A stretch of DNA of 64,000 nt from an uncultured Gammaproteobacteria bacterium. Its GTDB lineage: Bacteria; Patescibacteriota; Microgenomatia; UBA8517. The notes under the pieces were generated by a model that did no database searches, was not told the origin of the DNA, and worked only from the letters and a program-made list of their open reading frames with translations. The stretch is taken from NCBI GenBank assembly GCA_964635715.1, contig CAZWNZ010000001.1, positions 10,358 to 74,357 on the forward strand. Direction: 5' to 3'. The translations under genes and the position numbers were made by a program. This document shows, piece by piece, positions 1-64,000 of this stretch (within the stretch, counting starts at the first letter, position 1; each line of letters begins with the position of its first letter).

Positions 1-230
1 ATTTCCTTGCCCTCTTTTATTATTTTCTCTGAAAAGAAGTCAAGCTCAGAAATATTCTCACTTTTTTGATAGGTTGGCGAGTTTTCACCCAGTACGATAT
101 CTAAAGCGCCTATTATGTTACTCTTACCAGAATTATTTTTACCGACTATTATGTTTTTTCCTTTTTGAAAATCCAAATCTATATTTCTTATTGATCTAAA
201 ACCTGTTACTTTTAATTTTGAGAGAAACAT
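1..230 (-). CDS. P-loop ATPase N-terminal fragment (AAA_15/OLD-family-like Walker A); CDS runs off the window start
   Basis: Reverse-strand translation from ATG (rc of 228-230) gives MFLSKLKVTGFRSIRNIDLDFQKGKNIIVGKNNSGKSNIIGALDIVLGENSP..., open to position 1. Walker A GKNNSGKS. Absent from the ORF track only because it is partial. Confidence 0.45.
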   Translation of the reverse strand, partial: MFLSKLKVTGFRSIRNIDLDFQKGKNIIVGKNNSGKSNIIGALDIVLGENSPTYQKSENISELDFFSEKIIKEGKE

Positions 231-718
231 CTTGCTAATAATATTCCTAATTTTGAAAACATCAAATTTTTATTTCGGCTTCTAGTCCAAGCAATAAACT
301 GGGATCAGAAATTGGGACTCGAACAAAAAACTTTTTGGAACCAATTTATTATACCCCCATCTGAATCCGCCTATGAAACTTGCATCCCAATCTCCATTGA
401 AGTCGCCCTTGTTCCAAATAACCCACTCTGGCTTTTTTAGTCTTGTTTTTCCAAAACCCATCTGTATCCGCCCATGAAATTTACTTGTGGTTTTTAACCC
501 ACTAAATTTTTAGATTTGGATTTTTGTGAGTGAATACATTTAAGAAGTCCGAATAGTCCGACCGAGATATGAATCGACGGGAGTTTGAGGACAAAGAATG
601 AATGAACAAAAATACAACCTAATAAATTTTCGTGGGAGTCTTTTCTTTCCATATATTCTTTGGACGAGCAAAGAATATATGATGGGTATTGCAAGAATGG
701 AACAAATTTTTGTTTTGG

Positions 719-1360
719 TTAAAAACCAACAGTTGCTGTTAGCCCCAGGGGGATCTCCTGAGAATCTGATATTACGGCTCGGACGTAGAGCTTTTTCCCG
801 TCACTCAAAACTTTTGTAGTCTTTCCCTTCAATTCCATTCCCAAACTTGTTATTTTGACTTTTGCTTCCTTTTCCTCCTTGAAGCTTTTTATATCCTTCT
901 CCCCAATCTCAACTTCCACATAGTAGGAGGAGGAGTCAATTATTTTGAAAGAGGAACTGGCGGGAGTGATATTTATGCCGGGAACTACATTGCTATCATC
1001 CATCACTACTCCACCTACAGGAGAAAATAGATCACAGGAGTCCACCGCTGCTTTTGCAAGTTCCACACTTTTAACAGCAGCATTTAGCATTGCCTGTTTT
1101 TCCGTTTTCAGATATTTATCTATTGCCTCAGTTGGAGAGGGATTTTTCTGATTAAATATTTCAAAGTCCGCTCTCACCTTTTCAAAATCCGCCAGTTCTC
1201 TATCCAGTGTTGTTTGGGCAACTTTGCGGTCGAGAGAAGCCAGAAGGTTTCCTTTTCTGACTGTGTCACCGGTAAATTTTTTAACGGAAACAATTTTTCC
1301 TGAAGTTGCAAAACGAACATCAACAATACGCGCTTTTACTACTCCTTTAAAAGTAGTCAT
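719..1360 (-). CDS. HlyD-family membrane-fusion / efflux adaptor protein, apparently lacking the N-terminal TM anchor
   Basis: Split biotinyl-lipoyl hairpins (GKIVSVKKFTGDTVRKGNLLASLD ... SPVGGVVMDDSNVVPGINI) separated by a coiled-coil, followed by a beta-barrel segment. No TM helix at the N-terminus. Confidence 0.55.
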   Translation of the reverse strand: MTTFKGVVKARIVDVRFATSGKIVSVKKFTGDTVRKGNLLASLDRKVAQTTLDRELADFEKVRADFEIFNQKNPSPTEAIDKYLKTEKQAMLNAAVKSVELAKAAVDSCDLFSPVGGVVMDDSNVVPGINITPASSSFKIIDSSSYYVEVEIGEKDIKSFKEEKEAKVKITSLGMELKGKTTKVLSDGKKLYVRAVISDSQEIPLGLTATVGF

Positions 1361-1536
1361 ACATTTATATTATCATTTCTTAGAAACTGCGAGAAAACTA
1401 CTAAATCCGTATGGTACAATCGATTTGTGACAGAAGGAATAAGTCCTCGCCACCACAAAATCCTGGGGAAATAATTAAAAATAATTCCCATATCCTCAAT
1501 GTATTAATTTCTATTAAATATACGACTGTATATTTA

Positions 1537-1567
1537 TCTTTAACGATGCATTGATGTATGATAAAAG
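1537..1567. repeat. 31-bp direct repeat, 5' copy flanking TrpR-like gene 1 (contains tandem ATGCAT dyads and the gene start codons)
   Basis: tctttaacgatgcattgatgtatgataaaag, near-identical to 1992-2022. Confidence 0.8.
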
Positions 1568-1976
1568 TATGCCACAAGTTTCAAAACGGAGAATAGATCC
1601 AAAAGTTGAGAAAGAACTTCAAAATTCACTGGCCTACATAATTAAAGATTTAAAAACAAAAGATGAGGTTAACGAATTTTTATCGTCAGCTCTTACCGAC
1701 ACTGAAAGAGTGATGGTCGCAAAAAGAGTATTGACCGCATATCTTCTTGAAAATGGAGTTGAAGAAAGCCAAATTGCCCAAACTCTTAAACTAACTAATT
1801 CAACAATAACCCGTTTTAAAATGTGGATCAAATTACATAAAAGTGGCTTTGATCTAGTTTTCAAAAAACTAAAGAAAAAAGGAGTTGAAGACGTTGGGAA
1901 ACAGGTACTTTTAAAAATTCTTAAATACGCTTCGAATGCAGCATTTGGCCGCGTCCCAACACCAAAAATTCCCTAA
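1551..1976 (+). CDS. TrpR/YerC-like helix-turn-helix DNA-binding protein (paralogue 1 of 3)
   Basis: LSSALTDTERVMVAKRVLTAYLLENGVEESQIAQTLKLTNSTITR matches the Trp-repressor helix pattern (LTPxERxxxxxRxxIxxxLL...SxxTIxRGS). True start is probably the ATG at 1554 or 1569. Confidence 0.6.
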   Translation: MMYDKSMPQVSKRRIDPKVEKELQNSLAYIIKDLKTKDEVNEFLSSALTDTERVMVAKRVLTAYLLENGVEESQIAQTLKLTNSTITRFKMWIKLHKSGFDLVFKKLKKKGVEDVGKQVLLKILKYASNAAFGRVPTPKIP

Positions 1977-1991
1977 TAGTTAATTTCCACT

Positions 1992-2022
1992 TCTTTAACG
2001 ATGCATTGATGCATGATAAAAA
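1992..2022. repeat. 31-bp direct repeat, 3' copy flanking TrpR-like gene 1
   Basis: tctttaacgatgcattgatgcatgataaaaa; 29/31 match to 1537-1567. Confidence 0.8.
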
Positions 2023-2450
2023 TTAAGAGAGATCTTTGAAGCGGCCAACTTCGTAAGGAGGAAAACAAATCTCGTAAGCCACTAAGGGAGTATTGCCCGC
2101 CTGCCATTGCATTGTTTCACCAACCATTACATCGACCTTCAGTTCCACACCTTCTTCTGATTCGTAAATTTTTTCCTGCTCACCTTTTGAAACGATAAGC
2201 CTTCCATTACCTGAAATGTATCCCTCAACAGTTCTGTCTCCTTTTAATACTTTTTGTAATGGAGTTTTATAACCTGGCTGAACTCTAATAATTCCCAAAT
2301 CTTTCGTCTCGTCATCATCAAATTTATAAACATCACACTCTACACCTCTACACCTTCAGAAACATTCATTGTCTCAACGAAGGATACTTTTTGTTTTTGC
2401 CCTTCAAATTCAAACTCTGTTAGATAGATTGAATCACCAACTATTTCCAT
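2023..2450 (-). pseudogene. hypothetical ~140-aa protein split by a frameshift caused by an 8-bp tandem duplication (ctctacac x2 at 2338-2353)
   Basis: Upstream frame MEIVGDSIYLTEFEFEGQKQKVSFVETMNVSEGVEV* (from ATG rc 2448-2450). Removing one 8-bp unit joins it in frame to ...ECDVYKFDDDETKDLGIIRVQPGYK... (ORF 2023-2298). Confidence 0.45.
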
Positions 2451-2482
2451 AGTTTGTATTTTACCTCAAAACCGAAGTTTTT

Positions 2483-2770
2483 TTACTTTGAAGTTTTGGC
2501 TTTTTTCTCAGAGGTTGATTTTTTAGCCTTGAATTCAGCGTATTTTTGTTTATCTGTCTTCTTTGCATGGAATTTTCCTTTACCACGCATCAAAGGAAGT
2601 CTTTTTAAGAAACTTTTCCTCATCTTCATACCTTCAAAAAGAACTCCAATATGACCCCTGCTTTTTTGTCCTTTTTGTCCACGGCTTGAGGTGTGAGATC
2701 CTTTTCCGGATCCCATTCCACGTCCGAGTCTTTTTTTGCTTTTTGTTACAACTTTCGGTAAATTTGTCAT
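2483..2770 (-). CDS. rplO: 50S ribosomal protein L15, N-terminal domain only (C-terminal domain replaced by a Lys-rich tail)
   Basis: MTNLPKVVTKSKKRLGRGMGSGKGSHTSSRGQKGQKSRGHIGVLFEGMKMRKSFLKRLPLMRGKGKF matches the L15 N-terminus (GRGxGSGxGKTxGRGxKGQKSRSG...FEGGQMPLxRRLPKRGF). The rest is a K-rich tail. No secY downstream. Confidence 0.6.
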   Translation of the reverse strand: MTNLPKVVTKSKKRLGRGMGSGKGSHTSSRGQKGQKSRGHIGVLFEGMKMRKSFLKRLPLMRGKGKFHAKKTDKQKYAEFKAKKSTSEKKAKTSK

Positions 2771-2792
2771 GTTATTTCTCCTTCGATTTCGC

Positions 2793-3284
2793 TCAGGACT
2801 TACGTTTTGTTTCAACTATTCCTGATATTGTTTCGAGTGCTTTTAAGGTTGCGTAAACGTTAGATATTTTATTCTTTGTTCCTAAAATTTTTCCAACTGC
2901 ATCCCTAATTCCGGCAGCTTCCAAAACAACCCTCATCGGTCCCCCTGCAATAATCCCGGATCCGGGAGGTGCTGGTTTCAATAAAATCTTTGCTGCAGAA
3001 AACTTTTCATTCACCGAATAAGGAATCGTTGTCCCCACAAGGGGAACCAAAATCATATTTCTTTTTGCCGCTTCGATAGATTTTCTAATAGCATTCCTTA
3101 CATCTGTAGCTTTGGCAATTCCCACCCCCACTTTTCCTTTTCTGTCGCCAACCACAACAAGAGATGAAAATCTAATTTGATTTCCACCTTTGGTTTTCTT
3201 GGAAATACGGTTTATCTGAACCACTGTTTCCTCAAACTCTTTGGGACCTTGATCGTAATTACTGTTTCTTCTATTAAATGCCAT
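2793..3284 (-). CDS. rpsE: 30S ribosomal protein S5
   Basis: S5 signature (GRxxRFxALVVVGDxxGxVGxGxGKAxEVxxAIxKA...). spc-operon position between L18 and L15; no L30 gene in the 22-nt gap to rplO. Confidence 0.93.
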   Translation of the reverse strand: MAFNRRNSNYDQGPKEFEETVVQINRISKKTKGGNQIRFSSLVVVGDRKGKVGVGIAKATDVRNAIRKSIEAAKRNMILVPLVGTTIPYSVNEKFSAAKILLKPAPPGSGIIAGGPMRVVLEAAGIRDAVGKILGTKNKISNVYATLKALETISGIVETKRKS

Positions 3285-3307
3285 TTTATTAAATTTTAAT
3301 TCCTAAA

Positions 3308-3667
3308 TTAGAATTCCAATCCTCCTTTTCTTGCTCCTTCAGCAAGGGCTTTTACCCTTCCATGAAATCTAAAACCATTTCTATCAAAAGTGACTTTCTT
3401 TATTTTCTTAACTAATGCTTTTTTTGCCAACTCTTCACCAACTTTTTCTGCAATTTGGGTTTTGGTTTCTTTGGTTTTCCCTTTAATATGAATGTCCGAA
3501 CAGGCAACTAAAGTTTTTGCCGATAAATCATCCACCAACTGCCCATAGATGTGAGCATTTGAACGGAATACAGAAAGCCTCGGACGATCCGATGTGCCAG
3601 TAATTCTAGCACGAACCCTGGTCTTTCTTTGCATATATCTTTTAGCTTTTAATTGTAAATTTTTCAT
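3308..3667 (-). CDS. rplR: 50S ribosomal protein L18
   Basis: RPRLSVFRSNAHIYGQLVDD motif; operon position. Confidence 0.92.
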   Translation of the reverse strand: MKNLQLKAKRYMQRKTRVRARITGTSDRPRLSVFRSNAHIYGQLVDDLSAKTLVACSDIHIKGKTKETKTQIAEKVGEELAKKALVKKIKKVTFDRNGFRFHGRVKALAEGARKGGLEF

Positions 3668-3670
3668 AAT

Positions 3671-4225
3671 TTAGGCGGTTCCTCCCGTCTTCGCTGCAGC
3701 GGCTTTACCCGCTTTCCTTCTGATAATTTCGTCTATGTATTTAATTCCTTTTCCTTTATATGGTTCCGGTGGTCTGGCTGCTCTAATGCTTGCAGCCGTC
3801 TGTCCGACAACTTCTCTGTTATATCCTTCGACTGTAACTATATTTTTTTCAACTTTAAAACTGATACCCTCCGGGGCTTTAATTTTTACAGGGTGTGAAT
3901 ACCCGATTGTTAAAGACAATTCTGATCCGACAATCTCAGCTCTGAAACCGGTTCCGACCAATTCCAATTTTTTACTCCACCCCGTCGACACTCCGGTAAC
4001 ATCATTATTAATAAGCGCCCTCGTTGTTCCAAAAAGGGACATTACATATTTACTATTACCTTTAGCACTTACCTGCACTTTTCCGTCAGCCACTTCGACG
4101 CCGATTTCAGGAGCAAAATGACGTTTAATTGTTCCTTTAGGGCCCGTAATGGTAACAGAGTGACCGCTTACTTCTACGGTTACTGCTGCTGGTATTATAA
4201 CTGGTTGTCTTCCGATCTTACTCAT
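3671..4225 (-). CDS. rplF: 50S ribosomal protein L6
   Basis: MSKIGRQPVIIPAAVTVEVSGHSVTITGPKG; operon position. Confidence 0.93.
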   Translation of the reverse strand: MSKIGRQPVIIPAAVTVEVSGHSVTITGPKGTIKRHFAPEIGVEVADGKVQVSAKGNSKYVMSLFGTTRALINNDVTGVSTGWSKKLELVGTGFRAEIVGSELSLTIGYSHPVKIKAPEGISFKVEKNIVTVEGYNREVVGQTAASIRAARPPEPYKGKGIKYIDEIIRRKAGKAAAAKTGGTA

Positions 4226-4308
4226 TTTTGTTTTATTCTAAATTTGTATGAAAAGCTCCGTTTATTTTACTCATGTTTTTATTTTTTATTTATAGTGAAA
4301 CTGTCAAA

Positions 4309-4689
4309 CTACCAAATTTCCGCTATTACTTCCCCTCCCGTTCTGTCTTTTATTGCCTTCAAAGATGATGTGACTCCTTTGGGAGTTGAAACAAGATAAA
4401 CTGAAGGTCCTCTTTTCTTTTCAAGTTCTTCAGTACCCATGTAAATTCTTAGACCTGGTTTTGAAACAAGTTTAAGATTCATCAATCTTGGACTTTTGTT
4501 TTTGAATGTCAAAGTTACGGTCAAAATTCCTTTTTCGTTTTTAACTGTGTCAACAAACCCCATTTTCTTTAGAGTTTCAGCAATAGCAACAAGTTTCTTG
4601 TTAGATTTAACAGTGACTTCCCTGTTTCCCGCCATTGCAACATTTTTGATTCTTATTAAAAAGTCTCCGATTGAGTAATTAGTATTCAT
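4309..4689 (-). CDS. rpsH: 30S ribosomal protein S8
   Basis: DFLIRIKNVAMAGNREV...GGEVIAEIW S8 termini. Confidence 0.93.
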   Translation of the reverse strand: MNTNYSIGDFLIRIKNVAMAGNREVTVKSNKKLVAIAETLKKMGFVDTVKNEKGILTVTLTFKNKSPRLMNLKLVSKPGLRIYMGTEELEKKRGPSVYLVSTPKGVTSSLKAIKDRTGGEVIAEIW

Positions 4690-4707
4690 ATTAGTTTTGT
4701 TCTAAAA

Positions 4708-4893
4708 TTACCAGGATGCCTTTCTGACACCCGGAATTTCACCCTTAAGCGCATGTTCTCTAAAACACAGTCTACAGATGCCGAATTTGCGCATATAGCC
4801 ACGGCCCCTACCGCAGATTTTACATCTGTTTCTATATCGTACCTTAAATTTTAGTTTTTTTGTTTCCCGAACCTCTTTTGCTGTTGTACTCAT
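4708..4893 (-). CDS. rpsZ: 30S ribosomal protein S14 type Z (zinc-binding, 61 aa)
   Basis: [24 protein letters not shown]4 motif; 61 aa; lies between rplE and rpsH. Confidence 0.9.
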
Positions 4894-5441
4894 TTTTTGT
4901 CCTCCTTGCTAAACTGCATTCCTAAAAGTTCTAATAGTTTTTTTGATTTATCAATATCTTTTGCTGTTGTAACAAACGTTACTTCCATACCATGAGGGCT
5001 CGCACTTTTTGTCGTGTCTATTTCAGGAAAAACGGTATGCTCGGCAAAACCCAGAGTATAGTTTCCCATTTTGTCAAAAGATTTTAAAGATACCCCCCTA
5101 AAATCTCTTAAACGGGGCAAAACGATCGAAAAAAGTCTGTCTAGGAAAGAATACATTCTTTCACCTCTCAAAGTTACGGAAAGCCCTACCGGCATTCCGG
5201 CACGCAAAGAAAAGCTGGCTATTGATACTTTTGCATTTCTAACCGAAGGAAATTGCCCTGTGATTGTAGCTAAATCTTTTTTGAGAGCATCCATGGCTCC
5301 CTGGTTTTTAGACAAATTACCGACTCCCATATTAACAATTACCTTCTCCATTTTTGGAACTGCAAAAGTATTGTTAACACCAAACTCTTTCACAAGAGCC
5401 TCTTTAATTTCTTTGTTATATTTTTCCTGTAATCTATTCAT
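4890..5441 (-). CDS. rplE: 50S ribosomal protein L5
   Basis: L5 family sequence ([14 protein letters not shown] ... [12 protein letters not shown]); operon position. Confidence 0.93.
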
Positions 5442-5468
5442 ATTTTATTAATTCACTGACCTGGCAAT

Positions 5469-5783
5469 TTATTTACTGTCTATTTCTTTTCCGCACTTTT
5501 TACAAAAACGTACTTTTTCTTCTCCTGCAAATTTAAATCCAATTCTGGAAACTTTTTTGCATTTTGGGCAAACCAGCGCAATCTTTCCAAATCCCAAAGC
5601 TCTTGGGATATCATAAATTCCGCCTTTTACATCCCCAAAACCTTTGACATGTTTTTTGTAAAGATTAATTCCAGGAACAATAGCTTTAGAGTCGGTCGGT
5701 AATATTTTTTCAATTTTACCATCCCTTCCTTTATCTTTACCTGCTGTTATTTTTACGTTGTCTCCTACTTTAAATTTAATCAT
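5469..5783 (-). CDS. rplX: 50S ribosomal protein L24 with C-terminal CxxC...CxxC zinc-ribbon extension
   Basis: KOW motif KVGDNVKITAGKDKGRDGKI. C-terminus CPKCKKVSRIGFKFAGEEKVRFCKKCGKEI. Start taken at MIKFKVGD (ATG rc 5781-5783). Confidence 0.88.
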   Translation of the reverse strand: MIKFKVGDNVKITAGKDKGRDGKIEKILPTDSKAIVPGINLYKKHVKGFGDVKGGIYDIPRALGFGKIALVCPKCKKVSRIGFKFAGEEKVRFCKKCGKEIDSK

Positions 5784-5810
5784 ATTCTTAATAATTACCA
5801 ATACTACCAA

Positions 5811-5911
5811 TAAGTACCAATTTCAAATTTCCAATTAATTGGGTATTTGTATTTATTTGATTATTGGTGTTCATTGGTATTTTTTTACCACGTCATCGTG
5901 GCAAGCTTTGC
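5811..5911. repeat. imperfect ~95-bp palindromic intergenic element (copy I) between rplX and rplN
   Basis: Left arm attaccaatactaccaataagtaccaatttcaaatttccaat pairs with right arm attgggtatttgtatttatttgattattggtgttcattggtattttt. Homologous to the element at 7347-7441. Confidence 0.7.
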
Positions 5912-6277
5912 TTATACTACCTCTCTCGCTAATGACGCTATCTTGTTATATCCGGCTTCTTTGATTTCTCTGGCTATGGGCCCTAAAATCCTTGTCCCCC
6001 TGGGTAGTCCTTGTTTATCAATTACAACCCCTGCATTATCATCAAATCTGATATAGCTTCCGTCTTCTCTTCTGATTTCTTTATGTGTCCTGACTATCAA
6101 AACTTTTACTTTTTCGTGATTAGCCACAACTCCCGCCGGATCGGCATCTTTGACCACACCCAGAACAACATCTCCTACTGTAGCTACCTTACCGACTCTT
6201 CCGGGAATTCCGATAATCATTATCCTTTTTGCCCCGCTATTGTCTGCCGAAACCAACATTGTTCTAAGTTGTACCAT
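5912..6277 (-). CDS. rplN: 50S ribosomal protein L14
   Basis: MVQLRTMLVSADNSGAKRIMIIGIPG; operon position. Confidence 0.93.
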   Translation of the reverse strand: MVQLRTMLVSADNSGAKRIMIIGIPGRVGKVATVGDVVLGVVKDADPAGVVANHEKVKVLIVRTHKEIRREDGSYIRFDDNAGVVIDKQGLPRGTRILGPIAREIKEAGYNKIASLAREVV

Positions 6278-6296
6278 AAGTTTAGTAATCTAGATT

Positions 6297-6545
6297 CTAA
6301 CTTCTAGCCTTCCCCCTTTCTTTTACTACTTCTGTAATTTTCCACTTCTTTAATTTTGAAACCGGCTTGCAATCACGGAACTTAACCATATCCCCAATTT
6401 TTGTACCAATCTCATCATGAACCTGATATTTAGTCGACCTTGTGAACCTCTTTTTATAAAGAGGGTGAATTTTTACTCTTTCCACTGAAACAGTTGCCGT
6501 TTTGGCTTGCTTCAGTCCTATTACTTTTCCTGTAAATATTTTCAT
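6297..6545 (-). CDS. rpsQ: 30S ribosomal protein S17
   Basis: GKVIGLKQAKTATVSVERVKIHPLYKKRF; operon position. Confidence 0.92.
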   Translation of the reverse strand: MKIFTGKVIGLKQAKTATVSVERVKIHPLYKKRFTRSTKYQVHDEIGTKIGDMVKFRDCKPVSKLKKWKITEVVKERGKARS

Positions 6546-6583
6546 ATGTTTAGATGATACTAATTTTAAATCTCATACGAATG

Positions 6584-6859
6584 TCACGAATTATTTTTTT
6601 TGTCAGAATTCGCATCATTCGTGTCGTTTTTATCAGTTTTATTCGCGTCGGTCAATTTCTCAATAATCTCTTTTTCTCGGATCAAGGTTAGTATTTTAGC
6701 AATTTCGGAAGACAAATTCCTCTTCAATTTTAAATTTTTCTCTTTTCCTCCCAAAATTTTCATTTTTGCCTTTTCTTCATCATTCTTTTTGGCAATAACA
6801 ATCTTCCTTAATTCCTTAATATTTTTACCCCTTAATTCGTTATATTCTTTCTTTTTCAT
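6584..6859 (-). CDS. rpmC: 50S ribosomal protein L29 with Lys/Asn/Asp-rich C-terminal tail
   Basis: ELRGKNIKELRKIVIAKKNDEEKAKMKILGGKEKNLKLKRNLSSEIAKILT fits L29; located between rplP and rpsQ. Confidence 0.85.
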   Translation of the reverse strand: MKKKEYNELRGKNIKELRKIVIAKKNDEEKAKMKILGGKEKNLKLKRNLSSEIAKILTLIREKEIIEKLTDANKTDKNDTNDANSDKKNNS

Positions 6860-6872
6860 AATGCTTTGGCTT

Positions 6873-6909
6873 TATATAAAATTCATCTTCATGCAAACTT
6901 GTTTGCATA
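6873..6909 (-). promoter_or_regulatory. conserved palindrome (TGCAAACTTGTTTGCA) plus TATATA-box element 14 nt upstream of rpmC; copy A of 3
   Basis: tatataaaattcatcttcatgcaaacttgtttgcata; compare 35995-36033 and 44716-44752. Confidence 0.5.
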
Positions 6910-6926
6910 ATTCTTCTGACAGAATT

Positions 6927-7346
6927 TTATATATTACCCTCCTCTCTACTAACCATTTTGACATCAATTGGTAGCTTTGCAGATGCCTTTCTAAAGGCCT
7001 CCTTGATAGCTGACGCTTCAGCACCAGCCACTTCAAATAGAATTAATCCCGGTTTAACTACCGCAACATATGTTGAAATATCTCCTTTGCCTCCACCCAT
7101 TCTTTTTCCCGCAGGTCGGCTGGTTATTGGTTTGTCGGGAAAAACTCTAACCCAGACTCTACCACCTCTTTTAAGATGGTGTGTTATTGTACGCCTTGCA
7201 GCTTCTATTTGTGCAGCCGTCACCCATGCAACCTCCTGAGCTTTCAAACCATAATCTCCAAAGGAAATTGAGTTTCCGCGGGTTGCGGGACCCTTTCTTC
7301 TGCCTCTGAACTCTTTTATATATTTTCTTCTTTTTGGTTGTAACAT
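6927..7346 (-). CDS. rplP: 50S ribosomal protein L16
   Basis: MLQPKRRKYIKEFRGRRKG...GGGKG L16 family; operon position. Confidence 0.93.
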   Translation of the reverse strand: MLQPKRRKYIKEFRGRRKGPATRGNSISFGDYGLKAQEVAWVTAAQIEAARRTITHHLKRGGRVWVRVFPDKPITSRPAGKRMGGGKGDISTYVAVVKPGLILFEVAGAEASAIKEAFRKASAKLPIDVKMVSREEGNI

Positions 7347-7441
7347 TGTTCAATTTCAAATAAATACCAATTTCAAATTCCAAATTTCCAAAACGAAGTT
7401 TGTTACGTATTGGGAATTTGTATTTATTGGTTTATTGGTAC
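7347..7441. repeat. imperfect ~95-bp palindromic intergenic element (copy II) between rpsC and rplP
   Basis: Arm aaataaataccaatttcaaattccaaatttccaa pairs with arm attgggaatttgtatttattggtttattggtacttatt. Shares ccaataagtaccaat and caaat/ccaat blocks with 5811-5911. Confidence 0.7.
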
Positions 7442-8095
7442 TTATTGTTCTCCTTTCTTGTGTATCCACACCTTAACTCCCACATACCCTCTTTTCAAAA
7501 GGGCCGGAAATTGTGCATAATCTATTTCTTCTCTCAATGTCTGAGACGGAACTGATCCCTGATGAAACTTTTCAACTCGGGAAATTTCTGCTCCATTTAT
7601 ACGTCCTGCCAATACAACTTTTATACCCAATGCCCCTCCTGCCATAACTCTTTCGATTGCCTTCTGAACGGCACGCCTATGAGGAATCCTTCGCTCCATC
7701 TCTCCGGCTATTCTTTCTGCTACTAAACATGCCGAAAGTTCGGGATTTTTAACTTCGTTAATTCTTATATCGATTTTTATATCTTTGATACTTTTACCAC
7801 GGGCTTTACTCATTATTTCCAATATGTATCTTTTAACATCTTCTATACCTGTTCCACCGCGTCCGATAACCACACCGGGTCTACTTACGGTTATAATAAC
7901 AACTATACTTTTTGGCAATCTTTCGATTTCAACAGCCGTAACTCCTGCAAGTTTAAGTCTTTTTGTTAACTCCTGACGAATTTTTATATCTTCAACCAAA
8001 AAGTTCTTAAAGTTTGCAGGGTCAGCAAACCACCTTGATTTCCAGGGAAGGTAGCTACCAATTCTTATACCGGTCGGGTTAACTTTTTGTCCCAT
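7442..8095 (-). CDS. rpsC: 30S ribosomal protein S3
   Basis: MGQKVNPTGIRIG...KH domain; operon position. Confidence 0.94.
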   Translation of the reverse strand: MGQKVNPTGIRIGSYLPWKSRWFADPANFKNFLVEDIKIRQELTKRLKLAGVTAVEIERLPKSIVVIITVSRPGVVIGRGGTGIEDVKRYILEIMSKARGKSIKDIKIDIRINEVKNPELSACLVAERIAGEMERRIPHRRAVQKAIERVMAGGALGIKVVLAGRINGAEISRVEKFHQGSVPSQTLREEIDYAQFPALLKRGYVGVKVWIHKKGEQ

Positions 8096-8613
8096 TATTT
8101 TTTCTCAGAAGAGTCACCTTTGGTTCCCCTTCTGCCTTTCCCTCCTTTTTCAGGAGCTGCAACCGTAGCTTTAACTTCTGTTTTATCATTTGTCATTTGT
8201 TTATTTGCAGATTTGCTTATGTCCGAATCAAGCTTGCTTATTTGCTTATCAGCCTTGCTGTCTCTATTCAGCGTAGTTAATACTACGCGTATGTGTGCCA
8301 TTCTCTTTTTATAAGGATGCCACATTCCTCTGGACACCGGTCTTCCTCTTTTTAAGCGGGGACCTTCTCCTATTTGGATTTCTTTGAATATCAAATCTGT
8401 ATCAGAAACTCCTTGTGCTTTCGCATTTGCAACAGCCGCCTTAATTACTTTTGCTAAATCACCGGCTGCTCTCTTTTGCACAAAAGGCAGTCTTTCCACA
8501 GCATCAATCGGCTTCATTTTTTTGATTAAAGCCACAATCAGTCTAATTTTTCTCGGGCTTTCCAAAAGAAACTTCTGTGTTGCTTTAAACTCTTTTTGAT
8601 TATTGTTTTTCAT
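8095..8613 (-). CDS. rplV: 50S ribosomal protein L22 with Lys-rich C-terminal extension
   Basis: L22 core ...AKATQKFLLESPRKIRLIVALIKKM...; operon position. Confidence 0.9.
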   Translation of the reverse strand: MKNNNQKEFKATQKFLLESPRKIRLIVALIKKMKPIDAVERLPFVQKRAAGDLAKVIKAAVANAKAQGVSDTDLIFKEIQIGEGPRLKRGRPVSRGMWHPYKKRMAHIRVVLTTLNRDSKADKQISKLDSDISKSANKQMTNDKTEVKATVAAPEKGGKGRRGTKGDSSEKK

Positions 8614-8623
8614 TTTTTTAACG

Positions 8624-8905
8624 TTAGGTCTTGTCCATGGTACGCTTTACAATTTCTCCATGTCCTCTAAATGTTCTGGTCGGAGCAAATTCACCCAAAC
8701 GATGTCCAACCATATCCTCAGTTACAAAAACATTTATAAAAACGTGTCCGTTATGAACCTGGAAATACTTTCCGACAAATCCCGGTGCAATCTGACATTT
8801 TCTCGACCACGTTTTGATAGGACTCTCTTTAAGTCCCATCCCTTTTTCTACTTTTTTGACTAATATTGGGTCTATGTACGGCCCTTTTTTAGAACTTCTT
8901 GCCAT
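8624..8905 (-). CDS. rpsS: 30S ribosomal protein S19
   Basis: [16 protein letters not shown]...[33 protein letters not shown]. Confidence 0.94.
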
Positions 8906-8916
8906 AATTTATATAT

Positions 8917-9669
8917 TTAACCTAAAACAGATCTGCCTCCACGATGTTGAACAATCATTCTATTGGAATATTTTTTCTTTGTACGGGTTTTACCTACTGC
9001 ACGCCTACCGTAAACTGTTTTTTGGTATTTCATTCCAACACTGCTTCGTCCTTCTCCTCCTCCATGCGGGTGGGCATGAGGATTCATTGCAACTCCGCGG
9101 ACACTGGGCCTAACACCCATATGTCTCTTTCGCCCTGCTTTACCAATAATTTTATTCTTTTCATCTTCATTGCCTATTTGGCCTATCTCAGCCATACATT
9201 CAGGGTCGAATCTTCTTATTTCACTCGATGGCAATTTGACTAATACCCATTTTTCTTCTTTTCCAAAGATTACCGCCACACTTCCGGCTCCTTTGACCAT
9301 CTGTCCACCTTTCCCGCTGGTTATCTCAATATTATGGATCGGTGTTCCAACCGGTATAGCTCTTAAAGGCAAGGCATTCCCCGCTTCTGTCGGGGCCACA
9401 TCGGAAGCTAGGATTTTAGACCCGACTTTAACACCAATTGGGCAAATAATGTAGCGCTTATCTCCATCCTCATATGATACAAGAGCTATGTCAGCATTTC
9501 TATTCGGATCGTATTCTATTGACCTTACAACTCCCCAAACATCTTTTTTATTTCTTCGAAAATCCACTTCACGCAAAAATCTTTTTTCGCGTCCACCCTG
9601 ATGCCTGACAGTAACTTTACCTTTAGATCTTCCTGACTTTTTAGCCAATATACTTTTTAGTTTTTTCAT
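8917..9669 (-). CDS. rplB: 50S ribosomal protein L2
   Basis: L2 hallmark ...GRNADIALVSYEDGDKRYIICP...HMGVRPSVRGVAMNPHAHPHGGGEGR. Confidence 0.95.
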   Translation of the reverse strand: MKKLKSILAKKSGRSKGKVTVRHQGGREKRFLREVDFRRNKKDVWGVVRSIEYDPNRNADIALVSYEDGDKRYIICPIGVKVGSKILASDVAPTEAGNALPLRAIPVGTPIHNIEITSGKGGQMVKGAGSVAVIFGKEEKWVLVKLPSSEIRRFDPECMAEIGQIGNEDEKNKIIGKAGRKRHMGVRPSVRGVAMNPHAHPHGGGEGRSSVGMKYQKTVYGRRAVGKTRTKKKYSNRMIVQHRGGRSVLG

Positions 9670-9678
9670 AATTTCAAA

Positions 9679-9954
9679 TTATTTCTTCCCCTCTTCAAAA
9701 ACATCAATTTTATCACCGCTTTTTAAAACCACAATTCCCTTTTTAACTGCCAATTTGTTAAATTTACGTCCTCTGGCATTTCTTCCTTTTTCCGGACCAA
9801 TTTTTGCTGTTCTAACTTCAGTGACGGTAACATCAAAAATTTGAGCAATCTTGGCAGCTACCTGTTTTTTTGTCATGAAACTATCAATTTTGAACGTATA
9901 CTTACCATTCTTTGCGTCTGCTAAACTCTTTTCTGTAAAAATTGGTTTTAACAT
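9679..9954 (-). CDS. rplW: 50S ribosomal protein L23
   Basis: MLKPIFTEKSLADAKNGKYTFKIDSFMTKKQVAAKIAQIFDV; operon position. Confidence 0.9.
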   Translation of the reverse strand: MLKPIFTEKSLADAKNGKYTFKIDSFMTKKQVAAKIAQIFDVTVTEVRTAKIGPEKGRNARGRKFNKLAVKKGIVVLKSGDKIDVFEEGKK

Positions 9955-9972
9955 ATTATTAGTCGCTAGAAA

Positions 9973-10668
9973 TTAGCCATTAGATGTCAGTTTTTTTGCC
10001 TCTTTCTTGTCTGTTTTCTTAATCAACTTCTTTTCTTTTGCCTCTTGCCCTCCACCTTTTACCTGATTTCCGAATATCTCTCCATCTACAACAATCATTC
10101 CGCCTTTGTAAATATCCAGTGCATTTGAATTCTTATAATAAACAGGTTTTGCGTTTTCTAAGTTTCTCAAATACCTGACAGCTTCTTTTGATTTTTCCGA
10201 AAGAACAAAAGTAAATTTCTTCGCTCCGGTTTCTTTCTCCAACACTTTTATCAAACTACCGGCTAATTTTGTTTTATTAAGAGACGGTATTCCTGTGACA
10301 AAAGCCATCTGTTTGTCACTGGCTTTTAAAGAAAAGGCCATAAATTTGGCTTTATTTTTAATATCGTTGGCCAGATTTAAAACTCTTTTGACAGGTCTGG
10401 GCCCTAGTGCAACCCCTCCACCGACAAACAAATTTGCCCTTCTGCTTCCGTGACGGGCTCCTCCTGTTCCTTTTTGTTTATATATCTTCTTTGTGGTTCT
10501 ATTAATTTCTGCTCTGGTTTTAGTTTTTCTAAGACCAATATGAGCCCTGTCCTCATAGACATAAATTGCCTGTGCCAAAAGGGGCATATTAACCTCCACA
10601 CTAAATTCCTTTGGCAATACCATATCTTCTGTTTTTGTTCCTTTAATCGTGTATGTTTGTATCTTCAT
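9973..10668 (-). CDS. rplD: 50S ribosomal protein L4 with Lys-rich C-terminal tail
   Basis: Uncharacteristic tail but core QKGTGGARHGSRRANLFVGGGVALGPRP is L4; operon position. Confidence 0.9.
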   Translation of the reverse strand: MKIQTYTIKGTKTEDMVLPKEFSVEVNMPLLAQAIYVYEDRAHIGLRKTKTRAEINRTTKKIYKQKGTGGARHGSRRANLFVGGGVALGPRPVKRVLNLANDIKNKAKFMAFSLKASDKQMAFVTGIPSLNKTKLAGSLIKVLEKETGAKKFTFVLSEKSKEAVRYLRNLENAKPVYYKNSNALDIYKGGMIVVDGEIFGNQVKGGGQEAKEKKLIKKTDKKEAKKLTSNG

Positions 10669-10674
10669 ATGATT

Positions 10675-11490
10675 TTAAGCTTGTGCTTGTTCTTCAGTTT
10701 TGGCTGCTTCCGGTTTTGACTCTTCTTTAACCTCTTGTCCTTCACCTTTTACACCCTCTTCTGCCGGAGCTTCGCCTTCAACCACCTGTGCTATCACTTC
10801 TTTTTCAAGATCTTTCAAGCTACCTGATTTAATTCTTTTAATCGTTACCATGGATCCTGTGGTGCCGGGAATTTGTCCCGAAATTTCAATTGTATTTGTT
10901 TTTTCATCGACTGAAATTATGTGCAAATTTTTGATGGTAACAGTCTCTCCACCCATTCTTCCAGCCATTTTTTTGCCTTTATAGACTCTTCCCGGTGTCG
11001 TAGTCTGCCCGATTGATCCCGGAGCACGTTCACGATCGCTTTGTCCATGGGTTCTTGGCCCACCTCTAAAGTGCCATCTTTTGACAACTCCTGCAAAACC
11101 TTTCCCCTTAGAAGTTCCTGTGACGGCAACAATGTCTCCGCGCTTTAATACTTCGGCAGCATTGACAATATCTCCAACTTTAAGAGCGGAACCTGTTACG
11201 GATTCCGGTTCTTTCTCAAGCCTAACCTCTCTAAGATATCTCGGGAATGAATTTGGAATTTGGAATTTGGAATTTGGAATTTTTTTGAGGTGTCCTTGAA
11301 GGGGTTTTGAAGTATTTTTTGCAGGCCTATCTGAAAATCCGAGCTGAATTGCCCAGTATCCGTCGCGTTCCTCTTTTTTAATTTGTGTCACGACACAAGG
11401 GCCCGCAATTACTTTTGTAACGGGAATCCTAAAACCTTGAACAAAGGTTTGTGAACATATTCCTTTCGATCCTAAAATAGTATTAATCAT
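10675..11490 (-). CDS. rplC: 50S ribosomal protein L3 with loop insertion encoded by a heptanucleotide repeat and an acidic C-terminal tail
   Basis: TGTSKGKGFAGVVKRWHFRGGPRTHGQS...APGSIGQTTTPGRVYKGKKMAGRMG L3 core. Insertion KIPNSKFQIPNSFPRY lies in the loop equivalent to E. coli AGVEAGRGLWEF. Confidence 0.92.
   Translation of the reverse strand: MINTILGSKGICSQTFVQGFRIPVTKVIAGPCVVTQIKKEERDGYWAIQLGFSDRPAKNTSKPLQGHLKKIPNSKFQIPNSFPRYLREVRLEKEPESVTGSALKVGDIVNAAEVLKRGDIVAVTGTSKGKGFAGVVKRWHFRGGPRTHGQSDRERAPGSIGQTTTPGRVYKGKKMAGRMGGETVTIKNLHIISVDEKTNTIEISGQIPGTTGSMVTIKRIKSGSLKDLEKEVIAQVVEGEAPAEEGVKGEGQEVKEESKPEAAKTEEQAQA
11251..11282. repeat. (atttgga)x4.5 heptanucleotide microsatellite inside the rplC coding sequence
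   Basis: atttggaatttggaatttggaatttggaattt encodes IPNSKFQIPNS on the minus strand. Confidence 0.85.
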
Positions 11491-11540
11491 TTTGGTTTTG
11501 GAGCCCGTTAGATGTGAACACTATCTAATGGGCCATTAAA

Positions 11541-11570
11541 CAACAAAAAAGCGCCTTTGCCAGGCGCTTC
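11541..11570 (-). terminator. rho-independent terminator downstream of the membrane-protein gene 11675-12664
   Basis: Minus-strand reading aagcgcc tggcaa aggcgct followed by tttttt (plus aaaaaa at 11544-11549). Confidence 0.6.
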
Positions 11571-11674
11571 CCCTGAAGCCATCCTTTCAAAGACTCTTAA
11601 TCGTGGCTAGTGTTTATCATAACCACTATCATGTTATGAGGGGAATTATATCAGAACTTCTTGAGCTCCGCAAG

Positions 11675-12664
11675 CTAAATTGCAACAATGATGGTTGAAA
11701 TCACAATGAGAAGAACAACCGGAATTGTTTTTTTGATATTTTTATAGAATATTAGCCAAAAAATAGGCACAATTGGTGCTAAATACCTGCCTAAATTTTC
11801 CAAAAAAGGAACAAGATTGATACCAAGCGTAAAAATATAAAAAGCAGTAATAATCCAAAATTCCAAGCCACGGGATTTGAGAGCCTTCCAATATAAACAA
11901 ATATAAAAAGTAATGTAAAAAAAACCCGATAGCAAAATTCTGTACCAATGCCACCTTGCAGCTCTTATAAGATCGTAGAAAAGCTGTCCCATCCCAAAGC
12001 TAATTCTTGAAGGATGCAGCGCCTCGTAAGTAAAGAGCTGATAAAAAGGATTTTTTATTCCGAAAAAATACACGTTATAGATCACTAAAAGCACAACCGG
12101 AATCAAAAAATATGGTAGGTTAAGAACAGCCTTTTTAATTTTTTTTGTCATGATCATATAAAACACCATGCCAGCAAATATGGCTATTCCTGCAATTCTG
12201 AAAGTAACCGAGATACCCAAGACCAGAAACGCCCAACGAAATAAATCTTTTTTATAGAAATAAATTGCAAGAAGCATCAAAAATACAAAAGGCATCTCGG
12301 TATCAATTAGGGAAGACAAATTGAGTAATATCGGTGGAAAAATTAGTGGCAAAAAACTATATTTTGAACCCGTTAATTTATAGAGCAAAACATAGGATCC
12401 GATTAAAGACAATATTACAACTACATAACCTGCCAGAAATGAATTTCCTGTTATAAAATGAAGCAAATAAATGACAATTGGAAGCCCGGGCAAAAGGCGC
12501 GATTCAAAAAATGAAATTTTTCCAACATTTAAAGGAAGTGTCTCCGAATAACCAACATAGTTATCTTGCTGAACAATCCCATTATTAAATCTAATAAATG
12601 CCAAAAACACCGATATTATTACGCAAAGAATAAACAATTTATGTTTGTATATTTTTGTAAGCAT
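11675..12664 (-). CDS. polytopic membrane protein, putative glycosyltransferase/polymerase (GT-C, EpsG or Wzy-like fold); inserted between rpsJ and rplC
   Basis: About 10 predicted TM helices; aromatic and Pro-rich loops (FESRLLPGLPIVIY...). No soluble domain. Adjacent to a sugar-nucleotide epimerase. Confidence 0.35.
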   Translation of the reverse strand: MLTKIYKHKLFILCVIISVFLAFIRFNNGIVQQDNYVGYSETLPLNVGKISFFESRLLPGLPIVIYLLHFITGNSFLAGYVVVILSLIGSYVLLYKLTGSKYSFLPLIFPPILLNLSSLIDTEMPFVFLMLLAIYFYKKDLFRWAFLVLGISVTFRIAGIAIFAGMVFYMIMTKKIKKAVLNLPYFLIPVVLLVIYNVYFFGIKNPFYQLFTYEALHPSRISFGMGQLFYDLIRAARWHWYRILLSGFFYITFYICLYWKALKSRGLEFWIITAFYIFTLGINLVPFLENLGRYLAPIVPIFWLIFYKNIKKTIPVVLLIVISTIIVAI

Positions 12665-12690
12665 TCGGAAGTATTATACTCTGAAACAAC

Positions 12691-13566
12691 ATGATACTTG
12701 TCACCGGTTCTTCTGGATTTATCGGCAGTAAACTTTTACCCCTTATTAGAAAGAAATATCCAAAAGAAGTTGTTACGGTTTTGAACAAAAATAATTGCAA
12801 TTTAGTAACCGGTCGGGGGCTATCGAAGCTTTCGGGAAAACCAAAAATAGTCTTTCATCTTGCTGCAACAACTGACACATCCAAAAGAGATCAGAGATGT
12901 AACGATATTGGAACCAAAAACCTTTTGAAGGCACTTCCAAGCCTCGGTCCAAAAACGCATTTTATATATACAAGCTCTCAAGTTGTATATTCGGGGAGAA
13001 GCGACACCGGAAAATTAATCACTTCAAAAACAGCTACTGCCACGAATAACAAGTACGGCAAAACTAAACTCATGGCAGAAAAAATTCTTCTTAGGGCCGC
13101 TAAAGAAAAAGGATTCAAACTGACGATAATAAGACTTCCAACTGTTTGGGGAGAAAATCCCAGAAAAAATGCTTTTTTGAATTTTTTGAGAAAACTTACT
13201 AAAAAGAATTCTATATTTTCAAGATTTGACTGGCCGGGCAAAGTTGCTCTTGTCTATGTTGAGGACGCAGTAAAATATATACTTAAGGCGGGGGAAATGC
13301 ATCCACAAACCATTTCTATAGCCGTAGAAAATCTAACTCTTGCCCAAATTTTTGAAAAAAATTACATAAATCAAGGTAAAATTTATAAGCAAATTAAGGT
13401 TCCGAACTTTGTTTGGAGCTTAGCTAGATTCTTAAGACCGTATTTAAAATATTTTGAATTTATTCTTCCAACAAGTCTTTTTAATTATCTTTGGAGAACA
13501 TCAATAATTGTGGATAGTCCCCTTGCCTGCAAGGTAAACATAAAAGGTAAAAAATTTGCCGGATAA
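12691..13566 (+). CDS. NAD-dependent epimerase/dehydratase (extended SDR family)
   Basis: N-terminal Rossmann motif MILVTGSSGFIGSKL; about 290 aa, typical of UDP-sugar epimerases and dehydratases. Confidence 0.7.
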   Translation: MILVTGSSGFIGSKLLPLIRKKYPKEVVTVLNKNNCNLVTGRGLSKLSGKPKIVFHLAATTDTSKRDQRCNDIGTKNLLKALPSLGPKTHFIYTSSQVVYSGRSDTGKLITSKTATATNNKYGKTKLMAEKILLRAAKEKGFKLTIIRLPTVWGENPRKNAFLNFLRKLTKKNSIFSRFDWPGKVALVYVEDAVKYILKAGEMHPQTISIAVENLTLAQIFEKNYINQGKIYKQIKVPNFVWSLARFLRPYLKYFEFILPTSLFNYLWRTSIIVDSPLACKVNIKGKKFAG

Positions 13567-13705
13567 TTGGTTACGGCTACCAGGAATGGGTTTTGCACCC
13601 ATTGGATTGTTAAAATGTTTTATTGTTAAATGGTTGTATGGGTAAATATCTGAAACTAAATGATATTAGCTCCTACAAAAAGGCGTTTACTTTATCAAAT
13701 TATGT

Positions 13706-13930
13706 ATGGAATATTGTAGACAAATGGAATTTCCTAGCAAAAAAGATAAGATTAACTTTTATCGTATGAGTAGGGGTTCAACTTTGGAATGTCTTGACTG
13801 GACTCAAAAGGCATATGTTAGGAAACTGATTACCAAATCTGAATATAAAAACATCATGTCAGATTTAAAAAGCATGCCCCTAGAAATTAATCAACTAATT
13901 AAATTCACGAATTTGAAGCTAAAAGAATAG
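13706..13930 (+). pseudogene. four-helix-bundle protein (TIGR02436 / '23S rRNA intervening-sequence protein' family), C-terminal fragment only
   Basis: EYCRQMEFPSKKDKINFYRMSRGSTLECLDWTQKAYVRKLI...EINQLIKF matches the family C-terminal half (AEGxxRxSxKEFxxFLxIARGSxxEL...). The N-terminal ~50 aa are missing, and an out-of-frame remnant (KKAFTLSNYVWNIVDKWNFLAKK) lies upstream. Confidence 0.45.
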
Positions 13931-13965
13931 CAATTTGACAATTTAACAATACAACAATTGAGATC

Positions 13966-14274
13966 TTACATCTTAATCTCAATGGAGACACCTGCCGGGA
14001 GGTCCATGTTTCCAAGAGAATCCACCGTACGGGGAGAGGGATCGATAATATCAATTAAACGTTTGTGAACTAAAATTTCAAAGTGTTCTTGGGCATCTTT
14101 GTCCGTAAAAGGAGACTCTTTAACAGCCATCATGGATCTTTTTGTGGGGAGAGGAATGGGGCCGATTATTTTTGCACCAGTGGCTAGAGCGGTATCAACA
14201 ATTTTTGCTGCCGCCTCATCTACTACTCTATGATCGTAGCTTTTGAGCTTTACTCTAAGTCTTGAGCTTGCCAT
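13966..14274 (-). CDS. rpsJ: 30S ribosomal protein S10
   Basis: RLRVKLKSYDHRVVDEAAAKIVDTALATGAKIIGPIPLPTK...; immediately downstream of tuf. Confidence 0.94.
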   Translation of the reverse strand: MASSRLRVKLKSYDHRVVDEAAAKIVDTALATGAKIIGPIPLPTKRSMMAVKESPFTDKDAQEHFEILVHKRLIDIIDPSPRTVDSLGNMDLPAGVSIEIKM

Positions 14275-14310
14275 TTCTGGTTAAAGTGCTGTTGTCGCCA
14301 TCTGGCGTCC

Positions 14311-15504
14311 TTATTTAATAATTTTCGTAATGACTCCATCACCTACGGTGTGGCCGCCTTCACGAATTGCAAATCTAAATCCTTCCTCTATTGCGACCGG
14401 TTGAATAAGCTTCACGGTCATTTTGGCATTGTCTCCAGGCATGACCATTTCAATTCCTTCCGGAAGTGTGGCTTCACCTGTAATGTCAGCTGTCTTGATG
14501 TAGAACTGTGGCTTGTAGCCTGTAAAGAACGGTGTGTGGCGTCCACCTTCCTCTTTGCTCAAGATATAAACTTCTGCTTCAAAATCTGTGTGGGGGGTAA
14601 GAGAACCCGGCTTGGCCAAAACCTGTCCACGCTCTACCTGGCTCTTCTCAATTCCACGAAGTAGAACTCCTACGTTATCACCCGCCTGAGCCTCATCAAG
14701 AGTCTTTCTAAACATTTCAAGTCCTGTAACAATAGACTTTTGAGTTTCCTTAAGACCAACAATTTCAATTTCTTCGTTAACTTTAATTATTCCACGATCA
14801 ACTCTTCCGGTCACAACTGTACCACGACCTTGAATCGTAAAAACATCTTCAACAGCCATCAAGAAAGGTTTGTCTGTTTCACGAACCGGATCCGGAATAT
14901 AGGTATCAACTGCATTCATTAGCTCTTCAATTTTCTTTTCTGCTTCTGCATCACCTTCTATTGCCTTAAGGGCTGATCCTCTGATAACCGGAACTTCATC
15001 ACCCGGATAACCGTATTTCTTAAGAAGTTCACGCACATCAGCTTCAACTAAATCAATAAGTTCAGGGTCAGTTACCATGTCACATTTATTTAAGAAGACC
15101 ACAATTGCCGGAACATTAACCTGTTTAGCCAAAATAACGTGTTCACGAGTTTGAGGCATTGGGCCGTCTGCCGCAGACACAACCAAAATTGCTCCATCCA
15201 TCTGAGCTGCACCGGTGATCATGTTCTTGATGTAATCGGCATGACCTGGAGCATCTATATGAGCATAATGCCTTTTTTCTGTTTCGTACTCCTGATGTGA
15301 AAGATTAATTGTAACTCCACGCTCTTTCTCTTCGGGAGCTGAGTCAATATCTTCATATTTTTTTGCTGCGGCTAAACCTTTCTTGGACAAAACCATCGTG
15401 ATAGCGCTGGTGAGGGTGGTTTTACCATGATCGACATGACCAATGGTACCAATGTTCACATGGGGTTTGCTTCTTTCAAAGTGTTGTTTTGCTTCTCCTG
15501 CCAT
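14311..15504 (-). CDS. tuf: elongation factor Tu
   Basis: [39 protein letters not shown] and related EF-Tu motifs; 397 aa. Confidence 0.97.
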
Positions 15505-15568
15505 AGGTATATATTGTATTACTTACTTTTCTAACTTACAAGAGTTAATTTCTCTTGCCCAAGATTGA

Positions 15569-15598
15569 ATTATACTCGAGGCTAAATAGGCATGTCAA
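15569..15598 (-). promoter_or_regulatory. sigma70-type promoter for tuf (TTGACA-N18-TATAAT on minus strand)
   Basis: Minus-strand cTTGACAtgcctatttagcctcgagTATAATtca; -35 at 15593-15598, -10 at 15569-15574. Confidence 0.55.
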
Positions 15599-15639
15599 GA
15601 ACTAATAATGTCTAACAATTTTGATTATAAGTTCGTAGA

Positions 15640-17808
15640 TTACCCTCTTGGCATTTCAACCTTACCGCTTTTTGCCACAACTTGGGCCGTAATGTGGCTG
15701 GGAACTATATCATAATGCGATGGTTCGACATAAGCCCTGGCTCTACCTTGAGTTAAGGACCTAAGCTTGGTGGCATATCCTGAAAGTTCGGCTAAAGGTG
15801 CCTGGGCATAAATTACAGTCTCGCCTGCTTTCTCTTCTGAGCCGGAAACCTGCGCACGTTTACTGGAAAGGTCTCCTATTACATCTCCCATATATTCACC
15901 GGGTGTAAAGACCTCAACTTTCATAATAGGTTCAAGAAGGGTCGGGTTACTGTGTTTAAATGCATCCTCAAGAGCCATTGACCCTGCAATTTTGAAAGCC
16001 ATTTCAGAAGAATCAACCTCATGGTAACTTCCGTCATAAACAACAACCCTCATGTCAACCATCGGGAATCCTGCCATAACTCCGTTCTCCATTTTTTCAA
16101 CAATCCCTTTCTCAATAGCCGGAACATATTCTGACGGAATAGCCCCACCTTTGATTTCGCTTTTGAATTCAAATCCCTCACCGCGTCCGAGAGGCTCAAG
16201 TCTAAGCAAACAGTGTCCATATTGCCCGCGACCACCTGTCTGCCTGATGTATTTTCCCTCACCTTGTCCGATCTTACCAATAGTCTCTTTATAGGCAACC
16301 TGGGGTGCACCTGTACTGGCAATAACATTAAATTCTCTTTTCATACGATCTACCAGTACTTCAAGCTGAAGTTCTCCCATACCGCTAATAATGGTTTGTC
16401 CGGTTTCGGGGTTGCTTTTGATCCTAAACGTCGGATCCTCATCCGAAAGTTTATTTAAAGCTATTCCCATTTTTTCCTGATCAATCTTAGTGGCAGGTTC
16501 AATCGCCAAAGAAATAACAGGTTCCGGGAAATTAATTGATTCAAGAATAATCGGATGAGTAGAATCACAAATCGTATCACCGGTTGAAGTGTCTTTTGTT
16601 CCCACAACTGCTACAATTTCACCGGCAAATGCTTCTTCAATAAGTTCTCTTTGGTCTGCATGAAGCAAAACCAGCTTGCCGATTCTCTCGTTTTTTTGAT
16701 TTGAAGTGTTGTAAACCTCTTGTCCGGTTTTAATTGATCCTGAATAAACTCTGACATAAACCAAACGTCCGACGTGAGGATCTGTCATTACTTTAAAAGC
16801 AAGGGCACTCATCGGAGCTTCGTTTTTCCTGTCACGCGTTTCCTCAGTGCCCGTCTTTGGGTTAGTACCGACAACGGGAGGCAAGTCGGTAGGAGACGGC
16901 AAATATTCGACTACACCATTCAAAAGAAGCTGGCTTTCAGCCGTACGATTATCACCGCCAAACACCGGGAAGAATTTTCCGGTTATAACTCCTTTTCTAA
17001 TCGCTCTTTTAATAACTGACTCATCCGGTTCTTTTCCTTCAAGGTATAGATTCAGGGCTTCATCATCAAACTCGGAGACTTTCTCTATTAGCTCGGTTCT
17101 GTATTTCTTAGCCATATCAACTAAATCTGCCGGAATTTCCTCTTCGACCAAATCATGATCTTCTACCGCTTTGTACGTAAAAGCCTTCATTTTTATAAGA
17201 TCTACCACTCCCCTATGTTCATGCTCGAGTCCGATTGGAATTATGATCGGTGAAGCATTGGCTTTGAGTCTTTCACGAATTGACTTGATTGCAGATTCGA
17301 AATCTGCACCAATTAAATTTAACTTATTAAGAACACAAATTCTCGGAACATTGTATTTGTCAGCCTGTCTCCAAACCGTTTCGGATTGACTTTCAACTCC
17401 AGTTCTGCCGTCAAAGACCATAACAGCTCCATCCAAAACTCTCAAAGATCGCTCAACCTCTGCTGTAAAGTCGATGTGGCCGGGGGTGTCGATAATATTA
17501 ATTCTGTAATGCCCGGCCTCAACTGAAGTACTTTCTTTAATATCCCAAAAAGCAGTGATAGCAGCCGAAACAATTGTTATTCCACGTTCCCGCTCTTGAG
17601 CCATCCAATCCGTAACAGTTGTTCCTTCATCAACTGAACCCAATTTATAAGTGCGCCCTGTTTCAAAAAGAAGACGTTCTGTAGTTGTAGTTTTGCCGGC
17701 ATCGATATGGGCAATAATTCCAATGTTTCTAATTTTTTCATAGGAAACATTGCGATCTTTTGTCGCAGTAATTACTATACTAGCCTTTTTCTTTGCTACT
17801 TCTGCCAT
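15640..17808 (-). CDS. fusA: elongation factor G
   Basis: AHIDAGKTTTTERLLF...; 722 aa; str-operon position. Confidence 0.97.
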   Translation of the reverse strand: MAEVAKKKASIVITATKDRNVSYEKIRNIGIIAHIDAGKTTTTERLLFETGRTYKLGSVDEGTTVTDWMAQERERGITIVSAAITAFWDIKESTSVEAGHYRINIIDTPGHIDFTAEVERSLRVLDGAVMVFDGRTGVESQSETVWRQADKYNVPRICVLNKLNLIGADFESAIKSIRERLKANASPIIIPIGLEHEHRGVVDLIKMKAFTYKAVEDHDLVEEEIPADLVDMAKKYRTELIEKVSEFDDEALNLYLEGKEPDESVIKRAIRKGVITGKFFPVFGGDNRTAESQLLLNGVVEYLPSPTDLPPVVGTNPKTGTEETRDRKNEAPMSALAFKVMTDPHVGRLVYVRVYSGSIKTGQEVYNTSNQKNERIGKLVLLHADQRELIEEAFAGEIVAVVGTKDTSTGDTICDSTHPIILESINFPEPVISLAIEPATKIDQEKMGIALNKLSDEDPTFRIKSNPETGQTIISGMGELQLEVLVDRMKREFNVIASTGAPQVAYKETIGKIGQGEGKYIRQTGGRGQYGHCLLRLEPLGRGEGFEFKSEIKGGAIPSEYVPAIEKGIVEKMENGVMAGFPMVDMRVVVYDGSYHEVDSSEMAFKIAGSMALEDAFKHSNPTLLEPIMKVEVFTPGEYMGDVIGDLSSKRAQVSGSEEKAGETVIYAQAPLAELSGYATKLRSLTQGRARAYVEPSHYDIVPSHITAQVVAKSGKVEMPRG

Positions 17809-17896
17809 ATCAGTTTGAATCTAGAATCTTGAATGTGGAATCTAGAGGACAAGAGTGATTTTAACAGGAGATTGAATCTAAATCAATAACAGATGA

Positions 17897-18330
17897 TTAA
17901 AATTTTCTATTTACTAGATGCCTATCTGTGTAAATAAGAACGTTTTGACCTTTGAAATTTAGATTATCTCTCTTTACTTTGAAACCTTGATTTTTTGCAT
18001 AATCAATTAGTGATTCTAACCAATTTACATTTGGTTTTTTAACTAAGGGTTCATCAATTACACAACAGGGTCAACCACGGTTACATCCCAGCCGTTTATA
18101 TTTAACAAAAGTGAAAGCAATCCTTTTCCACCACCAACATCTAAGGCTTTGGTGGGTTTGTATTTTTGGCTAAGCCACATCTGTAAAAGCTGAAAACGAA
18201 ACTTGTTGTTCAATCTTCGTTTTGTATTCATTAATCGGATTATACATTTTTTTAAATAATGAATTATATTATCTATTTTAATATTAATTAGTTCGATGGT
18301 TCGAACTATGGTACTATAAATATATGACAC
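17897..18330 (-). pseudogene. class I SAM-dependent methyltransferase remnant, frameshifted after motif I
   Basis: ORF 18058-18330 ends ...ALDVGGGKGLLSLLLNINGWDVTVVDPVV* (motif I). A second frame continues DEPLVKKPNVNWLESLIDYAKNQGFKVKRDNLNFKGQNVLIYTD... to a stop at 17897-17899. Confidence 0.45.
18289..18309. repeat. 21-bp direct repeat, 5' copy flanking TrpR-like gene 2 (8-4-8 dyad tagttcga-tggt-tcgaacta)
   Basis: tagttcgatggttcgaactat, identical to 18765-18785. Confidence 0.85.
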
Positions 18331-18767
18331 AAGTTTCTAGACATTTTATGAATCCTGATATTGAAAAGCGAGTTTATGAGGTATTTATAGAATCTGTTAA
18401 AAACACCAGAAATTCAAATGAAGTAATTGATTTTTTAAATGACTTACTTTCCCCTGTCGAAAAAATTATGATGGCAAAAAGAGTGGCCGTCGCATTTCTT
18501 TTACTTCAGGATAAATATACCTATGACCAAATTTCCAAAACCGTAAAGGTTAGTAGGGGTACAATTGCAAAAATTCATACCACTTTTGCTCTACAAGGAA
18601 AGGGGTATAGAAAAATTCTGGGAGATATTCTTAAAAGGAAAGTTGCGAAAATTGCATTATCGGAACTATTAGACGCGATAACTCTTCTTCCTCCAAAAGG
18701 TGCAAATCTTGGAGAATGGAAAAAGATGAAACGAAATGACAAATTAAAGAGAGAAAGTCCAATATAG
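18324..18767 (+). CDS. TrpR/YerC-like helix-turn-helix DNA-binding protein (paralogue 2 of 3)
   Basis: FLNDLLSPVEKIMMAKRVAVAFLLLQDKYTYDQISKTVKVSRGTIAKI (TrpR helix pattern). Confidence 0.6.
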   Translation: MTQVSRHFMNPDIEKRVYEVFIESVKNTRNSNEVIDFLNDLLSPVEKIMMAKRVAVAFLLLQDKYTYDQISKTVKVSRGTIAKIHTTFALQGKGYRKILGDILKRKVAKIALSELLDAITLLPPKGANLGEWKKMKRNDKLKRESPI

Positions 18768-18785
18768 TTCGATGGTTCGAACTAT
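18765..18785. repeat. 21-bp direct repeat, 3' copy flanking TrpR-like gene 2 (overlaps its TAG stop)
   Basis: tagttcgatggttcgaactat. Confidence 0.85.
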
Positions 18786-18884
18786 CGAACTACTTCGTGA
18801 GATAATCAACGATTAGATTAATTTAGTCTAATAAAAGAAACTATTAAGAAAATTACTTGAAGTCAATAGCAAAAAATGCCGATT

Positions 18885-19364
18885 CTACCAACGAAAATGA
18901 CTGAAGGCCTTATTTGCTTCTGCCACCCTTTCCATATCAGTTCTTTTCTTCACTGCCGCACCTTCGCCTTTTGCTGCATCCATTATTTCCGCTGCCAATT
19001 TTGCACCGTAAGTGTGAAATTCCGAGTTGGGTCGGGAATTAGCTGCAGCAACCAACCATCTAATAGCTAATGAGTCGCGTCTCACTCCGCGAACAGCCTG
19101 AGGAACCTGATATGCAGCACCACCGATTCTTCTTGGACGAACCTCCATAGTTGGTTTAATATTTTCCAGAGCCTGATTAAAAACTTTCAACGGATCACCA
19201 TCTGTTTTTTCTTTAATAATGTCGAATGCTTCGTAAACCTCATGTCTGGCCACTGATTTCTTACCATCAAACATACTCCTGTTAATAAGTTTAGTAACAA
19301 GCCTGCTACTGTAAAACGGATCAGGTTCTACGACTCTTACTTTAATTGCTCCTTTTCTTGCCAT
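18885..19364 (-). CDS. rpsG: 30S ribosomal protein S7
   Basis: S7 family (...MFDGKKSVARHEVYEAFD...AVRGVRRDSLAIRWLV...). Confidence 0.94.
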   Translation of the reverse strand: MARKGAIKVRVVEPDPFYSSRLVTKLINRSMFDGKKSVARHEVYEAFDIIKEKTDGDPLKVFNQALENIKPTMEVRPRRIGGAAYQVPQAVRGVRRDSLAIRWLVAAANSRPNSEFHTYGAKLAAEIMDAAKGEGAAVKKRTDMERVAEANKAFSHFRW

Positions 19365-19367
19365 ACT

Positions 19368-19784
19368 TTATTTTGATGCCCCTTTCTTTGCTCCATATTT
19401 GCTTCTTCCCGCCTGACGGCCGGAAACTCCGGTTGTATCATATCTGCCTCTAACTACATGGTATTTGACTCCGGGAAGGTCCTTAACACGCCCTCCTCTT
19501 ACCATAACAATTGAATGCTCCGCAAGTTCATGTCCTTCTCCCGGAATATAAGCTGTAATTTCCTGTTTATTGGAAAGTCTTACTCTGGCAACTTTACGAA
19601 GAGCAGAGTTCGGTTTTTTAGGTGTCATCGTACGGACAGCCAGGACAACCCCTCTTTTAAATGACGAGTGGCTATTGGAAAATTTTCTTGTCACAGCATT
19701 GAAAGACCTCTTTAATGCTGTCGTTTTAGTCTTTCTGAGAACTCTCTTTCTGCCGGTTCTTACTAATTGGTTTATTGTTGGCAT
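19368..19784 (-). CDS. rpsL: 30S ribosomal protein S12
   Basis: [14 protein letters not shown]...[18 protein letters not shown]... Confidence 0.95.
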
Positions 19785-19788
19785 ATTT

Positions 19789-22700
19789 TTAATCTTGAGA
19801 TATACGTGCTCTCTCGGGTGATACCGGGATAAGTCTGCCTATAATAACATTCTCCTTAAGGCCAACAAGGTTGTCTTCACGTCCCAAAAGGGATGCCTCA
19901 GTTAGAACATCAGTTGTTTGTTCAAATGACGCAGCTGAAAGCCAGCTGTCTGTGTAAAGAGCACGCCTGGTTATACCCAAAACAACCTGTTGTGCACTTG
20001 CGGGTTCACCTCCGGCTGCCAACACTTTATCGTTTTCTTCATCAAAATTAGTACGTGAGGTTAACTCTCCCGGAAGGAAAGGTGTATCTCCGGTGGTCAC
20101 TATTCTAACCTCATCACTCATTTTTCTAACTATAACTTCTATGTGCCTGTCGTTAATCGGAATCCCCTGTGATTCATAAACTTTCTGAATTTCATTAACA
20201 ATATATTCTTGTGCCGAACGAAGACCCTTTATCGATAATATATCTTTTATATCCAATGATCCTTTAGACAAGGCTTTTCCTGCCTCAATTAATTCTCCGT
20301 CCTCAACAGCCAACTCTAAAGTTTTTGGAATTATGTATTCCTTCTCTTCTTTAGGTGTCCCTTTGCTGGTAACTGTAACTTTCCAACCATCATCAGATTC
20401 AGAAACTCGCACTTTTCCTGTAATCTCTGAAAGTGCCGAAACAACTTTGGGAAGACGGGCTTCAACTAATTCCTCAACACGAGGAAGACCCTGGGTAACA
20501 TCAACACCTACAACACCGGCTGAATGTTTAGTACGAAGAGTAAGTTGAGTTCCGGGTTCTCCGATTGACTGAGCGGCAACAACTCCGACAGGTGAACCCA
20601 CTTCAACCAAAGATTTTGTTCCAAGATCCCATCCATAACACTTTACACAAATTCCACGTCTGGCTTTGCAGGTAAGAGGGGATCTTATAATAACCGATTC
20701 AATTCCCTCTGCATCAATCTTTTTAGCCGCTACCTCATCTATAATCTCGCCTGCTGGTACAATAACTGTCTTTTTACTCTTACCTACAACATCTTTTGCA
20801 GCAAACCTGCCCATAATTCTGGCAGCAAATGATTGTGGTCTGATTTCTTTCTTAACTTCAAAGCCTTCTTTTGCTCCACAATCATCAAGTCTAACGATAA
20901 GGTCATGTGCCACATCAACAAGTCTACGTGTAAGATAACCCGCATCAGCGGTCTTGATAGCTGTATCAGTAAGTCCCTTTCTTGATCCACGGGAGGATGT
21001 AACATATTCAAATTCGGAAAGGCCTTCTCTGAAATTGCTCTTAATGGGAAGCTCAACAATCTTACCCATAGGGTCAACTACCAAACCGCGGATGGCGGCC
21101 AGCTGTTTGACCTGATCCCTTGAGGCACGTCCGACTTTTGCGTCAATAACTATACGTATCGGGTTTGTTGGCTCCATTTCATTCCATGTTTTGTCTGCCA
21201 AATCCTCAGAAACGTCAATCCAAACTTCCTGAGTGAGGCGTCTCTTTTCTTCAGCTGTAATAAGACCCTGATTAAAGTTTTCCTCTATCTCAGAAACTTT
21301 TTTATCAGCTTCACCAAGAACCTTGGCTTTGCCTGGATAAACTTTGGCATCAAAAATTCCGAATGAAATTCCGGAAATTGTTCCACCATAAAATCCTAAA
21401 TCTTTAACATCGTCAACAAGCTGGACGACTCTTTCTCTGGACACTGTTGAGTACGCTTTAACAAACAAACCTTTTATTACAGAAGACGTAACCGACTCAT
21501 TTATGAAATCAAAATTTTCTGGCAAAACTTCATTGAAAAGAAGTCTACCGACTGTTGTCTCAATGATTTTTTTATCCAATCTAACTTGTATCTTTTGCCT
21601 AATATCAATTTTTCCGATTTGTTGAGCAAAGATTGCTTCCTCTTTATCGGAAAAAATGGTCGGGTAGACTTTAAGATCAGTGTTGGCTGATGTCAGATAG
21701 AAAACGCCAAGTGCAATTTCTTTGCTAGAAGGAGTCGCTGCCGGACCTCCATCACTAGGTTTTAACAAATTGTTTGTAGGAAGCATTAGTGTCTTAGCTT
21801 CTTCAACTGCTTTATCTGAAAGCGGAACATGTACAGCCATCTGATCTCCGTCAAAATCAGCATTAAATCCGCTACAAACTGCAGGATGAAGTCTTATAGC
21901 ACTTCCCTCAATAAGAACCGGATAGAATGATTGAATTGAAAGTTTGTGTAAAGTAGGTGCACGATTCAAAAGAACAGGATGATCTTTGGTAATTTCCTCC
22001 AAAATATCAAAAACCTCCGGCGGGCGTCTTTCGAGCATGTTCTTAGCACTTTTAACATTCGGGGCAATTCCGCGTGCAATCATTTCACGAAGCACAAACG
22101 GCTTAAACATCTCAAGAGCCATGTCTTTTGGAAGTCCGCATTGAGTAAGTTTTAATTCAGGCCCAACGATGATAACGCTACGTCCTGAGTAATCAACACG
22201 CTTACCCAAAAGATTCTGTCTAAATCTTCCTTGTTTTCCTCGAAGCATGTCTGAAAGAGATCTAAGAGGTTGTCTACCCCTAGATTTCCTGGTCGCTTTT
22301 CTTTGAGATGCATCAATCAAAGAATCCACAGCCTCCTGAAGCATTCTTTTCTCATTTCGTAGTATTATTTCAGGAGCTCCAAGACCAATAAGGTGTTTTA
22401 AACGATTATTTCTATTAATAACCCTTCTATAGAGATCATTTAAGTCAGATGTTGCAAAACGCCCACCAGAAAGCTGAACCATTGGGCGGAGGTCAGGAGG
22501 TAAAACCGGTAAGACTTTCAAAACCATCCATGCCGGATTGATTTTGGCACGCTTAAGACCATCAATAAGTTTAAGTCTTTTAACTATCTTAATATATTTC
22601 GAGCTTCCACCTTTTGTAGAATTAATCTCTTCGCGAAGCTCCTTGGCTACTTCTTCAATGTTTACTTTACCTATTGCCTCAAGAACAGCGTCAGCACCCA

Positions 22701-23508
22701 TTTTGGCTGTAAAGAATTCTGTCGCTTCATGTTCATAGAGCTCATCGTATTCCTCTTCACTTAAAATGCTTAAGGGTTTTAATCCTTTAACAATAATTGT
22801 AAGGTTGTCAAAAAGCTCGCTTGTGCGGGCGATCGTGTTTTTCTCTTCCTCATTAAGTGCGGCCTCCTTTTTTCTAAGGTTAAGTTCAATTTCAGCCAGT
22901 GCCAATGATGCCTGTTCTTTATCTTTAATTTTTGTTTCAACTTTTCCTTTCGCCTCATTTTCTTCAACTTTAAGAGCATCGCGTTTTGATTTAAAGCTCT
23001 CAGCTATCTCGTTCAAACTTTCTTCTTTTGCCTCAAGAATGTTTTTGATAGAAGCTTTCCTGCCTTCTTCATCAACTTCAGTAACCAAATACCTGGCGAA
23101 ATAAATTACCTGTTCAACTCCCCTGGGAGCCACACCCAAAAGAAGAGAGATTTTGCTGGGAGCTCCTTTGAAAAACCAAACGTGAGCAACGGGGGTGGCT
23201 AAAGTAATATGACCCATTCTTTCGCGCCTGACACGACTTTCGGTGACTTCAACTCCACATTTGTCGCAAATCACACCCTTGTATCTTATTCTCTTGTATT
23301 TTCCACAGTAACATTCCCAATCCTTTGTCGGACCAAAAATGCGCTCATCAAAAAGTCCGTCTTTTTCAGGTTTTAAGGTTCTATAATTGATAGTTTCTGG
23401 TTTAGTAATTTCTCCACGAGACCATGCACGAATCTCCTCAGGAGAGGCCAACCTTATAATTAAACTTTTAAAATCCGCTAAATTTTTAAGATCTGTTAAT
23501 TGTTCCAT
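19789..23508 (-). CDS. rpoC: DNA-directed RNA polymerase subunit beta'
   Basis: [12 protein letters not shown] catalytic motif; zinc-finger Cys cluster [23 protein letters not shown]; 1239 aa. Confidence 0.97.
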
Positions 23509-23520
23509 GAAATTCGTATT

Positions 23521-26500
23521 TTAACTCACAATCTCTGTTACTTCCATCGGACCTTTGTCTTCTGTTAACTCATCTGTTGCAACAATTTCTGCCCCGGCAG
23601 CTTCAGCCAGTTGTTCACCTTCCGCTAGATCGACAGAAGAAGTGTCTTTTACAACTACTGCACCTTTAGGATCAATTGATAAACCTAAAGAATTAAGTTC
23701 TCTAACTAAAACTTTAAAGCTTTCCGGAATTGTCGATTCTGGAATTTCTGTTCCTTTAACTATCGCTTCAAAAGCCTTTGCACGACCCAAAACATCATCG
23801 GATTTTATCGTCAACATTTCCTGCAAAGTGTGAGACGCTCTGTGTGCTTCAAGCGCCCAAACCTCCATTTCACCAAGGCGCTGACCTCCCATTTGAGCTT
23901 TACCTCCAAGAGGTTGTTGAGTAACCAAAGAATATGGACCTGTAGATCTGGCATGTGTTTTGTCTTCTACCATGTGAGTAAGTTTCATTATGTAAGAAAC
24001 TCCGACGACTGTTTCTTCCTCAAATGACTGGCCGGTTCTACCATCATAAAGCCTGGTTTTTCCATTAACCGGAAGTCCTGCCTTTTTAAGCTCGTCGGCA
24101 ATAACATCAGCATCAATTTTGTCAAAAACAGGAAGTGCTCCTTTAATTCCTTCTGATTTCAACGCCCAACCAAGGTGAGCTTCCATAAGTTGACCCAAAT
24201 TCATACGGGAAATAACAGAAAGAGGTGAAATTAGAATGTCGACCGAAGTTCCGTCCTCCAAATAAGGCATGTCTGCTACGGGCATAATTTTGCTCACAAC
24301 ACCTTTATTTCCATGACGTCCGGCAACTTTATCACCAACAGTGATCTTTCTAATTTGGGCAACTCTGATAATCACTTTCTTAATTACACCCGGGCCAAGT
24401 TCGTCACCTTTGTCGCGATCAAGAATCTGAACTTCAACAACAGTTCCACGTTCTCCATGTGGAACCCTCAAAGAAGTATCACGCACTTCTCTTGCCTTTT
24501 CTCCGAATATTGCCCTAAGAAGTCTTTCTTCCGATGTCAATTCCGTTTCACCCTTGGGGGCAATTTTACCAACTAGAATATCATTTGGTCCAACTTCAGC
24601 TCCAATCATAACAATTCCATCACTTGCCAAATTGGCAAGTTCAGCCTCGGATACATTGGGGATATCATTTGTAATTTCTTCCGGTCCAAGCTTTGTATCA
24701 ACAACTTCGGCTTCGTATTCTTCGATGTGAACAGATGTTAAAAGATCTTCTTTAACAAGCCTGTCTGAAATAAGGATTGCGTCTTCAAATCCGTAACCTC
24801 CAAGGCTGGTGTATGCGATAGTGAGGTTTCGACCCAAACCAAGTTCTCCATCTTCACTGGAAGGTCCATCTATCAAAAGATCACCGGGAACAACTTTTCC
24901 ACCCGGTTTAATTCTGGTTATTTGGTTATAGCAGGTTGAATGAGCTGTTCTTTTAAATTTTGTGAGATAGTACACCTCTTTAGTGCCGCCATCGGTCACC
25001 TCAACATCCCCATCTGTCATATCTCCGTCTTTTAGTTTCTTTTCAAGCTTAACAACCACTTTTTCGCCATCAGCAAACTCCACAACACCCGAATGTTTTG
25101 CCCTTATGACTCTCTGCATACCGGAAGAAATTTCGCCTTCCATTCCGGTTCCAACGATTGGAGATTCAGGATTCACTAAAGGAACTGCCTGACACTGCAT
25201 GTTAGATCCCATAAGTGCACGGTTTCCTTCATCATTTGCAAGAAATGGAATTAACGAAGCGGAAGCGCCAATAACCTGACGGGGTGTGACATCGATATAT
25301 TCAACCAAGTTTGCAGGACCCTCGATAAACTTTCCCTTATACCTTAGAGGTACTCTTTTGTCTGTTAGATAGCCTTTCTCATCCATACCAACTCCTGAAT
25401 GTGTGATGTAATGATCTTCTTCATCATCAGCTGTCAAATAAACAATTTCATCACTAACCTTAGCTTTTTTGCCTTCTTTAACAACTTTTTTATATAAGGT
25501 TTCTATAAAACCAAACTCATCAACCTTGGCATATAAGGCCAAATAGGTAACAAGTCCAATGTTTGGTCCCTCCGGACTTCTTATTGGATCAATTCTTCCA
25601 TATTGAGAAGCATTAACGTCACGAATAGAGAAGGATGCTCTTTCTCTATTGATTCCACCTGTTCCCAGTACGGAAACACGTCTAAGATTATCGACTTCGC
25701 TCAGGGGATTTGTGTCATCCAAAATTGTGGAAAGTTGATTACTTCTAAAAAATTCATTCAATGATGCTATTAACGGTCTGGCGTTAATTAAAGTCGCAGG
25801 AAGCGGCTTGTCATCCGGAGAAATCAAGCTCATTTTTTCCTTAACACTTCTCTCCAGCCTCAAAAGTCCGACCCTAAAAGCGTTAACAGCCACAAGCTCA
25901 CCAACGCGCCTTAATCTGCGGTTACTTAAATGGTCTATATCGTCAACTTTGCCCGATCCGTTCTGCAATCCAACAAGATAGGATATTGTGGCCACTGCAT
26001 CCTGTTTGGTTAATACCCAATTGGCTTTTTCATTAGGAATACTAATATCAAGTTTTTTGTTGATTTTAAATCTTCCGACTTTACCTAAATCATACCTTCT
26101 GCCGTCTGTAAAAAGAGATGCAAAGAGTCCCTCGGCATTTTCTAAAACCGCTGGCTCACCCGGTCTCATCTTTCTGTAAATTTCAATCAAAGCTTCCTCT
26201 CTGGTTTTTGTAGCATCTTTATTTAAAGTCGCAGTAATATATTTATGATCCTTGTCTGTATCTACAGTTTTGAACGCATCAATTATTGCCTGATCACTAT
26301 CCAAACCTAAAGCACGAAGAAATGTAGAAGCCAAAACTTTCCTGCGTCTATCAATTCTGGCATAAATAAGATCCCCCCTTGTAATCTCGAACTCAAGCCA
26401 GCTGCCGTGAAGAGGACGTACTTCGGCTTTATAAAGAATTCTTCCTGAAGAAGGATCAAGTTCACCGGAAAAATAAGCACCCGGAGATCTGACAATCTGA

Positions 26501-26892
26501 TTAATAACCGCCCTCTCAATCCCATTAATAATAAATGTTCCCGCCGAAGTCATTTGAGGAATGTCTCCTAAGAAAACATCCTGGGAGACTTCAGATCCGG
26601 TTCTTTTATTAACAAGCGTTGCGCGAATCTTTAGAGGGGAGGAATACGTTATACCTTTTTTCTGTGCAAGTCTTGGAGAAATTCCTGGAAGACCTAGTGA
26701 ATGTTCGCCCAAAAACAGCTGCCAATTTTTGCCTGTAAAATCATCGATCGGAGAAACTGTTATGAGCTCTTCTTTTATACCCTCAGATAAAAACCATTGC
26801 CAACTTTCTCTTTGTACTTGGCTTAAATTAATTTCTGGTAAATCCTTTTCCTCCTTACCAAAATTTTTGCGGGTTTGTTTTTGAACTCTCAT
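23521..26892 (-). CDS. rpoB: DNA-directed RNA polymerase subunit beta
   Basis: RpoB motifs (GDKVAGRHGNKGVVS, ...MNVGQ-like); 1123 aa; adjacent to rpoC. Confidence 0.97.
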   Translation of the reverse strand: MRVQKQTRKNFGKEEKDLPEINLSQVQRESWQWFLSEGIKEELITVSPIDDFTGKNWQLFLGEHSLGLPGISPRLAQKKGITYSSPLKIRATLVNKRTGSEVSQDVFLGDIPQMTSAGTFIINGIERAVINQIVRSPGAYFSGELDPSSGRILYKAEVRPLHGSWLEFEITRGDLIYARIDRRRKVLASTFLRALGLDSDQAIIDAFKTVDTDKDHKYITATLNKDATKTREEALIEIYRKMRPGEPAVLENAEGLFASLFTDGRRYDLGKVGRFKINKKLDISIPNEKANWVLTKQDAVATISYLVGLQNGSGKVDDIDHLSNRRLRRVGELVAVNAFRVGLLRLERSVKEKMSLISPDDKPLPATLINARPLIASLNEFFRSNQLSTILDDTNPLSEVDNLRRVSVLGTGGINRERASFSIRDVNASQYGRIDPIRSPEGPNIGLVTYLALYAKVDEFGFIETLYKKVVKEGKKAKVSDEIVYLTADDEEDHYITHSGVGMDEKGYLTDKRVPLRYKGKFIEGPANLVEYIDVTPRQVIGASASLIPFLANDEGNRALMGSNMQCQAVPLVNPESPIVGTGMEGEISSGMQRVIRAKHSGVVEFADGEKVVVKLEKKLKDGDMTDGDVEVTDGGTKEVYYLTKFKRTAHSTCYNQITRIKPGGKVVPGDLLIDGPSSEDGELGLGRNLTIAYTSLGGYGFEDAILISDRLVKEDLLTSVHIEEYEAEVVDTKLGPEEITNDIPNVSEAELANLASDGIVMIGAEVGPNDILVGKIAPKGETELTSEERLLRAIFGEKAREVRDTSLRVPHGERGTVVEVQILDRDKGDELGPGVIKKVIIRVAQIRKITVGDKVAGRHGNKGVVSKIMPVADMPYLEDGTSVDILISPLSVISRMNLGQLMEAHLGWALKSEGIKGALPVFDKIDADVIADELKKAGLPVNGKTRLYDGRTGQSFEEETVVGVSYIMKLTHMVEDKTHARSTGPYSLVTQQPLGGKAQMGGQRLGEMEVWALEAHRASHTLQEMLTIKSDDVLGRAKAFEAIVKGTEIPESTIPESFKVLVRELNSLGLSIDPKGAVVVKDTSSVDLAEGEQLAEAAGAEIVATDELTEDKGPMEVTEIVS

Positions 26893-26972
26893 TATGTTTG
26901 GAAATTAAAACAACTAAAGACCCGCCACCATGAAGCGAGACGAGCGTACCATTCACGTACGCCTAAGATGGG

Positions 26973-27000
26973 ATTATACCTATATTTTCTCCTTTGTCAA
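26973..27000 (-). promoter_or_regulatory. consensus sigma70 promoter for rpoB (TTGACA-N16-TATAAT), about 75-nt leader
   Basis: Minus-strand cTTGACAaaggagaaaatataggTATAATccc; -35 at 26995-27000, -10 at 26973-26978. Confidence 0.6.
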
Positions 27001-27117
27001 GGACAAAAAGTTACCAGTAATCAGTTATTAGTAACCAGTCAGTTAATAAAGTGGCTAAGTTACTTAGAAACTGAATTACTAACTGATTATTGAATACTGG
27101 TCAACTATTCAACTTTT

Positions 27118-28068
27118 TTATCTGAGGTATTTTGCAATATTTGCATTGTGCTCACTCAAAGTTTTTGCATAATGTATCTTGCCATTCGTATCATGAATGT
27201 AATACCAATAATTATTACTCTCGGGGTCAAGCGCCGCCTTTATTGATGAAAGTCCCGGATTGGCAATTGGGGTTGGTGGAAAGCCTTGATATTTATAAGT
27301 ATTGTATGAAGAGGTTGTCGACAAATCTTCCAATGTTAATATTGGCCACCAGTCTTTTGATGTGCCGACGGCATACTGAACCGAAGCGTCTACTTGTAAA
27401 GGCCAGCCTGCATCAAGCCTGTTAAGTAAAATTCCGGCAACAACAGGCCTTTCTCCATCTGTTTTTGTTTCTCTTTCTATTAATGATGCTAAAACTACTA
27501 CCTGAGAAAAGGAAAGACCTGAATTGTTTTTGATACCTTCTGTCTTGGCTGTAAAAGTATCTGTCATTTTCTGAACAACAAAGTCCGCTGTCACATCTCT
27601 CGGGAAAAGATAAGTTTCTGGAAATAAATATCCTTCTTTACCTTTTGAGGCCTCCAAAAATTCTGTAACAAAAGATGCATCTTTATCCAAAACCGTCACA
27701 AACTTTTGTGCAATTTCCTCCCTTCTTAATCCTTCCGGAATTGTAACCCAAAGCTCAACGGGACCTTTCATAAGTGCATTAACCGTTTGAAACAATGAAT
27801 AAGAAGGCGTTAGCATAAATTCACCGGCTTGCACTTTTCCTGTTTGACCTGAGAATTGAAGATATATTTTGAAAGCAAGCGCACTTTTGATCAGGCCTGC
27901 CGATTCAAGTTTGTTACCTATTTGTGATACAGATGACCCTTTATTTATAACAAAGTAGTCAAAATGTTCTTCTGTACTTACAGATCCGGAGTTTTTATAA
28001 AAAAAATAGCCTCCGAAGGCAGCAATAGCAATAACTACCAGGAATAAAAACACTAATATTTTTTTCAT
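27118..28068 (-). CDS. mltG: endolytic murein transglycosylase MltG (YceG-like)
   Basis: N-terminal TM; YceG motifs ...GYLFPETYLFP... and GFPPTPIANPG. Confidence 0.85.
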   Translation of the reverse strand: MKKILVFLFLVVIAIAAFGGYFFYKNSGSVSTEEHFDYFVINKGSSVSQIGNKLESAGLIKSALAFKIYLQFSGQTGKVQAGEFMLTPSYSLFQTVNALMKGPVELWVTIPEGLRREEIAQKFVTVLDKDASFVTEFLEASKGKEGYLFPETYLFPRDVTADFVVQKMTDTFTAKTEGIKNNSGLSFSQVVVLASLIERETKTDGERPVVAGILLNRLDAGWPLQVDASVQYAVGTSKDWWPILTLEDLSTTSSYNTYKYQGFPPTPIANPGLSSIKAALDPESNNYWYYIHDTNGKIHYAKTLSEHNANIAKYLR

Positions 28069-28073
28069 AAAAC

Positions 28074-28277
28074 TCAGGCCACCTCGTCAAGAAGAGCGCG
28101 CCTGTACTTATCAGTTTTGAGGTTGTGAATAAAAATCCTTCCGCATTTAACACAAGTTACTTGTTCGCCATATTTCGAATTTTTAGTTTTTCCGTCAGAA
28201 AGGGGTGTTCCACAACCAACACACCTTCCCTGAGAAAGTAGCCAGGCCTGCATTGGTGCGATTATACTTTTAAACAT
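28074..28277 (-). CDS. small zinc-ribbon protein (CxxC...CxxC), function unknown
   Basis: GRCVGCGTPLSDGKTKNSKYGEQVTCVKCG. Confidence 0.4.
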   Translation of the reverse strand: MFKSIIAPMQAWLLSQGRCVGCGTPLSDGKTKNSKYGEQVTCVKCGRIFIHNLKTDKYRRALLDEVA

Positions 28278-28423
28278 TCTAATAAATTATACCATGAAGC
28301 GCTCTAGGTCAAGCTGATAAAACCTTTGGACACAAACCGAGCCCTAAACAGAAAATCATCAACACCAAAAAAGTGTGAATCAAATCTGCCTAGGGCTCGT
28401 AAAACTATTCAAATCAAAGAGAG

Positions 28424-28972
28424 TTATTCATAAACATGGGGTCCACCAGGTGTATCACCAAGATTGGTTTCATTGTAATCAGTTACTAAAATTCCTTGAC
28501 GCCTATCCGGGGATGTTATTACAACATCCTCTTCATAATCTTCATCACCACAATGACAAAATCTAGCCTGACATTTTCCACCACAATGTTCATAAATGTA
28601 ATGACCACAATCACATTTCTCAAATTCAAATTGATCAACATTTCCAATTTGAAATTTTGAATTTCTTTCTCTTTCAATATAGTCATTCACTACTGCGTAT
28701 TTGGTACTGAAGCACCATGGAAAACATTTTGGACGACCTTTACTTCCCCTAGAAACAAGGAAACATAAACTTTCTCCTGCTTTGGGGTATGGGAGGTCAT
28801 ATGGCACATCAAGTTTACTAAAAGCAATTTCACTATTTCTGATTTCTAGCGCTCTACCGTCACCAAAATGAAGAAATATTTCAACATCTTCTCCGTCTGG
28901 CTTCACAAAACCATAACCTTTCACCTTATCAAACCAAACAACTCTTCCAAATTTTAATTCCATTTCACTCAC
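28424..28972 (-). CDS. cold-shock domain protein fused to a C-terminal Cys/His-rich (probable zinc-binding) domain
   Basis: N-terminus GRVVWFDKVKGYGFVKPDGEDVEIFLHF is a CSD; C-terminus CFPWCF...CDCGHYIYEHCGGKCQARFCHCGDEDYEE. Confidence 0.6.
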   Translation of the reverse strand: MSEMELKFGRVVWFDKVKGYGFVKPDGEDVEIFLHFGDGRALEIRNSEIAFSKLDVPYDLPYPKAGESLCFLVSRGSKGRPKCFPWCFSTKYAVVNDYIERERNSKFQIGNVDQFEFEKCDCGHYIYEHCGGKCQARFCHCGDEDYEEDVVITSPDRRQGILVTDYNETNLGDTPGGPHVYE

Positions 28973-29234
28973 TCACGTTTCGATTCTTTTGTCGCTTGCC
29001 CGCAAGGGTTCAAGTATCAGGAATCTAGCTACTTAAAAAGCAGCATTCCGAGCACAGTTTAAGTATGCCCAGAGTGCTGCCTTCAAATAGCTTTAGAGCA
29101 AGTTATCTCTTTGAAAGTTAAAGAACTTTTTGGCTAAGCTCAAGGCTATAGCCAAACTCGAATTCCAAGCAAATATAGAATTCAAGTATCCGATAGTATA
29201 ATATATCAGGGGCTAAAAATCCAGTGTATTACTG

Positions 29235-29612
29235 TTACGTAACACTAGTACACTTTGAGGATTGGCGGCTGGGTCGAAAATTATTTTTTTCAAATTTTTT
29301 ACTCCAAATAATACTAACCTCAACAAACCCTTTATTTATTAAATCTTGAGGTAAATTTTTAAAAGGACAACTACCAGCTCTCTCTAATTCACCAATAATC
29401 TTTCTTGCAATAGTAACTTGATTTTCGGTTGATTTTAAAACAGTGGCCATTTCACTAAGATTCAGGCCGGGAATACGCCTATGTTCCCAAAAATGATTTA
29501 CTAAATGAGCCGCACCATTTATATCCATTAATTGATTTTCCGGAAGGTCTTTAAGAAATGAGAGATCGAGTTCTTGTCTGGAATTGTCAGTTTCTTTTGA
29601 TTGCTCTACCAT
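29235..29612 (-). CDS. hypothetical protein, possible helix-turn-helix
   Basis: LNLSEMATVLKSTENQVTIARKIIGELERAG resembles an HTH; no confident family assignment. Confidence 0.3.
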   Translation of the reverse strand: MVEQSKETDNSRQELDLSFLKDLPENQLMDINGAAHLVNHFWEHRRIPGLNLSEMATVLKSTENQVTIARKIIGELERAGSCPFKNLPQDLINKGFVEVSIIWSKKFEKNNFRPSRQSSKCTSVT

Positions 29613-29650
29613 AACTGGAATTATATTAAGAATAATCGCAAAGTCAAAAA

Positions 29651-30034
29651 TTAGAAATTTAAATAATTTTGAAGCATTATGGCGGCGGCGTAGGCGTCTT
29701 CCATTTCTTTACGTTTCTTCCTGCCTATTCCGGCCTCTATTGATAAAGTTTGTGCATCGTGTGAAGTTAAAGTTTCGTCAAATGTTTCGACACTAATGGC
29801 CAATGGCAAATGACTAATGGCTAAAGCAAAGTTTTTACTTTCTTCTCCCATTTCTCCTTCCGAAACACCTACTACAACTTTTTCTATTTCCTCTTTTTCG
29901 ATAATTTTTTTAATCTCATTGATTAATAAATCCCCATCTTTGTATCTAATCACTTTGAGCGGTTCCGCCAACGGCCCGTCAGCCAAAGCCAACCCAACCT
30001 TACTCCTGCCATAATCAATTCCAAGTATTTTCAT
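29651..30034 (-). CDS. ruvX: Holliday-junction resolvase-like nuclease YqgF/RuvX
   Basis: MKILGIDYGRSKVGLALADGPLAEPL... RNase H-like YqgF N-terminus; ~127 aa. Confidence 0.8.
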   Translation of the reverse strand: MKILGIDYGRSKVGLALADGPLAEPLKVIRYKDGDLLINEIKKIIEKEEIEKVVVGVSEGEMGEESKNFALAISHLPLAISVETFDETLTSHDAQTLSIEAGIGRKKRKEMEDAYAAAIMLQNYLNF

Positions 30035-30121
30035 AAATTAGTATTTAGTAGTTAGAAATTAGAAACTAGATCTGGAATGTATTTTAGCAGTTCCTAACTA
30101 CTAACTTCTAGATTCCAACTC

Positions 30122-30811
30122 CTAGTCTTCGGGTGGAACCACCCTTGCCCTCACAATAAGTCTTTTCGGATATCTGGGGTCTCCCGGAGGTATGCAGGTT
30201 ACAAGAGTTATAAAAGAATCGCTGGAATCCTGATCCAGCACTTGCAAATCGGTCGGTGCAACCTCAAACATCTCTTCCACTTTGTAGGTGTATGATACGC
30301 CGTCATAATCGACGAACACAAAATCTCCGACCTTCATTGTCGGCAGCATTGTAAAAATAGAGATATAATTTTTCGGATTATTGAAAATCGGCAAAATTGA
30401 ATGACCGAATATAACAGCATTGCCGCGTTTTCCCGGAAGAGCTGTTCCCGGATATTGAATGAGGCTTTTGCTCAAATCTTCTCCGCCTATTGCCACTGTT
30501 GCCGATTCTATCTTGAGTTTTGGTATTGAGAGTGTGTAATAAGACACTTTTTCTGCGGTGAAATCCTCTACTGTTGCTCCGTTGGTAAACCAGCTGCTGG
30601 CCATGGTATCTTCTGTTCCTATGCCTGTCGATTCCGTCATAACTTTTTGTATCTGACCCTCCGAGTCGGCCAGCGGAGAAATTAGCTTGGTATAATTTTT
30701 CGAATATGTAGCATCATAGCTGACAATCGGATAAATCACCCCTATTAAAATGACTATTCCTGAAATACCTGAAATTAAAGCTGATATGCGCAATATTGTC
30801 TTTTGTTTCAT
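30122..30811 (-). CDS. sortase-family transpeptidase
   Basis: N-terminal TM; catalytic triad context IFGHS ... TLVTC ... RLIVRA. Confidence 0.7.
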   Translation of the reverse strand: MKQKTILRISALISGISGIVILIGVIYPIVSYDATYSKNYTKLISPLADSEGQIQKVMTESTGIGTEDTMASSWFTNGATVEDFTAEKVSYYTLSIPKLKIESATVAIGGEDLSKSLIQYPGTALPGKRGNAVIFGHSILPIFNNPKNYISIFTMLPTMKVGDFVFVDYDGVSYTYKVEEMFEVAPTDLQVLDQDSSDSFITLVTCIPPGDPRYPKRLIVRARVVPPED

Positions 30812-30856
30812 GCCAACAATTTTACTATATATTAATTTACAATCACTCGGGGAAAA

Positions 30857-33070
30857 TTACTCGGGTTTCACATCTACGGTAATATTCTTGGAAATTCTTG
30901 GGATGGTTTTCAAAAATCCCGGGAACTTAATTTTTAAAACAATATCCGCATGGTCAAAACCCTGAATAGAATTTAAGTATGAGGTGGCAATAGTTGTTGT
31001 CTTGCCGGATATCGTACTTTTTATCTTTTCCGCATCAACCTCAGGTAGGAAGTTTCCACCCACCACAACATCATAAACGTAATTGCCGTCTTGTTCTTCC
31101 ACAAAAGTGAACCTGAAATCTATCTGATCTGAAGTTAATATATAACCCGACGGGGATTTGTCGCCCAAAATTCCCTTTGCATATTCTAGAATTTGCTCCC
31201 TTTCTACTACCAAACCGGTAGCGTTAATTGTCAAAGCAAGCTTCAAATTGCTCGCCTGATCTCCAACATCATAATCGAAAATCTCTTTGGCAACATCCAA
31301 TCCGGCCAGGTCATTAACAAAGAGCTCGTCTGCAGAAATTTTTGCCGACAATTCCGATTTTGCATTCTGGCTAAGTTCTGTTTTCAACCCCTCCTCAAGC
31401 TCCGTTTGATCATCTTTGCTAACCGCCGAAATTTGCTGGCTACTACCGCCACTAAAGTCTGCTGTAGATGTTGCAGCAACAAGAGATTTGGAATAATTTC
31501 CAACACTAAATACTTCGCCCTTGGCTAAATTGTAGGTCGATCCAATATCATAAGCTGTGACATTCACAGTTGCAGTACCTGGGGAACCCGGCAAAATTTG
31601 ACCGGATATAGAGGCTTCATTATTTGTCAAAAATTTGAAACCTGACGAAGAAGTTAAAACTGTTCCTGACGTGAGATTTATAGCAACGCTGTTCCCGTTG
31701 GCTATCTCCACCGAACCTGACGCTTTATCACCAATAAGTTTGGTTCCTGTGGTTGATTTTGTTTTCTCACCGGACACTTCGCTTGTTACGGTTTTTGCAG
31801 GAATGATGTTGTTTTCTTGATTAAATTGATCTTTCGTACTGAATGTAATCCGCGCGCTCTCTTCCGCTCTCTTGGATGTAACATAAATAGTCACTTTAGC
31901 AGTTTGTGCAAACCACCATAAGCCAGCCACAGCCAGTAGAGCTAATCCGAGAATGGATAAGACCACCATCGGGACTCTTTTTTTCCCGGTAGAATTAATA
32001 TTTGGCTTGGAAAACATCTTGGAGAAAGAGTGGAATAGCTGTTTAGATTTGGTGAAATAATCTATATGTCCTTTTTGCGGTTGTGTGATCGGCGCTTCTA
32101 CCTGCTGAAATGGAGCTTTGGGATAAACATCAGTTGGGGGCGATTGTACAGGAACAACATTTTGGACATCTTCATTTTTCATCGAAGAAACGTCTTCCTC
32201 CAAAGCAAATCCCAAACTTTCCGCAGTCACGGGCTTTGTCTCTTCCGGTTTTTCATTTATTTCCTCATATTGAGGCTCCTCAACTTCTTTATATTCAGAC
32301 TTTTCGCTGCTGACCACTCCTTTGACGTCTCCCATCTCTGCTCCACCCGCTAAAGCTGTTGCTAATACTTTTTTATCCACACTTAAGACCTCCACCTGAG
32401 GTGTGTGTAAAAAGCTGATTTTACCTTCGCCCCAATTAGCCTGAAGCAAAGTCTGTTTTGCCTCCTCAAGCTCGCCTTCTTTTCCGTCATAGACAATGAA
32501 CCTTGTTGGTAGGGGTGATATCCCCTCAAATCTTGAAAGCCCCTCAATCACGTCATCCACCAGAGACACACTTCTTGAAACTTCCGTTGTTCCTGCCAGT
32601 TCGCCAAGTTTAAATACCGAAATTTCTAAATTTTCACCACTGGTATTCAAAACAATCGCATTAAGAGGTGATGATTCCTCGGATTTATATAAGTGAGCAA
32701 TTGCCTCAGGTAAGACAACGAATCCAACAGGAGTCAGAGAAAGCTCTGTGCAAAGTTTTTTTATTTTAAGAAGATTCTCCGGAGAAATCACTCCATCTTT
32801 TACCCATGAAGTGGAAACCCCAAAAACCGTCTTTGATGGTTCCGGATAATCCTCGGGGAGTTTTTGTATTGCCGATGAAAGAGCTGCATCAGTCGCTTCA
32901 ACCAACTCCTCATCATTTTCCCACGGAATTCCCGCCCCTATCCCGACAACCTTTGCCTCACCCTCACCTATATACCAAATTCCGGATTGCACCAAACCTT
33001 TTTCTATTACAAGTGCCCAAAAAAGCTCAGGTGGACTTTCTTTACTTGTTATCAAATCTTTAAGGTTCAT
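30857..33070 (-). CDS. large membrane protein: N-terminal cytoplasmic actin-fold (PilM/FtsA-like) domain, Pro/Glu-rich linker, one TM, ~350-aa Ser/Thr-rich extracellular domain
   Basis: N-terminus ...ALVIEKGLVQSGIWYIGEGEAKVVGIG...AIVLNTSGENLEISVFKLGELAG resembles PilM/FtsA nucleotide-binding strands. TM VVLSILGLALLAVAGLWWF at about residue 370. Confidence 0.35.
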   Translation of the reverse strand: MNLKDLITSKESPPELFWALVIEKGLVQSGIWYIGEGEAKVVGIGAGIPWENDEELVEATDAALSSAIQKLPEDYPEPSKTVFGVSTSWVKDGVISPENLLKIKKLCTELSLTPVGFVVLPEAIAHLYKSEESSPLNAIVLNTSGENLEISVFKLGELAGTTEVSRSVSLVDDVIEGLSRFEGISPLPTRFIVYDGKEGELEEAKQTLLQANWGEGKISFLHTPQVEVLSVDKKVLATALAGGAEMGDVKGVVSSEKSEYKEVEEPQYEEINEKPEETKPVTAESLGFALEEDVSSMKNEDVQNVVPVQSPPTDVYPKAPFQQVEAPITQPQKGHIDYFTKSKQLFHSFSKMFSKPNINSTGKKRVPMVVLSILGLALLAVAGLWWFAQTAKVTIYVTSKRAEESARITFSTKDQFNQENNIIPAKTVTSEVSGEKTKSTTGTKLIGDKASGSVEIANGNSVAINLTSGTVLTSSSGFKFLTNNEASISGQILPGSPGTATVNVTAYDIGSTYNLAKGEVFSVGNYSKSLVAATSTADFSGGSSQQISAVSKDDQTELEEGLKTELSQNAKSELSAKISADELFVNDLAGLDVAKEIFDYDVGDQASNLKLALTINATGLVVEREQILEYAKGILGDKSPSGYILTSDQIDFRFTFVEEQDGNYVYDVVVGGNFLPEVDAEKIKSTISGKTTTIATSYLNSIQGFDHADIVLKIKFPGFLKTIPRISKNITVDVKPE

Positions 33071-33153
33071 AAAATGTTAATAACTCAAAAATAATCGACA
33101 GAAATCTTAACTTAAATTAATAGTTTTTAGATATGGCTTTTAGTTATTCGCTT

Positions 33154-35001
33154 TTAGCTTTTAATTAAAGCGGCATATATTCTAATAATTCCTGCTCCAA
33201 TTTTCTCTTGTTTAATTATTCTAACATCCCCAATCTCACCTGTGCGAGTAACATGTGGTCCACCACACACTTCTCGACTGAAAGGAGATCCTGAGCGAGC
33301 TTCGCGAGTCGAAGGACCGATTGAATACACTTTTACTTCTTTTCCGTATTTTTCTGCAAAGAAGTGCATTGCGCCCAACTTTATTGCATCGGATAAACTC
33401 ATTGTAGTAAAACTCACTGGCAAATCTTCTTTTATCTTTTTATTCATCAGGTCCTCAACTTCTCCGACCTCTTCATCTGTAAGCTTTTGTGGATGAGAAA
33501 AATCAAATCTTAATCTTTCTGCAGTAATATGACTTCCTTTTTGTCCAACATGTTCACCCAACACTTCTCTTAGTGCCGCCTGCAATAAATGTGTAGCTGT
33601 ATGTAGTTTTGTAGTAACAATAGACGCCTCAGACAGTCCCCCCTTAAACATTCCAGCAGATGCACTTCTTGAGGCATCTTTGTGTTTTTCAAATTCCGTT
33701 TCAAAGGCATTTTTTTCTTCAGGAGAGAAACTAAAGCCATTTTGTTTTAGAATTTCTATAGTCAGCTCAAGGGGAAACCCTTCGGTTTGATAAAGATCAA
33801 AAGCGAATTCTCCATTAATTAATTTCCCGTCATTTACAGCTTTCGTTAATTTTCCAAGTCCCCGCTTTAATGCTGCTTCAAAACGAGTTGCCTCAGTTGT
33901 TAGATTCTCCTCAATAAATTGCCAATTTTTATCTACGTTGGGATAAAACTTTCTATACTCTTCTGCAATATGTGCGATAGCAAGCCCAGAAATTCCAGAT
34001 CCTAAAAGGTGAAAGTGAAACATTGCGCGCCTGATGAGTCTTCTTAATGCATAACCTTGAAGTTTGTTGCTTGGAACAACTCCCTCAGCAAGTAAATTTG
34101 TTGATGCCCGAAGGTGGTCTGCAATAATTCTAAAACTCCTATCTTTACTAGAGTCCGTGGAATAAGCTGTCCCAACTTCTTTTTCGATTTTTTGAATAAC
34201 ACCGATAAACATATCGATTTTGAAAACGTCTGGATTATCAACTAGAGCTGCTGCTGCTCGCTCCAGTCCGCCCCCAAAATCAACATTTTTTTGAGGAAGT
34301 TCTTTTAGAGACCCGTCCTCCATTTTTTGGTACTGCACAAACACTGAATTTCCTATTTCTAAAAATTTTCCACAGTCACAATTGGGATGGCAGAAGTCAC
34401 CAAACTTTGGGTCGTGGGGAACGTCGGTAAATTCATAAAAAATTTCACTATCAGGACCACCTATTTCTCCCGCTGGCATATTTGAGGGGACGCCAGCCCT
34501 ACTCCACCAATTTTTTTCTGGTCCATAAAAATGAATATGGGTTTCGGGAACACCCAGACCTTTCCATATTTCAAAAGATTCAGTGTCTTTTGGAACACCG
34601 TCTGTTCCTTCAAAAACGCTTACGTGTAGTCTTTCAGGAGAGATCCCTAATTCTTTTGTATAAAATTCCCACACAAAGGCAAGTTGTTCTTTTTTGAAAT
34701 AATCTCCCAAGCTCCAGTTGCCAAGCATTTCAAAAAAAGTTATGTGACGATTGTCCCCAACTTCCTCAAGATCCTGAAGCCTTAGTGAGGGTTGAGAATC
34801 TGTAAGTCTTACTCCTTCAGGATGTTTTTCCCCTTTCAAAAAAGGGACCAGTTGTTGCATTCCACTACTTGTAAAAAGGGTCGTTGGATCCCCTTCAATA
34901 ATAAGTGGGCTTGGAATAATTTCTTTATGTCCCTGCTTTTTAAAAAACTCTAAATATTTTTTCCTAATCTCTGTTGTAGTCATGGCTAAAGTATAGTACA
35001 A
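33154..35001 (-). CDS. alaS: alanine--tRNA ligase (catalytic and editing domains; C-Ala domain absent)
   Basis: N-terminus EIRKKYLEFFKKQGHKEIIPSPLI...LFTSSGM; editing motif HTATHLLQAAL...; 615 aa. True start probably MTTTEIR (ATG rc 34981-34983). Confidence 0.9.
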   Translation of the reverse strand: MYYTLAMTTTEIRKKYLEFFKKQGHKEIIPSPLIIEGDPTTLFTSSGMQQLVPFLKGEKHPEGVRLTDSQPSLRLQDLEEVGDNRHITFFEMLGNWSLGDYFKKEQLAFVWEFYTKELGISPERLHVSVFEGTDGVPKDTESFEIWKGLGVPETHIHFYGPEKNWWSRAGVPSNMPAGEIGGPDSEIFYEFTDVPHDPKFGDFCHPNCDCGKFLEIGNSVFVQYQKMEDGSLKELPQKNVDFGGGLERAAAALVDNPDVFKIDMFIGVIQKIEKEVGTAYSTDSSKDRSFRIIADHLRASTNLLAEGVVPSNKLQGYALRRLIRRAMFHFHLLGSGISGLAIAHIAEEYRKFYPNVDKNWQFIEENLTTEATRFEAALKRGLGKLTKAVNDGKLINGEFAFDLYQTEGFPLELTIEILKQNGFSFSPEEKNAFETEFEKHKDASRSASAGMFKGGLSEASIVTTKLHTATHLLQAALREVLGEHVGQKGSHITAERLRFDFSHPQKLTDEEVGEVEDLMNKKIKEDLPVSFTTMSLSDAIKLGAMHFFAEKYGKEVKVYSIGPSTREARSGSPFSREVCGGPHVTRTGEIGDVRIIKQEKIGAGIIRIYAALIKS

Positions 35002-35089
35002 ATTGAATCTAGAATATAGAATTTCGAATTCAGTTAAAAAACCGCAGACAGAAAAGGCTTCTTTTTTCCTAGATTCCAGATTCTAATTA

Positions 35090-35326
35090 CTAGCTCCCAC
35101 CGTGGGTTTCAAGCTTTTTATTTTTATGAAGAATCTCCATTACTGAAGTTAATTTGTCCGGCCTAATTAATCCTCCTCCCAATATTGAATCTTCCAAAAG
35201 ACTGTTTAATCTTTTCACGGCACGCCGAAGATCAATAATTATCAGCATTACTTGGATACCAACAACAACCAAAAGAAAAGTCAGACTTATTACTACGACG
35301 ATTAAAAGTGTTTGAACTGAATCCAT
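35090..35326 (-). CDS. small single-TM membrane protein
   Basis: TLLIVVVISLTFLLVVVGIQVMLIIIDL hydrophobic N-terminus. Confidence 0.35.
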   Translation of the reverse strand: MDSVQTLLIVVVISLTFLLVVVGIQVMLIIIDLRRAVKRLNSLLEDSILGGGLIRPDKLTSVMEILHKNKKLETHGGS

Positions 35327-35350
35327 AAGTTAGTAACTAGTTACTAGCCC

Positions 35351-35974
35351 CTAGTTTCTGACATTTATTTTGCGCGAAACTGTTGTTGTCTTGCCACTTC
35401 TGGATTGAGCAACAATCGTTATTTCTTCAGCACTGTCAGCAATCTCTATATTAACAGAAAATTTACCATCTTCATCTACCAATACCGGTTGATTGTCGAC
35501 GGTAATCTTAACATCTACATCCGTTGAACCAAAAACTAAAACCGAGTCACCAGCTATAATCTGTCCTTCTACAGGACTCACCACATTTATACTTGGAGGT
35601 GAAACAAATTTTTTATACTGGAAACCCAAATACCCAAGAATGAAAATAACAACAAGAGCAATTCCCAAAATAAACGTAATTCTGGGATTCCATGACTGTT
35701 TTGACGAGATATCAGGCTTAGGATTGATATTTGTTTTTGTTAAAGTGTAGTCCCGTTTAAGAATTGCTGTAGCCGTAGCTTCATCCACATCCAAGGCCGA
35801 AGCAATACTTTTAACGAATCCCAAAACAGTAGGAAAAGGCGGAAGCACCTGCCAATTTTCGTTTTCCAGATCTTTGATAAATGAAGCTTTAATTTTAGTA
35901 ATTTCCTCAAGCTTTTCGTAAGAGTACTTCTTTTCTTTTCGGGCACTAATAATTATTTGGCCAATTTTTCTCAT
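35351..35974 (-). CDS. rodZ: RodZ-like membrane protein with N-terminal helix-turn-helix
   Basis: IKASFIKDLENENWQVLPPFPTVLGFVKSIASALDVDE (RodZ HTH pattern), TM at ~residue 100, C-terminal beta domain. Confidence 0.6.
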   Translation of the reverse strand: MRKIGQIIISARKEKKYSYEKLEEITKIKASFIKDLENENWQVLPPFPTVLGFVKSIASALDVDEATATAILKRDYTLTKTNINPKPDISSKQSWNPRITFILGIALVVIFILGYLGFQYKKFVSPPSINVVSPVEGQIIAGDSVLVFGSTDVDVKITVDNQPVLVDEDGKFSVNIEIADSAEEITIVAQSRSGKTTTVSRKINVRN

Positions 35975-35994
35975 GCTTTAAACTTGTTTAAAAT

Positions 35995-36033
35995 ATATAA
36001 AACTTATCCTCTTATTGCAAACTTGTCTGCACG
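35995..36033 (-). promoter_or_regulatory. conserved palindrome (TGCAAACTTGTCTGCA) plus TATATA-box element 20 nt upstream of rodZ; copy B of 3
   Basis: tatataaaacttatcctcttattgcaaacttgtctgcac. Confidence 0.5.
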
Positions 36034-36136
36034 ATTCTACCAATTAAGTTTTATATAATATAAAAAACCTTATAAAATTCACCCTATTGTAGACTTGCTC
36101 ACATAAATTCCTGGTAGAATTTCATATTACAATTCC

Positions 36137-38251
36137 TCATTCTTGAGCAGGAGGATTTTCAGAGGAAGTTAGAAAACTTTCGGCATTTTGAACTAAAACC
36201 TCACGAGGCTTACTGCTTCCATCACTTGCAGCAATAACTCCGGCCGCCTCTAATTGATCCACAATTCTGGCTGCCCTAGCATAACCGATTGAGAGTCTTC
36301 TTTGAAGTAATGAGGCCGACGCCCTGTCATATTGGCAAACAACTTTGACAGCCTCTTTAAAAAGATCGTCGACATCTCCTTCCACACCCGGAACAGTGGA
36401 AATGCCAGATTTTGTCATTGTAGTCACCTCCTCAGTATACTGGGCATTTACTCCTTGATCTTTCAAAAAGGAAGTCAGAGCCACAACTTCTTTATCACCA
36501 ATAAATGCCCCCTGAATTCTCATTGGCTTGGCCTGCTCTGGAGGCAAATAAAGCATGTCTCCTTTTCCAAGAAGTTTTTCTGCACCCTGAGTATCCAAAA
36601 TAACACGGGAGTCTATTTGTGAAGAAACCGCAAAGGCAATTCTCGAAGGTACATTGGCTTTAATAAGACCGGTAATAACATCCACAGATGGCCTCTGTGT
36701 TGCCAAAACCATATGTATTCCGGTGGCACGCGACATTTGGGCAATTCTGGTAATTGCATCTTCAACTTCAACCGGGGAGAAAAGCATAATGTCCGCAAGT
36801 TCATCAATAAAAAGTACTATATAAGGAAGAGCCTGAAAACCGGACATTTCATTGTAGCTTTCAATATTTCTTGCCCCCGCCTGAGCAAAAAGTTTATAAC
36901 GTCTGTCCATCTCCGCCATGAGCCACCTGAGGGCTGAGATGACCTTGTCTGGTTCAACAATTACAGGAGAAAGAAGATGGGGCAAACCATTGTAACGGGT
37001 TAACTCCACACGCTTGGGATCAACAAGAATAAACTTCACTTCTGTAGGGGCAGCTCTAAAAAGAAGTGATACTAGAAAAGCGTTTATACATACAGATTTT
37101 CCCGAACCAGTTTGTCCTGCGATCAAAACGTGAGGCATTTTTCCGATATCGGCAACTATTGGTTTACCGGAAACATCAAGCCCCAAAGCAACCTCAAGTT
37201 TTGATTTAGCTCCTTGCATTTCTTGCGCCTCCATAATTTTTCTTAACGGAACAAATTCAGGAGATTTGTTTGGAAGCTCAATTCCAACAAGATTTCTGCC
37301 TGGGATAGGCGCTTCTATTCTGATAGTTCCGGTTGGGGCAGAAAGGGCAAGTGCTAAGTCTCTTTCCAGGGAAGTAATCTTGGAAAGTTTTGTACCGAGG
37401 GCAACTTCAATCGCGTATTGGGTAACAGCCGGACCAAGATTCACCTCAACTACATTAGCAGTAATTCCAAAAGATTCTAAAGTTTTTTCGATTGTTGCAG
37501 CATTTCCTTTAATGTCGCCACGATCAGCTTTTCCGCCATCAAGACCACCTAAAATATCGAATGTTGGATATTTCCAAACAGCTTCTTCACCGGGGATATT
37601 GCTAACAAGTTTTTGTTCTAATGGTTCTTTTGGAGCAGAGGATACTGGAACTGCCCCGGGTTTGGGATTTCCAAATGTATTGAAGTTCCCTCCAGAAACT
37701 TTCATCTGACCCCTTGGAAGAGTTGCTCCTCCAATTTTAATTTGAGTTTTGTTCCCGTGAATATACACACCCGACTGTCGGATAAATTCTTTAAAAATTT
37801 TATAAACCTGATCTATCGAGGTGTTGAATAAAATTATCAAACCAATTATACCCAAACCCGTAAAAATAATTCCTGCTCCGACACCCATTACAAGTGCAGC
37901 GATGGCTTCCCAAACGATAGTACCCACAATACCTGCCCTACCTAAAGCTGTTAAGGAAAGAAAAAAAAGAAGTCCTCCAACAATCACATTAGGCTGACCT
38001 AAAATAAATTTAACTTTTGACAGCAAAAAAGCAAAAGAAAGAAAAATAAAGGGCAGTAAAATTGAAGACCATGAAAAATATTCTAAAAGGAAATCGTTAA
38101 ATTTCAGAAGGATCATTCCCTGCCGGGAAAAAGAAACCAAAATCAAACCCGCTATCGAAAAGAATATAACTTGAGAAATAGAAAACGCAGTTTCTTTTTT
38201 GAGCTTTAATCTAAACGACCTTTTTGTGAATCTCTTTCTTTTCTTACTCAT
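36137..38251 (-). CDS. ftsK: DNA translocase FtsK/SpoIIIE
   Basis: N-terminal TM domain; motor domain with HVLIAGQTGSGKSVCINAFLVSLL Walker A. Start taken at MSKKRK. Confidence 0.9.
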   Translation of the reverse strand: MSKKRKRFTKRSFRLKLKKETAFSISQVIFFSIAGLILVSFSRQGMILLKFNDFLLEYFSWSSILLPFIFLSFAFLLSKVKFILGQPNVIVGGLLFFLSLTALGRAGIVGTIVWEAIAALVMGVGAGIIFTGLGIIGLIILFNTSIDQVYKIFKEFIRQSGVYIHGNKTQIKIGGATLPRGQMKVSGGNFNTFGNPKPGAVPVSSAPKEPLEQKLVSNIPGEEAVWKYPTFDILGGLDGGKADRGDIKGNAATIEKTLESFGITANVVEVNLGPAVTQYAIEVALGTKLSKITSLERDLALALSAPTGTIRIEAPIPGRNLVGIELPNKSPEFVPLRKIMEAQEMQGAKSKLEVALGLDVSGKPIVADIGKMPHVLIAGQTGSGKSVCINAFLVSLLFRAAPTEVKFILVDPKRVELTRYNGLPHLLSPVIVEPDKVISALRWLMAEMDRRYKLFAQAGARNIESYNEMSGFQALPYIVLFIDELADIMLFSPVEVEDAITRIAQMSRATGIHMVLATQRPSVDVITGLIKANVPSRIAFAVSSQIDSRVILDTQGAEKLLGKGDMLYLPPEQAKPMRIQGAFIGDKEVVALTSFLKDQGVNAQYTEEVTTMTKSGISTVPGVEGDVDDLFKEAVKVVCQYDRASASLLQRRLSIGYARAARIVDQLEAAGVIAASDGSSKPREVLVQNAESFLTSSENPPAQE

Positions 38252-38279
38252 AGTCCAATCATTGTATATCGAAGTAGGT

Positions 38280-39935
38280 TTAAACCTCAACAACAACCGG
38301 TAATATCATTGGCCTCCTGCCGGTTTTTTGGAAGAAATATCTTTCCAGGAAATCGATAGAAATATTTTTAACAATATTTGAATTTATCTTTTTCTTCTTT
38401 TGAAGAGCTTTTACAAGCTCTCTCCCCGCGTCTTCCAAAACTTTTCCATACTTTTGTTCAAAGACAAATCCACGGCTTAAGATTTCCGGGTTTTCTGTTA
38501 AGATGCCTTCATTTCTATCAAAGTGAAGTATAGCTATAACAATTCCTTCTTTGGAAAGAATATGGCGATCTCTTAGAACTACATTCCCCACATCCCCGAT
38601 TCCCAATCCATCAACTAAAACTTCTTTAACAGGAATCCTACCGGATCGCTTGGCATAATTATTGGAAAACTCTACAACATCTCCTGATTCCAGTTCTAAA
38701 ACATCTTCCTCTTTTGCCCCCATGCTTCGGGCAATCATTCCATAAGCCCTCATATGTCTCACCGTACCCCCTATCGGAATAAAATATTTAGGTTTAATCA
38801 AAGCAAAAAGCATTTCAATATCTTTCTGGCACCCGTGGCCGGAAACATGAAGATCTTCCTGAGTATCGTAATAATGGACATCAACATTATCTTCAATAAG
38901 CTTATCTACAAGGTAATCAACATTAGCCTTACTCCCGGGAGGGGCTGGGTCGGCGGAAAATATTACCGCGTCCCCTTTTCCAACCGTCAAAAAATCATGT
39001 TCCCCGATTATTAAGCGGTAAAGGGCGCTTCCGGGTTGGCCATAACAACCGGAAATAATAAAAAGGAGCTGGTTGGGTTGCATTCTGATCGCCTGTTTAG
39101 ATTTAATTACTGCTCCATTTTCATAAAAAAGATAACCAAGATCTCTTGCAATTTCTGCTTTTCTCTCAATTGATCGGCCAACAAGAACAACTTTTCTGCC
39201 TAATTTTTGAGCCACATTTATTGTTTGTTGCATGCGGCTGATGTTTGAGGAAATTGTAGTTAAATATATCTTACCTTTAATTTTTCTTGCAACTGTTTCA
39301 ATTCTGTCTTCCAACTCTCTTTCACTTTCGGTATAGCCCGGAGATGTTGAACCGAGAGCATCGGACGCTAAAGCTAAAGCTCCGCCGGAAGCAAGAGTTG
39401 CCGCCTTAACTGCGTCAAATGGTCGGCCATCAACAGGAGTCCAATCAAATTTATAATCCGGTACATGGAACATCTTGCCTTCAGGAGTATCTATGCAAAA
39501 ACCTACTCCATCCGGAACCGAATGGCTAACCCTGAAAGGAGTCACTTTAAAAACGCCAAGGCTAAGCACATCACGCTCAGGATCAAAAACTTTAAGATTT
39601 GCATCCTTAATTTCATAATCGTCCAACTTGTCCTGAATAAAGCCTGCGACTAGTTTCGTGGAATATATCGGAACACTTACTTCTTTCAGAAGAAACGGAA
39701 GAGCTCCCAGGTGATCTTCATGACCATGGGAAACCAAAACCCCCCGGAGTTTGTTCTTGTTTTTAATAATGTACGAAAAATCAGGGATAACAAGGTCGAC
39801 CCCAAACATGTCGCTATCTGGAAAACCCACGCCGCAATCAACGATTATCATATCGTTCCCGTATTCATAAACATAAAGATTCTCCGTCACACCTGTGGTG
39901 CCGGATAATGCGATGAATTTGAGTTTATTTTGCAT
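38280..39935 (-). CDS. rnj: ribonuclease J (metallo-beta-lactamase / beta-CASP)
   Basis: VSHGHEDHLGALPFLL motif; 551 aa. Confidence 0.88.
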   Translation of the reverse strand: MQNKLKFIALSGTTGVTENLYVYEYGNDMIIVDCGVGFPDSDMFGVDLVIPDFSYIIKNKNKLRGVLVSHGHEDHLGALPFLLKEVSVPIYSTKLVAGFIQDKLDDYEIKDANLKVFDPERDVLSLGVFKVTPFRVSHSVPDGVGFCIDTPEGKMFHVPDYKFDWTPVDGRPFDAVKAATLASGGALALASDALGSTSPGYTESERELEDRIETVARKIKGKIYLTTISSNISRMQQTINVAQKLGRKVVLVGRSIERKAEIARDLGYLFYENGAVIKSKQAIRMQPNQLLFIISGCYGQPGSALYRLIIGEHDFLTVGKGDAVIFSADPAPPGSKANVDYLVDKLIEDNVDVHYYDTQEDLHVSGHGCQKDIEMLFALIKPKYFIPIGGTVRHMRAYGMIARSMGAKEEDVLELESGDVVEFSNNYAKRSGRIPVKEVLVDGLGIGDVGNVVLRDRHILSKEGIVIAILHFDRNEGILTENPEILSRGFVFEQKYGKVLEDAGRELVKALQKKKKINSNIVKNISIDFLERYFFQKTGRRPMILPVVVEV

Positions 39936-39962
39936 ACTAATCTCCGATTACTAATTGTAAAT

Positions 39963-40637
39963 TTAAACAAGATTTATTTGTTCCGCTTTCGGAACCTCAT
40001 TTTTCTTATCTTGCCCTTCCGTAGCTTTACGCGAAGGATGGTCTTCCTTCATTTTACGCAATATTTCCTTTAATTGATAGAAGTCATTCTTTTCGGCTTC
40101 CAGAATGCTTCCGTTTCTAAGCGAGGCTGCAGGGTGATACATGGGAATTACAATAAATTTTTTATTATGCCAGGTAATTTCATATTTCTTTCCATGGACC
40201 TGTGAGATGAAAACATTAGGTAAAAACTTAGCCATAGAAAATCTGCCCAAAGTAATTATTACTTCCGGATTTATTATCTCAATAATCTGATCCAGATATT
40301 TGCCGTAAGCTTCAATTTCGTTCGGAAGTGGGTCACGGTTTTCCGGAGGTCTATGGTGAACAATATTTGTAATAAATACTTCTTTCCGTTCCAATCCGGC
40401 AAGAGGAAACAGTTTATCCAAAAGTTTGCCCGCTTGACCGACAAAAGGTTCCCCAATTTTATCTTCATTAAAACCCGGTCCCTCACCGATACAAAGAATT
40501 GAAGTTTCTGTATTTCCTGTACCAAAAACTAGTTTTGTAGCTCCTTTTTTAAGAGGAAGGGTTTCATCTTCATCCATCTTGTCTTTCAATAGGTGTAACA
40601 ATTTGTATCTATTTTTGTTTTTATTGTTTTTTTCCAT
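39963..40637 (-). CDS. udg: uracil-DNA glycosylase, family 4
   Basis: ILCIGEGPGFNEDKIGEPFVGQAGKLLDKL and C-terminal HPAASLRNG motifs. Confidence 0.8.
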   Translation of the reverse strand: MEKNNKNKNRYKLLHLLKDKMDEDETLPLKKGATKLVFGTGNTETSILCIGEGPGFNEDKIGEPFVGQAGKLLDKLFPLAGLERKEVFITNIVHHRPPENRDPLPNEIEAYGKYLDQIIEIINPEVIITLGRFSMAKFLPNVFISQVHGKKYEITWHNKKFIVIPMYHPAASLRNGSILEAEKNDFYQLKEILRKMKEDHPSRKATEGQDKKNEVPKAEQINLV

Positions 40638-40655
40638 AAAATTGATCCTAAATAC

Positions 40656-40679
40656 TACATTACTATATAGTAATGTAGT
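40656..40679. repeat. perfect 24-bp palindrome ctacattactat|atagtaatgtag, same family as those flanking TrpR-like gene 3; orphan copy 16 nt upstream of the udg start
   Basis: Compare cttcaatactatatagtattgaag (49195-49218) and ctacaatactatatagtattgtag (49676-49699). Confidence 0.8.
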
Positions 40680-40685
40680 GGAGTA

Positions 40686-41165
40686 TTATTCTCTCTCGTT
40701 GATAAACTCTACCTTGTTTTTAACCGTGTCATACACTGCAAAGTTTATTCCCATCACCGTTGCTCCGGGACGTATCATTTTGACAGGCGTTTCAACACTT
40801 TCATATTTTGAATGATAATGGCCATTTATTATTAAATCCAATTTTTTACCTCCAAAATATTCCCTATTATCAGATGGTTTATGAGTAATTCCAATACTCC
40901 TTCCACCAATACTAACAATCAAATATTCTTCTCCAAATTGTTTTGCTTTCTTTTTTAAATCACCAACCAGTTCACTATCCACATCTGCATTTCCCAAAAC
41001 TGTATAAAAAGGGATTCCGGAAAGTCTTACCACTTCGGCAGAAGTTGATGTATCCCAATCTCCTGCGTGAATTATGCTGTTTACTCTAATTTTTTTTGCA
41101 AAGCCGGCAATATGCTTAAGATTTGCTATGTTGCCATGACTATCCCCAATGATTAGCACCTTCAT
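40686..41165 (-). CDS. metallophosphoesterase (YfcE-like)
   Basis: MKVLIIGDSHGNI...IHAGDW...GNAD phosphoesterase motifs. Confidence 0.75.
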   Translation of the reverse strand: MKVLIIGDSHGNIANLKHIAGFAKKIRVNSIIHAGDWDTSTSAEVVRLSGIPFYTVLGNADVDSELVGDLKKKAKQFGEEYLIVSIGGRSIGITHKPSDNREYFGGKKLDLIINGHYHSKYESVETPVKMIRPGATVMGINFAVYDTVKNKVEFINERE

Positions 41166-41180
41166 TCAACCTATTGTATA

Positions 41181-42227
41181 TTACTGTGGCAAAAACTCTT
41201 TGACATTTTGTGAGGTCACATGAACACTTTGCGCTTTTCCTTCAACCATCATTCTAGCAACTTTCCTTACAACTCCATCAACGTTTCGTTCAAGTGTACG
41301 AATTCCGGCATCGTACCCTAAAGGCCTGACAATATTTGCCCAAACATCGTCATCTATTGTCAACGTTCCCGACGGAAGTCCTGCTGCTTTCATAGCAGAA
41401 GGAAGTATATATTTTTGTGCAATGGTAACCTTCTCCTGGTCAGTATAGGAAGGCATTGCAATAGGCTCAAGTCTATCCATAACAGCTGTAGCTATGTTTG
41501 TGGTATTGTTGGCAGTTGCTATAAAGAGTGCTTCCGACAAGTCGAATGGAAAATCGATATAGTGATCGGTAAAAGCATGATTTTGTTTAGGATCAAGAAG
41601 TTCAACCAAAACACCCATTATTGAACTTCTTCCTTCATCAGTTACTCTATCAATCTCATCTAAAAGTACTACGGGATTTTTGCTTTGGGTATCCCGCAGT
41701 GCTTTAATAATTTTCCCCGGCTCTGCTTCAGGATGCATTCTACTCTGTCCGCGAAGGTCGAGAGGATCTCCCATTCCACCAAAAGGAATTCTGGCAATCG
41801 GACGTCCCAAAGCCTCCGCAATTGAATATGCAATTGTTGTTTTTCCTGTACCCACCAGACCCACAAAACACAAAATTGGTGCACGGTAAACATCCGCTCC
41901 TTCACCGCGTTCCTGTTTTAATTTCATAACACTCATGTATTCCAAAACACGGGTCTTAATATCAGCAAGGCCAAAGTGGTGTTTTTCCAAAATTACTTTT
42001 GCATTTTCCAGGTCCAGTGTGTCCTGCGTCCTTTTATTCCATGGGAGAAACGTAATCCAATCGATATACTTTTCCATCCTATCGTACTCAGGCAGAAATG
42101 ATGATGAGCTGGTAAGCTTTGAGAGCTGATTGAGACGGGTTAAAACCATCTCACGAAGTTTATCCGGCAAATCGGCAGTTTTAATTTTCTCAATTAAAGT
42201 AGTAATTTCCTGGGCAGCAGAATCCAT
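41181..42227 (-). CDS. Lon-like AAA+ ATPase module without the N-terminal LAN domain or the S16 protease domain
   Basis: YIDWITFLPWNK...HFGLADIKTRVLEYM...ILCFVGLVGTGKTTIAYSIAEALGRP...PVVLLDEIDRV...LFIATANN...MDRLEP track the Lon middle and AAA+ region. ORF ends at 348 aa, directly abutting the next gene. Confidence 0.65.
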   Translation of the reverse strand: MDSAAQEITTLIEKIKTADLPDKLREMVLTRLNQLSKLTSSSSFLPEYDRMEKYIDWITFLPWNKRTQDTLDLENAKVILEKHHFGLADIKTRVLEYMSVMKLKQERGEGADVYRAPILCFVGLVGTGKTTIAYSIAEALGRPIARIPFGGMGDPLDLRGQSRMHPEAEPGKIIKALRDTQSKNPVVLLDEIDRVTDEGRSSIMGVLVELLDPKQNHAFTDHYIDFPFDLSEALFIATANNTTNIATAVMDRLEPIAMPSYTDQEKVTIAQKYILPSAMKAAGLPSGTLTIDDDVWANIVRPLGYDAGIRTLERNVDGVVRKVARMMVEGKAQSVHVTSQNVKEFLPQ

Positions 42228-42353
42228 AATTTTTAATTATCAATTATCAATTTACATTGAATTTACAATGAATTCAATTTCCAAACGATTTGAAAATTTA
42301 AAAAATGAAAATTTGTTGAAAATTGCAAACTGAAAACTGAAAATTACTTTTGT

Positions 42354-44696
42354 TTAGAAGTCTTTCTTCTCGGAGACTAATCTACTGGTTGGAAAATGGG
42401 GCCCACCCGATCTGTCTGAATTTGATGAAAAACCGCTTCTTCTGTCTCCTCCACCGAATCCGCCTCGGGAAACACCCCTGTCTCCACCTCTTGAAAAGCC
42501 GCCCCGGGAACCACCCCTTGAAAATCCACCACGACTTCCTCCACCGAATCCGCCTCGGGAACCACCCCTGTCTCCACCAAAACCTCCGCGTGGCCTTTCT
42601 TCTCTGGGCTTGTCCTTAGTAGGATCCATATTCATTGAAAGATTGATTCTTCCTTGATCGTCAACTTCTTTTACTCTAACTTGAACTTTTTGCCCAATGT
42701 GAACAACATCCCCAGCATCTTTTACAAATCCTTCCTGACCCATGTCAGTTACATGAACCATTCCATCTTTTCCGGGAAGTATATTTACAAAAGCTCCAAA
42801 AGACATCAATCTTACAACTTCTCCTTCATAAATTTCTCCAGCTTTAACTTCTTTTGCAAAACCGGTAACCCAGGCAATTGCCTTCTCCATCTTTTCTGGA
42901 TCTACTCCGGAAACACTAACACCTCCGTCGTCATTTACGTCAACTTGAGTTCCTGTATCCGCCATCAACTTCTTGATATTCTTGCCGCTTGGCCCTATGA
43001 ATTCTCCAATTCTATCAACAGGAATTTTTACAACCTTAATCTTTGGGGCATATTCTGAAACTGTTTTTCGGGATTCTGGAAGAGTTTCAATGATTTTTTT
43101 CATTATCTCGGCCCTTGCCTCTTTTGCTTGTGCAAGTCCCTTTTCCAAAACATCGGAAGTAATATTAAGAGCTTTGCAGTCCATTTGAAGAGCTGTAATA
43201 CCGACATTCGTTCCCGCAACTTTGAAGTCCATGTCTCCATTGAAATCCTCAATTCCCATGAGATCTGTCAAAACTGCAAAATTCTTTTCATCTTCTATAA
43301 TAAGACCCATTGCAATTCCGGCAACAGGGGCCTTAATCGGAACTCCGGCATCCATCAAAGAAAGTGTTGAACCAACAACTGACGCCATTGAAGTGGATCC
43401 ATTTGAACTCATAACTTCAGATACAACTCTTATTGCATAAGGAAACTCTTCCTGTGAAGGAATAACGGGCAAAAGTGCTCGTTCGGCAAGAGCACCATGT
43501 CCAATTTCACGCCTATTTGGTTGCCCAACACGGCCAGTTTCTCCTGTTGCATAAGGAGGCATGGAATAGTGGTGCATATAATGTTTTTCTTCTTCACCTT
43601 CGGCACTTTCCAAAAGCTGTCCCATGGATTCGCTCCCAAGTGTTGCAACTGAAAGAACTTGAGTTTGACCTCTGGAAAATATCGCACTACCATGGGTTCT
43701 TGGTAAAATTCCCACTTCTCCGTTTAATTTCCTAAGTTCGGTTACTTTTCTACCATCCGGTCTTATTCCTTTTTTCAATATTTGTTCTCTTATATAGTCT
43801 TTCTTCATATGATCGACTATTTCTAAAACAAACTTTTTGTCTTCTTCCTTGTCAAACTGAGTTTTTATTGCTTCAACAAATTCTGAGTATTCGTTAGATG
43901 GGCCATCATGATTGGCCATATTCTTAACCAGACCGGCCATTTTGTCTCCAACTAACTTTTTAACTTGATTTTCAAGATCTGCCGAAGGCTTTATCTCCTT
44001 ATAAACTTCTCTTTCTACACCCTTTTCTTTAGCTAGCTCTTCAATCAATTTAAGAACTGCTTTACTTTCTTTTTCAGCAAACTTGATCCCACCAATAATT
44101 TGTTCTTCTGTAACCTCCTTGGCTCCTGCCTCAACCATCAAAACAGCATCCTTGGTTGAAGAAACTGTCAAATCCATCGGTGAAGTTTCAAAATCAGTGG
44201 AAGTTGGATTCACTATATATTTATCATCCTTCATTCCGATAGACAGAGGAGCAATCGGGCCTTTCCAGGGTAGAGGGCTAAGGTGAATTGCGGCACTTCC
44301 CGCAATGGCACCCAATATCTTAGGGTCATTTTCTCCATCAACAGAAAGAACCATAATAACAAGTTGAACTTCTTTTTTATAAGTCTTAGGGAAAAGAGGA
44401 CGAATCGAACGATCGATTAAGCGTCCTGCTAAAATCTCTTCATCTGTTGGTCTACCCTCACGCTTTACCCAGCGGCTGCCTTTAATACGGCCTCCTGCAT
44501 AAAGCCTTTCCTGGTATTCAACAGAAAGTGGAAAATAATCCATTTCCATTTTAAGAGGAGCCACAGCAACAGTAGCTAAAACGACCGTGTCTCCAATGCG
44601 AGCCATTACTTCGCCAGCGGCTTGTTCAGCAAGGTTACCTGTGGTTAAGGTAAGTGTACGTCCACCTAATTCGATGGACTTCTCAATTTTTTTCAT
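42354..44696 (-). CDS. pnp: polynucleotide phosphorylase with C-terminal RGG/RG-repeat tail
   Basis: Two RNase PH domains, KH and S1 (GEIYEGEVVRLMSFGAFVNI...). Tail GGFGGDRGGSRGGFGGGSRGGFSRGGSRGGFSRGGDRGVSRGGFGGGDRR. Confidence 0.93.
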   Translation of the reverse strand: MKKIEKSIELGGRTLTLTTGNLAEQAAGEVMARIGDTVVLATVAVAPLKMEMDYFPLSVEYQERLYAGGRIKGSRWVKREGRPTDEEILAGRLIDRSIRPLFPKTYKKEVQLVIMVLSVDGENDPKILGAIAGSAAIHLSPLPWKGPIAPLSIGMKDDKYIVNPTSTDFETSPMDLTVSSTKDAVLMVEAGAKEVTEEQIIGGIKFAEKESKAVLKLIEELAKEKGVEREVYKEIKPSADLENQVKKLVGDKMAGLVKNMANHDGPSNEYSEFVEAIKTQFDKEEDKKFVLEIVDHMKKDYIREQILKKGIRPDGRKVTELRKLNGEVGILPRTHGSAIFSRGQTQVLSVATLGSESMGQLLESAEGEEEKHYMHHYSMPPYATGETGRVGQPNRREIGHGALAERALLPVIPSQEEFPYAIRVVSEVMSSNGSTSMASVVGSTLSLMDAGVPIKAPVAGIAMGLIIEDEKNFAVLTDLMGIEDFNGDMDFKVAGTNVGITALQMDCKALNITSDVLEKGLAQAKEARAEIMKKIIETLPESRKTVSEYAPKIKVVKIPVDRIGEFIGPSGKNIKKLMADTGTQVDVNDDGGVSVSGVDPEKMEKAIAWVTGFAKEVKAGEIYEGEVVRLMSFGAFVNILPGKDGMVHVTDMGQEGFVKDAGDVVHIGQKVQVRVKEVDDQGRINLSMNMDPTKDKPREERPRGGFGGDRGGSRGGFGGGSRGGFSRGGSRGGFSRGGDRGVSRGGFGGGDRRSGFSSNSDRSGGPHFPTSRLVSEKKDF

Positions 44697-44715
44697 AATT
44701 TAAATTTATTTAAGT

Positions 44716-44752
44716 TATATAAAACTTATCTTCTTGCAAATTTATTTGCATA
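44716..44752 (-). promoter_or_regulatory. conserved palindrome (TGCAAATTTATTTGCA) plus TATATA-box element 20 nt upstream of pnp; copy C of 3
   Basis: tatataaaacttatcttcttgcaaatttatttgcata. Confidence 0.5.
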
Positions 44753-44788
44753 ACATTAGTGACAAAGTTTTATATTATTATTCAATTT

Positions 44789-45058
44789 TTATTTATCTAA
44801 CTTTAACTCTGTGAGGAGTTTTTTGTAGCGTTCTTCATCGCGTCTGTGTAAGTAGCTCAGGAGTCTTCTCCTTTTGGCTACCATAGAAAGAAGCCCGCGA
44901 CGGCTATGAACATCTTTTTTGTGTTCTTTAAGGTGTAATACCAATTTGTCGATTTTAATGGAAAGAAGGGCAACTTGAACTTCAGGAGAACCTGTATCGC
45001 CTTTTTCTCTGGCAAATTTCTTTATTACGTCTACTTTTTCGTCTTTAGCTAATGCCAT
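44789..45058 (-). CDS. rpsO: 30S ribosomal protein S15
   Basis: GDTGSPEVQVALLSIKIDKLVLHLKEHKKDVHSRRGLL. Confidence 0.93.
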   Translation of the reverse strand: MALAKDEKVDVIKKFAREKGDTGSPEVQVALLSIKIDKLVLHLKEHKKDVHSRRGLLSMVAKRRRLLSYLHRRDEERYKKLLTELKLDK

Positions 45059-45152
45059 TTTAGTGTCATGAGAATCAATGTAAGGCTATTTCAAGCCAAA
45101 CTTTGATTTCATCTTTGTGTATTATATCAGGCTTCGAATCAAAACGCAAAGG

Positions 45153-46130
45153 TTAACTTACGTTAGTCCCTTTAAAAATCTTTGGCTGGAGCCAATCGTC
45201 GGGAGGATTAATATCAGGCGTTTCTACGCCCATTTCTCCTGAAGGTTTGTTGGGCTGAGTTTCAACCTGTGCAATAGGAGTCACTTGTTGCACTTGCTTA
45301 CTGGCCGTGACTTCGGCTGAGACTGGCTCTACTTTTTGTACTTGTTCGCCATATGGTCTTGCTGGAATCGAGCCGACAGGAAAGCCAGCCGGACTTAATC
45401 TGGTCCTGGGTGATCTTTGTGCATTATTCCTCAAAAGATAGGCGAAAGTCTCAAATGTATCAGCAGTAACTTCCGGATTTGCAAAGTTGCTGCTTCCATC
45501 TTCAATTCCCATAACTAAATTTGTTGCCACATCGGTATCTACTGTTAATCCATTATCCTTTATTAAAACCGCCATCAGTTCGCTTGTTGTGGCACTTGGC
45601 TTTGCAAAGGATAAAATTTCACGCTTAGCTTCCAAGGCTCTTGTTCCTATGTGTACCACTTTTGAATTGGCCAAATCGGTCAAAGACAAAATTGGAAAAT
45701 GTGTTTCATTTGCCCCACCGATTAAAATTATCAAATCGGCTGCAGTTCCTGAGTAATCAATTGTTATCTGTTCCTTCTGCGGTGCGGTAAAACCGCTTTT
45801 TGGAGTGACTGTAAGTTTAAATTCTCCACCTTCAATATCGTAACCAACTTTATCTATGTTTGCAGCTTCATAATTAGCAAACTTAATAGTTAGATTTTTC
45901 TTTCCTAATTCTTGGCTTATTTTATTTATCCCAATAAGTCTATTAAATCCCACCATCATTGGTGTCGGGCAAAAAATGCTAATATCTTTTCTTTCATGAA
46001 TTGAAAGATAAAGAGCAAGACCTGCCGCAACTTGATCAAAATATGGTTTGGTTGGCAATGCTATGAGAACAGAGGACGCCGAATCAACTAATGATAAAAA
46101 ATTATTTTCCATTTTGTGGTAAGTAATCAA
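45153..46130 (-). CDS. NrnA/DHH-like protein with degenerate catalytic motifs and a Pro/Gln-rich C-terminal tail
   Basis: Architecture parallels NrnA (VLIALPTKPYFDQVAAGLALYL...DLIILIGGANETHF), but DHH and HxH..PDxD residues are replaced. Located between infB and rpsO. Confidence 0.35.
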   Translation of the reverse strand: MITYHKMENNFLSLVDSASSVLIALPTKPYFDQVAAGLALYLSIHERKDISIFCPTPMMVGFNRLIGINKISQELGKKNLTIKFANYEAANIDKVGYDIEGGEFKLTVTPKSGFTAPQKEQITIDYSGTAADLIILIGGANETHFPILSLTDLANSKVVHIGTRALEAKREILSFAKPSATTSELMAVLIKDNGLTVDTDVATNLVMGIEDGSSNFANPEVTADTFETFAYLLRNNAQRSPRTRLSPAGFPVGSIPARPYGEQVQKVEPVSAEVTASKQVQQVTPIAQVETQPNKPSGEMGVETPDINPPDDWLQPKIFKGTNVS

Positions 46131-46152
46131 TATTGGAGCAGTTTTTTTCCAA

Positions 46153-47580
46153 TTACTTAGTGACCGATACTATCACGTCTCCGATAGTAAAATCAAGTTG
46201 AGGATCAATGATCACACCAAATTCTTCCGATTGACCTACGGATGGGATCTCCTGTTTTTGTTTTCTTATTGAGACAGCTTTTCCTTTTCCAATTTCTTTT
46301 TCTCCTCTTTGCAAAACAAGCAAGTCGCCCTTTGTAATTCTTCCGGAAACAACTTTACATCCTGCAACCTTTTTATTATCAAACGGGAAAGATGCAAGAA
46401 CTTCCGCTCTTCCAAGAATCTCAACCCTTCCTTTTTTTAAAATCTCTTCAAGTTTTTGCAAAAGCTCATAAATAATTTGAAATCTTTCAACTTTAACTTT
46501 TTCCGCCTCGGCAAGCTTAACTATGTCTGCAGAAATTTTTGATTCGAAGGCAAAAACGTAAGCATTGCCTGTTTTTGCATCAATAACATCCGAACATGTA
46601 ACATCCCCGACACCTTGCCCGACAACAACTATTTTGGGCGGAAGTGAGGCAATAATTGCTTCCAAAGAACCGGCGTTATCGGCTTTAATGATTACAGGTA
46701 TCTCGTCATTAGAAAGCCTTCTTAAATCAAAGGTTCCACGGATTTTTTTCTCGATCTTTTGGGGTTCGTGAGGTTCTTTTGTAATTGAAACTCCAACAGA
46801 GGGCACTTCAGAAAAGCCACATATTCTGGCAGGATCCCCTGGCAAGACTTCCTTAATAGATTTTCCTTTGTCATCAAACAAAGCCCTTATTTTGCAACAT
46901 ATTTTTTCGGCATAGACTGTCTCACCAACTTTCAAACTTCCATTTCTAACAACCACCGAGGCTACTGGTCCCATTTTATCTTTCCCGGATTCGATAACTA
47001 CAGCTTCCAGTGGGGCATTTATATTCCCTTTCAATTCGGCTACATCTGCCATAAGAATAAGTATTTCCAAAAGTTCGGAGATTCCATTGTTTGTTTTTGC
47101 TGAAACCGAGATAAATGGAACATCGCCCCCTCTGCCCTCGAAGAATACACCTTCTTTTTCCAATTCGCCTTGAAGGTGTTCGGAGCTTGCACCAGCAACA
47201 TCAGATTTTGTTCCGGCTACCACAAATGGAATTCCGGCCTCTTTAATAATTTCGAGGGCTTCCATTGTTTGTGGTTTTACACCATCATCTTGGGCAACAA
47301 CCAAGATAGCCAAATCAGCTACTTTAGCACCTCTTCCACGCATCTTAGAAAATGCTGCATGACCTGGAGTATCTATGAAAACGATAGAACTAGTTTTCCC
47401 TTCTGCTGCAGTAAAATCAATTTTTGAAGCACCAATTTTTTGAGTGATTCCACCCGCCTCGCGTGCAGTAATATTGGTTTTTCGAATCGTATCAAGAAGT
47501 GTGGTTTTTCCATGATCAACATGCCCAAGTACTACTACGATAGGCGAACGACTATTTATCTCTGAAATATTTTTATCCAT
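46153..47580 (-). CDS. infB: translation initiation factor IF-2 (short form)
   Basis: [23 protein letters not shown]-domain, then beta-barrel domains; 475 aa. Confidence 0.92.
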   Translation of the reverse strand: MDKNISEINSRSPIVVVLGHVDHGKTTLLDTIRKTNITAREAGGITQKIGASKIDFTAAEGKTSSIVFIDTPGHAAFSKMRGRGAKVADLAILVVAQDDGVKPQTMEALEIIKEAGIPFVVAGTKSDVAGASSEHLQGELEKEGVFFEGRGGDVPFISVSAKTNNGISELLEILILMADVAELKGNINAPLEAVVIESGKDKMGPVASVVVRNGSLKVGETVYAEKICCKIRALFDDKGKSIKEVLPGDPARICGFSEVPSVGVSITKEPHEPQKIEKKIRGTFDLRRLSNDEIPVIIKADNAGSLEAIIASLPPKIVVVGQGVGDVTCSDVIDAKTGNAYVFAFESKISADIVKLAEAEKVKVERFQIIYELLQKLEEILKKGRVEILGRAEVLASFPFDNKKVAGCKVVSGRITKGDLLVLQRGEKEIGKGKAVSIRKQKQEIPSVGQSEEFGVIIDPQLDFTIGDVIVSVTK

Positions 47581-47680
47581 AGTTTTATTTATTCTAAAAG
47601 TAAGAATCTAGTAGCTAGAAGTTAGTAGCTAGGAGTATCAAAAAGTTTGAAGGTGAAAAAATAATTTGATAGTTTTCATT

Positions 47681-48847
47681 TTACTCAGACTTTTTTGGTT
47701 CTTCTGCCACCTCGCCCTCTGACTGACTAGATGTCTCACTGTTTTGTTCCGATTCAACTTTTTCTTCTTTTATTGGTTCTTCTTTTATTGGGTCTTCCTT
47801 TACCTCTTGCCCTTCACCAATCACTTCGACAGCTTCACCGTTGCCCTCTACTTCAATTCTGTAGCCGGTCAATTTTGCAGTCAATCTTACATTTTGCCCG
47901 TCTTTTCCGATAGCAACTGAGAGCTGATCTTCAGGAGCCGTTACTCTTGCCGTCTTTGTTTCCTCATTAATCGAAACAGACAAATCTTCAGCTGGCGAAA
48001 GAGAAGATTTTATGAGCTCGGCGACATCTTCACTCCAGGAAATGACATCAACTCTTTCTCCACCGATTTCATTTGTAACAGCCTGAACTCTGACACCCTT
48101 TTGCCCTACACAACTTCCCACAGGGTCCACGCCGGTTTGTTCCGAAAAAACTGCAACTTTTGTCCTAACACCGGCTTCTCTGGCAATTGCTTTTATTACT
48201 ACTGAACCAGATCCTATCTCAGGCACCTCTCTGGCAAAAAGTTTAGCTACGAATTCAGGTGAAGATCTAGACAAAAAGATTTCCTTACCTCTTGGAGTTT
48301 CGTCAATTTCTTTAATTAAAAACGTTAAACGTTGATTCAAATTCAACCTCTCGTTGGGAATCCTATTGTCAACCAAAAGGATCGCTTCGGTTCTTCCCAG
48401 ATCAATTCTGACATTTGGTCCATCGAATCTTAATACCAATCCTGTAACTAAAGATCCCACTTTCTCCTGGAATTCCTCCATAATTACACCTTTTTCAGCC
48501 TCGCGAATTTTTTGATGAATTACCTGCTTTGCAGTTTGAGCCGCAATTCTTCCAAATCCGGGCGGAGTCACATCATGTTTCCCTTTTTTAGCCTCTTTGA
48601 TCTGTTCTTCTGTGGCGTCCTCAGCAGGCAATTCCCACGCAAAAACTTTCGTTTCACCATCCACAGGATCAATAACCGCGTCATAATCAAAACTGTCAAC
48701 TTCGACACCTTGCTCTTTTGCATCTCTCTTGTAAGCGGCAATTATTGCCTGTTTGATTGTTTCTATTATCACGTTGGCGTCTAGCCCACGTTCTGCGGCT
48801 ATTGCTTTTAGCGCTTGGCTAAATTCTGTTCTTGCTGTTTGTTGCAT
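47681..48847 (-). CDS. nusA: transcription termination/antitermination factor NusA with acidic C-terminal tail
   Basis: MQQTARTEFSQALKAIAAERGLDANVIIETIKQAI N-terminus, S1 and KH domains. The ORF-track start (48880) would translate the upstream hairpin, so the start is taken at ATG rc 48845-48847. Confidence 0.88.
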   Translation of the reverse strand: MQQTARTEFSQALKAIAAERGLDANVIIETIKQAIIAAYKRDAKEQGVEVDSFDYDAVIDPVDGETKVFAWELPAEDATEEQIKEAKKGKHDVTPPGFGRIAAQTAKQVIHQKIREAEKGVIMEEFQEKVGSLVTGLVLRFDGPNVRIDLGRTEAILLVDNRIPNERLNLNQRLTFLIKEIDETPRGKEIFLSRSSPEFVAKLFAREVPEIGSGSVVIKAIAREAGVRTKVAVFSEQTGVDPVGSCVGQKGVRVQAVTNEIGGERVDVISWSEDVAELIKSSLSPAEDLSVSINEETKTARVTAPEDQLSVAIGKDGQNVRLTAKLTGYRIEVEGNGEAVEVIGEGQEVKEDPIKEEPIKEEKVESEQNSETSSQSEGEVAEEPKKSE

Positions 48848-48853
48848 ATTATT

Positions 48854-48878
48854 AAAAAAAGGTGGGACGAGTCCCACC
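48854..48878 (-). terminator. intrinsic terminator-like hairpin plus U-tract immediately upstream of the nusA start codon (candidate attenuator)
   Basis: Minus-strand ttggtgggactcgtcccacc followed by ttttttt. Stem ggtggga/tcccacc with loop ctcg. Confidence 0.5.
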
Positions 48879-49194
48879 AAATCAAATACTCAATTCCAGA
48901 TACAAGTTTAACTCATTAAAGCTAAAAACTCAAGCTACATAAGTAAGTTAATTTTGAGTATTAGTCTTCCCGAACATCTGCTGAAGTTCTTTTTCCGTCG
49001 GGTTTCTTTTTTCCTATTCACATTTTTTCATTAACCTGCAAATAGGACAGTCATCAATAATACAATTATTGCTTGATACCATAATGGCGTCACCTACTTT
49101 TTTACTGGATGTTTTCATCCTACCGTTTATAAATTTATATCATTCAAATCTGCAAATATTCAAGTGATTATTTTTATGATATATTGAATATATA

Positions 49195-49218
49195 CTTCAA
49201 TACTATATAGTATTGAAG
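49195..49218. repeat. perfect 24-bp palindrome cttcaatactat|atagtattgaag, 4 nt upstream of the TrpR-like gene 3 start
   Basis: Self-complementary by inspection. Confidence 0.85.
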
Positions 49219-49222
49219 TGCT

Positions 49223-49672
49223 ATGACTAAAATTTCAAAATTGCCATTAAGATCTGATGTTTGGAATCGGATTTTTGATTTGTTCGTCAGTACCCTATCC
49301 AACCAAAGAGATAAAAAGAAATTATCAAATTTTATTAATGATTTTTTCTCGCCAACTGAAAGAATAATGTTTGCAAAAAGGTTGGCTATTGCGGTTCTGG
49401 TCGCAAAAGGCCAAGATTATCAAAGTATCCACGAAATTTTGAAAGTAAGTCCACCAACTATTGCAAAACTTAGTTTAAGAATCAAATATATGGGGGAGGG
49501 TTTAAACCCTGTTATTAGAGATATTTTTAAGAGTCAGGCGTTGCAAATTATATGGAAAGAAACTGAAGATCTGTTTGATTTGCCAACAAAAGGTAACTTA
49601 AAATCGCCCGAAAGATTTAAAAGAAAACTTCGAAGAGTGAAGCAAATTAATAAAATGAGATCGGAATTTTAA
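49223..49672 (+). CDS. TrpR/YerC-like helix-turn-helix DNA-binding protein (paralogue 3 of 3)
   Basis: FINDFFSPTERIMFAKRLAIAVLVAKGQDYQSIHEILKVSPPTIAKL. Confidence 0.6.
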   Translation: MTKISKLPLRSDVWNRIFDLFVSTLSNQRDKKKLSNFINDFFSPTERIMFAKRLAIAVLVAKGQDYQSIHEILKVSPPTIAKLSLRIKYMGEGLNPVIRDIFKSQALQIIWKETEDLFDLPTKGNLKSPERFKRKLRRVKQINKMRSEF

Positions 49673-49675
49673 CTA

Positions 49676-49704
49676 CTACAATACTATATAGTATTGTAGT
49701 TTTT
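49676..49704 (+). terminator. perfect 24-bp palindrome ctacaatactat|atagtattgtag plus TTTTT; 3' copy of the gene-3 flanking repeat and probable terminator
   Basis: Begins 3 nt after the TAA stop; followed by ttttt at 49700-49704. Confidence 0.6.
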
Positions 49705-49734
49705 AGGCACAAAATTACATTAATTTCATCAAAT

Positions 49735-50229
49735 TTATGAGATTAATCGTTTGGCTTCTTCCAAAAAAACTAAGTCTCTTTGTTGAATAAATTTACCTTC
49801 ATAATTATTTGATTTGTCATTTTTGATGGCTTCGATGACTCCATTTAATGTCATCCAAACAAGTCGGTGACCTTCTTCAATCTCTTTAGACTCCCAGTGG
49901 GGAGTTCCTTTAGATTTTATTTTTCCTAAATAACAATACGAAGTCTGATAAAGATAAAGTTTGGATCGATATTCTTCCACTTTTCCGATCTCTCCTATAA
50001 TTTCTATTTCACATCCAGTTTCTTCCTTTATCTCTCTTTTACAGGCAGTTATTTCATCTTCATCTTTTTCAATCCCGCCGCCAGGTAATTTATAATAATT
50101 ATATTTAGATACGAATTCGAGAGGAATCTGATCATTCTCATCAAAAGCTACAGCACGAGATGCAAAACGTTTCCAATTATTTTTATTTTCTTTGTACGGT
50201 TTATCTTCTATATATTTTAGAAGTCTCAT
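49735..50229 (-). CDS. NUDIX hydrolase
   Basis: Nudix box [25 protein letters not shown]. Confidence 0.8.
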
Positions 50230-51104
50230 AATTCCACTTTTTCCATCTTTTCGATAATTTCTTTTTGTTCCCTTGAGAGTTTTTCAGGAACAATTACATT
50301 GATTCTCACATATTCATCTCCTTTACCACGACCGTGGAGATGGGTAACACCACGCTCGCGAAGCCTCATCATTGTTCCACCCTGAGTCCCCGGGCGGATT
50401 TTTAACTTTAGTTCACCATCGATTGTTGGCACTTTAATTTCCCCACCTAAAGCGGCTAAAGAAAATGAAATACCAATCGAAACGTAAATATCGTCATCCT
50501 GCCTGTCAAAAAGCGTATCCGGTTTAATGTTTATGGACAACCTAAAATCGCCAAAATCAATTGTTGCCCCTTCATAAATACCTGCCGGGATTTTAATTTT
50601 TCTTTTTTTGCCTCCAATTGAAACCTCTTTACTAACACCTTTTACTGCGTCCATAAAAGAAATCGATATTGAGTACCTTGGCTTGGGTCTCCGACCCTGA
50701 GCGGAGCTGAACGGGTTTCCGCCTCCAAAAAAGGCTTCAAAAATATCAAACGGATCTCCAAAACCACCCTCACCAAACGGCGAACCGCCACCACTAGTAT
50801 ATGTATAGGTAAACGGGCTGCCCTGACCCCCGAATCCACCCGCAAAAGGATTTCCGCCGGGAGCTCCACCTGGAGTAAATGCAGCGTGTCCATATTGATC
50901 GTAGGCAGATTTCTTCCCCGGATCGGAAAGCACTTGATAAGCCTCATTTATCTCTTTAAATTTCTTCTCGGCAGTCTCTTTATCGTCTTTATGACGGTCA
51001 GGATGCCACTCCAAAGCTGCCTTTCTATAGGCTTTTTTTATCTCATCAGCGGAAGAACTTTTTGATACCCCGAGGATATCGTAGTAATCAGATTTTGTGG
51101 CCAT
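50226..51104 (-). CDS. dnaJ: DnaJ-family co-chaperone (J-domain, G/F region, C-terminal substrate-binding domains; no CxxCxGxG zinc finger)
   Basis: [33 protein letters not shown] with HPD motif; Gly/Phe-rich linker. Confidence 0.85.
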
Positions 51105-51115
51105 TTTAATGGAGA

Positions 51116-53050
51116 TTACTCTACAACTTCACCCTCTTCAACCCCTTCGGCAGGCTCAGGGCTTTTAGCTTTCTCGTCTTTTTCTGACTCATCACTCTTT
51201 TCCTCATCACTCCCTCGACTTTGCTCGGGACCTGCAGAGCCCTTGTCTCCTTCGGCATACATGGCTTGTCCAATCTGACTTAAAGTATCCGAAAGGTCTT
51301 TTGTAACTGCCTCGATATCCTCTTTGCTTGAATCTTCCTTCCCGACAACTTCTTTGACTTTAGCAACTTTTTCCTCGACCTTGGTTTTAACATCAGCTGG
51401 AACCTTGTCCCCTGCATCTTTCAGGGCTTTTTCTGCTGTTGCAACCATAGCATCGGCGTTATTTTTGATCTTGATAGTTTCGGCTTTCTTTTCATCTTCC
51501 TCTTTGTGCTTTTCTGCCTCTTCCTGCATTCTTTTAATCTCATCATCGGAAAGCCCAACTGCACCTGTAATTTTGATGTTTTGAGTCTTACTGGTTGCTT
51601 TATCTTTTGCTGTCACAGTCAAAATTCCAGAAGCATCCATGTCAAAAATAACTTCAACCTGGGGAACTCCACGGGGTGCAGGAGGAATTCCGTCAAGAAT
51701 AAATGTTCCAAGAGTTTTATTATCTGTACTCATTGGCCTCTCACCCTGAGTTACAACAATTTGAACCTGAGTTTGATTATCGGCAGCCGTTGAAAAGACT
51801 TCTGTTTTAGAGGTTGGAACAGTTGTGTTTCTTGGAATCATGGGAGTGGCCACTCCGCCAAGAGTTTCAATTGCAAGAGTTAAGGGTGTAACATCCAATA
51901 AAAGAATATCTTTGACTTCGCCTCCCAAGACTCCCCCTTGGATTGCAGCACCAACCGCAACAACTTCATCTGGATTTACCGACTGATTCGGATCTTTGCC
52001 AAAAAAGTTTCTAACGGTTTCGACAACTTTAGGCATTCTGGTCATTCCACCCACCATAACTATCTCATTAATGTCGTGCGCATCAAGCTTTGCATCTTTC
52101 AAACAAAGCTCAACAGGCTTAAGGGTTTTTTGGATAAGTTCATCAACAAGCCCTTCCATTTTGGAACGGGTGAGCTTCATTGTTAGATGAAGCGGTTGAC
52201 CATCTTTTTGAGTTATATAAGGTTGGTTAATTTCGACCTCCGAAGCCGCAGAGAGCTCAATTTTAGCTTTTTCAGCGGCGTCACGTACTCTTTGGTAGGC
52301 TTGAGTATCTGCTTTAAGATCTACACCCTGCTCTTTTTTGAACTCAGAAACAATATAATCAACTATCACTGCATCAAAATCATCTCCCCCAAGGTGTGTG
52401 TCACCGTTTGTGGCTTTAACTTCAATAACACCATCCCCAATTTCAAGAATCGAAATGTCAAATGTTCCTCCACCAAGATCATACACAGCAATTTTTTCAG
52501 AGTTTTTCTTGTCAAGTCCGTAAGCAAGTGCAGCAGCTGTTGGTTCATTAATAATTCTTTCAACTTTAAGTCCGGCAATTTCACCTGCTTGTTTTGTTGC
52601 CTGGCGCTGTGCATCATCAAAATATGCCGGAACTGTAATAACAGCTTGTTCGACTTTTTCTCCTAAATGTTTTTCTGCGTCTTTCTTAAGCTTCATCAAA
52701 ATTCTGGAACTTATTTCTTGGGGAGTGTAGTTCTTACCCTCAATTTCGATATCAGCCATACCATTTTTTCCTTCGGTAATCTTGTAAGGAACCATATCGA
52801 TTGTTCTTTTAACCTCCTTGTCTTCAAATCTTCTCCCCATCATGCGTTTTGCTGAATATACTGTGTTTTTGGAATTAAGAATCATTTGACGCTTAGCCAC
52901 ATCTCCAACTAGATTTTTAATAGGTTCAACCACTGAAGGCGTTGTGTTTTTGCCGGTATCTACTGCCGGAATAACTTTCGGACGACCACCTTCCATTACT
53001 GCCACGCAGCTATTTGTTGTACCTAAATCGATTCCAATAATTTTACTCAT
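51116..53050 (-). CDS. dnaK: molecular chaperone DnaK (Hsp70)
   Basis: [14 protein letters not shown]..., DLGGGTFD and other Hsp70 signatures; 644 aa. Confidence 0.97.
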
Positions 53051-53085
53051 ATGTTTTTATAATTTTATATTATTCTCGATATATT

Positions 53086-53547
53086 TTAATTATTAATTTT
53101 AGACACCTTTACTTTTGCGTGTCTAATTACTTGTCCATCTTTAAATTTCCAACCTTTCAAAACTAACTCTGAAATAGTATTATCTCGCTCTCCAGCCGTA
53201 ACTTCAATAGCGTCCATGTTGTTTGTATCAAATTCATCCCCAATTTTAGGGCTTATTTCAACCAAACCCTCCTCATTTAGTACCTTTTTAAATTCACCTA
53301 TGCAAATTGCAAAGCCTGCATCTTGCAAATGAGTTTGTGCGTTCTCGAGATTGTCTAAAACCGGTAAAAGTTTTGTAATAATCCCGATTGAGGTCACCTT
53401 ACTTAACACCTCACGCTCTTTTTCAACCCTTTTTACTAAATTATCGTAATCCGCGAGTGTGCGAAGAAGCTGAGCCTTCAAAAGTTCTGCCTCTTCATTT
53501 ACTCTTTTCCCTGTTTTTAATGTATTTCCCTTTTTTGTTTTTTCCAT
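53086..53547 (-). CDS. grpE: nucleotide exchange factor GrpE
   Basis: Coiled-coil N-terminus and GrpE C-terminal domain; lies between hrcA and dnaK. Confidence 0.85.
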   Translation of the reverse strand: MEKTKKGNTLKTGKRVNEEAELLKAQLLRTLADYDNLVKRVEKEREVLSKVTSIGIITKLLPVLDNLENAQTHLQDAGFAICIGEFKKVLNEEGLVEISPKIGDEFDTNNMDAIEVTAGERDNTISELVLKGWKFKDGQVIRHAKVKVSKINN

Positions 53548-53598
53548 ATGTTTTCTCCATCCACTAAATACTATATCCTAGATTCTAGCTACTAATTT

Positions 53599-54369
53599 CT
53601 ATTTATTGGCTACTTCCTCAATCATGTTTCCAAAATATCTCAAAATCGGAATCGCTGTCGCATAGTTGGCTCTTGCAGGCCCAATGATTCCCAACGCACC
53701 TCTTCTCCCTTTAATCTTGAAGTGTGTGGAAATTATTCCGGTCGGCGCAAGTCCAGGAATTCCCAGCTCTTCCCCAAAAAGAACGGCCAAGGGCGATGCC
53801 GGCTCAAATCCAAAAAATAATTTATCTAATTCATCCAGTTCTTCAAAGACCGAAAAAAGACTTTGACAAGTCATAACATCTGAAAATTCAGGATTTTCAA
53901 AAATATATGAATGACCTGCGTACCAAAACCTATCCTTTTTATCATTTTTTGGAGAATCATCTTTAATCCCTGCTACTGCAAGAGATCTTGTTCTTGTAGC
54001 AAGTGCACGGGTGGCCTCGTCCATAAGTTCATCCAAATCGTCCCTGGAGTCCCAAACTTCTTCTTTTGCCTTAACTTCGTCGATTACACTCATTTGTTTT
54101 TCTTCCATGAGTTGATTTATATAAAACTTCATAGCAACAGGTGTCGGAACACGGCCGGCTGAAGCATGGGGTTGTTTAAGAAAATTTAATTTTGTCAGAG
54201 AAACCATCTCGTTCCTGATAGTCGCGGGAGAAATACCCAGGTTATATTTTTTATCCAAAGCCTCTGAACCAACAGGTTCGGCCGTAGCAATATATTCATC
54301 AACTATCGTCTTCAAAATTTGTGTCTGCCTTGATGTAAGTCCTTCAGTCATATTAGCAGTATCGTACAT
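53599..54369 (-). CDS. hrcA: heat-inducible transcription repressor HrcA
   Basis: LTSRQTQILKTIVDEYIATAEPVGSEAL N-terminal wHTH; heads the grpE-dnaK-dnaJ operon. Alternative start at ATG rc 54349-54351. Confidence 0.85.
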   Translation of the reverse strand: MYDTANMTEGLTSRQTQILKTIVDEYIATAEPVGSEALDKKYNLGISPATIRNEMVSLTKLNFLKQPHASAGRVPTPVAMKFYINQLMEEKQMSVIDEVKAKEEVWDSRDDLDELMDEATRALATRTRSLAVAGIKDDSPKNDKKDRFWYAGHSYIFENPEFSDVMTCQSLFSVFEELDELDKLFFGFEPASPLAVLFGEELGIPGLAPTGIISTHFKIKGRRGALGIIGPARANYATAIPILRYFGNMIEEVANK

Positions 54370-54379
54370 CGAGTGCTAA
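54353..54379 (-). promoter_or_regulatory. CIRCE-like inverted repeat (TTAGCAGTA-N9-GAGTGCTAA) overlapping the hrcA translation start
   Basis: Plus strand ttagcagta tcgtacatc gagtgctaa; consensus is TTAGCACTC-N9-GAGTGCTAA (7/9 + 9/9). Confidence 0.65.
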
Positions 54380-54400
54380 TTAATGTCAATACCATAAATT

Positions 54401-56161
54401 TTAAGACCCGCTTGGGGTTTCTGTGGTTGGGGTAATTGGTTCTTCCTCTTTGGATGGAAGCGATGGAAAAACTCTCTTGGTAATAATTCTTTTGGCTAAA
54501 TTCAAAAAATACTTAGCTTCATCGACACGGAATAAAAGCGACAAAAGAGTGTAAATAATTAGTCCTACCAAAAAAGTAACAGTTGTAAGAATTATCACGT
54601 TACCTGTATAGCGAGTATCCAGTACAAATTTTTCGAAAGGAAAAGTGTTGGTAGCATCAATTCCGCTTAAAAAAGAAAGCCTTTTAACCCATACGGACTT
54701 ATCAAAAATTTTGAGCATAAAGAACATTGCAGTTCCAGAAACAACTGTTGCCATAAAAATCTTCAGGGTATGAATAACAAATCTCAAATCGACTATCTTT
54801 TCAATCTTTTTATTGATCAAAACAAGTAAAATTACAGATTCGACAAGTGTGCTGATAGCAAAAGATGCAGCCAGCGCCCAAACTCCCAAACCAAGACCTC
54901 TTATCAGAATAAAATCTGCGACAACTAAAATAGTTAATCCAACAAACGATACTTTTACCGGAGTTTTTGTATCGTTTAATGCAAAAAAAGAACGGGTAAG
55001 AATCGACATCAAAGTCTGAAAAACAACGGATATCGCAAAAACCGAAAGAATCGTTCCGGTCTGAACGGTAGAATTCCAATCAAAGATCTTTGTTCCATAA
55101 ATAAGTCTAACAACGGGAATTCTTAAAGCGATCAAGGCTGCCGATATTGGAAGTGTAAAAAACATTGCTTGATAAATTGCGGATAGGAGAATCTTTCTGA
55201 ACTCTTTTTTATTGTTGTCCACATCGGAAAGCATTGGTAGTACAGCCTTTGCGAGGGAAGTACCGAAGAGACTTACTGGTAAAAGTTGTAATGAATTGGC
55301 AAAAGTATAGTAGGTATAAGATGCCTGTGAAATTATTGATGAAAGAAAAAGTTCAGCACTTTTCCCCACCTGGTCAAATGCTAAATCAACTACTCTGGGA
55401 AAGGCTAATTGTCCGATTTTTTTGACGTTGTCATCAGGTTTAAAATTCCAAGTGAATCTAAACCCAAGTTTGCGCGAAAGAGGGTATTGAATAATAAAAT
55501 GTGCAAAAGCTCCTATAACTACTCCAACCGCAGGGGCAATCAATCCCAAGCGTGGGGTGAGAACAACAGTCCCAAAAATTATACCCAAATTATAAAAAAT
55601 CGGCGCCAGAGCGGGAATCAAAAAGCGCCTTAATGATTCCAAAACTCCGGTTAAAACATAACTAATTACAAAAAAACCCTGTGCAGCGAAAAGAATTCTG
55701 GCAAGAAAAGCTATTTGGTTCGTTTCGTAATCCCCATAACCAGGAGCAATTACTGAGTAAATCTGGGGGGCAAAAACTCCTATTATCAATACCGCAAAAG
55801 CAAAAATTGCAAGCCCTATTGAGACCACCTTACCAGCAAGTTGCCAAGCTTGCGCTTCACCATTTTTTAATGTCTTCGTGAAAATGGGTATAAAAGCTGA
55901 TGAAAAAGTCCCAAAAACCAACACTTGAAATACTGCATCCGGAAGTCTGAATGCAGCAAAGAAAAGTGATAACGATTCCGGAGTAAAATAGCTGGCCAAA
56001 ACTCTTTGTCTGACAAGTCCCAGGATCATAGAGATGGCAATCATTACCATGATAAGTGTCGCTGCAGAAAGAACTGTGTTTTGTTGGGAATTTATTATTT
56101 TTTTGCTCCTGGATATCAAGTTTTCCATAACTCTCTGTTGATATTCTAGCCTCTTTGTCAT
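54401..56161 (-). CDS. murJ: lipid II flippase MurJ (MviN)
   Basis: ~14 TM helices; MurJ-like N-terminus ...LGLVRQRVLASYFTPESLSLFFAAFRLPD... Confidence 0.85.
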   Translation of the reverse strand: MTKRLEYQQRVMENLISRSKKIINSQQNTVLSAATLIMVMIAISMILGLVRQRVLASYFTPESLSLFFAAFRLPDAVFQVLVFGTFSSAFIPIFTKTLKNGEAQAWQLAGKVVSIGLAIFAFAVLIIGVFAPQIYSVIAPGYGDYETNQIAFLARILFAAQGFFVISYVLTGVLESLRRFLIPALAPIFYNLGIIFGTVVLTPRLGLIAPAVGVVIGAFAHFIIQYPLSRKLGFRFTWNFKPDDNVKKIGQLAFPRVVDLAFDQVGKSAELFLSSIISQASYTYYTFANSLQLLPVSLFGTSLAKAVLPMLSDVDNNKKEFRKILLSAIYQAMFFTLPISAALIALRIPVVRLIYGTKIFDWNSTVQTGTILSVFAISVVFQTLMSILTRSFFALNDTKTPVKVSFVGLTILVVADFILIRGLGLGVWALAASFAISTLVESVILLVLINKKIEKIVDLRFVIHTLKIFMATVVSGTAMFFMLKIFDKSVWVKRLSFLSGIDATNTFPFEKFVLDTRYTGNVIILTTVTFLVGLIIYTLLSLLFRVDEAKYFLNLAKRIITKRVFPSLPSKEEEPITPTTETPSGS

Positions 56162-56220
56162 ATACTAACAACCACAAATGAATTTTAGATTTTAAATTTA
56201 AAATTCCGAGTTAACTAGCC

Positions 56221-56514
56221 ATGCCAGTAACAAAAACAGCAAAGAGAGCCCTCAGGGGTTCGAAAAATAAAGCAGAAGTAAATAAGCTTTTAATAAAAAG
56301 GCTTGAGATTGCTATCCGTATGGCAAAAAAGTCTAAATCTCCCAAAGAAGTTCTGACTGCAACTTCTCTAGCTGATCGTGCCGCAAAAAAAAGAATCATT
56401 CATAAAAATAAAGCGGCTAGAGTTAAATCCCAACTAGCAAAATTGATTACTGCAAACAAAGTTTCAAAGATTAAAAAAACCACTTCTAAAAAAGTTTCTT
56501 CTAATAAGAAATAA
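56221..56514 (+). CDS. rpsT: 30S ribosomal protein S20
   Basis: TKTAKRALRGSKNKAEVNKLLIKRLEIAIRMA...KRIIHKNKAARVKSQLAKLI matches S20 (...KGLIHKNKAARHK...). Confidence 0.85.
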   Translation: MPVTKTAKRALRGSKNKAEVNKLLIKRLEIAIRMAKKSKSPKEVLTATSLADRAAKKRIIHKNKAARVKSQLAKLITANKVSKIKKTTSKKVSSNKK

Positions 56515-56577
56515 TTTGCTTCTTTCACGCATTTACATGTGCTATATTGGTTTAAGGCCGTGTGTCTTATATAGTTT

Positions 56578-57108
56578 ATGCCCAAAAATAAAGCAATCAA
56601 TTTACTGCCTTTAGAGGAGTTTAACGCTTCAACCACCGGCCGTGTTCTAAAATGGGCGACAGGAACTTTCCGTGTGATTGTAATTATCACTGAAATGGTT
56701 GTTATGGGAGCTTTTTTGTCACGGTTCTGGCTGGATGCCCAAAATTCAACTCTAAACAACGCAATAAAAGCAAAAAGTGCCCAAATTTCCGCACAAACTG
56801 ATTTAGAGCAGCGTTTCAGAAACACTCAATTAAAACTGAATGTATTTAAACAAATTGATCAAAGTAATAATTTATCTTCTTATGTTGACAACATTACCAG
56901 CAAGGTTCCTGAAAATATCACTTTATCAAAAATATCCATTGAGAAAGAGGCTATATCTATTACGGGTTCGTCTTTATCGGATTATGATATCGCGGTATTT
57001 ATAGCCAGTCTGCAAAATCCACCATTTAAAGAGGCTGTTTTAAGTCAGGTGGGTTCATCTGAAAACAATCCCGGAGAAACCAATTTTACAGTGAGCGCGA
57101 TTTATTAA
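56578..57108 (+). CDS. pilN: type IV pilus assembly protein PilN-like
   Basis: INLLP signature at residues 7-11, TM, coiled-coil, C-terminal ferredoxin-like periplasmic region. Confidence 0.65.
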   Translation: MPKNKAINLLPLEEFNASTTGRVLKWATGTFRVIVIITEMVVMGAFLSRFWLDAQNSTLNNAIKAKSAQISAQTDLEQRFRNTQLKLNVFKQIDQSNNLSSYVDNITSKVPENITLSKISIEKEAISITGSSLSDYDIAVFIASLQNPPFKEAVLSQVGSSENNPGETNFTVSAIY

Positions 57109-57112
57109 TACT

Positions 57113-57772
57113 ATGGCATCAGGTTGGAGATCATCATATTACCGATATAAACAACTGTTTCTAAATGTTTCTGCCACTTATAAAAAGAGGTCGGATCTTC
57201 GTGCGTTTTTGGAAATAGTTTTGTCGTTAATTGCAGTAATCATTTTCGTAGTTTTTGCATTAAAACCTACCGCCTTAACCATTATTAGTCTTGTCCAACA
57301 GATAAAAGAAGAGAAAAAGGTTCTAACCTCACTCAACCAAAAGGTCAGTGACTTGCAAAAAGCATCCACTCTTTTAACCCAAAATCAAATGTTTTTGGAT
57401 AACATTAATCTTGCCATCTCCACTACACCAAGTCCTGATATATTTGCAAAACAAATATTGGGAATGTCTGCCAAAAATAATGTTGAGCTGATGGCTTTAT
57501 CCATTAACGAAGTTGTTATAATTGGGAACACAAAAAAGATAGTTTCCAAAGAAACAGAACCATTGCCTGAGAATGCTAACGAAATTGGATACTCGATCAG
57601 TATAAAAGGCGGTTTTGCCAATATAAACACATTTTTAAAAGATATTGAAAATCTCAGAACAATATCGAAAATAGACAGCCTCACAATTAGCTCTTCCATA
57701 AGTGACTCTGGAAGGGTTATAGTGGCTGTAATTTCAGGTAGAATTCCTTATTTGGAACAAGTCAAAAAATGA
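57113..57772 (+). CDS. pilO: type IV pilus assembly protein PilO-like
   Basis: Short cytoplasmic N-terminus, TM (LEIVLSLIAVIIFVVFAL), coiled-coil, C-terminal domain; follows pilN with a 4-nt gap. Confidence 0.55.
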   Translation: MASGWRSSYYRYKQLFLNVSATYKKRSDLRAFLEIVLSLIAVIIFVVFALKPTALTIISLVQQIKEEKKVLTSLNQKVSDLQKASTLLTQNQMFLDNINLAISTTPSPDIFAKQILGMSAKNNVELMALSINEVVIIGNTKKIVSKETEPLPENANEIGYSISIKGGFANINTFLKDIENLRTISKIDSLTISSSISDSGRVIVAVISGRIPYLEQVKK

Positions 57773-58137
57773 AAAAAAATCGTCTCCCCAAACCAATAAC
57801 CATACTAATATTGACACTTTTAACTGCAGTACTTTGGGTAGGTTTAAATATATATAGAACTTTTACAATTAAGCCGGATGCTCCTGTTCCTGAAAGTGTA
57901 TCCAATCCTTTGAATCCGGTACTCAACACTGAAGTCATTCAGCAAATAGAATCCGCTATTTACATTCCCGATTCTGAAATTCCACAAATTGGTACAAACA
58001 TTCAAATAACAGCGACACCCCTGCCTGTGCTGACCGAGGAGGAAATGACCGAAGCTGAAACAGGATCCGAAACTGAATCAACCGAAAGCGGATCTTTTCA
58101 GGCAACTGAAGATGAAACAACAACCGAAGAAAAATGA
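57769..58137 (+). CDS. small signal-anchored protein with acidic Glu/Thr-rich tail
   Basis: TM ITILILTLLTAVLWVGL; C-terminus EEEMTEAETGSETESTESGSFQATEDETTTEEK. 4-nt overlaps with both neighbouring genes. Confidence 0.4.
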   Translation: MKKNRLPKPITILILTLLTAVLWVGLNIYRTFTIKPDAPVPESVSNPLNPVLNTEVIQQIESAIYIPDSEIPQIGTNIQITATPLPVLTEEEMTEAETGSETESTESGSFQATEDETTTEEK

Positions 58138-59507
58138 TAAAGAAAAAAAATATACCAACAATACTTGGAATACTGCTTCTTTTGGGTGGCGTATTTACCG
58201 GTGTGATTCTTCTTAAGAACAATCAACTGTTCAGAATAGGTGCAAGTTCCACAGCAGCTCCCAAGGATGTAAGAGTCAGTAGTGTTTCTGATTCCACAGC
58301 TACCATTACTTGGGTCACCGGAGAACCCACATCGGCTTTTATTTCTTATGGTACCGATGAAAATACCGGAACCGTTATTAATGAGACAGAAAATGACCAA
58401 AAATATACCACTCACAGTATCACTATTACAGGTCTTTCTGCCAGTTCCACCTATTACTTAAAAATAAACTCTAACGGCACAACATTTGACAACAATGGGG
58501 TTCCTTGGCAATTTATTACAGGTGAAAATCTACCTCTAAGCCAGAAGTCGATTCCGATATCTGGATCCGTTATCTCCGCGTCAGGAACATCCATGAAAAG
58601 GGCAATTGTTTACATAACTATAAACGGTTATGTGATTTCAACAATGACCTCAGAAAATGGAACTTTTGTTTTACAAATCGGATCCGCCAGAACTCCCGAT
58701 CTTTCCGCTTATGCAGATATTGATCTTGAGAAAACCCTTCTGGAAATTTCGGTTACGGCGGAGACCGGAGAAACTGCAATTGCAAAAATCTTTTCTCAAT
58801 CCGCAAACCCAATTCCTGCATTAATAATTGGCCAAGATCAAGATTTCAGAAATTTGGAACCTTTATCCAACGGTTTAAATCCAGATGCCAATCTTAGCCT
58901 TCCTGAAAGTGCGACGGCTGAGTCTAAACTTGATGTCAGTCAATCCGAAACTATTTCTACAACAACCCTAACCTTGGACAGTATTACTGAAGGAGAGGTA
59001 ATCACCAGCAATCAACCTCAACTTTTCGGGGATGGGCCAAAAGGAACCGAGATTACAATTACTATTCACTCCGACACGGAAATTTCAGGATCGGCAGTTG
59101 TTTCATCAAGTGGCCTGTGGAATTGGTCGCTTCCAACCGATCTTTCTCCCGGTGCTCACACAATTACTATTTCCTGGATCGACTCACTAGGCATTGCCAG
59201 AACTCTAACCAGAAATTTTATCGTCCAAGCCGGTGAATTGCCTGCATTTGAAGCATCACCATCAGGCACTCCTACGACGACGCCAAAACCAAGTCAAACT
59301 CCTTCCCCCACACCAATTCCAAGTGCGACAAAAACTCCCTTAGCTACCAAAAGCCCAACCCCAAAGCCGACTGCTATTCCAACCACAACTCCGGAATCTT
59401 TACCTGAATCTGGAATCTTGACTCCGACTCTTCTACTATCTATGATGGGGATAGGCGTAATAACCTTTGCTTTTTATATTTGGAAAAAATCAGAAGATGA
59501 GTCCTAA
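58134..59507 (+). CDS. cell-surface protein: signal anchor, fibronectin type III-like domain, Pro/Thr-rich stalk, C-terminal LPESG sorting signal
   Basis: FN3-like APKDVRVSSVSDSTATITWVTGEPTSAFISYG...YYLKINS. C-terminus TPESLPESGILTPTLLLSMMGIGVITFAFYIWKKSEDES (LPxxG + hydrophobic + charged tail). Confidence 0.65.
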   Translation: MIKKKNIPTILGILLLLGGVFTGVILLKNNQLFRIGASSTAAPKDVRVSSVSDSTATITWVTGEPTSAFISYGTDENTGTVINETENDQKYTTHSITITGLSASSTYYLKINSNGTTFDNNGVPWQFITGENLPLSQKSIPISGSVISASGTSMKRAIVYITINGYVISTMTSENGTFVLQIGSARTPDLSAYADIDLEKTLLEISVTAETGETAIAKIFSQSANPIPALIIGQDQDFRNLEPLSNGLNPDANLSLPESATAESKLDVSQSETISTTTLTLDSITEGEVITSNQPQLFGDGPKGTEITITIHSDTEISGSAVVSSSGLWNWSLPTDLSPGAHTITISWIDSLGIARTLTRNFIVQAGELPAFEASPSGTPTTTPKPSQTPSPTPIPSATKTPLATKSPTPKPTAIPTTTPESLPESGILTPTLLLSMMGIGVITFAFYIWKKSEDES

Positions 59508-59542
59508 ATTGAATCTAGAATTATAAATTACTAATAATATCC

Positions 59543-60820
59543 ATGCCCAACCAAGATCCAACAAACAACAATCCTCCCCAAGAGAATACCCCGGTAAATC
59601 CTGTAAGTTCGGTCTCTTTTTCACCTCAGGCAGATTTACCGCCATTACCGCCGGAATTCCAAAATCTGGAAGGCAGTCAAGTTAATCCACCAACCGCCAA
59701 CTCAACGTCGTCATCCGATCCTACAGGAGATTCTGGTTCTGCAGCGCCGCCGCCAGCTTTTGCAAATATTGCCCCTGCTCCAAAGAAAAAGTTTGGAACC
59801 AAAAAAATAATTGCCACGATTTTAGGAATAATCGGGCTTGTGGGAGCGGTCGGAGCAGGAACATATCTTGTTGGACAAAAACAACTATTTCAACAAAAAG
59901 CCGACACACTATATGAATGTTCAAATGCTTACTGTGTAAGGTGTACTTGCGGATGTACATCATCCAATGCAGATTGCAGTGGACCAACTAATTGTAACCC
60001 CGATTGTCCAACCGCCACTCCAGTTTCAACGGACAGGCCTAATACATGCGAAGAAAATGGTTTTACATGTAAAACACCTGGCGGTGATGGTCATTGTCCA
60101 ACAGGGTCATATGATCGATCTGGAACATGTGCTAATGGTGTGTGTTGTTATACTCCATCCGACCCAGAACCCACATCCAGAACAGGATGGGGAATCGGAG
60201 AAGCTTGCACTAATACATCAGGAACGGGAACTCAGTGTGTTCTTGCTATTTGCCCATATGGGTGTGAAGGTAGTTGTGATTCTAACGATCCGGGTGTTAC
60301 TTTGAAATATGGAAATTGTGAGACACTTGCAAGTGAAGTGCTGAGTACTTGTGGCCAAGTTGATTTAGTTAATTCTTCAGGTGTTTATTGTGATGTTGAT
60401 CCATCGGATGGTATAGATGCTCAAATAACATGTCCTCAACCCAGATGTGCTGTTGATGATACACCTACGAGTGAGCCTAAATCTTCACCAACCCCAACTC
60501 CCACCACCGCTGCACCCTACTGCGCTGCCGTAAAAGCTTACGATACAGAATGGGAAGTACTTTCCTCAACCGACTTGACATCTCTATCAGAAGGATCTGT
60601 TGTTAACTTCTGTGTATCGGGTCTTCCATTATCCAATTCTTTCGACAAAGCTCAATTTACTATCAACGGTGTTAAACAAACTGAGACCTCTGTAAACAGA
60701 CCTCAATCGGCAGAGACAACTTATTACAACGAGTTCTGTCAGTCTTATACAATACCAAGCGGAACAACAACGTTTACTGTCACGGGTCAGATTCACCACT
60801 CTACGCTCGGGTGGTTTTAA
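59543..60820 (+). CDS. membrane-anchored protein: Pro-rich cytoplasmic N-terminus, one TM, large Cys-rich extracellular domain
   Basis: TM IIATILGIIGLVGAVGAGTYLV; more than 40 Cys in CxxC/CC clusters (CSNAYCVRCTCGCTSSNADCSGPTNCNPDCPT...). Confidence 0.5.
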   Translation: MPNQDPTNNNPPQENTPVNPVSSVSFSPQADLPPLPPEFQNLEGSQVNPPTANSTSSSDPTGDSGSAAPPPAFANIAPAPKKKFGTKKIIATILGIIGLVGAVGAGTYLVGQKQLFQQKADTLYECSNAYCVRCTCGCTSSNADCSGPTNCNPDCPTATPVSTDRPNTCEENGFTCKTPGGDGHCPTGSYDRSGTCANGVCCYTPSDPEPTSRTGWGIGEACTNTSGTGTQCVLAICPYGCEGSCDSNDPGVTLKYGNCETLASEVLSTCGQVDLVNSSGVYCDVDPSDGIDAQITCPQPRCAVDDTPTSEPKSSPTPTPTTAAPYCAAVKAYDTEWEVLSSTDLTSLSEGSVVNFCVSGLPLSNSFDKAQFTINGVKQTETSVNRPQSAETTYYNEFCQSYTIPSGTTTFTVTGQIHHSTLGWF

Positions 60821-60826
60821 AAATAT

Positions 60827-61423
60827 ATGAAAAAACCTGTTAGCAAAATCGGAACAATTTTAATAATAATAGCCACAGTCATTCTGGCTGGAATTGCGAT
60901 TTTTACAGCCTACAGATTGTATCAACTTAGACAAACCTCTGTCGCACCTAATGTTCCCAGCAGCATGCCAAAGGCTGAAGAATCAACTGCAAGCCCTGCT
61001 CCCACTAGCAATTGTTCCCTATCGTTTACCATATCGACATCCACTCCTACCACTACAGCCACAGCTACAGCTACTGCAACAGCCACAGCAACTGCGACGG
61101 CTACAGCTACTGCAACAGCCACGCCAACTTCATCCGGTACTCCGAACTCTTGCGGTGGAACTTGTGGAAGTAATACTAATTGTGGATCAGGTCTTTACTG
61201 TTATAACGGTTACTGTCGTAATCCATCGTGTTCTAATGAAATAGATTGTGTCTGTCCGACAGGCACCTCTACGGCCACAGCAACTGCGACAGCAAAAAGT
61301 TCCACCCCAACTTCTACACCTGAAGAAGTCACTCTTCCCGAGTCAGGTACAGGCTGGACGACTTTCATGGGTATCGGAGTCGGAATGTTGGTTGTTCTAG
61401 GATCAATTCTTTTAGCTCTCTAA
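60827..61423 (+). CDS. cell-surface protein with (Thr-Ala)n repeat, small Cys-knot module and C-terminal LPESG sorting signal
   Basis: TTATATATATATATATATATATATPT; CGGTCGSNTNCGSGLYCYNGYCRNPSCSNEIDCVCP; C-terminus EEVTLPESGTGWTTFMGIGVGMLVVLGSILLAL. Confidence 0.65.
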   Translation: MKKPVSKIGTILIIIATVILAGIAIFTAYRLYQLRQTSVAPNVPSSMPKAEESTASPAPTSNCSLSFTISTSTPTTTATATATATATATATATATATATPTSSGTPNSCGGTCGSNTNCGSGLYCYNGYCRNPSCSNEIDCVCPTGTSTATATATAKSSTPTSTPEEVTLPESGTGWTTFMGIGVGMLVVLGSILLAL

Positions 61424-61430
61424 TTTCATT

Positions 61431-61718
61431 GTGAATAAAATTACAAACTTTCTGAAACCAGGCATCGAATTTGCCAAAACAAATTTAGATACCATTATCG
61501 TTGTTCTTATCTCAGTCGGAATTTTCTTTCTTGGATACTATGTTACTGTTTATTCACTAGGAAAGCTGAAACCAAAGATCGTTTCTTATTATCCTTTTGA
61601 TAAATTTTTCCCAAAATCTGGGCGTTGGTCCGTGATGTATTTTTTAATTACAGTTCTTCTTTTGGGAGCTCTGGTTTATATAATTATAAAGGGAGGCTTC
61701 TATCTAGCACCGGCTTAA
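61431..61718 (+). CDS. small two-TM membrane protein
   Basis: Two hydrophobic helices (IIVVLISVGIFFLGYYV; VMYFLITVLLLGALVYIII). Confidence 0.35.
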   Translation: MNKITNFLKPGIEFAKTNLDTIIVVLISVGIFFLGYYVTVYSLGKLKPKIVSYYPFDKFFPKSGRWSVMYFLITVLLLGALVYIIIKGGFYLAPA

Positions 61719-61720
61719 AA

Positions 61721-64000
61721 TTATCTCCAGCTTGCTACCCAGTAGTAACTTTTGTCTAACCAAAGTGGAACTTGGAGTCCTGCCCAGTGTGGATAAAAAT
61801 AAATAAATGACAAAATGCAAATAGGCACAACGAAATACATTGCCTTTGGAAATCGTCTTAGTAAATAACCTATTGCAATACTCATAAATGGTATCGAGGG
61901 AAGATAGTGATAGAAAAACATTATCCTGGGAGATGCTGCCCACGGAGCAAAAAATATTAAATAACTAAATACCACAAAACCAAGCCTTTTATTTTTTTCA
62001 AGATAGGAAAAAACCGCACACAAGCAAATTGAGGCAATCCCAATCCAAAAAACAAAGGGATTACCCATTGCATATATTCGGGAAACCACCCCTCCGATTT
62101 CACTACTTGTGTAAAGATAAATTGGTCGAATCAAAAACGGCCAGGTCCACCATGAAGATGTGTAAGGATGTGTGGCTTCTAAGCCTGTGTGATACCACCA
62201 TATTTGCTTCTGCATGCCCCACCATATAGTCAAATTGTGCCCTGTTGTAAACATCGGTAAGTAGGATAAAAGGTAAATGATAAAAGGTAAAAGTAAAAAC
62301 CAAAGAATTGAGGGATTAAACTTATTTTTTCTTTTAAGCCATAGAACAAAAATTATCGGAGCCGCCCAAAGAGCTGACCACTTGGAAGAAAGTGCCAAAC
62401 CATAAAAAATAGCCGAAAAAAGATCTTTTTGTTTCATGAACATATAGATCGACAGGAGAGAAAAGAAAAGAATGTAGCTATCATTCATACCTATTCTATT
62501 CATAACCAAGGGAAGTCCGTCCAGCGAAAAAACTCCGGCAGAAATAAGACCAACAGTCTCATCTTTAAATATTTTCTTTGCTATTAAATAGATCAAATAA
62601 ACCGACCCTACACCCAAAATGGCGCCCGGGATTCTCCAACCAAATGAATTTTGGCCAAAAATGCTCATTCCAAGAACCATTCCAAGTTTTGCCAATGGCG
62701 GGTGTGTCCACTCATAAGCAAAGCCCTCAGGAGGAGTATTCCACCACTCCCAAGCCTTGGCAGAATCTTCTCCCATCATTGTTACTGCGGTAAAAGCATG
62801 ATAGACCTCGTCAAAATACATTTCCGTAGGACTCCCCAAGTTAAACACACGGACGGCAAAGGCGAAGGCTAAAATCACATAAAGAATGTACTTGGATTTA
62901 ATTTTCGAAAGTTTGATTTCAGGTAAATTGGAAATGTCCTGTGTTCGATCTTCTTTTCTAGAACCTGAAAAAAAGCGATTAATATGTAACCGCATTTTCT
63001 TCCAACCGATCTTGTAATTTTTAAAGATAACAATAAACATATATACCAAAAGTCCCACACCAACTACTTCGATAAATTTGACCAGAAGCTCAGGATAAAC
63101 TTCTACAAAATCATTAACAATCCATTGATAGGAATAAATAAGATTTAACAAATAAATTACTGAATAGCCGGCATAAGGAATAATAAATAAAGGATTTTCG
63201 ATCGTCAAAATTGCCAGAGGCGCAAATACAGGCAAGAGATGTCTTTCATGCATCCTGGTAAAAAACATAAAACTTGCCGCAAACACAAAGGCTATTAGAC
63301 TATAATAATTGATCTTGGTTTTAAATTTTTTAATTATTAAAAGTGCCGTCATTGCCAAAACAAAAATATAACCTCCGAATTGAAAATAAATATTATCCGG
63401 CTTCCAAAAACCAAAAAGTCCCCAGAAATTAAAAGAGTTTACTGAAGTATAAGGATATTGCCCCGCAGAAAGATTTAGGCGGCTAAGTATAAATGGAATT
63501 AAGTCTCCCTTAGCAAAAGGCACAAATCCCAAAATAAACAGAGCCATCCCCACAAAAACATACTGAATCATTTTTGCAAAACTCCATTTATTCTTAATCA
63601 TCATTAACACAATAATAGGCAAAATAAACGCTGCCTGAGGCTTTATTAAAGTTCCAACAGAAAGAATAATTGCAGATAAAATAAAATTACTATTCAGGAA
63701 ATATACTACAGCGACGGATGCAAGTGCGGTTAAAGAGTCTACTTGCCCCCAAAGTGAAGAATTTATAAAAACCGCCGGATTAAAAATATAGATTAAAGAT
63801 CCGATAAATCCCCATTTTTGGTTTTTATTTTTTGCTAAAATTTTATATATCAAATAACCCGTCAAAAGGTCTGCAAAAATTGCCGGTAATTTATAAAGCA
63901 TAACTTGCGGAATAATTCCTAACAGATTCACTTTTTCTAACAACCGAAGAATATATAAATATCCGGGTAGGTAATCGCACCAGGAACTGTAGAAATTTTT
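61721..64000 (-). CDS. very large polytopic membrane glycosyltransferase: N-terminal GT-C-like module fused to a C-terminal PMT/GT39-like module; 5' end beyond window
   Basis: C-terminal half carries PMT-family motifs MYFDEVYHAFTA ... EWTHPPLAKL. More than 20 TM helices. Reading frame stays open to position 64000. Confidence 0.55.
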   Translation of the reverse strand, partial: KNFYSSWCDYLPGYLYILRLLEKVNLLGIIPQVMLYKLPAIFADLLTGYLIYKILAKNKNQKWGFIGSLIYIFNPAVFINSSLWGQVDSLTALASVAVVYFLNSNFILSAIILSVGTLIKPQAAFILPIIVLMMIKNKWSFAKMIQYVFVGMALFILGFVPFAKGDLIPFILSRLNLSAGQYPYTSVNSFNFWGLFGFWKPDNIYFQFGGYIFVLAMTALLIIKKFKTKINYYSLIAFVFAASFMFFTRMHERHLLPVFAPLAILTIENPLFIIPYAGYSVIYLLNLIYSYQWIVNDFVEVYPELLVKFIEVVGVGLLVYMFIVIFKNYKIGWKKMRLHINRFFSGSRKEDRTQDISNLPEIKLSKIKSKYILYVILAFAFAVRVFNLGSPTEMYFDEVYHAFTAVTMMGEDSAKAWEWWNTPPEGFAYEWTHPPLAKLGMVLGMSIFGQNSFGWRIPGAILGVGSVYLIYLIAKKIFKDETVGLISAGVFSLDGLPLVMNRIGMNDSYILFFSLLSIYMFMKQKDLFSAIFYGLALSSKWSALWAAPIIFVLWLKRKNKFNPSILWFLLLPFIIYLLSYLPMFTTGHNLTIWWGMQKQIWWYHTGLEATHPYTSSWWTWPFLIRPIYLYTSSEIGGVVSRIYAMGNPFVFWIGIASICLCAVFSYLEKNKRLGFVVFSYLIFFAPWAASPRIMFFYHYLPSIPFMSIAIGYLLRRFPKAMYFVVPICILSFIYFYPHWAGLQVPLWLDKSYYWVASWR

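Follow-up and report, generated by a model that had tools for sequence, protein, structure and literature searches.

An apparent split of the S10 operon at rpsJ/rplC, with long-held glycosyltransferase cargo and a candidate attenuator before rplC, in a Woesebacteria lineage

The S10 operon is, as read from conserved gene order and promoter elements, split between rpsJ and rplC into two transcription units in a Woesebacteria lineage (Microgenomates, CPR). The best explanation of the locus as a whole, to which we give a probability of roughly 0.7, is that of long-held cargo at an operon boundary, combined with a promoter belonging to rplC and an attenuator leader. The most interesting part of the locus is this leader, a candidate new attenuator located before rplC.

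Gene content and gene order at the rpsJ/rplC junction

In the window (the whole 64-kb stretch of DNA analysed here), ORF listing and HMM scans place 2475 nt between rpsJ (S10; 13966..14274, minus strand; PF00338, 6.4e-30; NF001861, 5.5e-39), which closes a tuf-rpsJ unit, and rplC (L3; 10675..11490, minus strand; TIGR03625 (L3_bact), 5.7e-65), which opens the rplC-rplD-rplW-rplB... unit. This gap holds the gene of a 329-aa membrane protein (11675..12664, minus strand), the intact and divergently oriented gene of a 291-aa extended-SDR epimerase/reductase (12691..13566, plus strand; PF01370, 3.8e-25) and a decayed four-helix-bundle gene (13623..13930, plus strand; TIGR02436, 2.3e-8, partial profile). 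The separation of rpsJ from rplC described in the original prediction is thus real, and the identities that it gave to the intervening genes (a glycosyltransferase-like membrane protein, an NAD-dependent epimerase and a truncated four-helix-bundle gene) hold in the HMM scans and in the AF2 model. The two intact genes were further thought to form a single mini-module. However, each has its own -10 box upstream of its ATG, which argues against one co-transcribed module: the boxes overlap within the 26-nt divergent intergenic region (12665..12690, unstranded), with TATAAT at 12678..12673 on the minus strand, 8 nt upstream of the membrane-gene ATG, and TATACT at 12675-12680 on the plus strand, 10 nt upstream of the epimerase ATG. 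The membrane-gene box is kept in relatives, including an off-operon copy (L008), and appears as TGCTATACT in lineages devoid of the epimerase.

The original prediction had named a chimeric contig, joining unrelated pieces between rpsJ and rplC, as a concern; no support for it was found. An independent Logan contig (L001) is 100% identical over the epimerase, membrane gene and rplC junctions, the rpsJ-epimerase junction is spanned in three relatives (L003, L097, L116), and ENA, JGI and NCBI assemblies agree on the gene order, leaving this explanation with a practically negligible probability.

Recent horizontal acquisition of a glycan-modification mini-module into the S10 operon of this genome, as had been proposed, is in line with several features of the stretch. 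It is poorer in G+C (0.31-0.38) than the ribosomal genes on either side (0.40-0.45), one of its edges carries a gene remnant and imperfect inverted repeats, and rpsJ-rplC adjacency is the rule elsewhere: among the matches listed in an S10 scan of genome contigs, which are mostly Actinobacteria with about 10 CPR relatives, the rpsJ-rplC gap is 17-140 nt in 60-odd non-CPR loci. Nevertheless, this reading fails because a deep clade shares the arrangement and keeps the genes intact, an outcome that the original prediction had itself named as refuting it. More than 25 independent Woesebacteria/Microgenomates assemblies share the membrane gene between rpsJ and rplC in the same position and orientation, over a range of 42-72% identity for the membrane protein and about 68-75% for L3. 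With the exception of L007 (53%), every membrane-protein homologue in this identity range with readable flanks immediately follows rpsJ and precedes rplC (L002, L004-6, L009, L094-L107, L116, L118 and L120-L124 for rpsJ adjacency; the rplC side was counted on contigs that extend far enough downstream). Moreover, low G+C is expected where an AT-rich genome encodes a hydrophobic membrane protein, and the four-helix-bundle remnant alone is specific to this genome. Recent acquisition is therefore very improbable, and the glycosyltransferase between rpsJ and rplC is, judging by this synteny, an old lineage trait that goes back to an ancient insertion at an operon boundary.

The contents of the junction vary around this trait. 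The epimerase is present in most assemblies showing the rpsJ, membrane gene, rplC order, and several lineages that do without it carry the membrane gene -4 to 35 nt after rpsJ. In relatives devoid of the glycosyltransferase the junction carries other cargo (a TlyA-like methyltransferase, an ATPase and a 119-aa ORF), and a promoter and a terminator-like hairpin likewise precede rplC. Membrane-protein homologues at or below 41% identity, together with L007, are located elsewhere, often beside an epimerase and a GT2 enzyme.

Such retention could reflect functional coupling, i.e., glycosyltransferase expression tied to ribosome synthesis, or a target related to translation or secretion. The membrane gene is strictly kept beside rpsJ over a long evolutionary span, and its 4-nt overlap with rpsJ or gap of 15-35 nt in some lineages suggests co-transcription. 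On the other hand, a conserved -10 box of its own precedes the gene, the more distant homologues and L007 reside elsewhere in their genomes, sister lineages carry unrelated cargo at the same junction, and the general rigidity of the gene cluster may explain the retention. We regard coupling as quite unlikely. Cargo would instead accumulate at this junction because an operon boundary tolerates insertions. What accompanies the glycosyltransferase and the epimerase varies by lineage and is here the decayed four-helix-bundle gene.

Predicted functions of the cargo genes

The AF2 model of the membrane protein (pLDDT 90.7, pTM 0.91) comprises about 11 helices, and the best 24 Foldseek matches in the PDB are all GT-C-fold membrane proteins (GT-C enzymes and a GPI-transamidase subunit), with probabilities of 0.77-1.0 (1.00 for the top 17) and TMq of 0.39-0.57. 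The leading matches are ArnT, ALG12, STT3, ALG3 and PimE (probability 1.0, TM 0.5-0.57). The predicted fold is thus shared with the GT-C superfamily (ArnT/GT83, PimE/GT87, PIG-V/GT76, ALG3/9/12, PMT), and so is an invariant acidic residue in the first outer loop just after TM1: D34, within the QQDNY motif, is invariant in 38 sequences, although its catalytic role is only putative. The family alignment contains 21 invariant columns, and its motifs include FPP and PFLEN.GRY besides QQDNY. Unlike known GT-C enzymes, the protein has only 329 aa and no soluble outer domain.

Sequence profiles place the protein less precisely. It has no Pfam match and reaches no Pfam or NCBIfam model at cutoff, including the curated cutoffs of GT87/PF09594, PMT_2/PF13231, PIG-V/PF04188 and EpsG/PF14897. 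Among the 38 family members, 12 show weak EpsG matches and one a PMT_2 match, and the PIG-V, GT87 and PMT_2 models are reached only by distant relatives (best E 4.6e-12). In an hhalign comparison with the neighbouring GT87 protein the probability was a weak 17%, and a profile search of the family against PDB sequences matched no solved chain. Thus the GT-C class is supported, through the fold and the distant relatives, and membership in EpsG, GT87, PMT_2 or PIG-V is not. The family itself is small, with 59 cluster representatives at E <= 1e-30 among 1.84 billion; one member is named 'RgtA/B/C/D-like' in UniRef, and distant homologues outside the operon adjoin GT2 enzymes and an epimerase. Collectively, the structural model indicates that the membrane protein is a small GT-C-fold glycosyltransferase outside the classified families.

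The epimerase scores 89.1 bits against PF01370 (cutoff 20.9) and contains both the Rossmann GSSGFIG and the catalytic YGKTK motifs. Among solved structures it is closest to dTDP-4-dehydrorhamnose reductases and further NDP-sugar SDRs (E ~1e-7). No NCBIfam equivalog reached its cutoff; the best was a WbcJ-type reductase (56.5 bits, cutoff 500), and all other models of named sugar-nucleotide enzymes (GalE, RmlD and others) were far under theirs. By analogy with other GT-C systems, the gene pair is inferred to act on a glycoconjugate of the cell surface. The SDR would produce or remodel a sugar, which the GT-C enzyme, working on the outside of the membrane, would then take over from a polyprenyl-phosphate carrier; the GT2 enzymes and the epimerase beside the off-operon homologues are the contextual hint at such a donor.

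The four-helix-bundle gene is, as far as profile coverage indicates, a remnant and not a working gene, because only positions 41/50-107 of the 109 profile positions are matched even after frames are joined. A 74-aa ORF (13706-13930, plus strand) covers TIGR02436 positions 50-107 (2.3e-8); in Pfam it scores 29.8 bits, the cutoff being 33.8 bits. An N-terminal helix may be encoded in a different frame (13623-13769). A full-length gene was considered and rejected, since frame-joining repair extends the match only to positions 41-107 and does not recover the N-terminal helices. Compared to the roughly 110-aa, four-helix members of the 23S rRNA intervening-sequence family (TIGR02436, PF05635), the C-terminal 55-60% of the profile is recognisable and the N-terminal part is missing or frameshifted. 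No such gene was found at the same slot in relatives. The remnant is flanked by imperfect inverted repeats at 13602-13634 and 13928-13959 (13602..13959, unstranded), with arms of 27 nt (78% complementary) and 22 nt (86% complementary), which may be a chance match given the AT-rich sequence.

The rplC promoter

An rplC promoter in 11491-11674 had been predicted as a new element made necessary by the insertion. The promoter is present, at 11645..11673 on the minus strand, and conserved; it is not new, since relatives that lack the insertion have one too. It starts 1 nt past the stop codon of the membrane gene and reads TTGCGG-N17-TATAAT, with the -35 box at 11673..11668, a 17-nt spacer carrying TG at positions 15-16, and the extended -10 element TGATATAAT at 11653..11645, an arrangement fitting a sigma-70-type extended -10 promoter. 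A sigma-70 consensus scan missed it because the -35 box matches the consensus at just 3/6 positions. Nonetheless, across the 15 distinct leaders examined TGnTATAAT is invariant and TTGC always keeps the same distance, and the promoter and the leader persist whatever gene is upstream. Conservation thus shows that rplC and the genes following it are driven by their own predicted extended -10 promoter.

Structure of the rplC leader

A conserved leader of about 150 nt precedes rplC, with its elements all on the minus strand. It contains a candidate uORF, MIVVMINTSHD (11597..11632), whose ATG lies 12 nt after the -10 hexamer; only 2 nt separate its stop from the 5' strand of an alternative ('antiterminator') helix. 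Within the uORF, hairpin P1 (GUGGUUA ... UAGCCAC; 11603..11626) has five invariant pairs, no covariation and two poorly conserved outer pairs. The alternative helix (11553..11594) pairs GUCUUUGAAAGG (11594-11583) with CCUGGCAAAGGC (11564-11553) and encloses a small apical hairpin (11579-11566). It is followed, in overlap, by a terminator-like hairpin (11538..11573) with the stem AAGCGCC/GGCGCUU (11569-11549) and then UUUUUUGUUGUUU; hairpin and U-run were called at 11573..11545. Lastly, hairpin P3 (11495..11541; inner stem GCCC/GGGC, outer stem GUUU/AAAC) sequesters an A-rich stretch directly upstream of the rplC AUG.

Several lines of evidence support this architecture. The alternative helix shows compensatory changes in four pairs, with 91-92% of cells paired, and the inner stem of P3 has 3-4 covarying pairs. 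RNAalifold, run on a MAFFT alignment, independently recovers P1, the alternative helix and P3. The covariation score is 0.261-0.264 compared to 0.128-0.130 in shuffles, none of 500 of which reaches the observed value, and to at most 0.086 in slid controls; the folding z-score of the leader is -3.74. P3 is missing in one sub-lineage (L107/L009), as seen in a sequence check after the covariance model had forced P3 into the rplC coding sequence. The terminator core GCGCC/GGCGC is invariant across leaders, so covariation cannot test this stem. Because the alternative helix takes bases from both arms of the terminator stem, the two structures are mutually exclusive. They are about 4 kcal/mol apart or less in most sequences, and for the window leader the alternative form is predicted as the MFE structure and the terminator form as the centroid. 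Five of the 19 distinct leaders (L006, L094, L097, L104, L107) have a short or broken U-run. The alternative helix ends 2-3 nt before the U-run, and might itself terminate transcription rather than prevent termination.

Searches for this leader elsewhere were negative. Rfam gave no match at the gathering threshold on the 64-kb window, including for the E. coli-type S10 (L4) leader, and a permissive Rfam scan of 11400-11750 yielded noise only. With the leader covariance model, neither the rest of the window nor relatives devoid of the glycosyltransferase yielded a convincing copy; weak-scoring matches in L054, L113 and L016 were judged spurious. The likeness of more distant leaders, outside the glycosyltransferase clade, was judged by reading the sequences. 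A closing helix between the 5' and 3' ends of the leader (AUAACA with UGUUUAAU) was rejected for inconsistent covariation. Likewise, a free-standing small RNA gene consisting of a promoter, an RNA of about 90 nt and a terminator was discarded, given the fixed short distance to rplC and the continuation into P3 and the start region.

The uORF is kept in all 19 distinct leaders at a length of 11-14 codons. Two 3-nt indels are in frame, the start is moved by exactly 3 nt in some lineages, and changes in the Val4 codon are synonymous only (GTT/GTC/GTA). Across leaders its stop lies 0-3 nt from the alternative-helix strand or within it. Its chance expectation is P ~0.4-0.65 per sequence, so that single occurrences are not significant, and its conserved codons coincide with the arms of P1, such that constraint at the RNA level could mimic coding. 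Shine-Dalgarno sequences are lacking in this genome, in which a -10-like box precedes the ATG of several real genes by 8-10 nt. The uORF is a candidate leader peptide.

A putative transcription attenuator

The original prediction assigned the terminator to the membrane gene as its own. The hairpin sits, however, downstream of the rplC promoter and inside the conserved rplC leader, and it is not specific to the membrane gene because it stays with rplC when other genes separate the two. The rplC leader looks like a transcription attenuator, in which read-through into rplC would depend on whether the long helix or the GC hairpin with its U-run forms. What sets the switch would be either translation of the near-leaderless uORF, whose stop borders the long helix on its 5' side, or a ribosomal protein (L4 or L3) bound to the leader. 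Transcription arriving from rpsJ and from the glycosyltransferase gene would stop at this GC hairpin as well.

A simpler explanation is that of a plain terminator plus a constitutive promoter, with no regulation and with the alternative helix and the uORF being incidental. A hairpin with a U-run suits an intrinsic terminator, its stem lacks covariation, and individual uORFs are not significant. Yet the promoter lies upstream of the hairpin, and an unregulated, efficient terminator would therefore shut off the essential rplC operon. In addition, an alternative helix with four covarying pairs overlaps both terminator arms, P3 covaries as well, and the leader element remains with rplC when other genes intervene. 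This explanation thus appears unlikely.

A more specific version of the attenuator, which we put forward tentatively and hold to be possible rather than probable, is that the leader is an undescribed attenuator gauging translation capacity via the uORF, and that its terminator hairpin would end the glycosyltransferase transcript too. The near-leaderless uORF would be translated even though the genome has no Shine-Dalgarno sequences. A ribosome at the uORF stop would mask the 5' strand of the alternative helix, allowing the terminator to form. When free ribosomes are scarce, the alternative helix would form instead and lead to read-through into the ribosomal protein operon of roughly 25 genes.

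Comparison with known leaders

The E. coli S10 operon leader combines L4-mediated transcription attenuation with translational repression. Like the leader described here, it is about 150 nt long, heads a large ribosomal protein operon, carries a terminator hairpin with a U-run some tens of nt ahead of the first start codon, and has a second structural layer over the initiation region. In contrast, the window leader precedes rplC and not rpsJ, which is transcribed with tuf; it also contains a conserved uORF, and Rfam detects no similarity between the two.

Another example is the B. subtilis rplJL leader, which comprises an anti-antiterminator, an antiterminator, a terminator and a leader peptide, responds to L10(L12)4 as its effector, and in which the leader peptide is thought to counter Rho (PMC4538822). 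Both cases bring together a ribosomal protein operon, alternative leader helices with an intrinsic terminator and a short leader ORF, which affects expression in B. subtilis. The window leader nevertheless belongs to another operon and has another structure, with its uORF stop abutting a strand of the alternative helix.

Trp-type attenuators, and alongside them the leaderless regulatory short ORFs of mycobacteria (bioRxiv 10.1101/834739), likewise have a short ORF at or close to the transcript's 5' end and, downstream of it, helices that exclude one another and a terminator. If the same logic applied here, ribosome position would decide which helix forms. Unlike trp-type attenuators, the window uORF has no evident run of regulatory codons, only V-V and S-H being conserved, and the genes that the leader would control encode ribosomal proteins instead of amino-acid biosynthesis enzymes. 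Finally, the L4-Archaeoglobi ribosomal leader, an archaeal motif upstream of rplC (Eckert and Weinberg, 2020; PMC7247131), is also a candidate cis-regulatory RNA immediately before rplC-rplD-rplW-rplB, but has no match to the window in Rfam 15.

Implications

The "universal" rpsJ-rplC linkage is stably broken in a whole CPR clade, the break being an operon boundary that gathers cargo genes; the rpsJ/rplC gene order is thus a lineage marker here and not a sign of recent transfer. The cargo itself adds a compact predicted GT-C family outside the known classes, paired with an SDR enzyme, in organisms of near-unknown cell-surface chemistry. The well-conserved, covariation-supported leader, which heads the main ribosomal protein operon and has no Rfam counterpart, is a concrete candidate regulator of ribosomal protein synthesis in ultra-small bacteria devoid of Shine-Dalgarno sequences. 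If it does sense translation capacity, the supply of ribosomes would feed back directly on ribosomal protein synthesis in CPR bacteria.

Gene Content of the rpsJ-rplC Interval

As first noted, rpsJ (13966-14274, minus strand) and rplC (10675-11490, minus strand) are split by 11491-13965, which is borne out by ORF listing and HMM scans. This 2.4-kb gap is genuinely unusual, since the same gap spans just 17-140 nt in 60-odd non-CPR control loci among the S10 matches listed. It holds a polytopic membrane protein of 329 aa (11675-12664, minus strand), an intact, divergent extended-SDR epimerase/dehydratase (12691-13566, plus strand; PF01370, 3.8e-25) with GSSGFIG and YGKTK motifs, a 74-aa ORF (13706-13930, plus strand) that matches the C-terminal half of the TIGR02436 four-helix-bundle family (positions 50-107 of 109), and a terminator-like hairpin with a U-run (11573..11545, minus strand) found by sequence scan. 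Fusing the 74-aa ORF to a possible N-terminal helix in another frame did not recover the missing part of TIGR02436, and the gene is therefore a remnant. Imperfect inverted repeats (13602-13634 and 13928-13959) enclose this remnant almost exactly, recalling the repeat-flanked intervening sequences in which the protein family was first found; they could also be a chance feature of AT-rich DNA. Across the epimerase, membrane gene and rplC junctions, a separately assembled Logan contig (L001) matches the window exactly, which argues against a chimeric assembly.

A Predicted GT-C Glycosyltransferase and Its SDR Neighbor

No family in Pfam or NCBIfam scans reached the cutoff with the membrane protein, and the family profile gave no sequence-level match to solved PDB chains. 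The family alignment contains 21 invariant columns, including QQDNY right past TM helix 1, FPP and PFLEN.GRY, and AlphaFold2 run on it returned a confident model (pLDDT 90.7, pTM 0.91). In a Foldseek comparison with the PDB, the best 24 matches were all GT-C-fold membrane proteins (GT-C glycosyltransferases and a GPI-transamidase subunit; TMq 0.39-0.57), among them ArnT, ALG12, STT3, ALG3, PimE, ALG9, ALG6, PMT and EmbB. When 1.84 billion cluster representatives were searched with the family profile, just 59 scored E <= 1e-30 or better and 591 scored E <= 1e-3 or better; the distant relatives among these match the GT-C Pfam families PIG-V, GT87, PMT_2, Alg9-like and EpsG, and one family member is named "RgtA/B/C/D-like" in UniRef. 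On this evidence, the protein is filed as a small, unclassified member of the GT-C superfamily, a predicted new family-level member of the GT-C glycosyltransferases. By likeness to other GT-C enzymes, it may move a sugar from a polyprenyl-phosphate carrier onto a surface glycoconjugate, with the adjoining SDR providing or altering that sugar; an NCBIfam scan and comparison with solved relatives assigned the SDR to no named enzyme. HMM and fold evidence thus agrees with the gene identities first proposed, namely a glycosyltransferase-like membrane protein, an epimerase and a truncated four-helix-bundle gene.

Age and Spread of the Arrangement

A search with the membrane protein returned 82 homologues (30-100% identity), several labelled Microgenomates or Candidatus Woesebacteria. 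Among those at 42-72% identity, one set has the gene directly 3' of rpsJ, co-directional and upstream of rplC, with a divergent epimerase separating it from rpsJ (L002, L004-6, L094-L103, L105, L116, L118, L121 and L123), and another lacks the epimerase, the membrane gene lying -4 to 35 nt past rpsJ (L009/L107, L120, L122 and L124). Homologues at <=41% identity, plus one at 53% (L007), are located elsewhere in the genome, often adjoining an epimerase and a GT2; in GCA_040961635.1, too, the gene pair has a different location. Across the clade with the gene at the junction, identities are 89-96% for S10, 90-96% for EF-Tu, about 68-75% for L3 and 56-71% for L4. The genes are intact throughout this deep clade; the arrangement is old and lineage-wide, which contradicts the recent acquisition of a glycan-modification module proposed for the window genome and is the outcome that the first reading had itself named as refuting it.

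Only the surrounding cargo differs among clade members. Between rpsJ and the epimerase lie the four-helix-bundle remnant in the window, a short ORF in L103 and L121, and a histidine phosphatase in L101 and L102; this alpha-ribazole-phosphatase-like gene (L101 3522-4067; L102 3572-4117) sits at or next to the rpsJ|rplC junction. No gene separates the membrane gene from rplC in the window. A ~74-aa protein occupies this interval in L094, L097, L101 and L004-6; a second GT-C (GT87) gene is encoded there by L004-6 and L121, and L099 and L106 have other ORFs. The conserved ~74-aa protein, absent from the window, lies right before the rplC promoter in a number of sub-lineages (L004 8159-8383, also L005, L006, L118 and L105; L101 6019-6243; L094 6033-6266; L097 2117-2341); it carries the motif ...LSWEKYLGCDSEVA..AY.IY..R...G..G..E.DW.KAE..V... 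and an NCBIfam scan gave no match for it.

The Predicted rplC Promoter and the Junction as a Probable Operon Boundary

When the 200 nt before rplC were aligned across all loci, a strongly conserved element emerged that stays with rplC regardless of the upstream gene. The element opens with TTGC(NN)-N17-TATAAT, with a TG before the -10 box (extended -10), and TGnTATAAT is unchanged in all 15 distinct sequences checked. In the window, the putative -35 box (11673-11668, minus strand) starts 1 nt past the membrane gene stop codon, and the extended -10 TGATATAAT, located by the upstream alignment and a pattern search, occupies 11653-11645 (minus strand). This conserved TTGC-N17-TGnTATAAT element supports the original prediction of an rplC promoter within 11491-11674. 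The terminator-like hairpin lies ~75 nt downstream of this promoter; it thus belongs to the rplC leader and is not the membrane gene's own terminator, as first thought. Two more perfect extended -10 boxes, TGATATAAT and TGGTATAAT (45121-45129 and 28286-28294, both minus strand), are found ~220-425 nt upstream of the next same-strand ORF of >=90 aa; they could mark long leaders, or small genes or RNAs missing from the annotation, and an Rfam scan of the window gave no match in these regions.

Nor is the promoter new, as had been supposed, since a promoter can also be read before rplC in relatives without the glycosyltransferase. In the closest of these, rpsJ and rplC are separated by a 119-aa ORF (L011), by a small membrane protein and a TlyA-like rRNA methyltransferase (L012, 7690-8253) that lacks its N-terminal domain, or by a 415-aa ATPase (L016, 4655-5902). 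In each, the sequence before rplC reads as a promoter of the TTGC..-N17-TGATATAAT type, then, 7-11 nt past it, a short ORF, and a GC hairpin with a U-run. Further loci (L015, L017 and L019) have a gap of just 90-195 nt with a terminator-like hairpin inside, and L015 and L017 also show a -10-like box there. In the 141-nt spacer of L015 (7306-7447), another CPR genome, a 12-codon ORF 6 nt past a TACAAT box is followed by AGCCU / AGGCU / AGCCU / AGGCU and a U-run, laid out like a classical 1:2 / 2:3 / 3:4 attenuator.

Because relatives without the glycosyltransferase also carry cargo and a promoter and hairpin before rplC, sequence evidence marks the rpsJ|rplC junction in this part of the CPR as an operon boundary; that such boundaries tolerate insertions explains the varied cargo most simply. 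The glycosyltransferase could be functionally linked to the ribosomal genes, but no such link is required: the membrane gene has its own -10 box, homologues are placed elsewhere in the genome, and the window also bears a ~1-kb insertion between rpsG and fusA. This second break (17809-18884, ~1.07 kb) separates rpsG (18885-19364) from fusA (15640-17808), a gap of ~60-70 nt in the relatives L002 and L004. It contains a Trp-repressor-like gene (18324-18767, opposite strand; PF01371, 9.7e-13), bordered by 28-33-nt palindromic repeats (18286-18318 and 18763-18795), and a truncated methyltransferase fragment (18058-18330, minus strand). Elsewhere in the cluster, long charged C-terminal extensions are present on L22 (8095-8613; ~60 residues, Lys/Ser-rich), L3 (10675-11490; ~55 residues, Glu/Ala/Lys-rich, plus an internal insertion KKIPNSKFQIPNSFPRY) and L4 (9973-10668; Lys-rich tail).

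A Candidate Attenuator in the rplC Leader

The 151-nt window leader folds at -46.5 kcal/mol (z = -3.74), and its MFE and centroid structures differ in exactly one region. RNAalifold on a plain MAFFT alignment (A3) of 15 distinct leaders gave three helices: a hairpin P1, a long-range helix pairing (G)UCUUYR...AGG with CCU...YRAAGG(C), and a hairpin P3. Compensatory changes occur at 4 pairs of the long helix and at 3-4 of P3, and the covariation score of 0.261 exceeds those of shuffled (0.128; 0/500 shuffles reach the observed value) and slid (<=0.086) controls; an 18-sequence covariance-model alignment including four later-fetched leaders gave the same covariation figures. Within the terminator stem (GCGCC/GGCGC), the final Cs on the 5' side and the leading GGC on the 3' side are also used by the long helix, so the two structures are mutually exclusive. 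Forced folding places the two conformers ~4 kcal/mol apart or less in most sequences. The terminator stem shows no variation among the leaders, and thus its support consists of conservation and the U-run, which is weak in 5 of 19 distinct leaders (L006, L094, L097, L104 and L107). The long helix ends just 2-3 nt before the U-run and might, given this spacing, itself terminate transcription. P3, which is absent from one sub-lineage, covers together with outer GUUU/AAAC pairs the A-rich stretch right before the rplC AUG. Rfam scans of the whole window and a permissive scan of the leader matched no family, and a search of published ribosomal leaders turned up just an archaeal L4 motif upstream of rplC and a Firmicutes S10 leader (PMC7247131).

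In all 19 distinct leaders, an ATG 12-16 nt past the -10 hexamer begins an ORF of 11-14 codons with the pattern M(x)VV-hydrophobic-x-x-x-S-H-x(x)-stop, which in the window encodes MIVVMINTSHD (11632-11597, minus strand). Its stop codon precedes the long helix's 5' strand by 0-3 nt, unless the ORF extends into that strand. Both of its two indels are of 3 nt, the start has moved by exactly 3 nt in some lineages, and codon 4 varies synonymously (GTT/GTC/GTA) but breaks a P1 base pair. Taken singly, an ORF this long is not remarkable (P ~0.4-0.65 on shuffling), and the conserved V-V and S-H codons overlie the P1 arms. No Shine-Dalgarno sequence is visible upstream of ~58 listed window genes (starts including 12664, 12691, 15504 and 29612), whose upstream regions are A/T-rich, and a -10-like box lies 8-10 nt upstream of the ATG of several operon-opening genes; the membrane gene, the epimerase, tuf and an ORF at 29235 all show one at this distance. 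This points to near-leaderless mRNAs being widespread in this organism. A 5'-proximal ORF is plausible in a genome without Shine-Dalgarno sequences whose bona fide genes have such near -10 boxes, and we put the chance that it is translated at about one in two.

With the conserved promoter, the mutually exclusive helices and the conserved short ORF established, the rplC leader looks like a switch and is proposed as a new candidate ribosomal-operon attenuator. Transcripts would start near 11638; formation of the long helix would allow read-through into rplC-rplD-rplW-rplB..., and formation of the GC hairpin would lead to a stop at the U-run near 11540. The same hairpin could also terminate the membrane-gene and rpsJ transcripts. 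Alternatively, the signal could be L4 or L3 binding to the leader instead of a ribosome on the short ORF. The S10 leader of E. coli is a precedent for a ribosomal protein acting on a leader. The B. subtilis rplJL leader offers another such precedent and, like the leader described here, also contains a leader peptide (PMC4538822). In a trp-like geometry with a ribosome on the short ORF, a ribosome at its stop codon would cover the long helix's 5' strand, favoring termination; with no ribosome there, the long helix would form first and permit read-through. The appeal of the whole stretch rests mainly on this leader, which, if the trp-like geometry is true, would provide negative feedback from free ribosomes.

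Follow-up and report, generated by a model that had tools for sequence, protein, structure and literature searches.

What separates rpsG from fusA in the str operon of this genome, and what are the repeats for that bracket the regulator gene found between them? The window, i.e., the whole 64-kb stretch of DNA analysed here, has a G+C content of 39%, and the best relatives of its sequences belong to Woesebacteria and other Patescibacteria of the Microgenomates group; the host is an uncultivated Woesebacteria-like bacterium. Hardly any Patescibacteria have been cultivated, and their gene regulation is poorly understood. On the minus strand, the genes follow each other in the order rpoB, rpoC, rpsL, rpsG, fusA, tuf, and rpsJ, with a gap of 1076 nt between rpsG and fusA. 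This gap contains a plus-strand TrpR-family gene with a 21-bp repeat on either side and a decayed methyltransferase gene, and all sequence features that had been named in an earlier note on this DNA are present in the window. The locus is composed as follows:

19368-19784, minus strand: rpsL of the str operon
18885-19364, minus strand: rpsG (ribosomal protein S7), convergent with the TrpR-like gene
18765-18792: downstream 28-bp dyad
18324-18767, plus strand: gene of a TrpR/HisR(YerC)-family regulator of 147 aa (Pfam PF01371), here module 2, the "cassette 2" of the earlier note
18289-18316: upstream 28-bp operator-like dyad
17897-18231, minus strand: SAM-methyltransferase pseudogene (182-aa Patescibacterial family), residues 1 to ~55 and 128 to 182 kept
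17858-17886, minus strand: fusA promoter candidate TTGATT-N17-(TG)TTAAAAT, identified by a consensus scan
15640-17808, minus strand: fusA (EF-G), followed by tuf and rpsJ
14311-15504, minus strand: tuf
13966-14274, minus strand: rpsJ

No convincing terminator was found for rpsG, the fold being no better than that of shuffled sequences (z -0.7). The region 17600-19100 gave no Rfam match at E-values up to 1, and no tRNA or tmRNA gene that might serve as an integration site is present in the 64-kb window.

The 21-bp sequence TAGTTCGATGGTTCGAACTAT occurs in exactly two perfect copies, located at 18289-18309 and 18765-18785, where shuffled sequences lead to an expectation of zero. Count and coordinates bear out that a perfect 21-bp repeat flanks the TrpR-like gene and that its 3' copy overlaps the TAG stop codon, the bases of which are the first of this copy. 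The 8-4-8 dyad described earlier within the repeat does exist, but the dyad shared by the whole family is a different one, which is longer (28 bp) and centred between TTC and GAA. The upstream dyad, composed of TAGTTCGATGGTTC and GAACTATGGTACTA, is symmetric in 11 of 14 pairs; its end lies 7 nt ahead of the ATG, and it overlaps with a -10-like TACTAT. In case of the downstream dyad, composed of TAGTTCGATGGTTC and GAACTATCGAACTA and situated between the convergent TrpR-like gene and rpsG, 13 of 14 pairs are symmetric; as RNA it would fold with -14.8 kcal/mol, and no U-tract follows. The left arm of the upstream dyad is of the downstream type (TAGTTCGATGG) and its right arm of the upstream type (CTATGGTACTA), which accounts for the three asymmetric pairs. 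The perfect 21-bp identity thus looks like, and is best read as, a derived gene-conversion patch between the two dyad copies, by which the upstream site would have lost symmetry (11/14 pairs compared to 14/14 in the orthologous loci L002 and L003). Promoter-like matches overlap the upstream palindromes, with a frequency that is no higher than in shuffled sequence. Leaderless transcription was considered due to the 3-8 nt between palindrome and ATG, but the absence of a Shine-Dalgarno motif is no argument for it, as such motifs are scarce in this lineage (6 out of 46 genes).

The methyltransferase gene noticed earlier is real and a pseudogene, but it is not the product of a simple frameshift. 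Residues 1 to ~55 are encoded at 18231 to ~18067 and residues 128 to 182 in another frame at 18070-17897; a deletion near 18064-18072 removed ~72 internal codons and changed the frame. Alone, the second frame gave no Pfam match, and it was recognised as the C-terminus by homologue search and alignment. In the multiple alignment, the kept parts are 75-81% identical to intact homologues, which other genomes carry in unrelated surroundings. The frame was not rescued by alternative genetic codes (tables 4 and 25), and the 64-kb window contains no further copy of the gene.

All three TrpR-like proteins encoded in the window score above the cut-off of 27 bits for the Pfam family Trp_repressor (PF01371), with 48.4 bits (E 9.7e-13) for the module-2 protein and 39.6 and 41.0 bits for the two others. 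The nearest sequences in the PDB are 3FRW, 3G1C, and 3KOR, followed by TrpR, with E-values of 4e-11 to 5e-9 for the structures of the HisR/YerC type. An AlphaFold2 model of the module-2 protein (pLDDT 79.5) shows an all-helical fold of the TrpR type with a helix-turn-helix and, at lower confidence, two additional C-terminal helices. Its top Foldseek matches are TrpR, 3FRW, 3G1C, and 3KOR, with a probability of 1.00 and target-normalised TM scores of 0.65-0.82, while the E-values of these matches are only 4e-3 to 5e-2. According to the model, the protein has the TrpR fold; by sequence and predicted fold together it is a member of the TrpR family, and its closest solved relatives are of the HisR/YerC type. 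The family is large, comprising 4009 clusters at 50% identity (E <= 0.001).

Proteins with 70-82% identity to the module-2 protein were located on their own contigs, and all of them are encoded between rpsG and fusA on the opposite strand; site, orientation, and palindromes correspond to those of the window. Each orthologue carries a TTCGAA-centred 28-bp palindrome, typically TAGTACCATGATTCGAATCATGGTACTA, with one copy directly upstream of the start codon and another directly downstream of the stop codon. The upstream copy of L002 and L003 is a perfect 14/14 palindrome, TAGTACCAT(AG/GA)TTCGAA(CT/TC)ATGGTACTA, at the same place as in the window. The downstream copies of L002 and L006 are more degenerate, and downstream copies at this site may be decaying in the orthologues. 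The orthologues conserve the palindrome sequence and not the pairing alone, while the surrounding intergenic DNA diverges. The slot between the TrpR-like gene and fusA is occupied by a 244-aa ORF in L002, a 99-aa ORF in L003, a 145-aa ORF on the other strand in L006, or by nothing. These ORFs are unrelated to the methyltransferase that occupies the slot in the window and lack Pfam matches, and hence were rejected as methyltransferase homologues. Since the slot varies among the orthologues, the methyltransferase fragment is private to the lineage of the window and would represent decaying cargo in a variable slot. As evidence for a lineage-typical intergenic gene instead of an insertion, the earlier note had named relatives with an intact methyltransferase and without repeats. 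Here, the outcome was mixed: the relatives do have the TrpR-like gene together with the repeats, but no methyltransferase, the slot being occupied by unrelated genes or none.

A metagenome scan based on S7 identified 80 relatives (S7 identity 72-89%), and about 67 of the loci reach fusA. In 30 of these ~67 loci, rpsG and fusA are separated by 13-95 nt, many sharing a conserved spacer of ~56 nt, and the remaining gaps measure 135 nt to 2.8 kb. Only three of the ~67 loci and, in addition, one locus that ends before fusA possess a TrpR-like gene at this position. Thus, as the earlier note had stated, the str operon is interrupted at this junction relative to most relatives and, contiguity of rpsG and fusA being the common state, the module is an insertion in evolutionary terms. 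The carriers found by the S7 scan belong exclusively to the L135 group; their TrpR-like gene is 53% identical and bracketed by TTCGAA-centred palindromes. Between orthologues, the identity at fourfold sites is 0.35-0.57 for the TrpR-like gene and 0.20-0.56 for S7, S12, EF-G, and EF-Tu. Due to synonymous sites as saturated as those of the flanking genes, the insertion is considered old, and a recent horizontal transfer of the module was rejected because there is no clear excess of identity over these genes. The 30 TrpR-less junctions contain no related palindrome, from which it follows that the repeats travel with the gene and are not a duplicated target sequence. In a four-marker tree, the window groups with the TrpR-less L072, L075, and L081 (99% bootstrap); other carriers fall elsewhere, and deeper nodes are weak. 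Losses, repeated gains, or exchange by homologous recombination are possible sources of this patchy presence.

Two further TrpR-like genes with the same layout, each flanked by its own repeat of 27-30 nt, are located in the window, likewise on the plus strand among core genes on the minus strand. Identity among the paralogues amounts to only 29-36%. The corresponding features are:

1537-2021, plus strand: paralogous module 1 with TrpR-like gene at 1569-1976, flanked by a 30-nt repeat
49194-49700, plus strand: paralogous module 3 with TrpR-like gene at 49223-49672 between perfect 26-bp palindromes
40654-40679: third copy of the module-3 palindrome, 20 nt upstream of a UDG-family gene and 9 kb from module 3

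The gene of module 1 probably starts with the ATG at 1569 (MPQVSK), and its 30-nt repeat, TCTTTAACGATGCATTGATG(T/C)ATGATAAAA, contains two ATGCAT dyads 8 bp apart. In case of module 3, a single symmetric pair of changes distinguishes the palindrome at 49194-49219 from that at 49675-49700; the upstream copy overlaps with a promoter match, TTGAAT-16-TATAGT, and the downstream copy is followed by TTTTT. The distant third copy is a probable extra operator. Long loop-free palindromes are rare, with only six in the 64 kb (0-2 in shuffled sequences), of which four belong to modules 2 and 3, and the palindrome of each paralogue occurs in two to three copies in the 64 kb.

A scan of one genome per species extended the comparison to 46 family loci (45 non-redundant) from Woese-, Levy-, Davies-, Shapiro-, Azam-, and Giovannonibacteria and other Patescibacteria. 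Palindrome scores of at least 7 were obtained upstream of 42 out of 45 genes (93%) and downstream of 34 out of 45 (76%), compared to 11 out of 681 control windows from the same loci (1.6%); the windows comprised ~110 nt upstream and ~90 nt downstream. Both copies are often 100% identical over 27-32 nt. A distance of 3-9 nt separates the upstream copy from the ATG at about half of the loci, and the stop codon is usually 0-14 nt away from the downstream copy. The centres of the two copies are 489 +/- 18 bp apart, a spacing for which helical phasing was not significant (p 0.07-0.4). The downstream copy is about equally frequent with converging and with same-direction next genes, and in a subgroup with glycosyltransferase neighbours it lies 1-17 nt before the ATG of the next gene. 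The neighbours are diverse housekeeping genes, including those for ribosomal proteins, NusA, GyrA, FolD, and glycosyltransferases. Extra copies are situated at neighbouring gene boundaries in L017, L019, L040, L046, L053, and L054.

The palindrome sequence differs between paralogues, each having its own. In these 26-28-bp dyads, symmetry is continuous through the centre without a loop, the fraction of complementary pairs being 0.95-1.0 at the four innermost positions and 66-100% up to pair 14, followed by background. The centre is associated with the protein: a central CG step is present in all 19 loci in which Gly occupies the site corresponding to Ala80 of TrpR, where the recognition helix starts, compared to 2 out of 27 loci with other residues (Fisher p 5e-11, uncorrected for phylogeny). 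This is also seen within the Levy/Davies subgroup, where the Gly members L023, L030, and L036 have TTCGAA and the others TTTAAA. In L032-L038, upstream and downstream copies change together and symmetrically, with an unchanged recognition helix.

Taken as a whole, the locus is probably an old, lineage-specific insertion of a self-contained module, in which the gene of a TrpR/HisR-family repressor is enclosed by two copies of the 28-bp palindrome to which the repressor itself would bind. The palindromes would most likely be the cognate operators of autoregulated repressors, in agreement with TrpR and HisR, which bind palindromes of ~20 bp and often control the genes that encode them (PMC9413887). 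The upstream dyad would be bound by the TrpR-like protein as a dimer or as tandem dimers. As this site extends over the core promoter to within a few bases of the ATG, binding would repress transcription of the gene itself. The 3' dyad would be bound by the same protein. Between the convergent genes at rpsG-fusA, this copy may act as a second, cooperative operator, with a loop of ~480 bp, or alternatively as a protein roadblock that shields the backwards-facing gene from rpsG read-through; we infer these as its most likely roles. In relatives with a next gene in the same direction, the 3' copy directly precedes this gene and is probably its control site.

The competing explanation, in which the palindromes act as RNA or DNA hairpins, has the 3' copy terminating or stabilising the regulator mRNA, possibly as a two-way insulating terminator, and the 5' copy stopping incoming transcription or forming a 5' stem-loop, the copies being identical only via gene conversion. 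If transcribed, the palindromes would indeed fold to -10 to -15 kcal/mol (z -2.7 to -5.4). The T-run of module 3 mentioned above, a minus-strand match resembling a terminator at the module-2 upstream copy, and T-runs after several extra copies (L017) point in the same direction. Symmetric compensatory changes, as found in module 3 and L032-L038, also fit a hairpin constraint and in this respect count against operators. However, the innermost three to four pairs, which could not pair within a loop, are 95-100% complementary, a property that a hairpin or cruciform cannot select for and that favours recognition of double-stranded DNA by a symmetric protein. The same is favoured by sequence conservation beyond pairing in the orthologues, by the Ala80-equivalent residue that tracks the palindrome centre, and by the extra copies at neighbouring gene boundaries. 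By eye, a T-run follows only ~4 of ~36 downstream copies, and many stems are almost pure A/T. A G+C-rich stem-loop with a U-tract, as expected for an intrinsic terminator, is not given in case of the module-2 downstream copy, and a U-tract is restricted to module 3 and a few family members. Hairpins also leave unexplained why the 5' and 3' copies around one gene agree, whereas those of different paralogues do not. We therefore regard them as an unlikely explanation of the palindromes, and cognate operators as the preferred one.

Mobility is the other issue that is raised by the bracketing. A cassette that is or recently was mobile, using the palindromes as terminal or attachment repeats and inserting between the genes of housekeeping operons, would be consistent with the tight fit around the gene (~7 nt and 0 nt), with palindromes that are direct and inverted repeats at once, with the presence of three modules among core genes within 64 kb, with the size of the family, and with the patchy occurrence at rpsG-fusA among close relatives, including the three TrpR-less lineages with which the window groups. 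The earlier note had described an inserted cassette with flanking direct repeats, and a reading of these repeats as the ends of a recent insertion was not supported: orthologues with 70-82% identity possess the same palindromes, and their synonymous sites are saturated to the extent of the flanks. Furthermore, no transposase, integrase, recombinase, or HUH motif was detected, the TrpR-like protein being the only ORF of the module and the flanks being housekeeping genes. The diverged paralogues each have conserved synteny, none of the 30 empty junctions retains a single copy as a scar, a family-alignment scan of 2.9 million viral contigs revealed no relatives, and there are no near-identical copies in different contexts among the loci examined; L051 and L052, considered as a recent duplication, are syntenic variants. 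In addition, the palindrome pair brackets most family members wherever they are located, which fits operators better than insertion scars. A mobile cassette is thus improbable. Even less credible, and in our opinion very improbable, is a role of the two identical palindromes as recombination substrates that switch the regulator gene or the operon by inversion or deletion. The 21-32 bp of identity and the signs of gene conversion between the copies of the window would suit it, but the orientation is the same in all orthologues at rpsG-fusA, a recombinase is not encoded nearby, and TrpR-less junctions retain no palindrome. It is tempting to speculate, although we consider it rather unlikely, that the module is self-propagating in the sense that the whole palindrome-gene-palindrome unit duplicates, inserts into intergenic spacers within core operons (rpsG-fusA, upstream of nusA, ribosomal-protein cluster) and thereby divides these into units with promoters of their own, with the protein-bound palindromes as programmable insulators or roadblocks. 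If true, such modules would provide modular operon rewiring for very small cells, and the patchy presence would reflect module gain and loss.

For fusA, an own promoter TTGATT-N17-TAAAAT had been proposed earlier. The consensus scan recovered this candidate, TTGATT-17-TAAAAT with an upstream TG, at 17886-17858 on the minus strand, and the block is conserved across lineages, namely in the window, L003, L006, and L008 as well as in the TrpR-less relatives with a widened junction L076, L081, L082, and L083. The conservation supports that fusA, tuf, and rpsJ would be transcribed separately from their own promoter in these lineages. A fixed geometry between the upstream dyad and this promoter was not found across the orthologues, the distance being ~400 nt in the window and ~38 nt from the -35 hexamer in L008. 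The rpsG-fusA junction, which is usually contiguous, is a hot spot of gene gain and loss in Woesebacteria-like lineages, at which fusA gains its own promoter when the genes are split.

The module-2 locus overturns no known principles. If the palindromes are operators, however, the binding sites of a large family can be read straight from the sequence, each gene being labelled twice, and regulons could be reconstructed by searching complete genomes for each palindrome. The family readable in this way is large, comprising ~4000 clusters at 50% identity with several paralogues in a genome, and the match between recognition helix and operator centre would constitute a small natural specificity code for the TrpR fold. 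No description of the bracketed-regulator arrangement was found in the literature searched, in which subscription journals are incompletely covered.

Among the known systems, REP/RAYT and IS200/IS605 elements resemble the module in size, with a gene for ~150 aa flanked by cognate palindromes, one at each end and specific for the paralogue. They differ in the protein, which here is a helix-turn-helix repressor and no HUH tyrosine transposase, in the palindromes, which here are loop-free perfect dyads, and in their number of only two to three copies per 64 kb. Based on protein type (not HUH-Y1) and copy number, an identity as REP/RAYT (REPtron) was rejected. Immunity regions of the lambda/186 type contain a repressor gene between two sets of its own operators, which cooperate by looping. 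Where the neighbours of module-family genes point outwards, the layout looks the same, but the resemblance is restricted to layout: the protein family is a different one, nothing phage-related is present, there is one site per side, and looping is putative here.

HisR (YerC of B. subtilis) binds a 20-bp palindrome with lineage-specific motifs and often autoregulates; it is usually a single-copy protein of less than 110 aa that controls histidine genes via cacTTTAnnnnnnTAAAgtg (PMC9413887). In contrast, the module-2 locus has unrelated housekeeping neighbours, a different motif, and two bracketing sites, and since neither a his regulon among the neighbours nor cacTTTAnnnnnnTAAAgtg was found, the module-2 protein was rejected as HisR. 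With E. coli TrpR, which acts on the trp, aroH, and trpR operators, the module-2 protein shares the Pfam family and the fold. TrpR is a small helical dimeric repressor whose palindromic operators overlap the promoters it controls, that of trpR among them, and the likeness drawn here is one of sequence: a perfect 26-28-bp dyad, the putative operator, precedes 93% of the family genes and overlaps -10-like hexamers, the outer operator bases are alike (TGTA...TACA or TAGTAC...GTACTA), and nested dyads 8 bp apart occur in some family members, as in tandem binding by TrpR. The predicted operators are longer, with 26-28 bp compared to 20 in TrpR, and the module protein exceeds TrpR by ~40 residues and has two extra C-terminal helices and a conserved LPPKG motif. 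Unlike TrpR, the family has many paralogues per genome, a second putative operator copy after the stop codon, and no link to tryptophan genes. With its predicted 28-bp operator, its C-terminal extension, its many paralogues, and its two bracketing copies, the module family is, judged by these sequence features, set apart from both TrpR and HisR.

The rpsG-fusA junction, compared among the loci of relatives spanning it (L062-L141), is a hot spot of insertion and deletion: the gaps measure 13 nt to 2.8 kb, and the inserts in them are unrelated. A conserved tight spacer of approximately 56 nt, found in many lineages, stands against a widened form with a candidate fusA promoter. The S10 operon of the window is split as well, since rpsJ (13966-14274) is situated apart from rplC (10675-11490). 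The intervening stretch (11490-13966) contains the following features:

unknown gene, 329 aa
12691-13566, plus strand, NAD-epimerase gene
13706-13930, plus strand, small ORF resembling the 23S rRNA intervening-sequence protein

Between module 1, i.e., the first TrpR-like gene with its flanking repeats, and the ribosomal-protein cluster (2023-2480), the sole content is a 91-aa ORF without any match in Pfam, and this may be a further case of a variable slot with a decayed gene.

The type of palindrome that brackets the TrpR-like gene of module 3 is present in a third copy:

40654-40679, perfect palindrome, 26 bp, ACTACATTACTATATAGTAATGTAGT

This copy is located between a metallophosphoesterase gene, whose stop codon lies 6 nt before it, and a UDG-family gene, whose ATG follows 20 nt beyond it. 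Compared to the copy at 49675, a single symmetric pair of changes was observed. Extra copies of a locus's own palindrome at the boundaries of neighboring genes were also found in the family loci L017 (position 1684), L019 (3147), L040 (3211), L046 (3217), L053 (4950), and L054 (5021), and thus two to three adjacent genes are each parted by the same dyad.

Upstream of a cold-shock-domain gene, a further element was detected, which overlaps the ORF 29235-29612 at its 3' end:

29223-29254, near-palindrome with TACGTA center, 32 bp, AGTGTATTACTGTTACGTAACACTAGTACACT

Due to its style, which matches that of the putative family operators (compare family locus L037), this near-palindrome may be targeted by a paralogue located outside the window.

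Considering the whole window, only 6 out of 46 genes are preceded by a Shine-Dalgarno-like motif, and many start codons instead have an A/T-rich TTTAGAAT-like sequence ahead. Shine-Dalgarno pairing thus seems not to be what this lineage depends on.

The HlyD-like gene on the minus strand (719-1360) is directly followed by an inverted repeat:

650-681, inverted repeat, 32 nt, CATATATTCTTTGGACGAGCAAAGAATATATG

Since the 6 nt at its center remain mostly without pairing, this repeat looks like an ordinary terminator-type hairpin, in contrast to the dyads of the TrpR/HisR-like family, which are loop-free.

Follow-up and report, generated by a model that had tools for sequence, protein, structure and literature searches.

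The genes for a sortase and for a large membrane protein, here called X, form a two-gene envelope module that is present throughout the Microgenomates/Woesebacteria lineage and lies within a housekeeping operon extending from ftsK to rpoBC. The conserved sortase of this lineage has an obligate partner in the genome, X, the architecture of which is without precedent. In the stretch of DNA that was analyzed (64,000 nucleotides of a Woesebacteria-type CPR genome, hereafter the window), the two open reading frames (ORFs) occupy positions 30122-33070 on the minus strand, where an initial annotation had placed a sortase and a 737-amino-acid protein. X (30857..33070) is a bitopic membrane protein and has the layout described in that annotation: a cytoplasmic N terminus, a Pro/Glu linker, one transmembrane (TM) helix, and a Ser/Thr-rich outer domain of ∼350 amino acids. 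The first of these parts is an ASKHA domain and the last is a baseplate-J-like ectodomain. We found no published description of the X–sortase pair in the literature. Members of the X family, which comprises >1000 clusters at 50% identity, currently are labeled in databases as “hypothetical” or as “baseplate J/gp47 family protein.”

X and its sortase are real genes and not chance ORFs, because the X family includes 1137 representatives of 50%-identity clusters at E ≤ 1e-30. The identity of full-length homologs falls to about 26%–30%. Upstream of X in the window is alaS, which encodes the short 615-aa form of the enzyme (33154..35001; NCBIfam PRK01584, 659 bits). Downstream of the sortase gene are ruvX (29651..30034; Pfam RuvX, 94.6 bits) and the conserved mltG, the product of which is a YceG-family endolytic transglycosylase (27118..28068; Pfam YceG, 266.6 bits). 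All three neighbors are on the minus strand and are also identified by synteny, and the operon in the window includes ftsK and a rodZ-like gene upstream. The order ftsK–rodZ-like–alaS–X–sortase–ruvX–mltG–rpoB is found in ∼80 Microgenomates species. Related loci were collected by a genome scan with an alignment of 11 X sequences, in which two search patterns skew the result toward Woesebacteria. The initial annotation described the pair as inserted between alaS and ruvX. The position is correct, but the word is misleading because X and the sortase hold this slot throughout the lineage, and in Chloroflexota, too, it contains a gene for the ectodomain. Recent insertion or an origin in a mobile element was rejected on the grounds of synteny and composition; the GC content at X is similar to that of the surrounding DNA. 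Promoter and terminator scans of the region from 26.9 to 36.2 kb gave counts no higher than those of shuffled sequence, and no terminator-like site was found there between alaS, X, the sortase gene, and ruvX.

The sortase (229 aa; 30122..30811, minus strand) begins with a TM helix that anchors it in the membrane. It scores 88.6 bits against the Pfam Sortase model (PF04203; cutoff 26.6) and 57.2 bits against TIGR01076 (cutoff 39.35), whereas all NCBIfam models for sortase classes are below cutoff, the best being class C with 55.2 bits and class E with 46.8 bits versus 160. The catalytic triad that had been noticed as HS...TLVTC...R corresponds to His137 (FGHS), Cys206 (TLVTC), and Arg217, which are at least 95% conserved across 82 orthologs. 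On the basis of this conserved triad, the sortase is predicted to be active. Sortases are near-ubiquitous in Microgenomates and are enriched in CPR (PMC6744442).

The pairing of the two genes is tight. Where the sequence extends far enough (81 loci), the gene directly after X always is that of the sortase; the median gap is 4 bp, and ∼20 loci have a four-base overlap. One exception is a 3-kb Woesebacteria contig (L062) that carries ruvX directly after X. Even distant X genes (26%–30% identity) keep the pair in other surroundings. One such arrangement is SBP–X–sortase–class A PBP with VanW and LCP genes close by, and another has FemAB followed by X–sortase–ruvX–yceG–PMT. Cell-wall genes found around X loci are mltG, FemAB, PBP1, LCP, rodZ-like, and ftsK. 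X was also considered as a sortase substrate and rejected, as its C terminus has no LPxTG-like motif followed by a TM helix. X has a single YPK, which is part of the cytoplasmic linker and is unconserved.

The N-terminal domain of X (aa 1–250; 32321..33070, minus strand) is a minimal ASKHA (actin-type) core. An actin/ASKHA fold had been anticipated for this region, and it is present in the AlphaFold2 (AF2) model (pLDDT 95.0, pTM 0.91). The order β-β-β-α-β-α-β-α occurs twice, giving duplicated RNase-H-like lobes with no inserted subdomains, and the model has loops of only 8–11 residues at the positions where the 1C and IIB subdomains would insert. A Foldseek search of the PDB yielded 556 chains at E ≤ 1e-3, and the best 50 of these 556 all are of the ASKHA type; GspL is not among these 50. 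PilM, FtsA, Ppx/GppA, and EutJ are matched with E values of 1e-8 to 1e-7 and TMq of 0.4–0.65. The top match is PilM (5eox, 1.2e-8), and the best TM-score, 0.65, is to Staphylococcus aureus FtsA.

PilM and FtsA share with X a two-lobe RNase-H-like ASKHA core and a location at the inner membrane face. In contrast to these proteins, X lacks the 1C (SHS2) and IIB subdomains, has a TM helix of its own as membrane tether, not an amphipathic helix or a PilN peptide, and is encoded outside pil, dcw, and ftsZ clusters. Among 50 X members, no match (E ≤ 1) was obtained with the Pfam models PilM_2, FtsA, SHS2_FTSA, GspL, GspL_C, or PilN, and their N-terminal domains matched no Pfam family. The positions of the ATP loops were assigned from predicted secondary structure. 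Phosphate-1 loop (DxG) residues are not conserved, with Glu at position 23 in only 56% of members, and the phosphate-2 loop (DxGGGT) is replaced by a hairpin without a conserved acidic residue or Gly-Gly-Thr. Gly242 of the adenosine motif is the only nucleotide-loop feature kept in the family. The ASKHA domain of X is probably non-catalytic, its ATPase activity presumably having been lost. The earlier description of the N terminus as PilM/FtsA-like therefore holds in that both proteins are among the nearest structures, but not with respect to 1C/SHS2, IIB, Pfam matches, or conserved phosphate loops. With X, the membrane-tethered actin-fold adaptors gain a member whose ASKHA domain is minimal and apparently non-catalytic.

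The cytoplasmic linker (aa 251–365; 31976..32320, minus strand) is rich in Glu, Lys, Ser, and Pro, and is variable, with low column conservation and many gaps. It contains one conserved short linear motif, [LFV]-G-F-[VA]-x-x-x-D-[VI] (aa 286–294; 32189..32215, minus strand), which reads L-G-F-V-x3-D-V in X. Among 50 diverse members, G287 is kept in 49, F288 in 48, and D293 in 44, while the rest of the linker is unconserved. The single TM helix (aa 366–388, VPMVVLSILGLALLAVAGLWWFA; 31907..31975, minus strand) was recognized from the sequence and from an alignment with Chloroflexota proteins that extends from the helix onward. The residues KKR before this helix indicate an N-in/C-out topology.

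The extracytoplasmic domain (aa 389–737; 30860..31906, minus strand), which is rich in Ser, Thr, and Gly, is a homolog of the phage and tailocin baseplate wedge protein J/gp47/gp6. This assignment, supported by AF2, Foldseek, and profile comparisons, replaces the generic extracellular scaffold of the initial annotation. Only a β-barrel segment (Baseplate_J; aa 447–543; 31442..31732, minus strand) is visible to sequence profiles. The window protein scores 23.9 bits against Pfam PF04865 (gathering cutoff 21.1), which also matches 44 of 50 family members, with a best value of 1e-8. By sequence, this segment is shared with the J/gp47/gp6 family, including diffocin TRI-2 (CD1371), phage Mu gp47, and phi812 ORF62. 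An X profile matched diffocin TRI-2 among PDB sequences at 3.4e-5, whereas a single-sequence PDB search gave no match.

When the AF2 model of the ectodomain (pLDDT 96.6) was compared with the PDB by using Foldseek, seven baseplate structures were matched with E values of 2.4e-7 to 1e-4. These include XM1, phi812, and Mu gp47, and the best match is again diffocin TRI-2 (2.4e-7). Baseplate-J proteins also were matched in BFVD. The alignments span 310–370 columns of the 353-aa model, but with TM of only 0.20–0.25 and rmsd >20 Å. The X ectodomain and baseplate J proteins appear to have their structural elements in a common order, but their domain arrangement is not superimposable. The X ectodomain and the phage baseplate wedge protein J/gp47 come from a common stock. 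The J-type fold builds oligomeric rings in phage tails. The X ectodomain superimposes poorly on baseplate proteins as a rigid body (TM about 0.22), so ring formation by X cannot be assumed. Unlike baseplate J proteins, the ectodomain has a TM helix at its N terminus as an anchor in the cytoplasmic membrane and is fused to a cytoplasmic domain. It has no close phage relative, and its gene sits in a housekeeping operon from which other contractile-tail genes are absent.

Relatives of the ectodomain outside the CPR include Chloroflexota proteins (Promineifilaceae, Ardenticatenales) of about 505–540 aa that are labeled “baseplate J/gp47 family protein.” They align with X over 377 columns, from the TM helix through the entire ectodomain (hhalign probability 99.9%, E = 9.9e-34). 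In three of four loci, the Chloroflexota gene lies between alaS and ruvX–mltG. In place of the ASKHA domain, its product has an unrelated cytoplasmic N-terminal domain of ∼90 aa and an Arg-rich linker, and, in contrast to X, it has no adjacent sortase. The ectodomain gene is an ancient cellular gene whose slot between alaS and ruvX–mltG is common to CPR and Chloroflexota. The best reading of these data is that the CPR version gained a minimal cytoplasmic ASKHA domain and a dedicated, translationally coupled sortase. A fold known from phage baseplates serves as a cellular ectodomain, within a housekeeping operon, in two phyla.

The initial annotation also drew attention to pilN/pilO-like genes and two LPESG proteins at 56.5–61.4 kb. 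These genes are real and are conserved in relatives. The PilN-like gene (56578-57108) scores 35.7 bits against Pfam PilN (cutoff 22.8) and encodes an INLLP N terminus, and the adjacent gene (57113-57772) is weakly PilO-like (17.8 bits, below cutoff). The two LPESG proteins are candidate sortase substrates, both encoded on the plus strand. One is a 457-aa surface protein with FN3/Ig domains that ends in LPESG, a TM helix, and a charged tail (58134..59507), and its signal is kept as LPQSG or IPQTG in relatives. The other is a Thr/Ala-rich protein of 198 aa that ends in LPESG and a TM helix (60827..61423), with LPVSG or LPNSG in relatives. In one relative (L028, identical to L089), the X locus and the LPxSG candidates share a contig of 118,854 bp. 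No tie between X and this gene group was found; a distance of 24 kb separates the pilN cluster from X, which belongs to a different conserved operon.

We tentatively propose that X serves sortase-dependent assembly of the envelope as a membrane-spanning scaffold, a function to which we give somewhat less than an even chance and whose link to the sortase comes from gene adjacency. X and the sortase would be made in fixed proportion and would come together within the membrane. Because the ASKHA domain is inside the cell and the catalytic domain of the sortase is outside, the two proteins would have to touch by way of their TM helices or of the ectodomain. The baseplate-like ectodomain could provide a platform on the external side of the membrane, where the sortase would cut LPxSG proteins and join them to a wall precursor. 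Through the ASKHA domain and the LGFVxxxDV motif, this platform may be connected with a partner in the cytoplasm that determines the place or time of action. X is a concrete candidate for the positioning or control of sortase activity in wall-poor, host-dependent CPR, although the sortase-free Chloroflexota homolog implies that the ancestral role of the ectodomain was different, and the proposed scaffolding of the sortase may be a secondary function or an error.

A rather unlikely alternative is that X spans the envelope to regulate or scaffold the synthesis or remodeling of peptidoglycan, acting together with MltG, PBPs, RodZ, or FtsK. In that case, the ASKHA domain would be an FtsA-like membrane-attached cytoplasmic adaptor, and the sortase would be adjacent only through its own use of lipid II. 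The most deeply conserved neighbors of X, in two phyla, are alaS, ruvX, and mltG, and ftsK and the rodZ-like gene lie upstream of alaS–X. Class A PBP, VanW, LCP, and FemAB genes accompany distant members, the Chloroflexota homolog lacks a sortase, and S. aureus FtsA gives the best TM-score. However, alaS–ruvX–mltG is kept in many bacteria that do not have X, so position alone tells little about function. The adjacency in all 81 of these loci and the frequent 4-bp overlaps point to a link with the sortase that is more specific than a common substrate would explain, and the N-terminal domain of X has neither the 1C subdomain nor a Pfam match to FtsA. In a more novel but unlikely reading, X would be the core of an unrecognized envelope-spanning apparatus inherited from a Chloroflexota–Patescibacteria ancestor, with membrane-anchored ectodomains that oligomerize into a ring or lattice at the cell surface. 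In CPR, an actin-fold pseudo-ATPase in the cytoplasm would be connected to it via the linker motif, and a dedicated sortase would load LPxSG proteins covalently onto or around it. If so, ultrasmall episymbiotic bacteria would possess a new surface organelle or attachment platform, and the phage baseplate J fold would have an old cellular counterpart.

Two further explanations are much less probable. In the initial annotation, X was suggested to be a fusion of PilM, PilN, and an extracellular scaffold, within a hybrid of sortase-dependent surface-protein assembly and a type IV pilus-like machine. A GspL-like X would then form the cytoplasmic and membrane platform of this machine and act with the stand-alone PilN/PilO and the sortase to assemble LPESG proteins. 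In GspL/EpsL of type II secretion, a TM helix joins a degenerate cytoplasmic domain resembling PilM to a periplasmic domain resembling PilN, and the layout of X parallels this, with an actin-fold domain inside, one TM helix, and a folded domain outside. PilM is the top Foldseek match, and the PilN-like protein of the window has an INLLP N terminus, no adjacent pilM, and a gene clustered with those of LPxSG proteins. We nevertheless regard this idea as improbable. The PilM match is no better than those to Ppx/GppA, FtsA, or EutJ, and none of 50 members matches PilM_2, FtsA, GspL, or PilN. The 1C subdomain, which forms the groove for the PilN peptide in published PilM:PilN structures, is missing. 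The part following the TM helix is not PilN-like (hhalign probability with the window PilN, 0.35%); it is baseplate J-like, whereas the outer domain of GspL has a ferredoxin-like PilN fold. X also lacks the secretion ATPase and pseudopilin context of GspL. The 64-kb window contains no pilB/C/D/M/T and no type IV pilus ATPase, platform, or peptidase genes, and nothing links the pilN cluster to the distant operon of X. The Chloroflexota homolog, with neither ASKHA domain nor sortase, implies an ancestral gene without an evident pilus link. Moreover, CPR are reported to have their own canonical PilM family with a GspL domain (PMC6744442). It is least probable of all, and very unlikely, that the ectodomain is a baseplate protein domesticated from a prophage or tailocin, or that it takes part in phage interactions as a decoy or receptor on the surface. 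Pfam Baseplate_J and PHROG_6 (“baseplate wedge subunit”) matches, the NCBI label of members, and the fact that all strong structural neighbors of the ectodomain are phage or tailocin baseplates would fit such an origin. Against it, no sheath, tube, gp25, gp48/TssG, or other tail genes were found in the window or in ∼90 related loci, and tblastn searches with both X domains against 50,697 phage genome records gave no match, nor did a PHROGs search with the window protein. The TM anchor and cytoplasmic domain, a GC content like that of the surroundings, and the fixed housekeeping-operon position in ∼80 species and a second phylum also argue against it.

Sortase genes coupled to genes for membrane proteins have a precedent in the actinobacterial srtA–safA pair of housekeeping sortases, where a small membrane protein that presumably modulates the sortase is encoded in tight linkage with it. 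The X locus shows the same kind of coupling, but its partner is a 737-aa protein of three parts with unrelated folds. A “Pam pilus” of CPR described in a 2026 preprint is a separate chaperone-usher-like system of unrelated genes and is not relevant to X. The gene order alaS–X–ruvX–mltG is a possible synteny character joining Chloroflexota and Patescibacteria.

Both the sortase gene (30122–30811, minus strand) and the gene for the 737-aa membrane protein (30857–33070, minus strand) are located where the initial annotation had placed them, flanked by alaS, ruvX, and mltG. The window is AT-rich (GC ∼39%) and almost all of its genes are on the minus strand; its core genes include those for ribosomal proteins and EF-Tu/G as well as rpoB/C, infB, nusA, pnp, dnaK/J, grpE, hrcA, murJ, and ftsK. 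The organisms named for its close homologues assign it to Candidatus Woesebacteria/Microgenomates (CPR). The 229-aa product is identified as a sortase by Pfam (88.6 bits) and TIGR01076 (57.2 bits), and it scores far under all class-specific NCBIfam cut-offs. It carries an N-terminal TM helix, and residues His137, Cys206, and Arg217 are each at least 95% conserved among 82 orthologues. The 737-aa protein is composed of a conserved N-terminal domain (aa 1–250), a variable acidic/Pro linker (aa 251–365), KKR and then a single TM helix (aa 366–388), and a C-terminal domain (aa 389–737) that is conserved and rich in Ser, Thr, and Gly.

This protein family is large, with 4928 cluster representatives at E ≤ 1e-3, of which 1137 remain at E ≤ 1e-30; full-length matches reach down to ∼30% identity. 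The gene order ftsK, rodZ-like HTH_25, alaS, 737-aa protein, sortase, ruvX, yceG, rpoB is near-invariant in 80 species-representative genomes and is also found in more distant members. In 81 of the 81 loci that extend at least 750 bp beyond the gene, sortase is the next gene. The two genes are translationally coupled, with a median gap of 4 bp and ∼20 pairs that overlap by 4 bp. The only exception seen is a 3083-bp contig (L062, JAUYMM010000073.1) on which a 660-aa homologue is followed directly by ruvX, without a sortase gene between them; this could be a genuine loss or an artefact of assembly on a very short contig. The pair is also kept in altered surroundings, either between genes for an SBP and a class A PBP, with VanW and LCP genes nearby, or next to FemAB and followed by ruvX, yceG, and PMT. 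Hence there is strong genomic evidence that the two genes form a functional pair with a cell-wall flavor. The most divergent full-length member (locus L094 on a 183-kb contig of ERR14790927; 26% identity) has a full shikimate pathway encoded beside the pair, which is unusual relative to typical reduced CPR genomes.

The alaS gene of the window (33154–35001, minus strand) and those of CPR relatives encode a short form of about 600–620 aa that lacks the C-terminal DHHA1 domain. Between ruvX and mltG (28424–29612, minus strand) are a 125-aa ORF without an assigned family and a 182-aa ORF that combines a cold-shock domain with a tail rich in Cys and His. A promoter-like site (11/12 match) is present just upstream of them at 29647–29620. 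Both ORFs are missing in nearly all of ∼80 related loci, with only a weak match to the 182-aa ORF in one of them (L021), and they look like a strain-specific insertion inside a conserved operon.

An AlphaFold2 model of the N-terminal domain, built from 145 homologues (pLDDT 95.0, pTM 0.91), has two consecutive beta-beta-beta-alpha-beta-alpha-beta-alpha lobes that form a bare ASKHA/actin-type core. Loops of only 8–11 residues are present where actin, Hsp70, FtsA, and PilM have IB, 1C, or IIB subdomains. Foldseek matched 556 PDB chains at E ≤ 1e-3, led by Pseudomonas aeruginosa PilM (1.2e-8), Aquifex Ppx/GppA (1.4e-8), Vibrio FtsA (1.7e-8), and EutJ (2.7e-7, rmsd 4.9 Å); the highest TM-score was 0.65, to Staphylococcus aureus FtsA. 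The actin fold proposed in the initial annotation is therefore present, but PilM/FtsA do not stand out, since Ppx/GppA and EutJ are also among the leading matches. None of 50 diverse members matches any Pfam family over this domain, and a family profile search against solved structures recovered no ASKHA protein at a threshold as loose as E ≤ 10, such that the domain is an orphan as judged from sequence. Only 56% of members have Glu as the phosphate-1 acidic residue that ends strand 1, and the phosphate-2 hairpin of members has neither a conserved Asp nor Gly-Gly-Thr. The connect-1 PEAIA and Gly242 of the adenosine motif are kept. We infer that the domain is a non-catalytic adaptor that may still bind nucleotide. 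The linker of ∼115 residues is unconserved apart from [LFV]-G-F-[VA]-x3-D-[VI] at aa 286–294 (Gly in 49/50 members, Phe in 48/50, Asp in 44/50), a pattern typical of a putative peptide docking site.

The ectodomain, earlier described as PilN-like or a generic scaffold, instead resembles the baseplate wedge proteins found in contractile tails and in tailocins. Its model (pLDDT 96.6) matches diffocin TRI-2 (2.4e-7) and proteins of phage XM1, phi812, A-1(L), Pa193, Mu (gp47), and phiCD508 over 310–370 aligned columns, and dozens of “Baseplate J-like” proteins were recovered from BFVD. TM-scores to baseplate proteins are only ∼0.22, although local Foldseek alignments cover most of the length; the domain arrangement differs. 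Pfam Baseplate_J scores over its cut-off with the window protein and matches 44 of 50 members, and the family profile matches diffocin TRI-2 (CD1371) at 3.4e-5. Profile comparison with the PilN of the window was negative (probability 0.35%). A tblastn search of 50,697 phage genomes gave no matches and hence no close phage relative.

The most distant match, P0317 (510 aa), comes from a family of Chloroflexota (Promineifilaceae, Ardenticatenales) with 307 matches, which NCBI names “baseplate J/gp47 family protein”; the Chloroflexota relative matches PHROG_6 “baseplate wedge subunit” at 1.1e-14. Profile–profile comparison aligns this family with the CPR family (probability 99.9%, E 9.9e-34, 377 columns); the aligned stretch starts at the TM helix, covers all of the ectodomain, and ends at the C terminus. 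The cytoplasmic parts do not align: The CPR protein has the ASKHA domain, whereas the Chloroflexota protein has a ∼90-aa domain and an Arg-rich linker. The gene directly follows alaS (once with a 4-bp overlap) and precedes ruvX-yceG in three of the four Chloroflexota loci, and none of the four has an adjacent sortase gene. Hence, contrary to the suggestion of the initial annotation, the gene was not inserted in the window genome. The presence of a baseplate-J-like protein with a TM anchor between alaS and ruvX-mltG is older than the lineage split or reflects a very early exchange, and the ASKHA domain and sortase are traits of the CPR version. In the cytoplasmic part of the Chloroflexota homologues (P0317 aa 1–135; 7001–7405 of locus L092; alignment A6), the ∼90-aa domain is conserved (IYLDxEDDIVSIxDRL...LRLEVGLVT...) and precedes a WWRGRRR linker; the domain has no Pfam or PDB sequence match. 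The alaS genes beside the Chloroflexota homologues (loci L092, L096, and L101 compared) encode 898–904 aa with DHHA1 present.

Candidate substrates are encoded in a cluster at 56221–61718 (plus strand), which has the order rpsT, PilN-like, weak PilO-like, 122-aa TM protein, 457-aa FN3/Ig protein, 425-aa Cys-rich protein, 198-aa protein, and 95-aa membrane protein (related loci L084–L091). The PilN-like gene is over the Pfam cut-off and has an INLLP N terminus. The FN3/Ig protein ends in LPESG-TM-KK and the Thr/Ala-rich 198-aa protein in LPESG-TM. Eight metagenome loci keep the cluster with the same flanks, with signals that differ only as LP[EQVN]SG or IPQTG, and in one relative this cluster and that of the sortase are on a single 118,854-bp contig (L028, also L089). 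The LPESG proteins are credible candidate substrates of the sortase. We found no pilB/C/D/M/T in the window; CPR have been reported to possess a canonical PilM family with a GspL domain (PMC6744442). The PilN/PilO homologues seem to go with sortase-type substrates, not with a pilus gene set. The 95-aa two-TM protein (61431–61718, plus strand), flagged by the sorting-signal pattern, carries a conserved FPKSG ahead of its final helix. The protein is present in every relative of the cluster and is likely to be a small membrane component, not a substrate.

The best-supported reading, to which we give nearly an even chance, is an envelope module in which the 737-aa protein is a membrane-spanning sortase partner. 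The analysis itself shows the predicted folds, topology, homologies, translational coupling, and conservation. Beyond this, the two proteins would form a complex, the baseplate-like ectodomain would oligomerize into a platform on the external side of the membrane where LPxSG proteins are processed, and the ASKHA domain and linker motif would link this platform to a partner in the cytoplasm that controls its position or gating. This would be a sortase system with an accessory protein of an unprecedented type. A bolder proposal, which we consider doubtful, puts the protein at the center of a surface apparatus of a new kind. Full-text literature searches on sortases in CPR/Patescibacteria/Woesebacteria, baseplate J, actin-like proteins, and Chloroflexi recovered no account of either the family or the pairing; the module is large, deeply conserved, and uncharacterized, and its function is directly testable.

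According to the main rival, the protein would serve peptidoglycan growth or division in connection with MltG, PBPs, or RodZ, and the sortase would be just another user of lipid II. The Chloroflexota homologue without a sortase favors this explanation, but the coupling in 81/81 loci points to a more specific tie, and we judge the rival plausible though unlikely. The pilus-like hybrid of the initial annotation is very improbable and its mechanism mostly wrong, since the protein fell outside PilM, PilN, and GspL in membership tests and contextual support is absent. Even less probable is a phage remnant or decoy, given that the housekeeping position is fixed across two phyla and that other tail genes are absent.

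Many MAG records with a Woesebacteria-type locus (L005, L006, L008, L017, L022–L024, P0049, and others), whose rpoB is 70–89% identical to that of the window, bear the title “uncultured Gammaproteobacteria bacterium,” “Alphaproteobacteria bacterium,” or “Vicinamibacterales bacterium,” and their taxonomy seems to have been mislabeled. Two ORFs inside housekeeping operons (45153–46130 and 11675–12664, both minus strand; 325 and 329 aa) match no Pfam family at E ≤ 1e-3. Three paralogous small genes of the Trp-repressor family (PF01371; 1551–1976, 18324–18767, and 49223–49672, all plus strand) each stand alone amid long minus-strand housekeeping operons.

Follow-up and report, generated by a model that had tools for sequence, protein, structure and literature searches.

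A 26-bp palindrome that brackets a TrpR-like gene recurs ahead of udg and at dispersed positions in Woesebacteria genomes

Introduction

The locus studied here raises the question of why a perfect palindrome lies between two co-directional genes, directly ahead of a gene for a DNA-repair enzyme, and what connects it to the two similar palindromes that flank a TrpR-like gene in the same stretch of DNA. The first-pass annotation placed it in the promoter region of the repair gene, udg, and assigned udg to the regulon of the TrpR-like protein. To our knowledge, almost nothing is known about gene regulation in bacteria of the Candidate Phyla Radiation (CPR), including the Woesebacteria. Bacteria of this radiation cannot be grown alone.

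TrpR-family factors recognize palindromes of about 20 bp with GNACT half-sites at 8-bp spacing and often autoregulate (PMC9413887). HisR, a member of this family, has a lineage-specific 20-bp palindrome with the consensus cacTTTAnnnnnnTAAAgtg, which precedes his genes for biosynthesis and transport; roughly half of all hisR genes have such a site themselves (PMC9413887).

Results

Three perfect 26-bp palindromes in the window

A palindrome scan of the window, i.e., the whole 64-kb stretch of DNA analyzed here, gave three perfect 26-bp palindromes with the consensus ACTWCAWTACTATATAGTAWTGWAGT (40654–40679, 49194–49219, and 49675–49700). The pair at 49194–49219 and 49675–49700 brackets the third of three TrpR-like genes (TrpR3), and the remaining copy, the orphan, separates a metallophosphoesterase (MPE) gene from udg. 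The earlier gene calls (three TrpR-like genes, the uracil-DNA glycosylase [UDG], and the metallophosphoesterase) are all upheld by Pfam, and homologs of the UDG carry the name "UDG family 4" in their sources. From the names of homologs and from synteny, the window belongs to a Candidatus Woesebacteria (CPR/Patescibacteria) bacterium.

39963–40637, minus strand: family-4-type uracil-DNA glycosylase gene, udg (Pfam PF03167, E 7.6e-29)
40638–40653, minus strand: 16-nt spacer from the palindrome to the udg ATG, atttaggatcaatttt
40654–40679, no strand: orphan 26-bp perfect palindrome ACTACATTACTATATAGTAATGTAGT at the MPE-udg intercistronic junction
40686–41165, minus strand: MPE gene (Pfam Metallophos_2, E 3.9e-19)
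49184–49211, plus strand: promoter-like TTGAAT-16-TATAGT of TrpR3 (promoter scan)
49194–49219, no strand: upstream copy ACTTCAATACTATATAGTATTGAAGT, 3 nt before the TrpR3 ATG, kept in 11 orthologs
49223–49672, plus strand: TrpR3, YerC/TrpR family, 149 aa (Pfam PF01371)
49675–49700, no strand: downstream copy ACTACAATACTATATAGTATTGTAGT, 2 nt past the TrpR3 stop, facing a convergent NUDIX gene

The orphan had been described as a perfect 24-bp palindrome at 40656–40679; the sequence is as described, and the perfect dyad spans 26 bp. Its reported position, just past the MPE stop and 16 nt ahead of the udg ATG, is correct, the distance to the MPE stop being 6 nt. The copies beside TrpR3 have the ends ACTTCAAT...ATTGAAGT (49194–49219) and ACTACAAT...ATTGTAGT (49675–49700), and the three 26-mers differ solely at the mirrored positions 4/23 and 7/20, which confirms that the copies are distinguished by paired substitutions only. 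At up to three mismatches, the consensus has exactly three matches in the window, with 0.00 expected from shuffles. The 12-nt core TACTATATAGTA, which the three copies share, also occurs exactly three times (0.08 expected). The orphan is a true member of the family. Sixty Markov simulations of the window gave a mean of 0.43 palindromes with arms of ≥9 per 64 kb and none with an arm of 13.

The upstream copy overlaps the predicted promoter of TrpR3

Both Pfam and structure prediction assign TrpR3 to the YerC/TrpR family. Its PF01371 (Trp_repressor) score is 41 bits against a cutoff of 27, and the top Foldseek matches of the AlphaFold2 model (pLDDT 80) are 3kor, 3frw, 3g1c, and E. coli TrpR at TM scores of 0.6 to 0.8, including the E. 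coli TrpR-DNA complexes 1tro and 1trr. The model also contains about 50 extra residues at the C terminus, which form two helices.

The −10 box TATAGT of the TrpR3 promoter-like sequence is the center of the upstream palindrome, and transcription is predicted to begin where this palindrome ends, which would give an mRNA with no leader or almost none. A −35 box (TTGCAA/TTGACA) is kept at the matching distance in the TrpR3 orthologs, whose best −35 scores average 5.17 of 6 vs. a background of 3.38. With the −10 box of a conserved promoter inside it, the upstream copy most likely serves as an autoregulatory operator that covers this box and the transcription start.

The TrpR3 orthologs (60 to 75% identity) occupy the same slot between nusA and nudix/dnaJ, in an orientation opposite to that of their neighbors. 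Every ortholog examined has one palindrome 0 to 3 nt before the ATG and a second one 2 to 22 nt past the stop (2 to 4 nt in all but one). Five different variants occur at the upstream position, and all are perfect. A protein-based scan of genome contigs with TrpR3 found no relatives, and DNA-pattern scans did find sites. As an observation on the slot itself, some close relatives (UDG 75 to 84% identical) lack the TrpR3 gene together with both palindromes, such that the module is present or absent as a whole (empty dnaJ/nudix-nusA slots at L108:1340-1440, L196:1430-1815, and L200:1660-1890). This clean absence would fit either gain or loss of the module. A mobile gene cassette was ruled out as the main reading because the synteny of TrpR3 is intact in every carrier.

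Other TrpR-like genes have brackets of their own

The two other TrpR-like genes of the window are each bracketed on both sides by a gene-specific motif, which for TrpR1 is AACGATGCATTGATGYATGAT, with copies at 1542 and 1997.

1542–1562, plus strand: TrpR1 upstream motif AACGATGCATTGATGTATGAT, ending 6 nt before the ATG at 1569
1569 (ATG)–1976, plus strand: TrpR-like gene 1, TrpR1 (PF01371)
1997–2017, plus strand: TrpR1 downstream motif AACGATGCATTGATGCATGAT, 20 nt past the stop
18290–18315, no strand: TrpR2 upstream 26-bp quasi-palindrome AGTTCGATGGTTCGAACTATGGTACT
18324–18767, plus strand: TrpR-like gene 2, TrpR2 (PF01371)
18766–18791, no strand: TrpR2 downstream 26-bp near-perfect palindrome AGTTCGATGGTTCGAACTATCGAACT, overlapping the stop codon

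In L201, a TrpR2 ortholog (69% identical) lies between fusA and rpsG and is accompanied by two copies of a different 26-bp palindrome, AGTACCATGATTCGAATCRTGGTACT, at about 9924 and about 10434. Both copies have switched to another palindrome; thus, the copies of a bracket change together between genomes. The bracket is a property of the TrpR-like gene family. More distant TrpR-like genes (29 to 35% identity) from other CPR lineages have the TrpR3-type palindrome on both sides, and their proteins share S-P-x-T-[IV]-A-[KR] in the recognition helix; the ACGAT variant of the half-site was seen next to no proteins other than the two with SPSTIAR in that helix. The TrpR1 motif has little or no RNA hairpin potential (−4 kcal/mol, z −0.3) and, therefore, the feature common to the brackets is sequence identity and not RNA structure. 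The TrpR1 and TrpR2 motifs gave no extra copies in 1.57 Mb of DNA and were set aside as dispersed families, on weak evidence because that DNA had been chosen for TrpR3 sites.

Two observations concern the surroundings of TrpR-like genes. A further such gene, at L132:2533-2943, encodes a different recognition helix (GKHTIQETG) and is followed by a GC-rich 26-bp inverted repeat, AGTGCCGTGGTATAGTCCACGGCACT, at about 2950-2975, with a partial copy upstream. In the window, a 90-aa ORF (18058–18330, minus strand; region 17809–18330) occupies the interval from fusA to TrpR2, with an overlap at the start of TrpR2; it matches only the N-terminal ~30 residues of SAM-methyltransferase profiles (TehB, Methyltransf_23) and is probably a gene remnant.

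A dispersed family of largely symmetric sites

Species-representative genomes were scanned with CAWTACTATATAGTAWTG and metagenomes with a degenerate 26-mer, which gave 94 nonredundant sites. The family has about 10 to 12 sites per genome; the Woesebacteria genome LBVU01 has at least 12 on four contigs, and one 553.7-kb contig has 11, approximately one per 50 kb. No family site was found in the viral contigs scanned, and a phage origin was ruled out on this basis.

Perfectly symmetric sites make up 75 of the 94 (80%) vs. 18% expected from random pairing of the eight observed half-site variants. This excess and the five perfect variants upstream of TrpR3 bear out the earlier claim of compensatory change. 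The other 19 sites are asymmetric hybrids, one of which is kept inside UvrC of three genomes; thus, perfect pairing is not obligatory. Template switching at quasipalindromes homogenizes the arms of inverted repeats (PMC7202029, PMC8604942, PMC5941160). Because it can yield symmetry without selection, symmetry alone is weaker evidence for a functional hairpin than had been assumed, and mutation probably contributes to the surplus of perfectly symmetric sites. The earlier argument from symmetry to function therefore stands insofar as symmetry is upheld through paired changes, but the asymmetric hybrids and template-switch homogenization keep it from being proof of a hairpin. At the freely varying W positions, 80% vs. 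18% symmetry is beyond the needs of a homodimer operator and needs an added cause, either template switching or a hairpin or cruciform requirement.

About 25 of the 94 sites flank TrpR-like genes. About 24 of the 69 orphan sites are intragenic, and the intergenic ones are mostly near a stop codon (−6 to +30 nt). Convergent gene pairs enclose thirteen sites and divergent pairs five, and about twenty sites occupy tandem junctions with a common layout (stop, −6 to 9 nt, site, 9 to 21 nt, START), of which the udg copy, with distances of 6 and 16 nt, is typical. This placement, with intragenic sites and more convergent than divergent ones, is unusual for a transcription factor, and the earlier assignment of udg to a classical TrpR3 regulon is not borne out, many sites being inside genes or between convergent genes. 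Genes near the sites recur in two themes, envelope glycosylation and DNA repair/nucleases (udg, uvrC, uvrD-type, 5'-3' exonuclease, TatD, and SNase), and in this respect the family looks regulon-like. The SOS box of LexA was ruled out, since the regulator is not LexA-like and the repair-gene neighbors are no more than a suggestive theme.

Tails of the form WTTTRRG, similar to the udg spacer, trail many family sites. The tail ATTTGAGCAC was rejected as a separate element because not all sites have it; some lineages have flanks that prolong the dyad in its place (ATNNGTCG), and the two sides vary independently. As a separate observation, in Ga0172379 metagenome contigs the dyad is ~8 bp longer per side, with the consensus ATNNGTCG and with outer positions that vary independently, unlike the inner 26 bp (L141:6885, L112:4699, L119:1181, L126:2963, L142:6678, L164:4550, and L193:1707); the L141 site is a 42-bp perfect palindrome. 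Also, at least five copies of cggCAATACTATATAGTATTGccg, a different palindrome on the same core TACTATATAGTA, are present on separate contigs of the unrelated Elusimicrobiota MAG JAIRQB01 (L051, L053, L054, L070, and L076); these may be an independent repeat family.

Sites inside genes are under selection at the nucleotide level

Conserved genes contain about 24 of the 94 sites, in frame and at conserved positions. These genes encode UvrC, several GT4 glycosyltransferases, an S11 D-Ala-D-Ala carboxypeptidase, a membrane protein, TatD, an SNase homolog, and a CYTH protein, with the following examples.

Inside UvrC: L016:4826, L092:4859, L122:8384, L043:447
Inside S11 peptidase: L074:2690, L088:936, L135:765
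Inside GT4: L026:833, L048:2991, L172:2526, L031:3824, L124:2297, L158:754

Every intragenic site is translated as T[ST][IL]LYS[IN][EV]V, with no use of the other open frame. Between orthologs of five host-gene families, the site is 92 to 100% identical vs. 39 to 80% for the flanks (45 nt of coding sequence on each side), a difference that shows selection acting on the nucleotide sequence itself.

The site at the udg junction is lineage specific

The orphan lies at an intercistronic junction within a co-directional AAA-MPE-UDG-RNase J-FtsK cluster, the gene order of which is kept among relatives. The spacer before udg contains an AGGA Shine-Dalgarno-like motif (40646–40649). On the udg strand, the promoter scan gave no sigma-70-like match at the orphan site, the best −35 score there is 3 of 6, which equals background, and orphan sites that precede a START have a mean score of 3.59, also at background level. 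Because there is no promoter-like match on the udg strand, the idea that the palindrome sits in a udg promoter region is not supported; the orphan overlaps no predicted udg promoter, and with neither a −35 box nor scores above background, a promoter role for udg was rejected.

The udg upstream regions of relatives compare as follows, with the co-occurrence of site and TrpR3 judged from partial contigs.

Window: site at the MPE-udg junction (ACTACATT variant); TrpR3 in slot
L106/L107 (UDG 76 to 78% identical): site at the junction (ACTTAATT..., perfect); TrpR3 slot outside contig
L005: no site at the junction; TrpR3 in slot
L108/109: no site at the junction; no TrpR3 in slot
L110/111: no site at the junction; TrpR3 slot outside contig
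L196/197: no site at the junction; no TrpR3 in slot
L198/199: no site at the junction; TrpR3 slot outside contig
L200: no site at the junction; no TrpR3 in slot

In L106/L107, the site overlaps the MPE stop and the udg ATG lies 15 nt beyond; this variant differs from that of the window, yet it is also perfect. The comparison thus brought a second lineage with the site, but six of the eight lineages lack it, one of them (L005) with TrpR3. The udg site is real and recurrent but lineage specific, being present in two lineages and absent in six. Site and slot TrpR3 are absent together in three lineages (L108, L196, and L200; partial contigs), in which no family site was found anywhere in 17 to 21 kb.

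Discussion

Here, we identify a family of 26-bp palindromic sites that is conserved, is under selection at the nucleotide level, and at the TrpR3 gene overlaps the predicted promoter of a gene for a protein with the TrpR fold. We consider it probable that the palindrome at 40654–40679 is a third copy of the TrpR3 site, with TrpR3 autoregulating its own gene and with the udg copy serving as a roadblock-type operator. The sequence context makes the link of the site family to TrpR3 a strong one, and we infer that TrpR3 is the binding factor.

We suggest that TrpR3, a helix-turn-helix protein of the YerC/TrpR family with additional helices at its C terminus, binds the 26-bp site. Protein bound to the upstream copy, which includes the −10 box and extends to the transcription start, would occlude RNA polymerase, and the TrpR3 gene would most likely be autoregulated. 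The downstream copy could support looping over about 480 bp or insulate TrpR3 from the convergent dnaKJ-nudix operon. At udg, bound TrpR3 would block or attenuate read-through into udg and the genes behind it, and at the other sites it would impede read-through within long co-directional gene arrays. Both the roadblock or looping action and the involvement of an effector are predictions. The site is a palindrome of two half-sites, and its 26-bp dyad is longer than the 20 bp of TrpR and HisR. Within it, ACT recurs at an 8-bp interval (first letters at positions 1 and 9), as does AGT (positions 16 and 24), and two dimers may bind the site in tandem. Recognition by a dimer of dimers, together with template-switch homogenization of the arms, probably explains the near-perfect dyad symmetry.

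E. coli TrpR (operators at trpEDCBA, aroH, and trpR) has the same fold and Pfam family as TrpR3, a palindromic operator with ACT/AGT elements at 8-bp periodicity, and an operator over its own promoter, as we suggest for TrpR3. By contrast, the TrpR3 site is longer (26 vs. about 20 bp) and has a different sequence, TrpR3 carries the C-terminal extension of about 50 residues in two helices, a second predicted operator follows directly after its stop codon, sites also occur inside coding genes and between convergent genes, and there is no link to tryptophan genes. The solved structures closest to TrpR3 are those of YerC/HisR (3kor, 3frw, and 3g1c), HisR (YerC) being known from Firmicutes; however, TrpR3 sites are not at his genes and differ from the HisR consensus, and three bracketed TrpR-like paralogs are present per genome here, whereas HisR is usually single copy.

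The proposed action at udg and downstream of TrpR3 has precedents. Operators can lie within coding sequence, and elongation can be blocked by a protein bound inside the transcription unit; known auxiliary or intragenic operators that act by looping or as roadblocks include lac O1-O2 and gal OE-OI and the CcpA, CodY, and PurR roadblocks. Like the lac and gal systems, TrpR3 has a promoter operator and a second identical site, here about 480 bp downstream. It differs from the lac, gal, and CcpA-type operators in that the second site is just past the gene's own stop, an arrangement that recurs in three paralogs, and in that looping or roadblock is predicted here from the layout.

A related reading, which we hold as a tentative possibility, is that the sites are not ordinary operators but genome-wide TrpR3-bound punctuation sites, i.e., roadblocks, insulators, or organizers, at fixed places in Woesebacteria and related CPR genomes. 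Some of them would be embedded in the coding sequence of UvrC, glycosyltransferases, a carboxypeptidase, and nucleases, each time encoding T-S-I-L-Y-S-I-E-V. A hairpin- or cruciform-dependent process would keep their symmetry, and each TrpR-like paralog would be a self-bracketed module splitting long co-directional operons such as the str operon and dnaKJ-nusA-infB.

It is unlikely that the family acts at the RNA level, as an 11- to 13-bp hairpin serving as a weak or bidirectional terminator, as a 3' or 5' mRNA-stabilizing stem-loop, or as a processing site. The predicted hairpin of about −12.5 kcal/mol (z −2.4 to −4.7), arm complementarity kept through paired changes, ATTT or TTTT after many sites, and the preference of intergenic orphans for stop codons and convergent gene pairs are all consistent with such an element. 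However, structure alone leaves the invariant ACT, TACTATATAGTA, and AGT across genera unexplained, and the stems are AU-rich with three G-C pairs and short or absent U-tracts. The scan called the orphan terminator-like, though on the plus strand, i.e., antisense to udg and MPE. On the sense strand, where its tail is AUUUAGGA, the orphan lacks a G+C-rich stem with a U-tract directly behind it, and a canonical Rho-independent terminator was ruled out; the copy downstream of TrpR3 was not flagged. The placement of about a quarter of the sites inside conserved coding regions is not that of terminators, and the copy that precedes the TrpR3 ATG by 0 to 3 nt is located at the predicted transcription start or ahead of it. 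The analogous TrpR1 motif without a hairpin and the asymmetric hybrids conserved in UvrC of three genomes also argue against an RNA element. An Rfam search of 16 loci matched no family, which ruled out a known RNA family.

A gene bracketed by cognate hairpin-forming palindromes, with scattered copies mostly at gene 3' ends, resembles a REPtron (REP plus RAYT). The site at the MPE-udg junction is present in some relatives and absent in others, as is the TrpR3 module in its slot, a pattern that may reflect insertion polymorphism; sites are in excess in convergent intergenic regions; and TrpR3 has a weak match to HTH_23, a transposase-type HTH (E 0.002). The family could accordingly be a selfish or mobile dispersed palindrome (REP/RAYT, MITE, or the solo footprint of a terminal repeat), with TrpR3 associated or domesticated and the udg copy a sporadic insertion without a role in udg expression, a reading we regard as quite improbable; a REP/RAYT-like or footprint origin in the past is conceivable. 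Neither a transposase (HUH/Y1 or DDE) nor a HUH domain is present, the bracketed gene encoding a TrpR-like HTH protein only, and the number of copies per genome is tens of times lower than that of REPtrons. The sites occupy orthologous positions in diverged genomes, are far better conserved than their flanks (92 to 100% where intragenic), and are under nucleotide-level selection. TrpR3 synteny in all carriers, the lack of target-site duplications and of larger element bodies, and the absence of matches in viral contigs also speak against mobility. Finally, inserting 26 bp would disrupt a reading frame, yet every intragenic copy is in frame, with the same frame used each time.

Least probable, and lacking specific support, are chromosome-organizing sites (parS/ParB, Ter/Tus-RTP, or Noc/SlmA-like) bound by TrpR3 and kept wherever they fall: the number and spread of sites along the chromosome, the many highly conserved intragenic copies, and the overlap of one site with the binding protein's own promoter, as at TerB/tus and TerI/rtp, would fit, but the sites do not cluster, their perfect dyad symmetry is unlike that of polar Ter sites, the protein is of the TrpR type rather than ParB, Tus, or RTP, and the recurrent neighbor themes look regulon-like. 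An origin-proximal parS-like cluster was ruled out by the dispersal of the sites, eleven over the 553.7-kb contig, and by a protein that is not of the ParB family.

Returning to the favored reading, in which TrpR3 binds the 26-bp site as an operator, the TrpR protein family and the principle of the palindromic autoregulatory operator are already known. A literature search for TrpR-like palindromes in CPR bacteria found nothing, and relative to the literature searched, the 26-bp site, the operator-gene-operator bracket in three paralogs that coevolves between genomes, the conserved dispersed set including in-frame intragenic sites, and the CPR setting are new. A regulator family, that of the abundant YerC/TrpR-like protein, is here paired with a candidate DNA site purely from sequence; the site is conserved, selected at the nucleotide level, and easy to synthesize, and the pairing, if true, would give the first site map for such a regulator. 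The bracket and the in-frame intragenic sites are unusual for the TrpR family, and this layout may offer a view of how tiny genomes built of very long co-directional arrays regulate their genes.

Two minor observations lie outside the site family. The window contains a 16-bp perfect palindrome, TAGTAACTAGTTACTA, at 35331–35346, between a 78-aa ORF (35090–35326, minus strand) and a 207-aa ORF (35351–35974, minus strand), the latter with syntenic homologs in relatives that carry HTH_25/HTH_19 domains. The identical 16-mer occurs in another CPR genome (L072:140-155), followed by further CTAGTT repeats, and it may be a separate operator family. In one relative (L001:2404-3768), a reverse transcriptase (RVT_1) adjoins a bAvd gene between the S15/PNPase genes and the IF-2 region, with no counterpart in the window; this pair suggests a diversity-generating retroelement.
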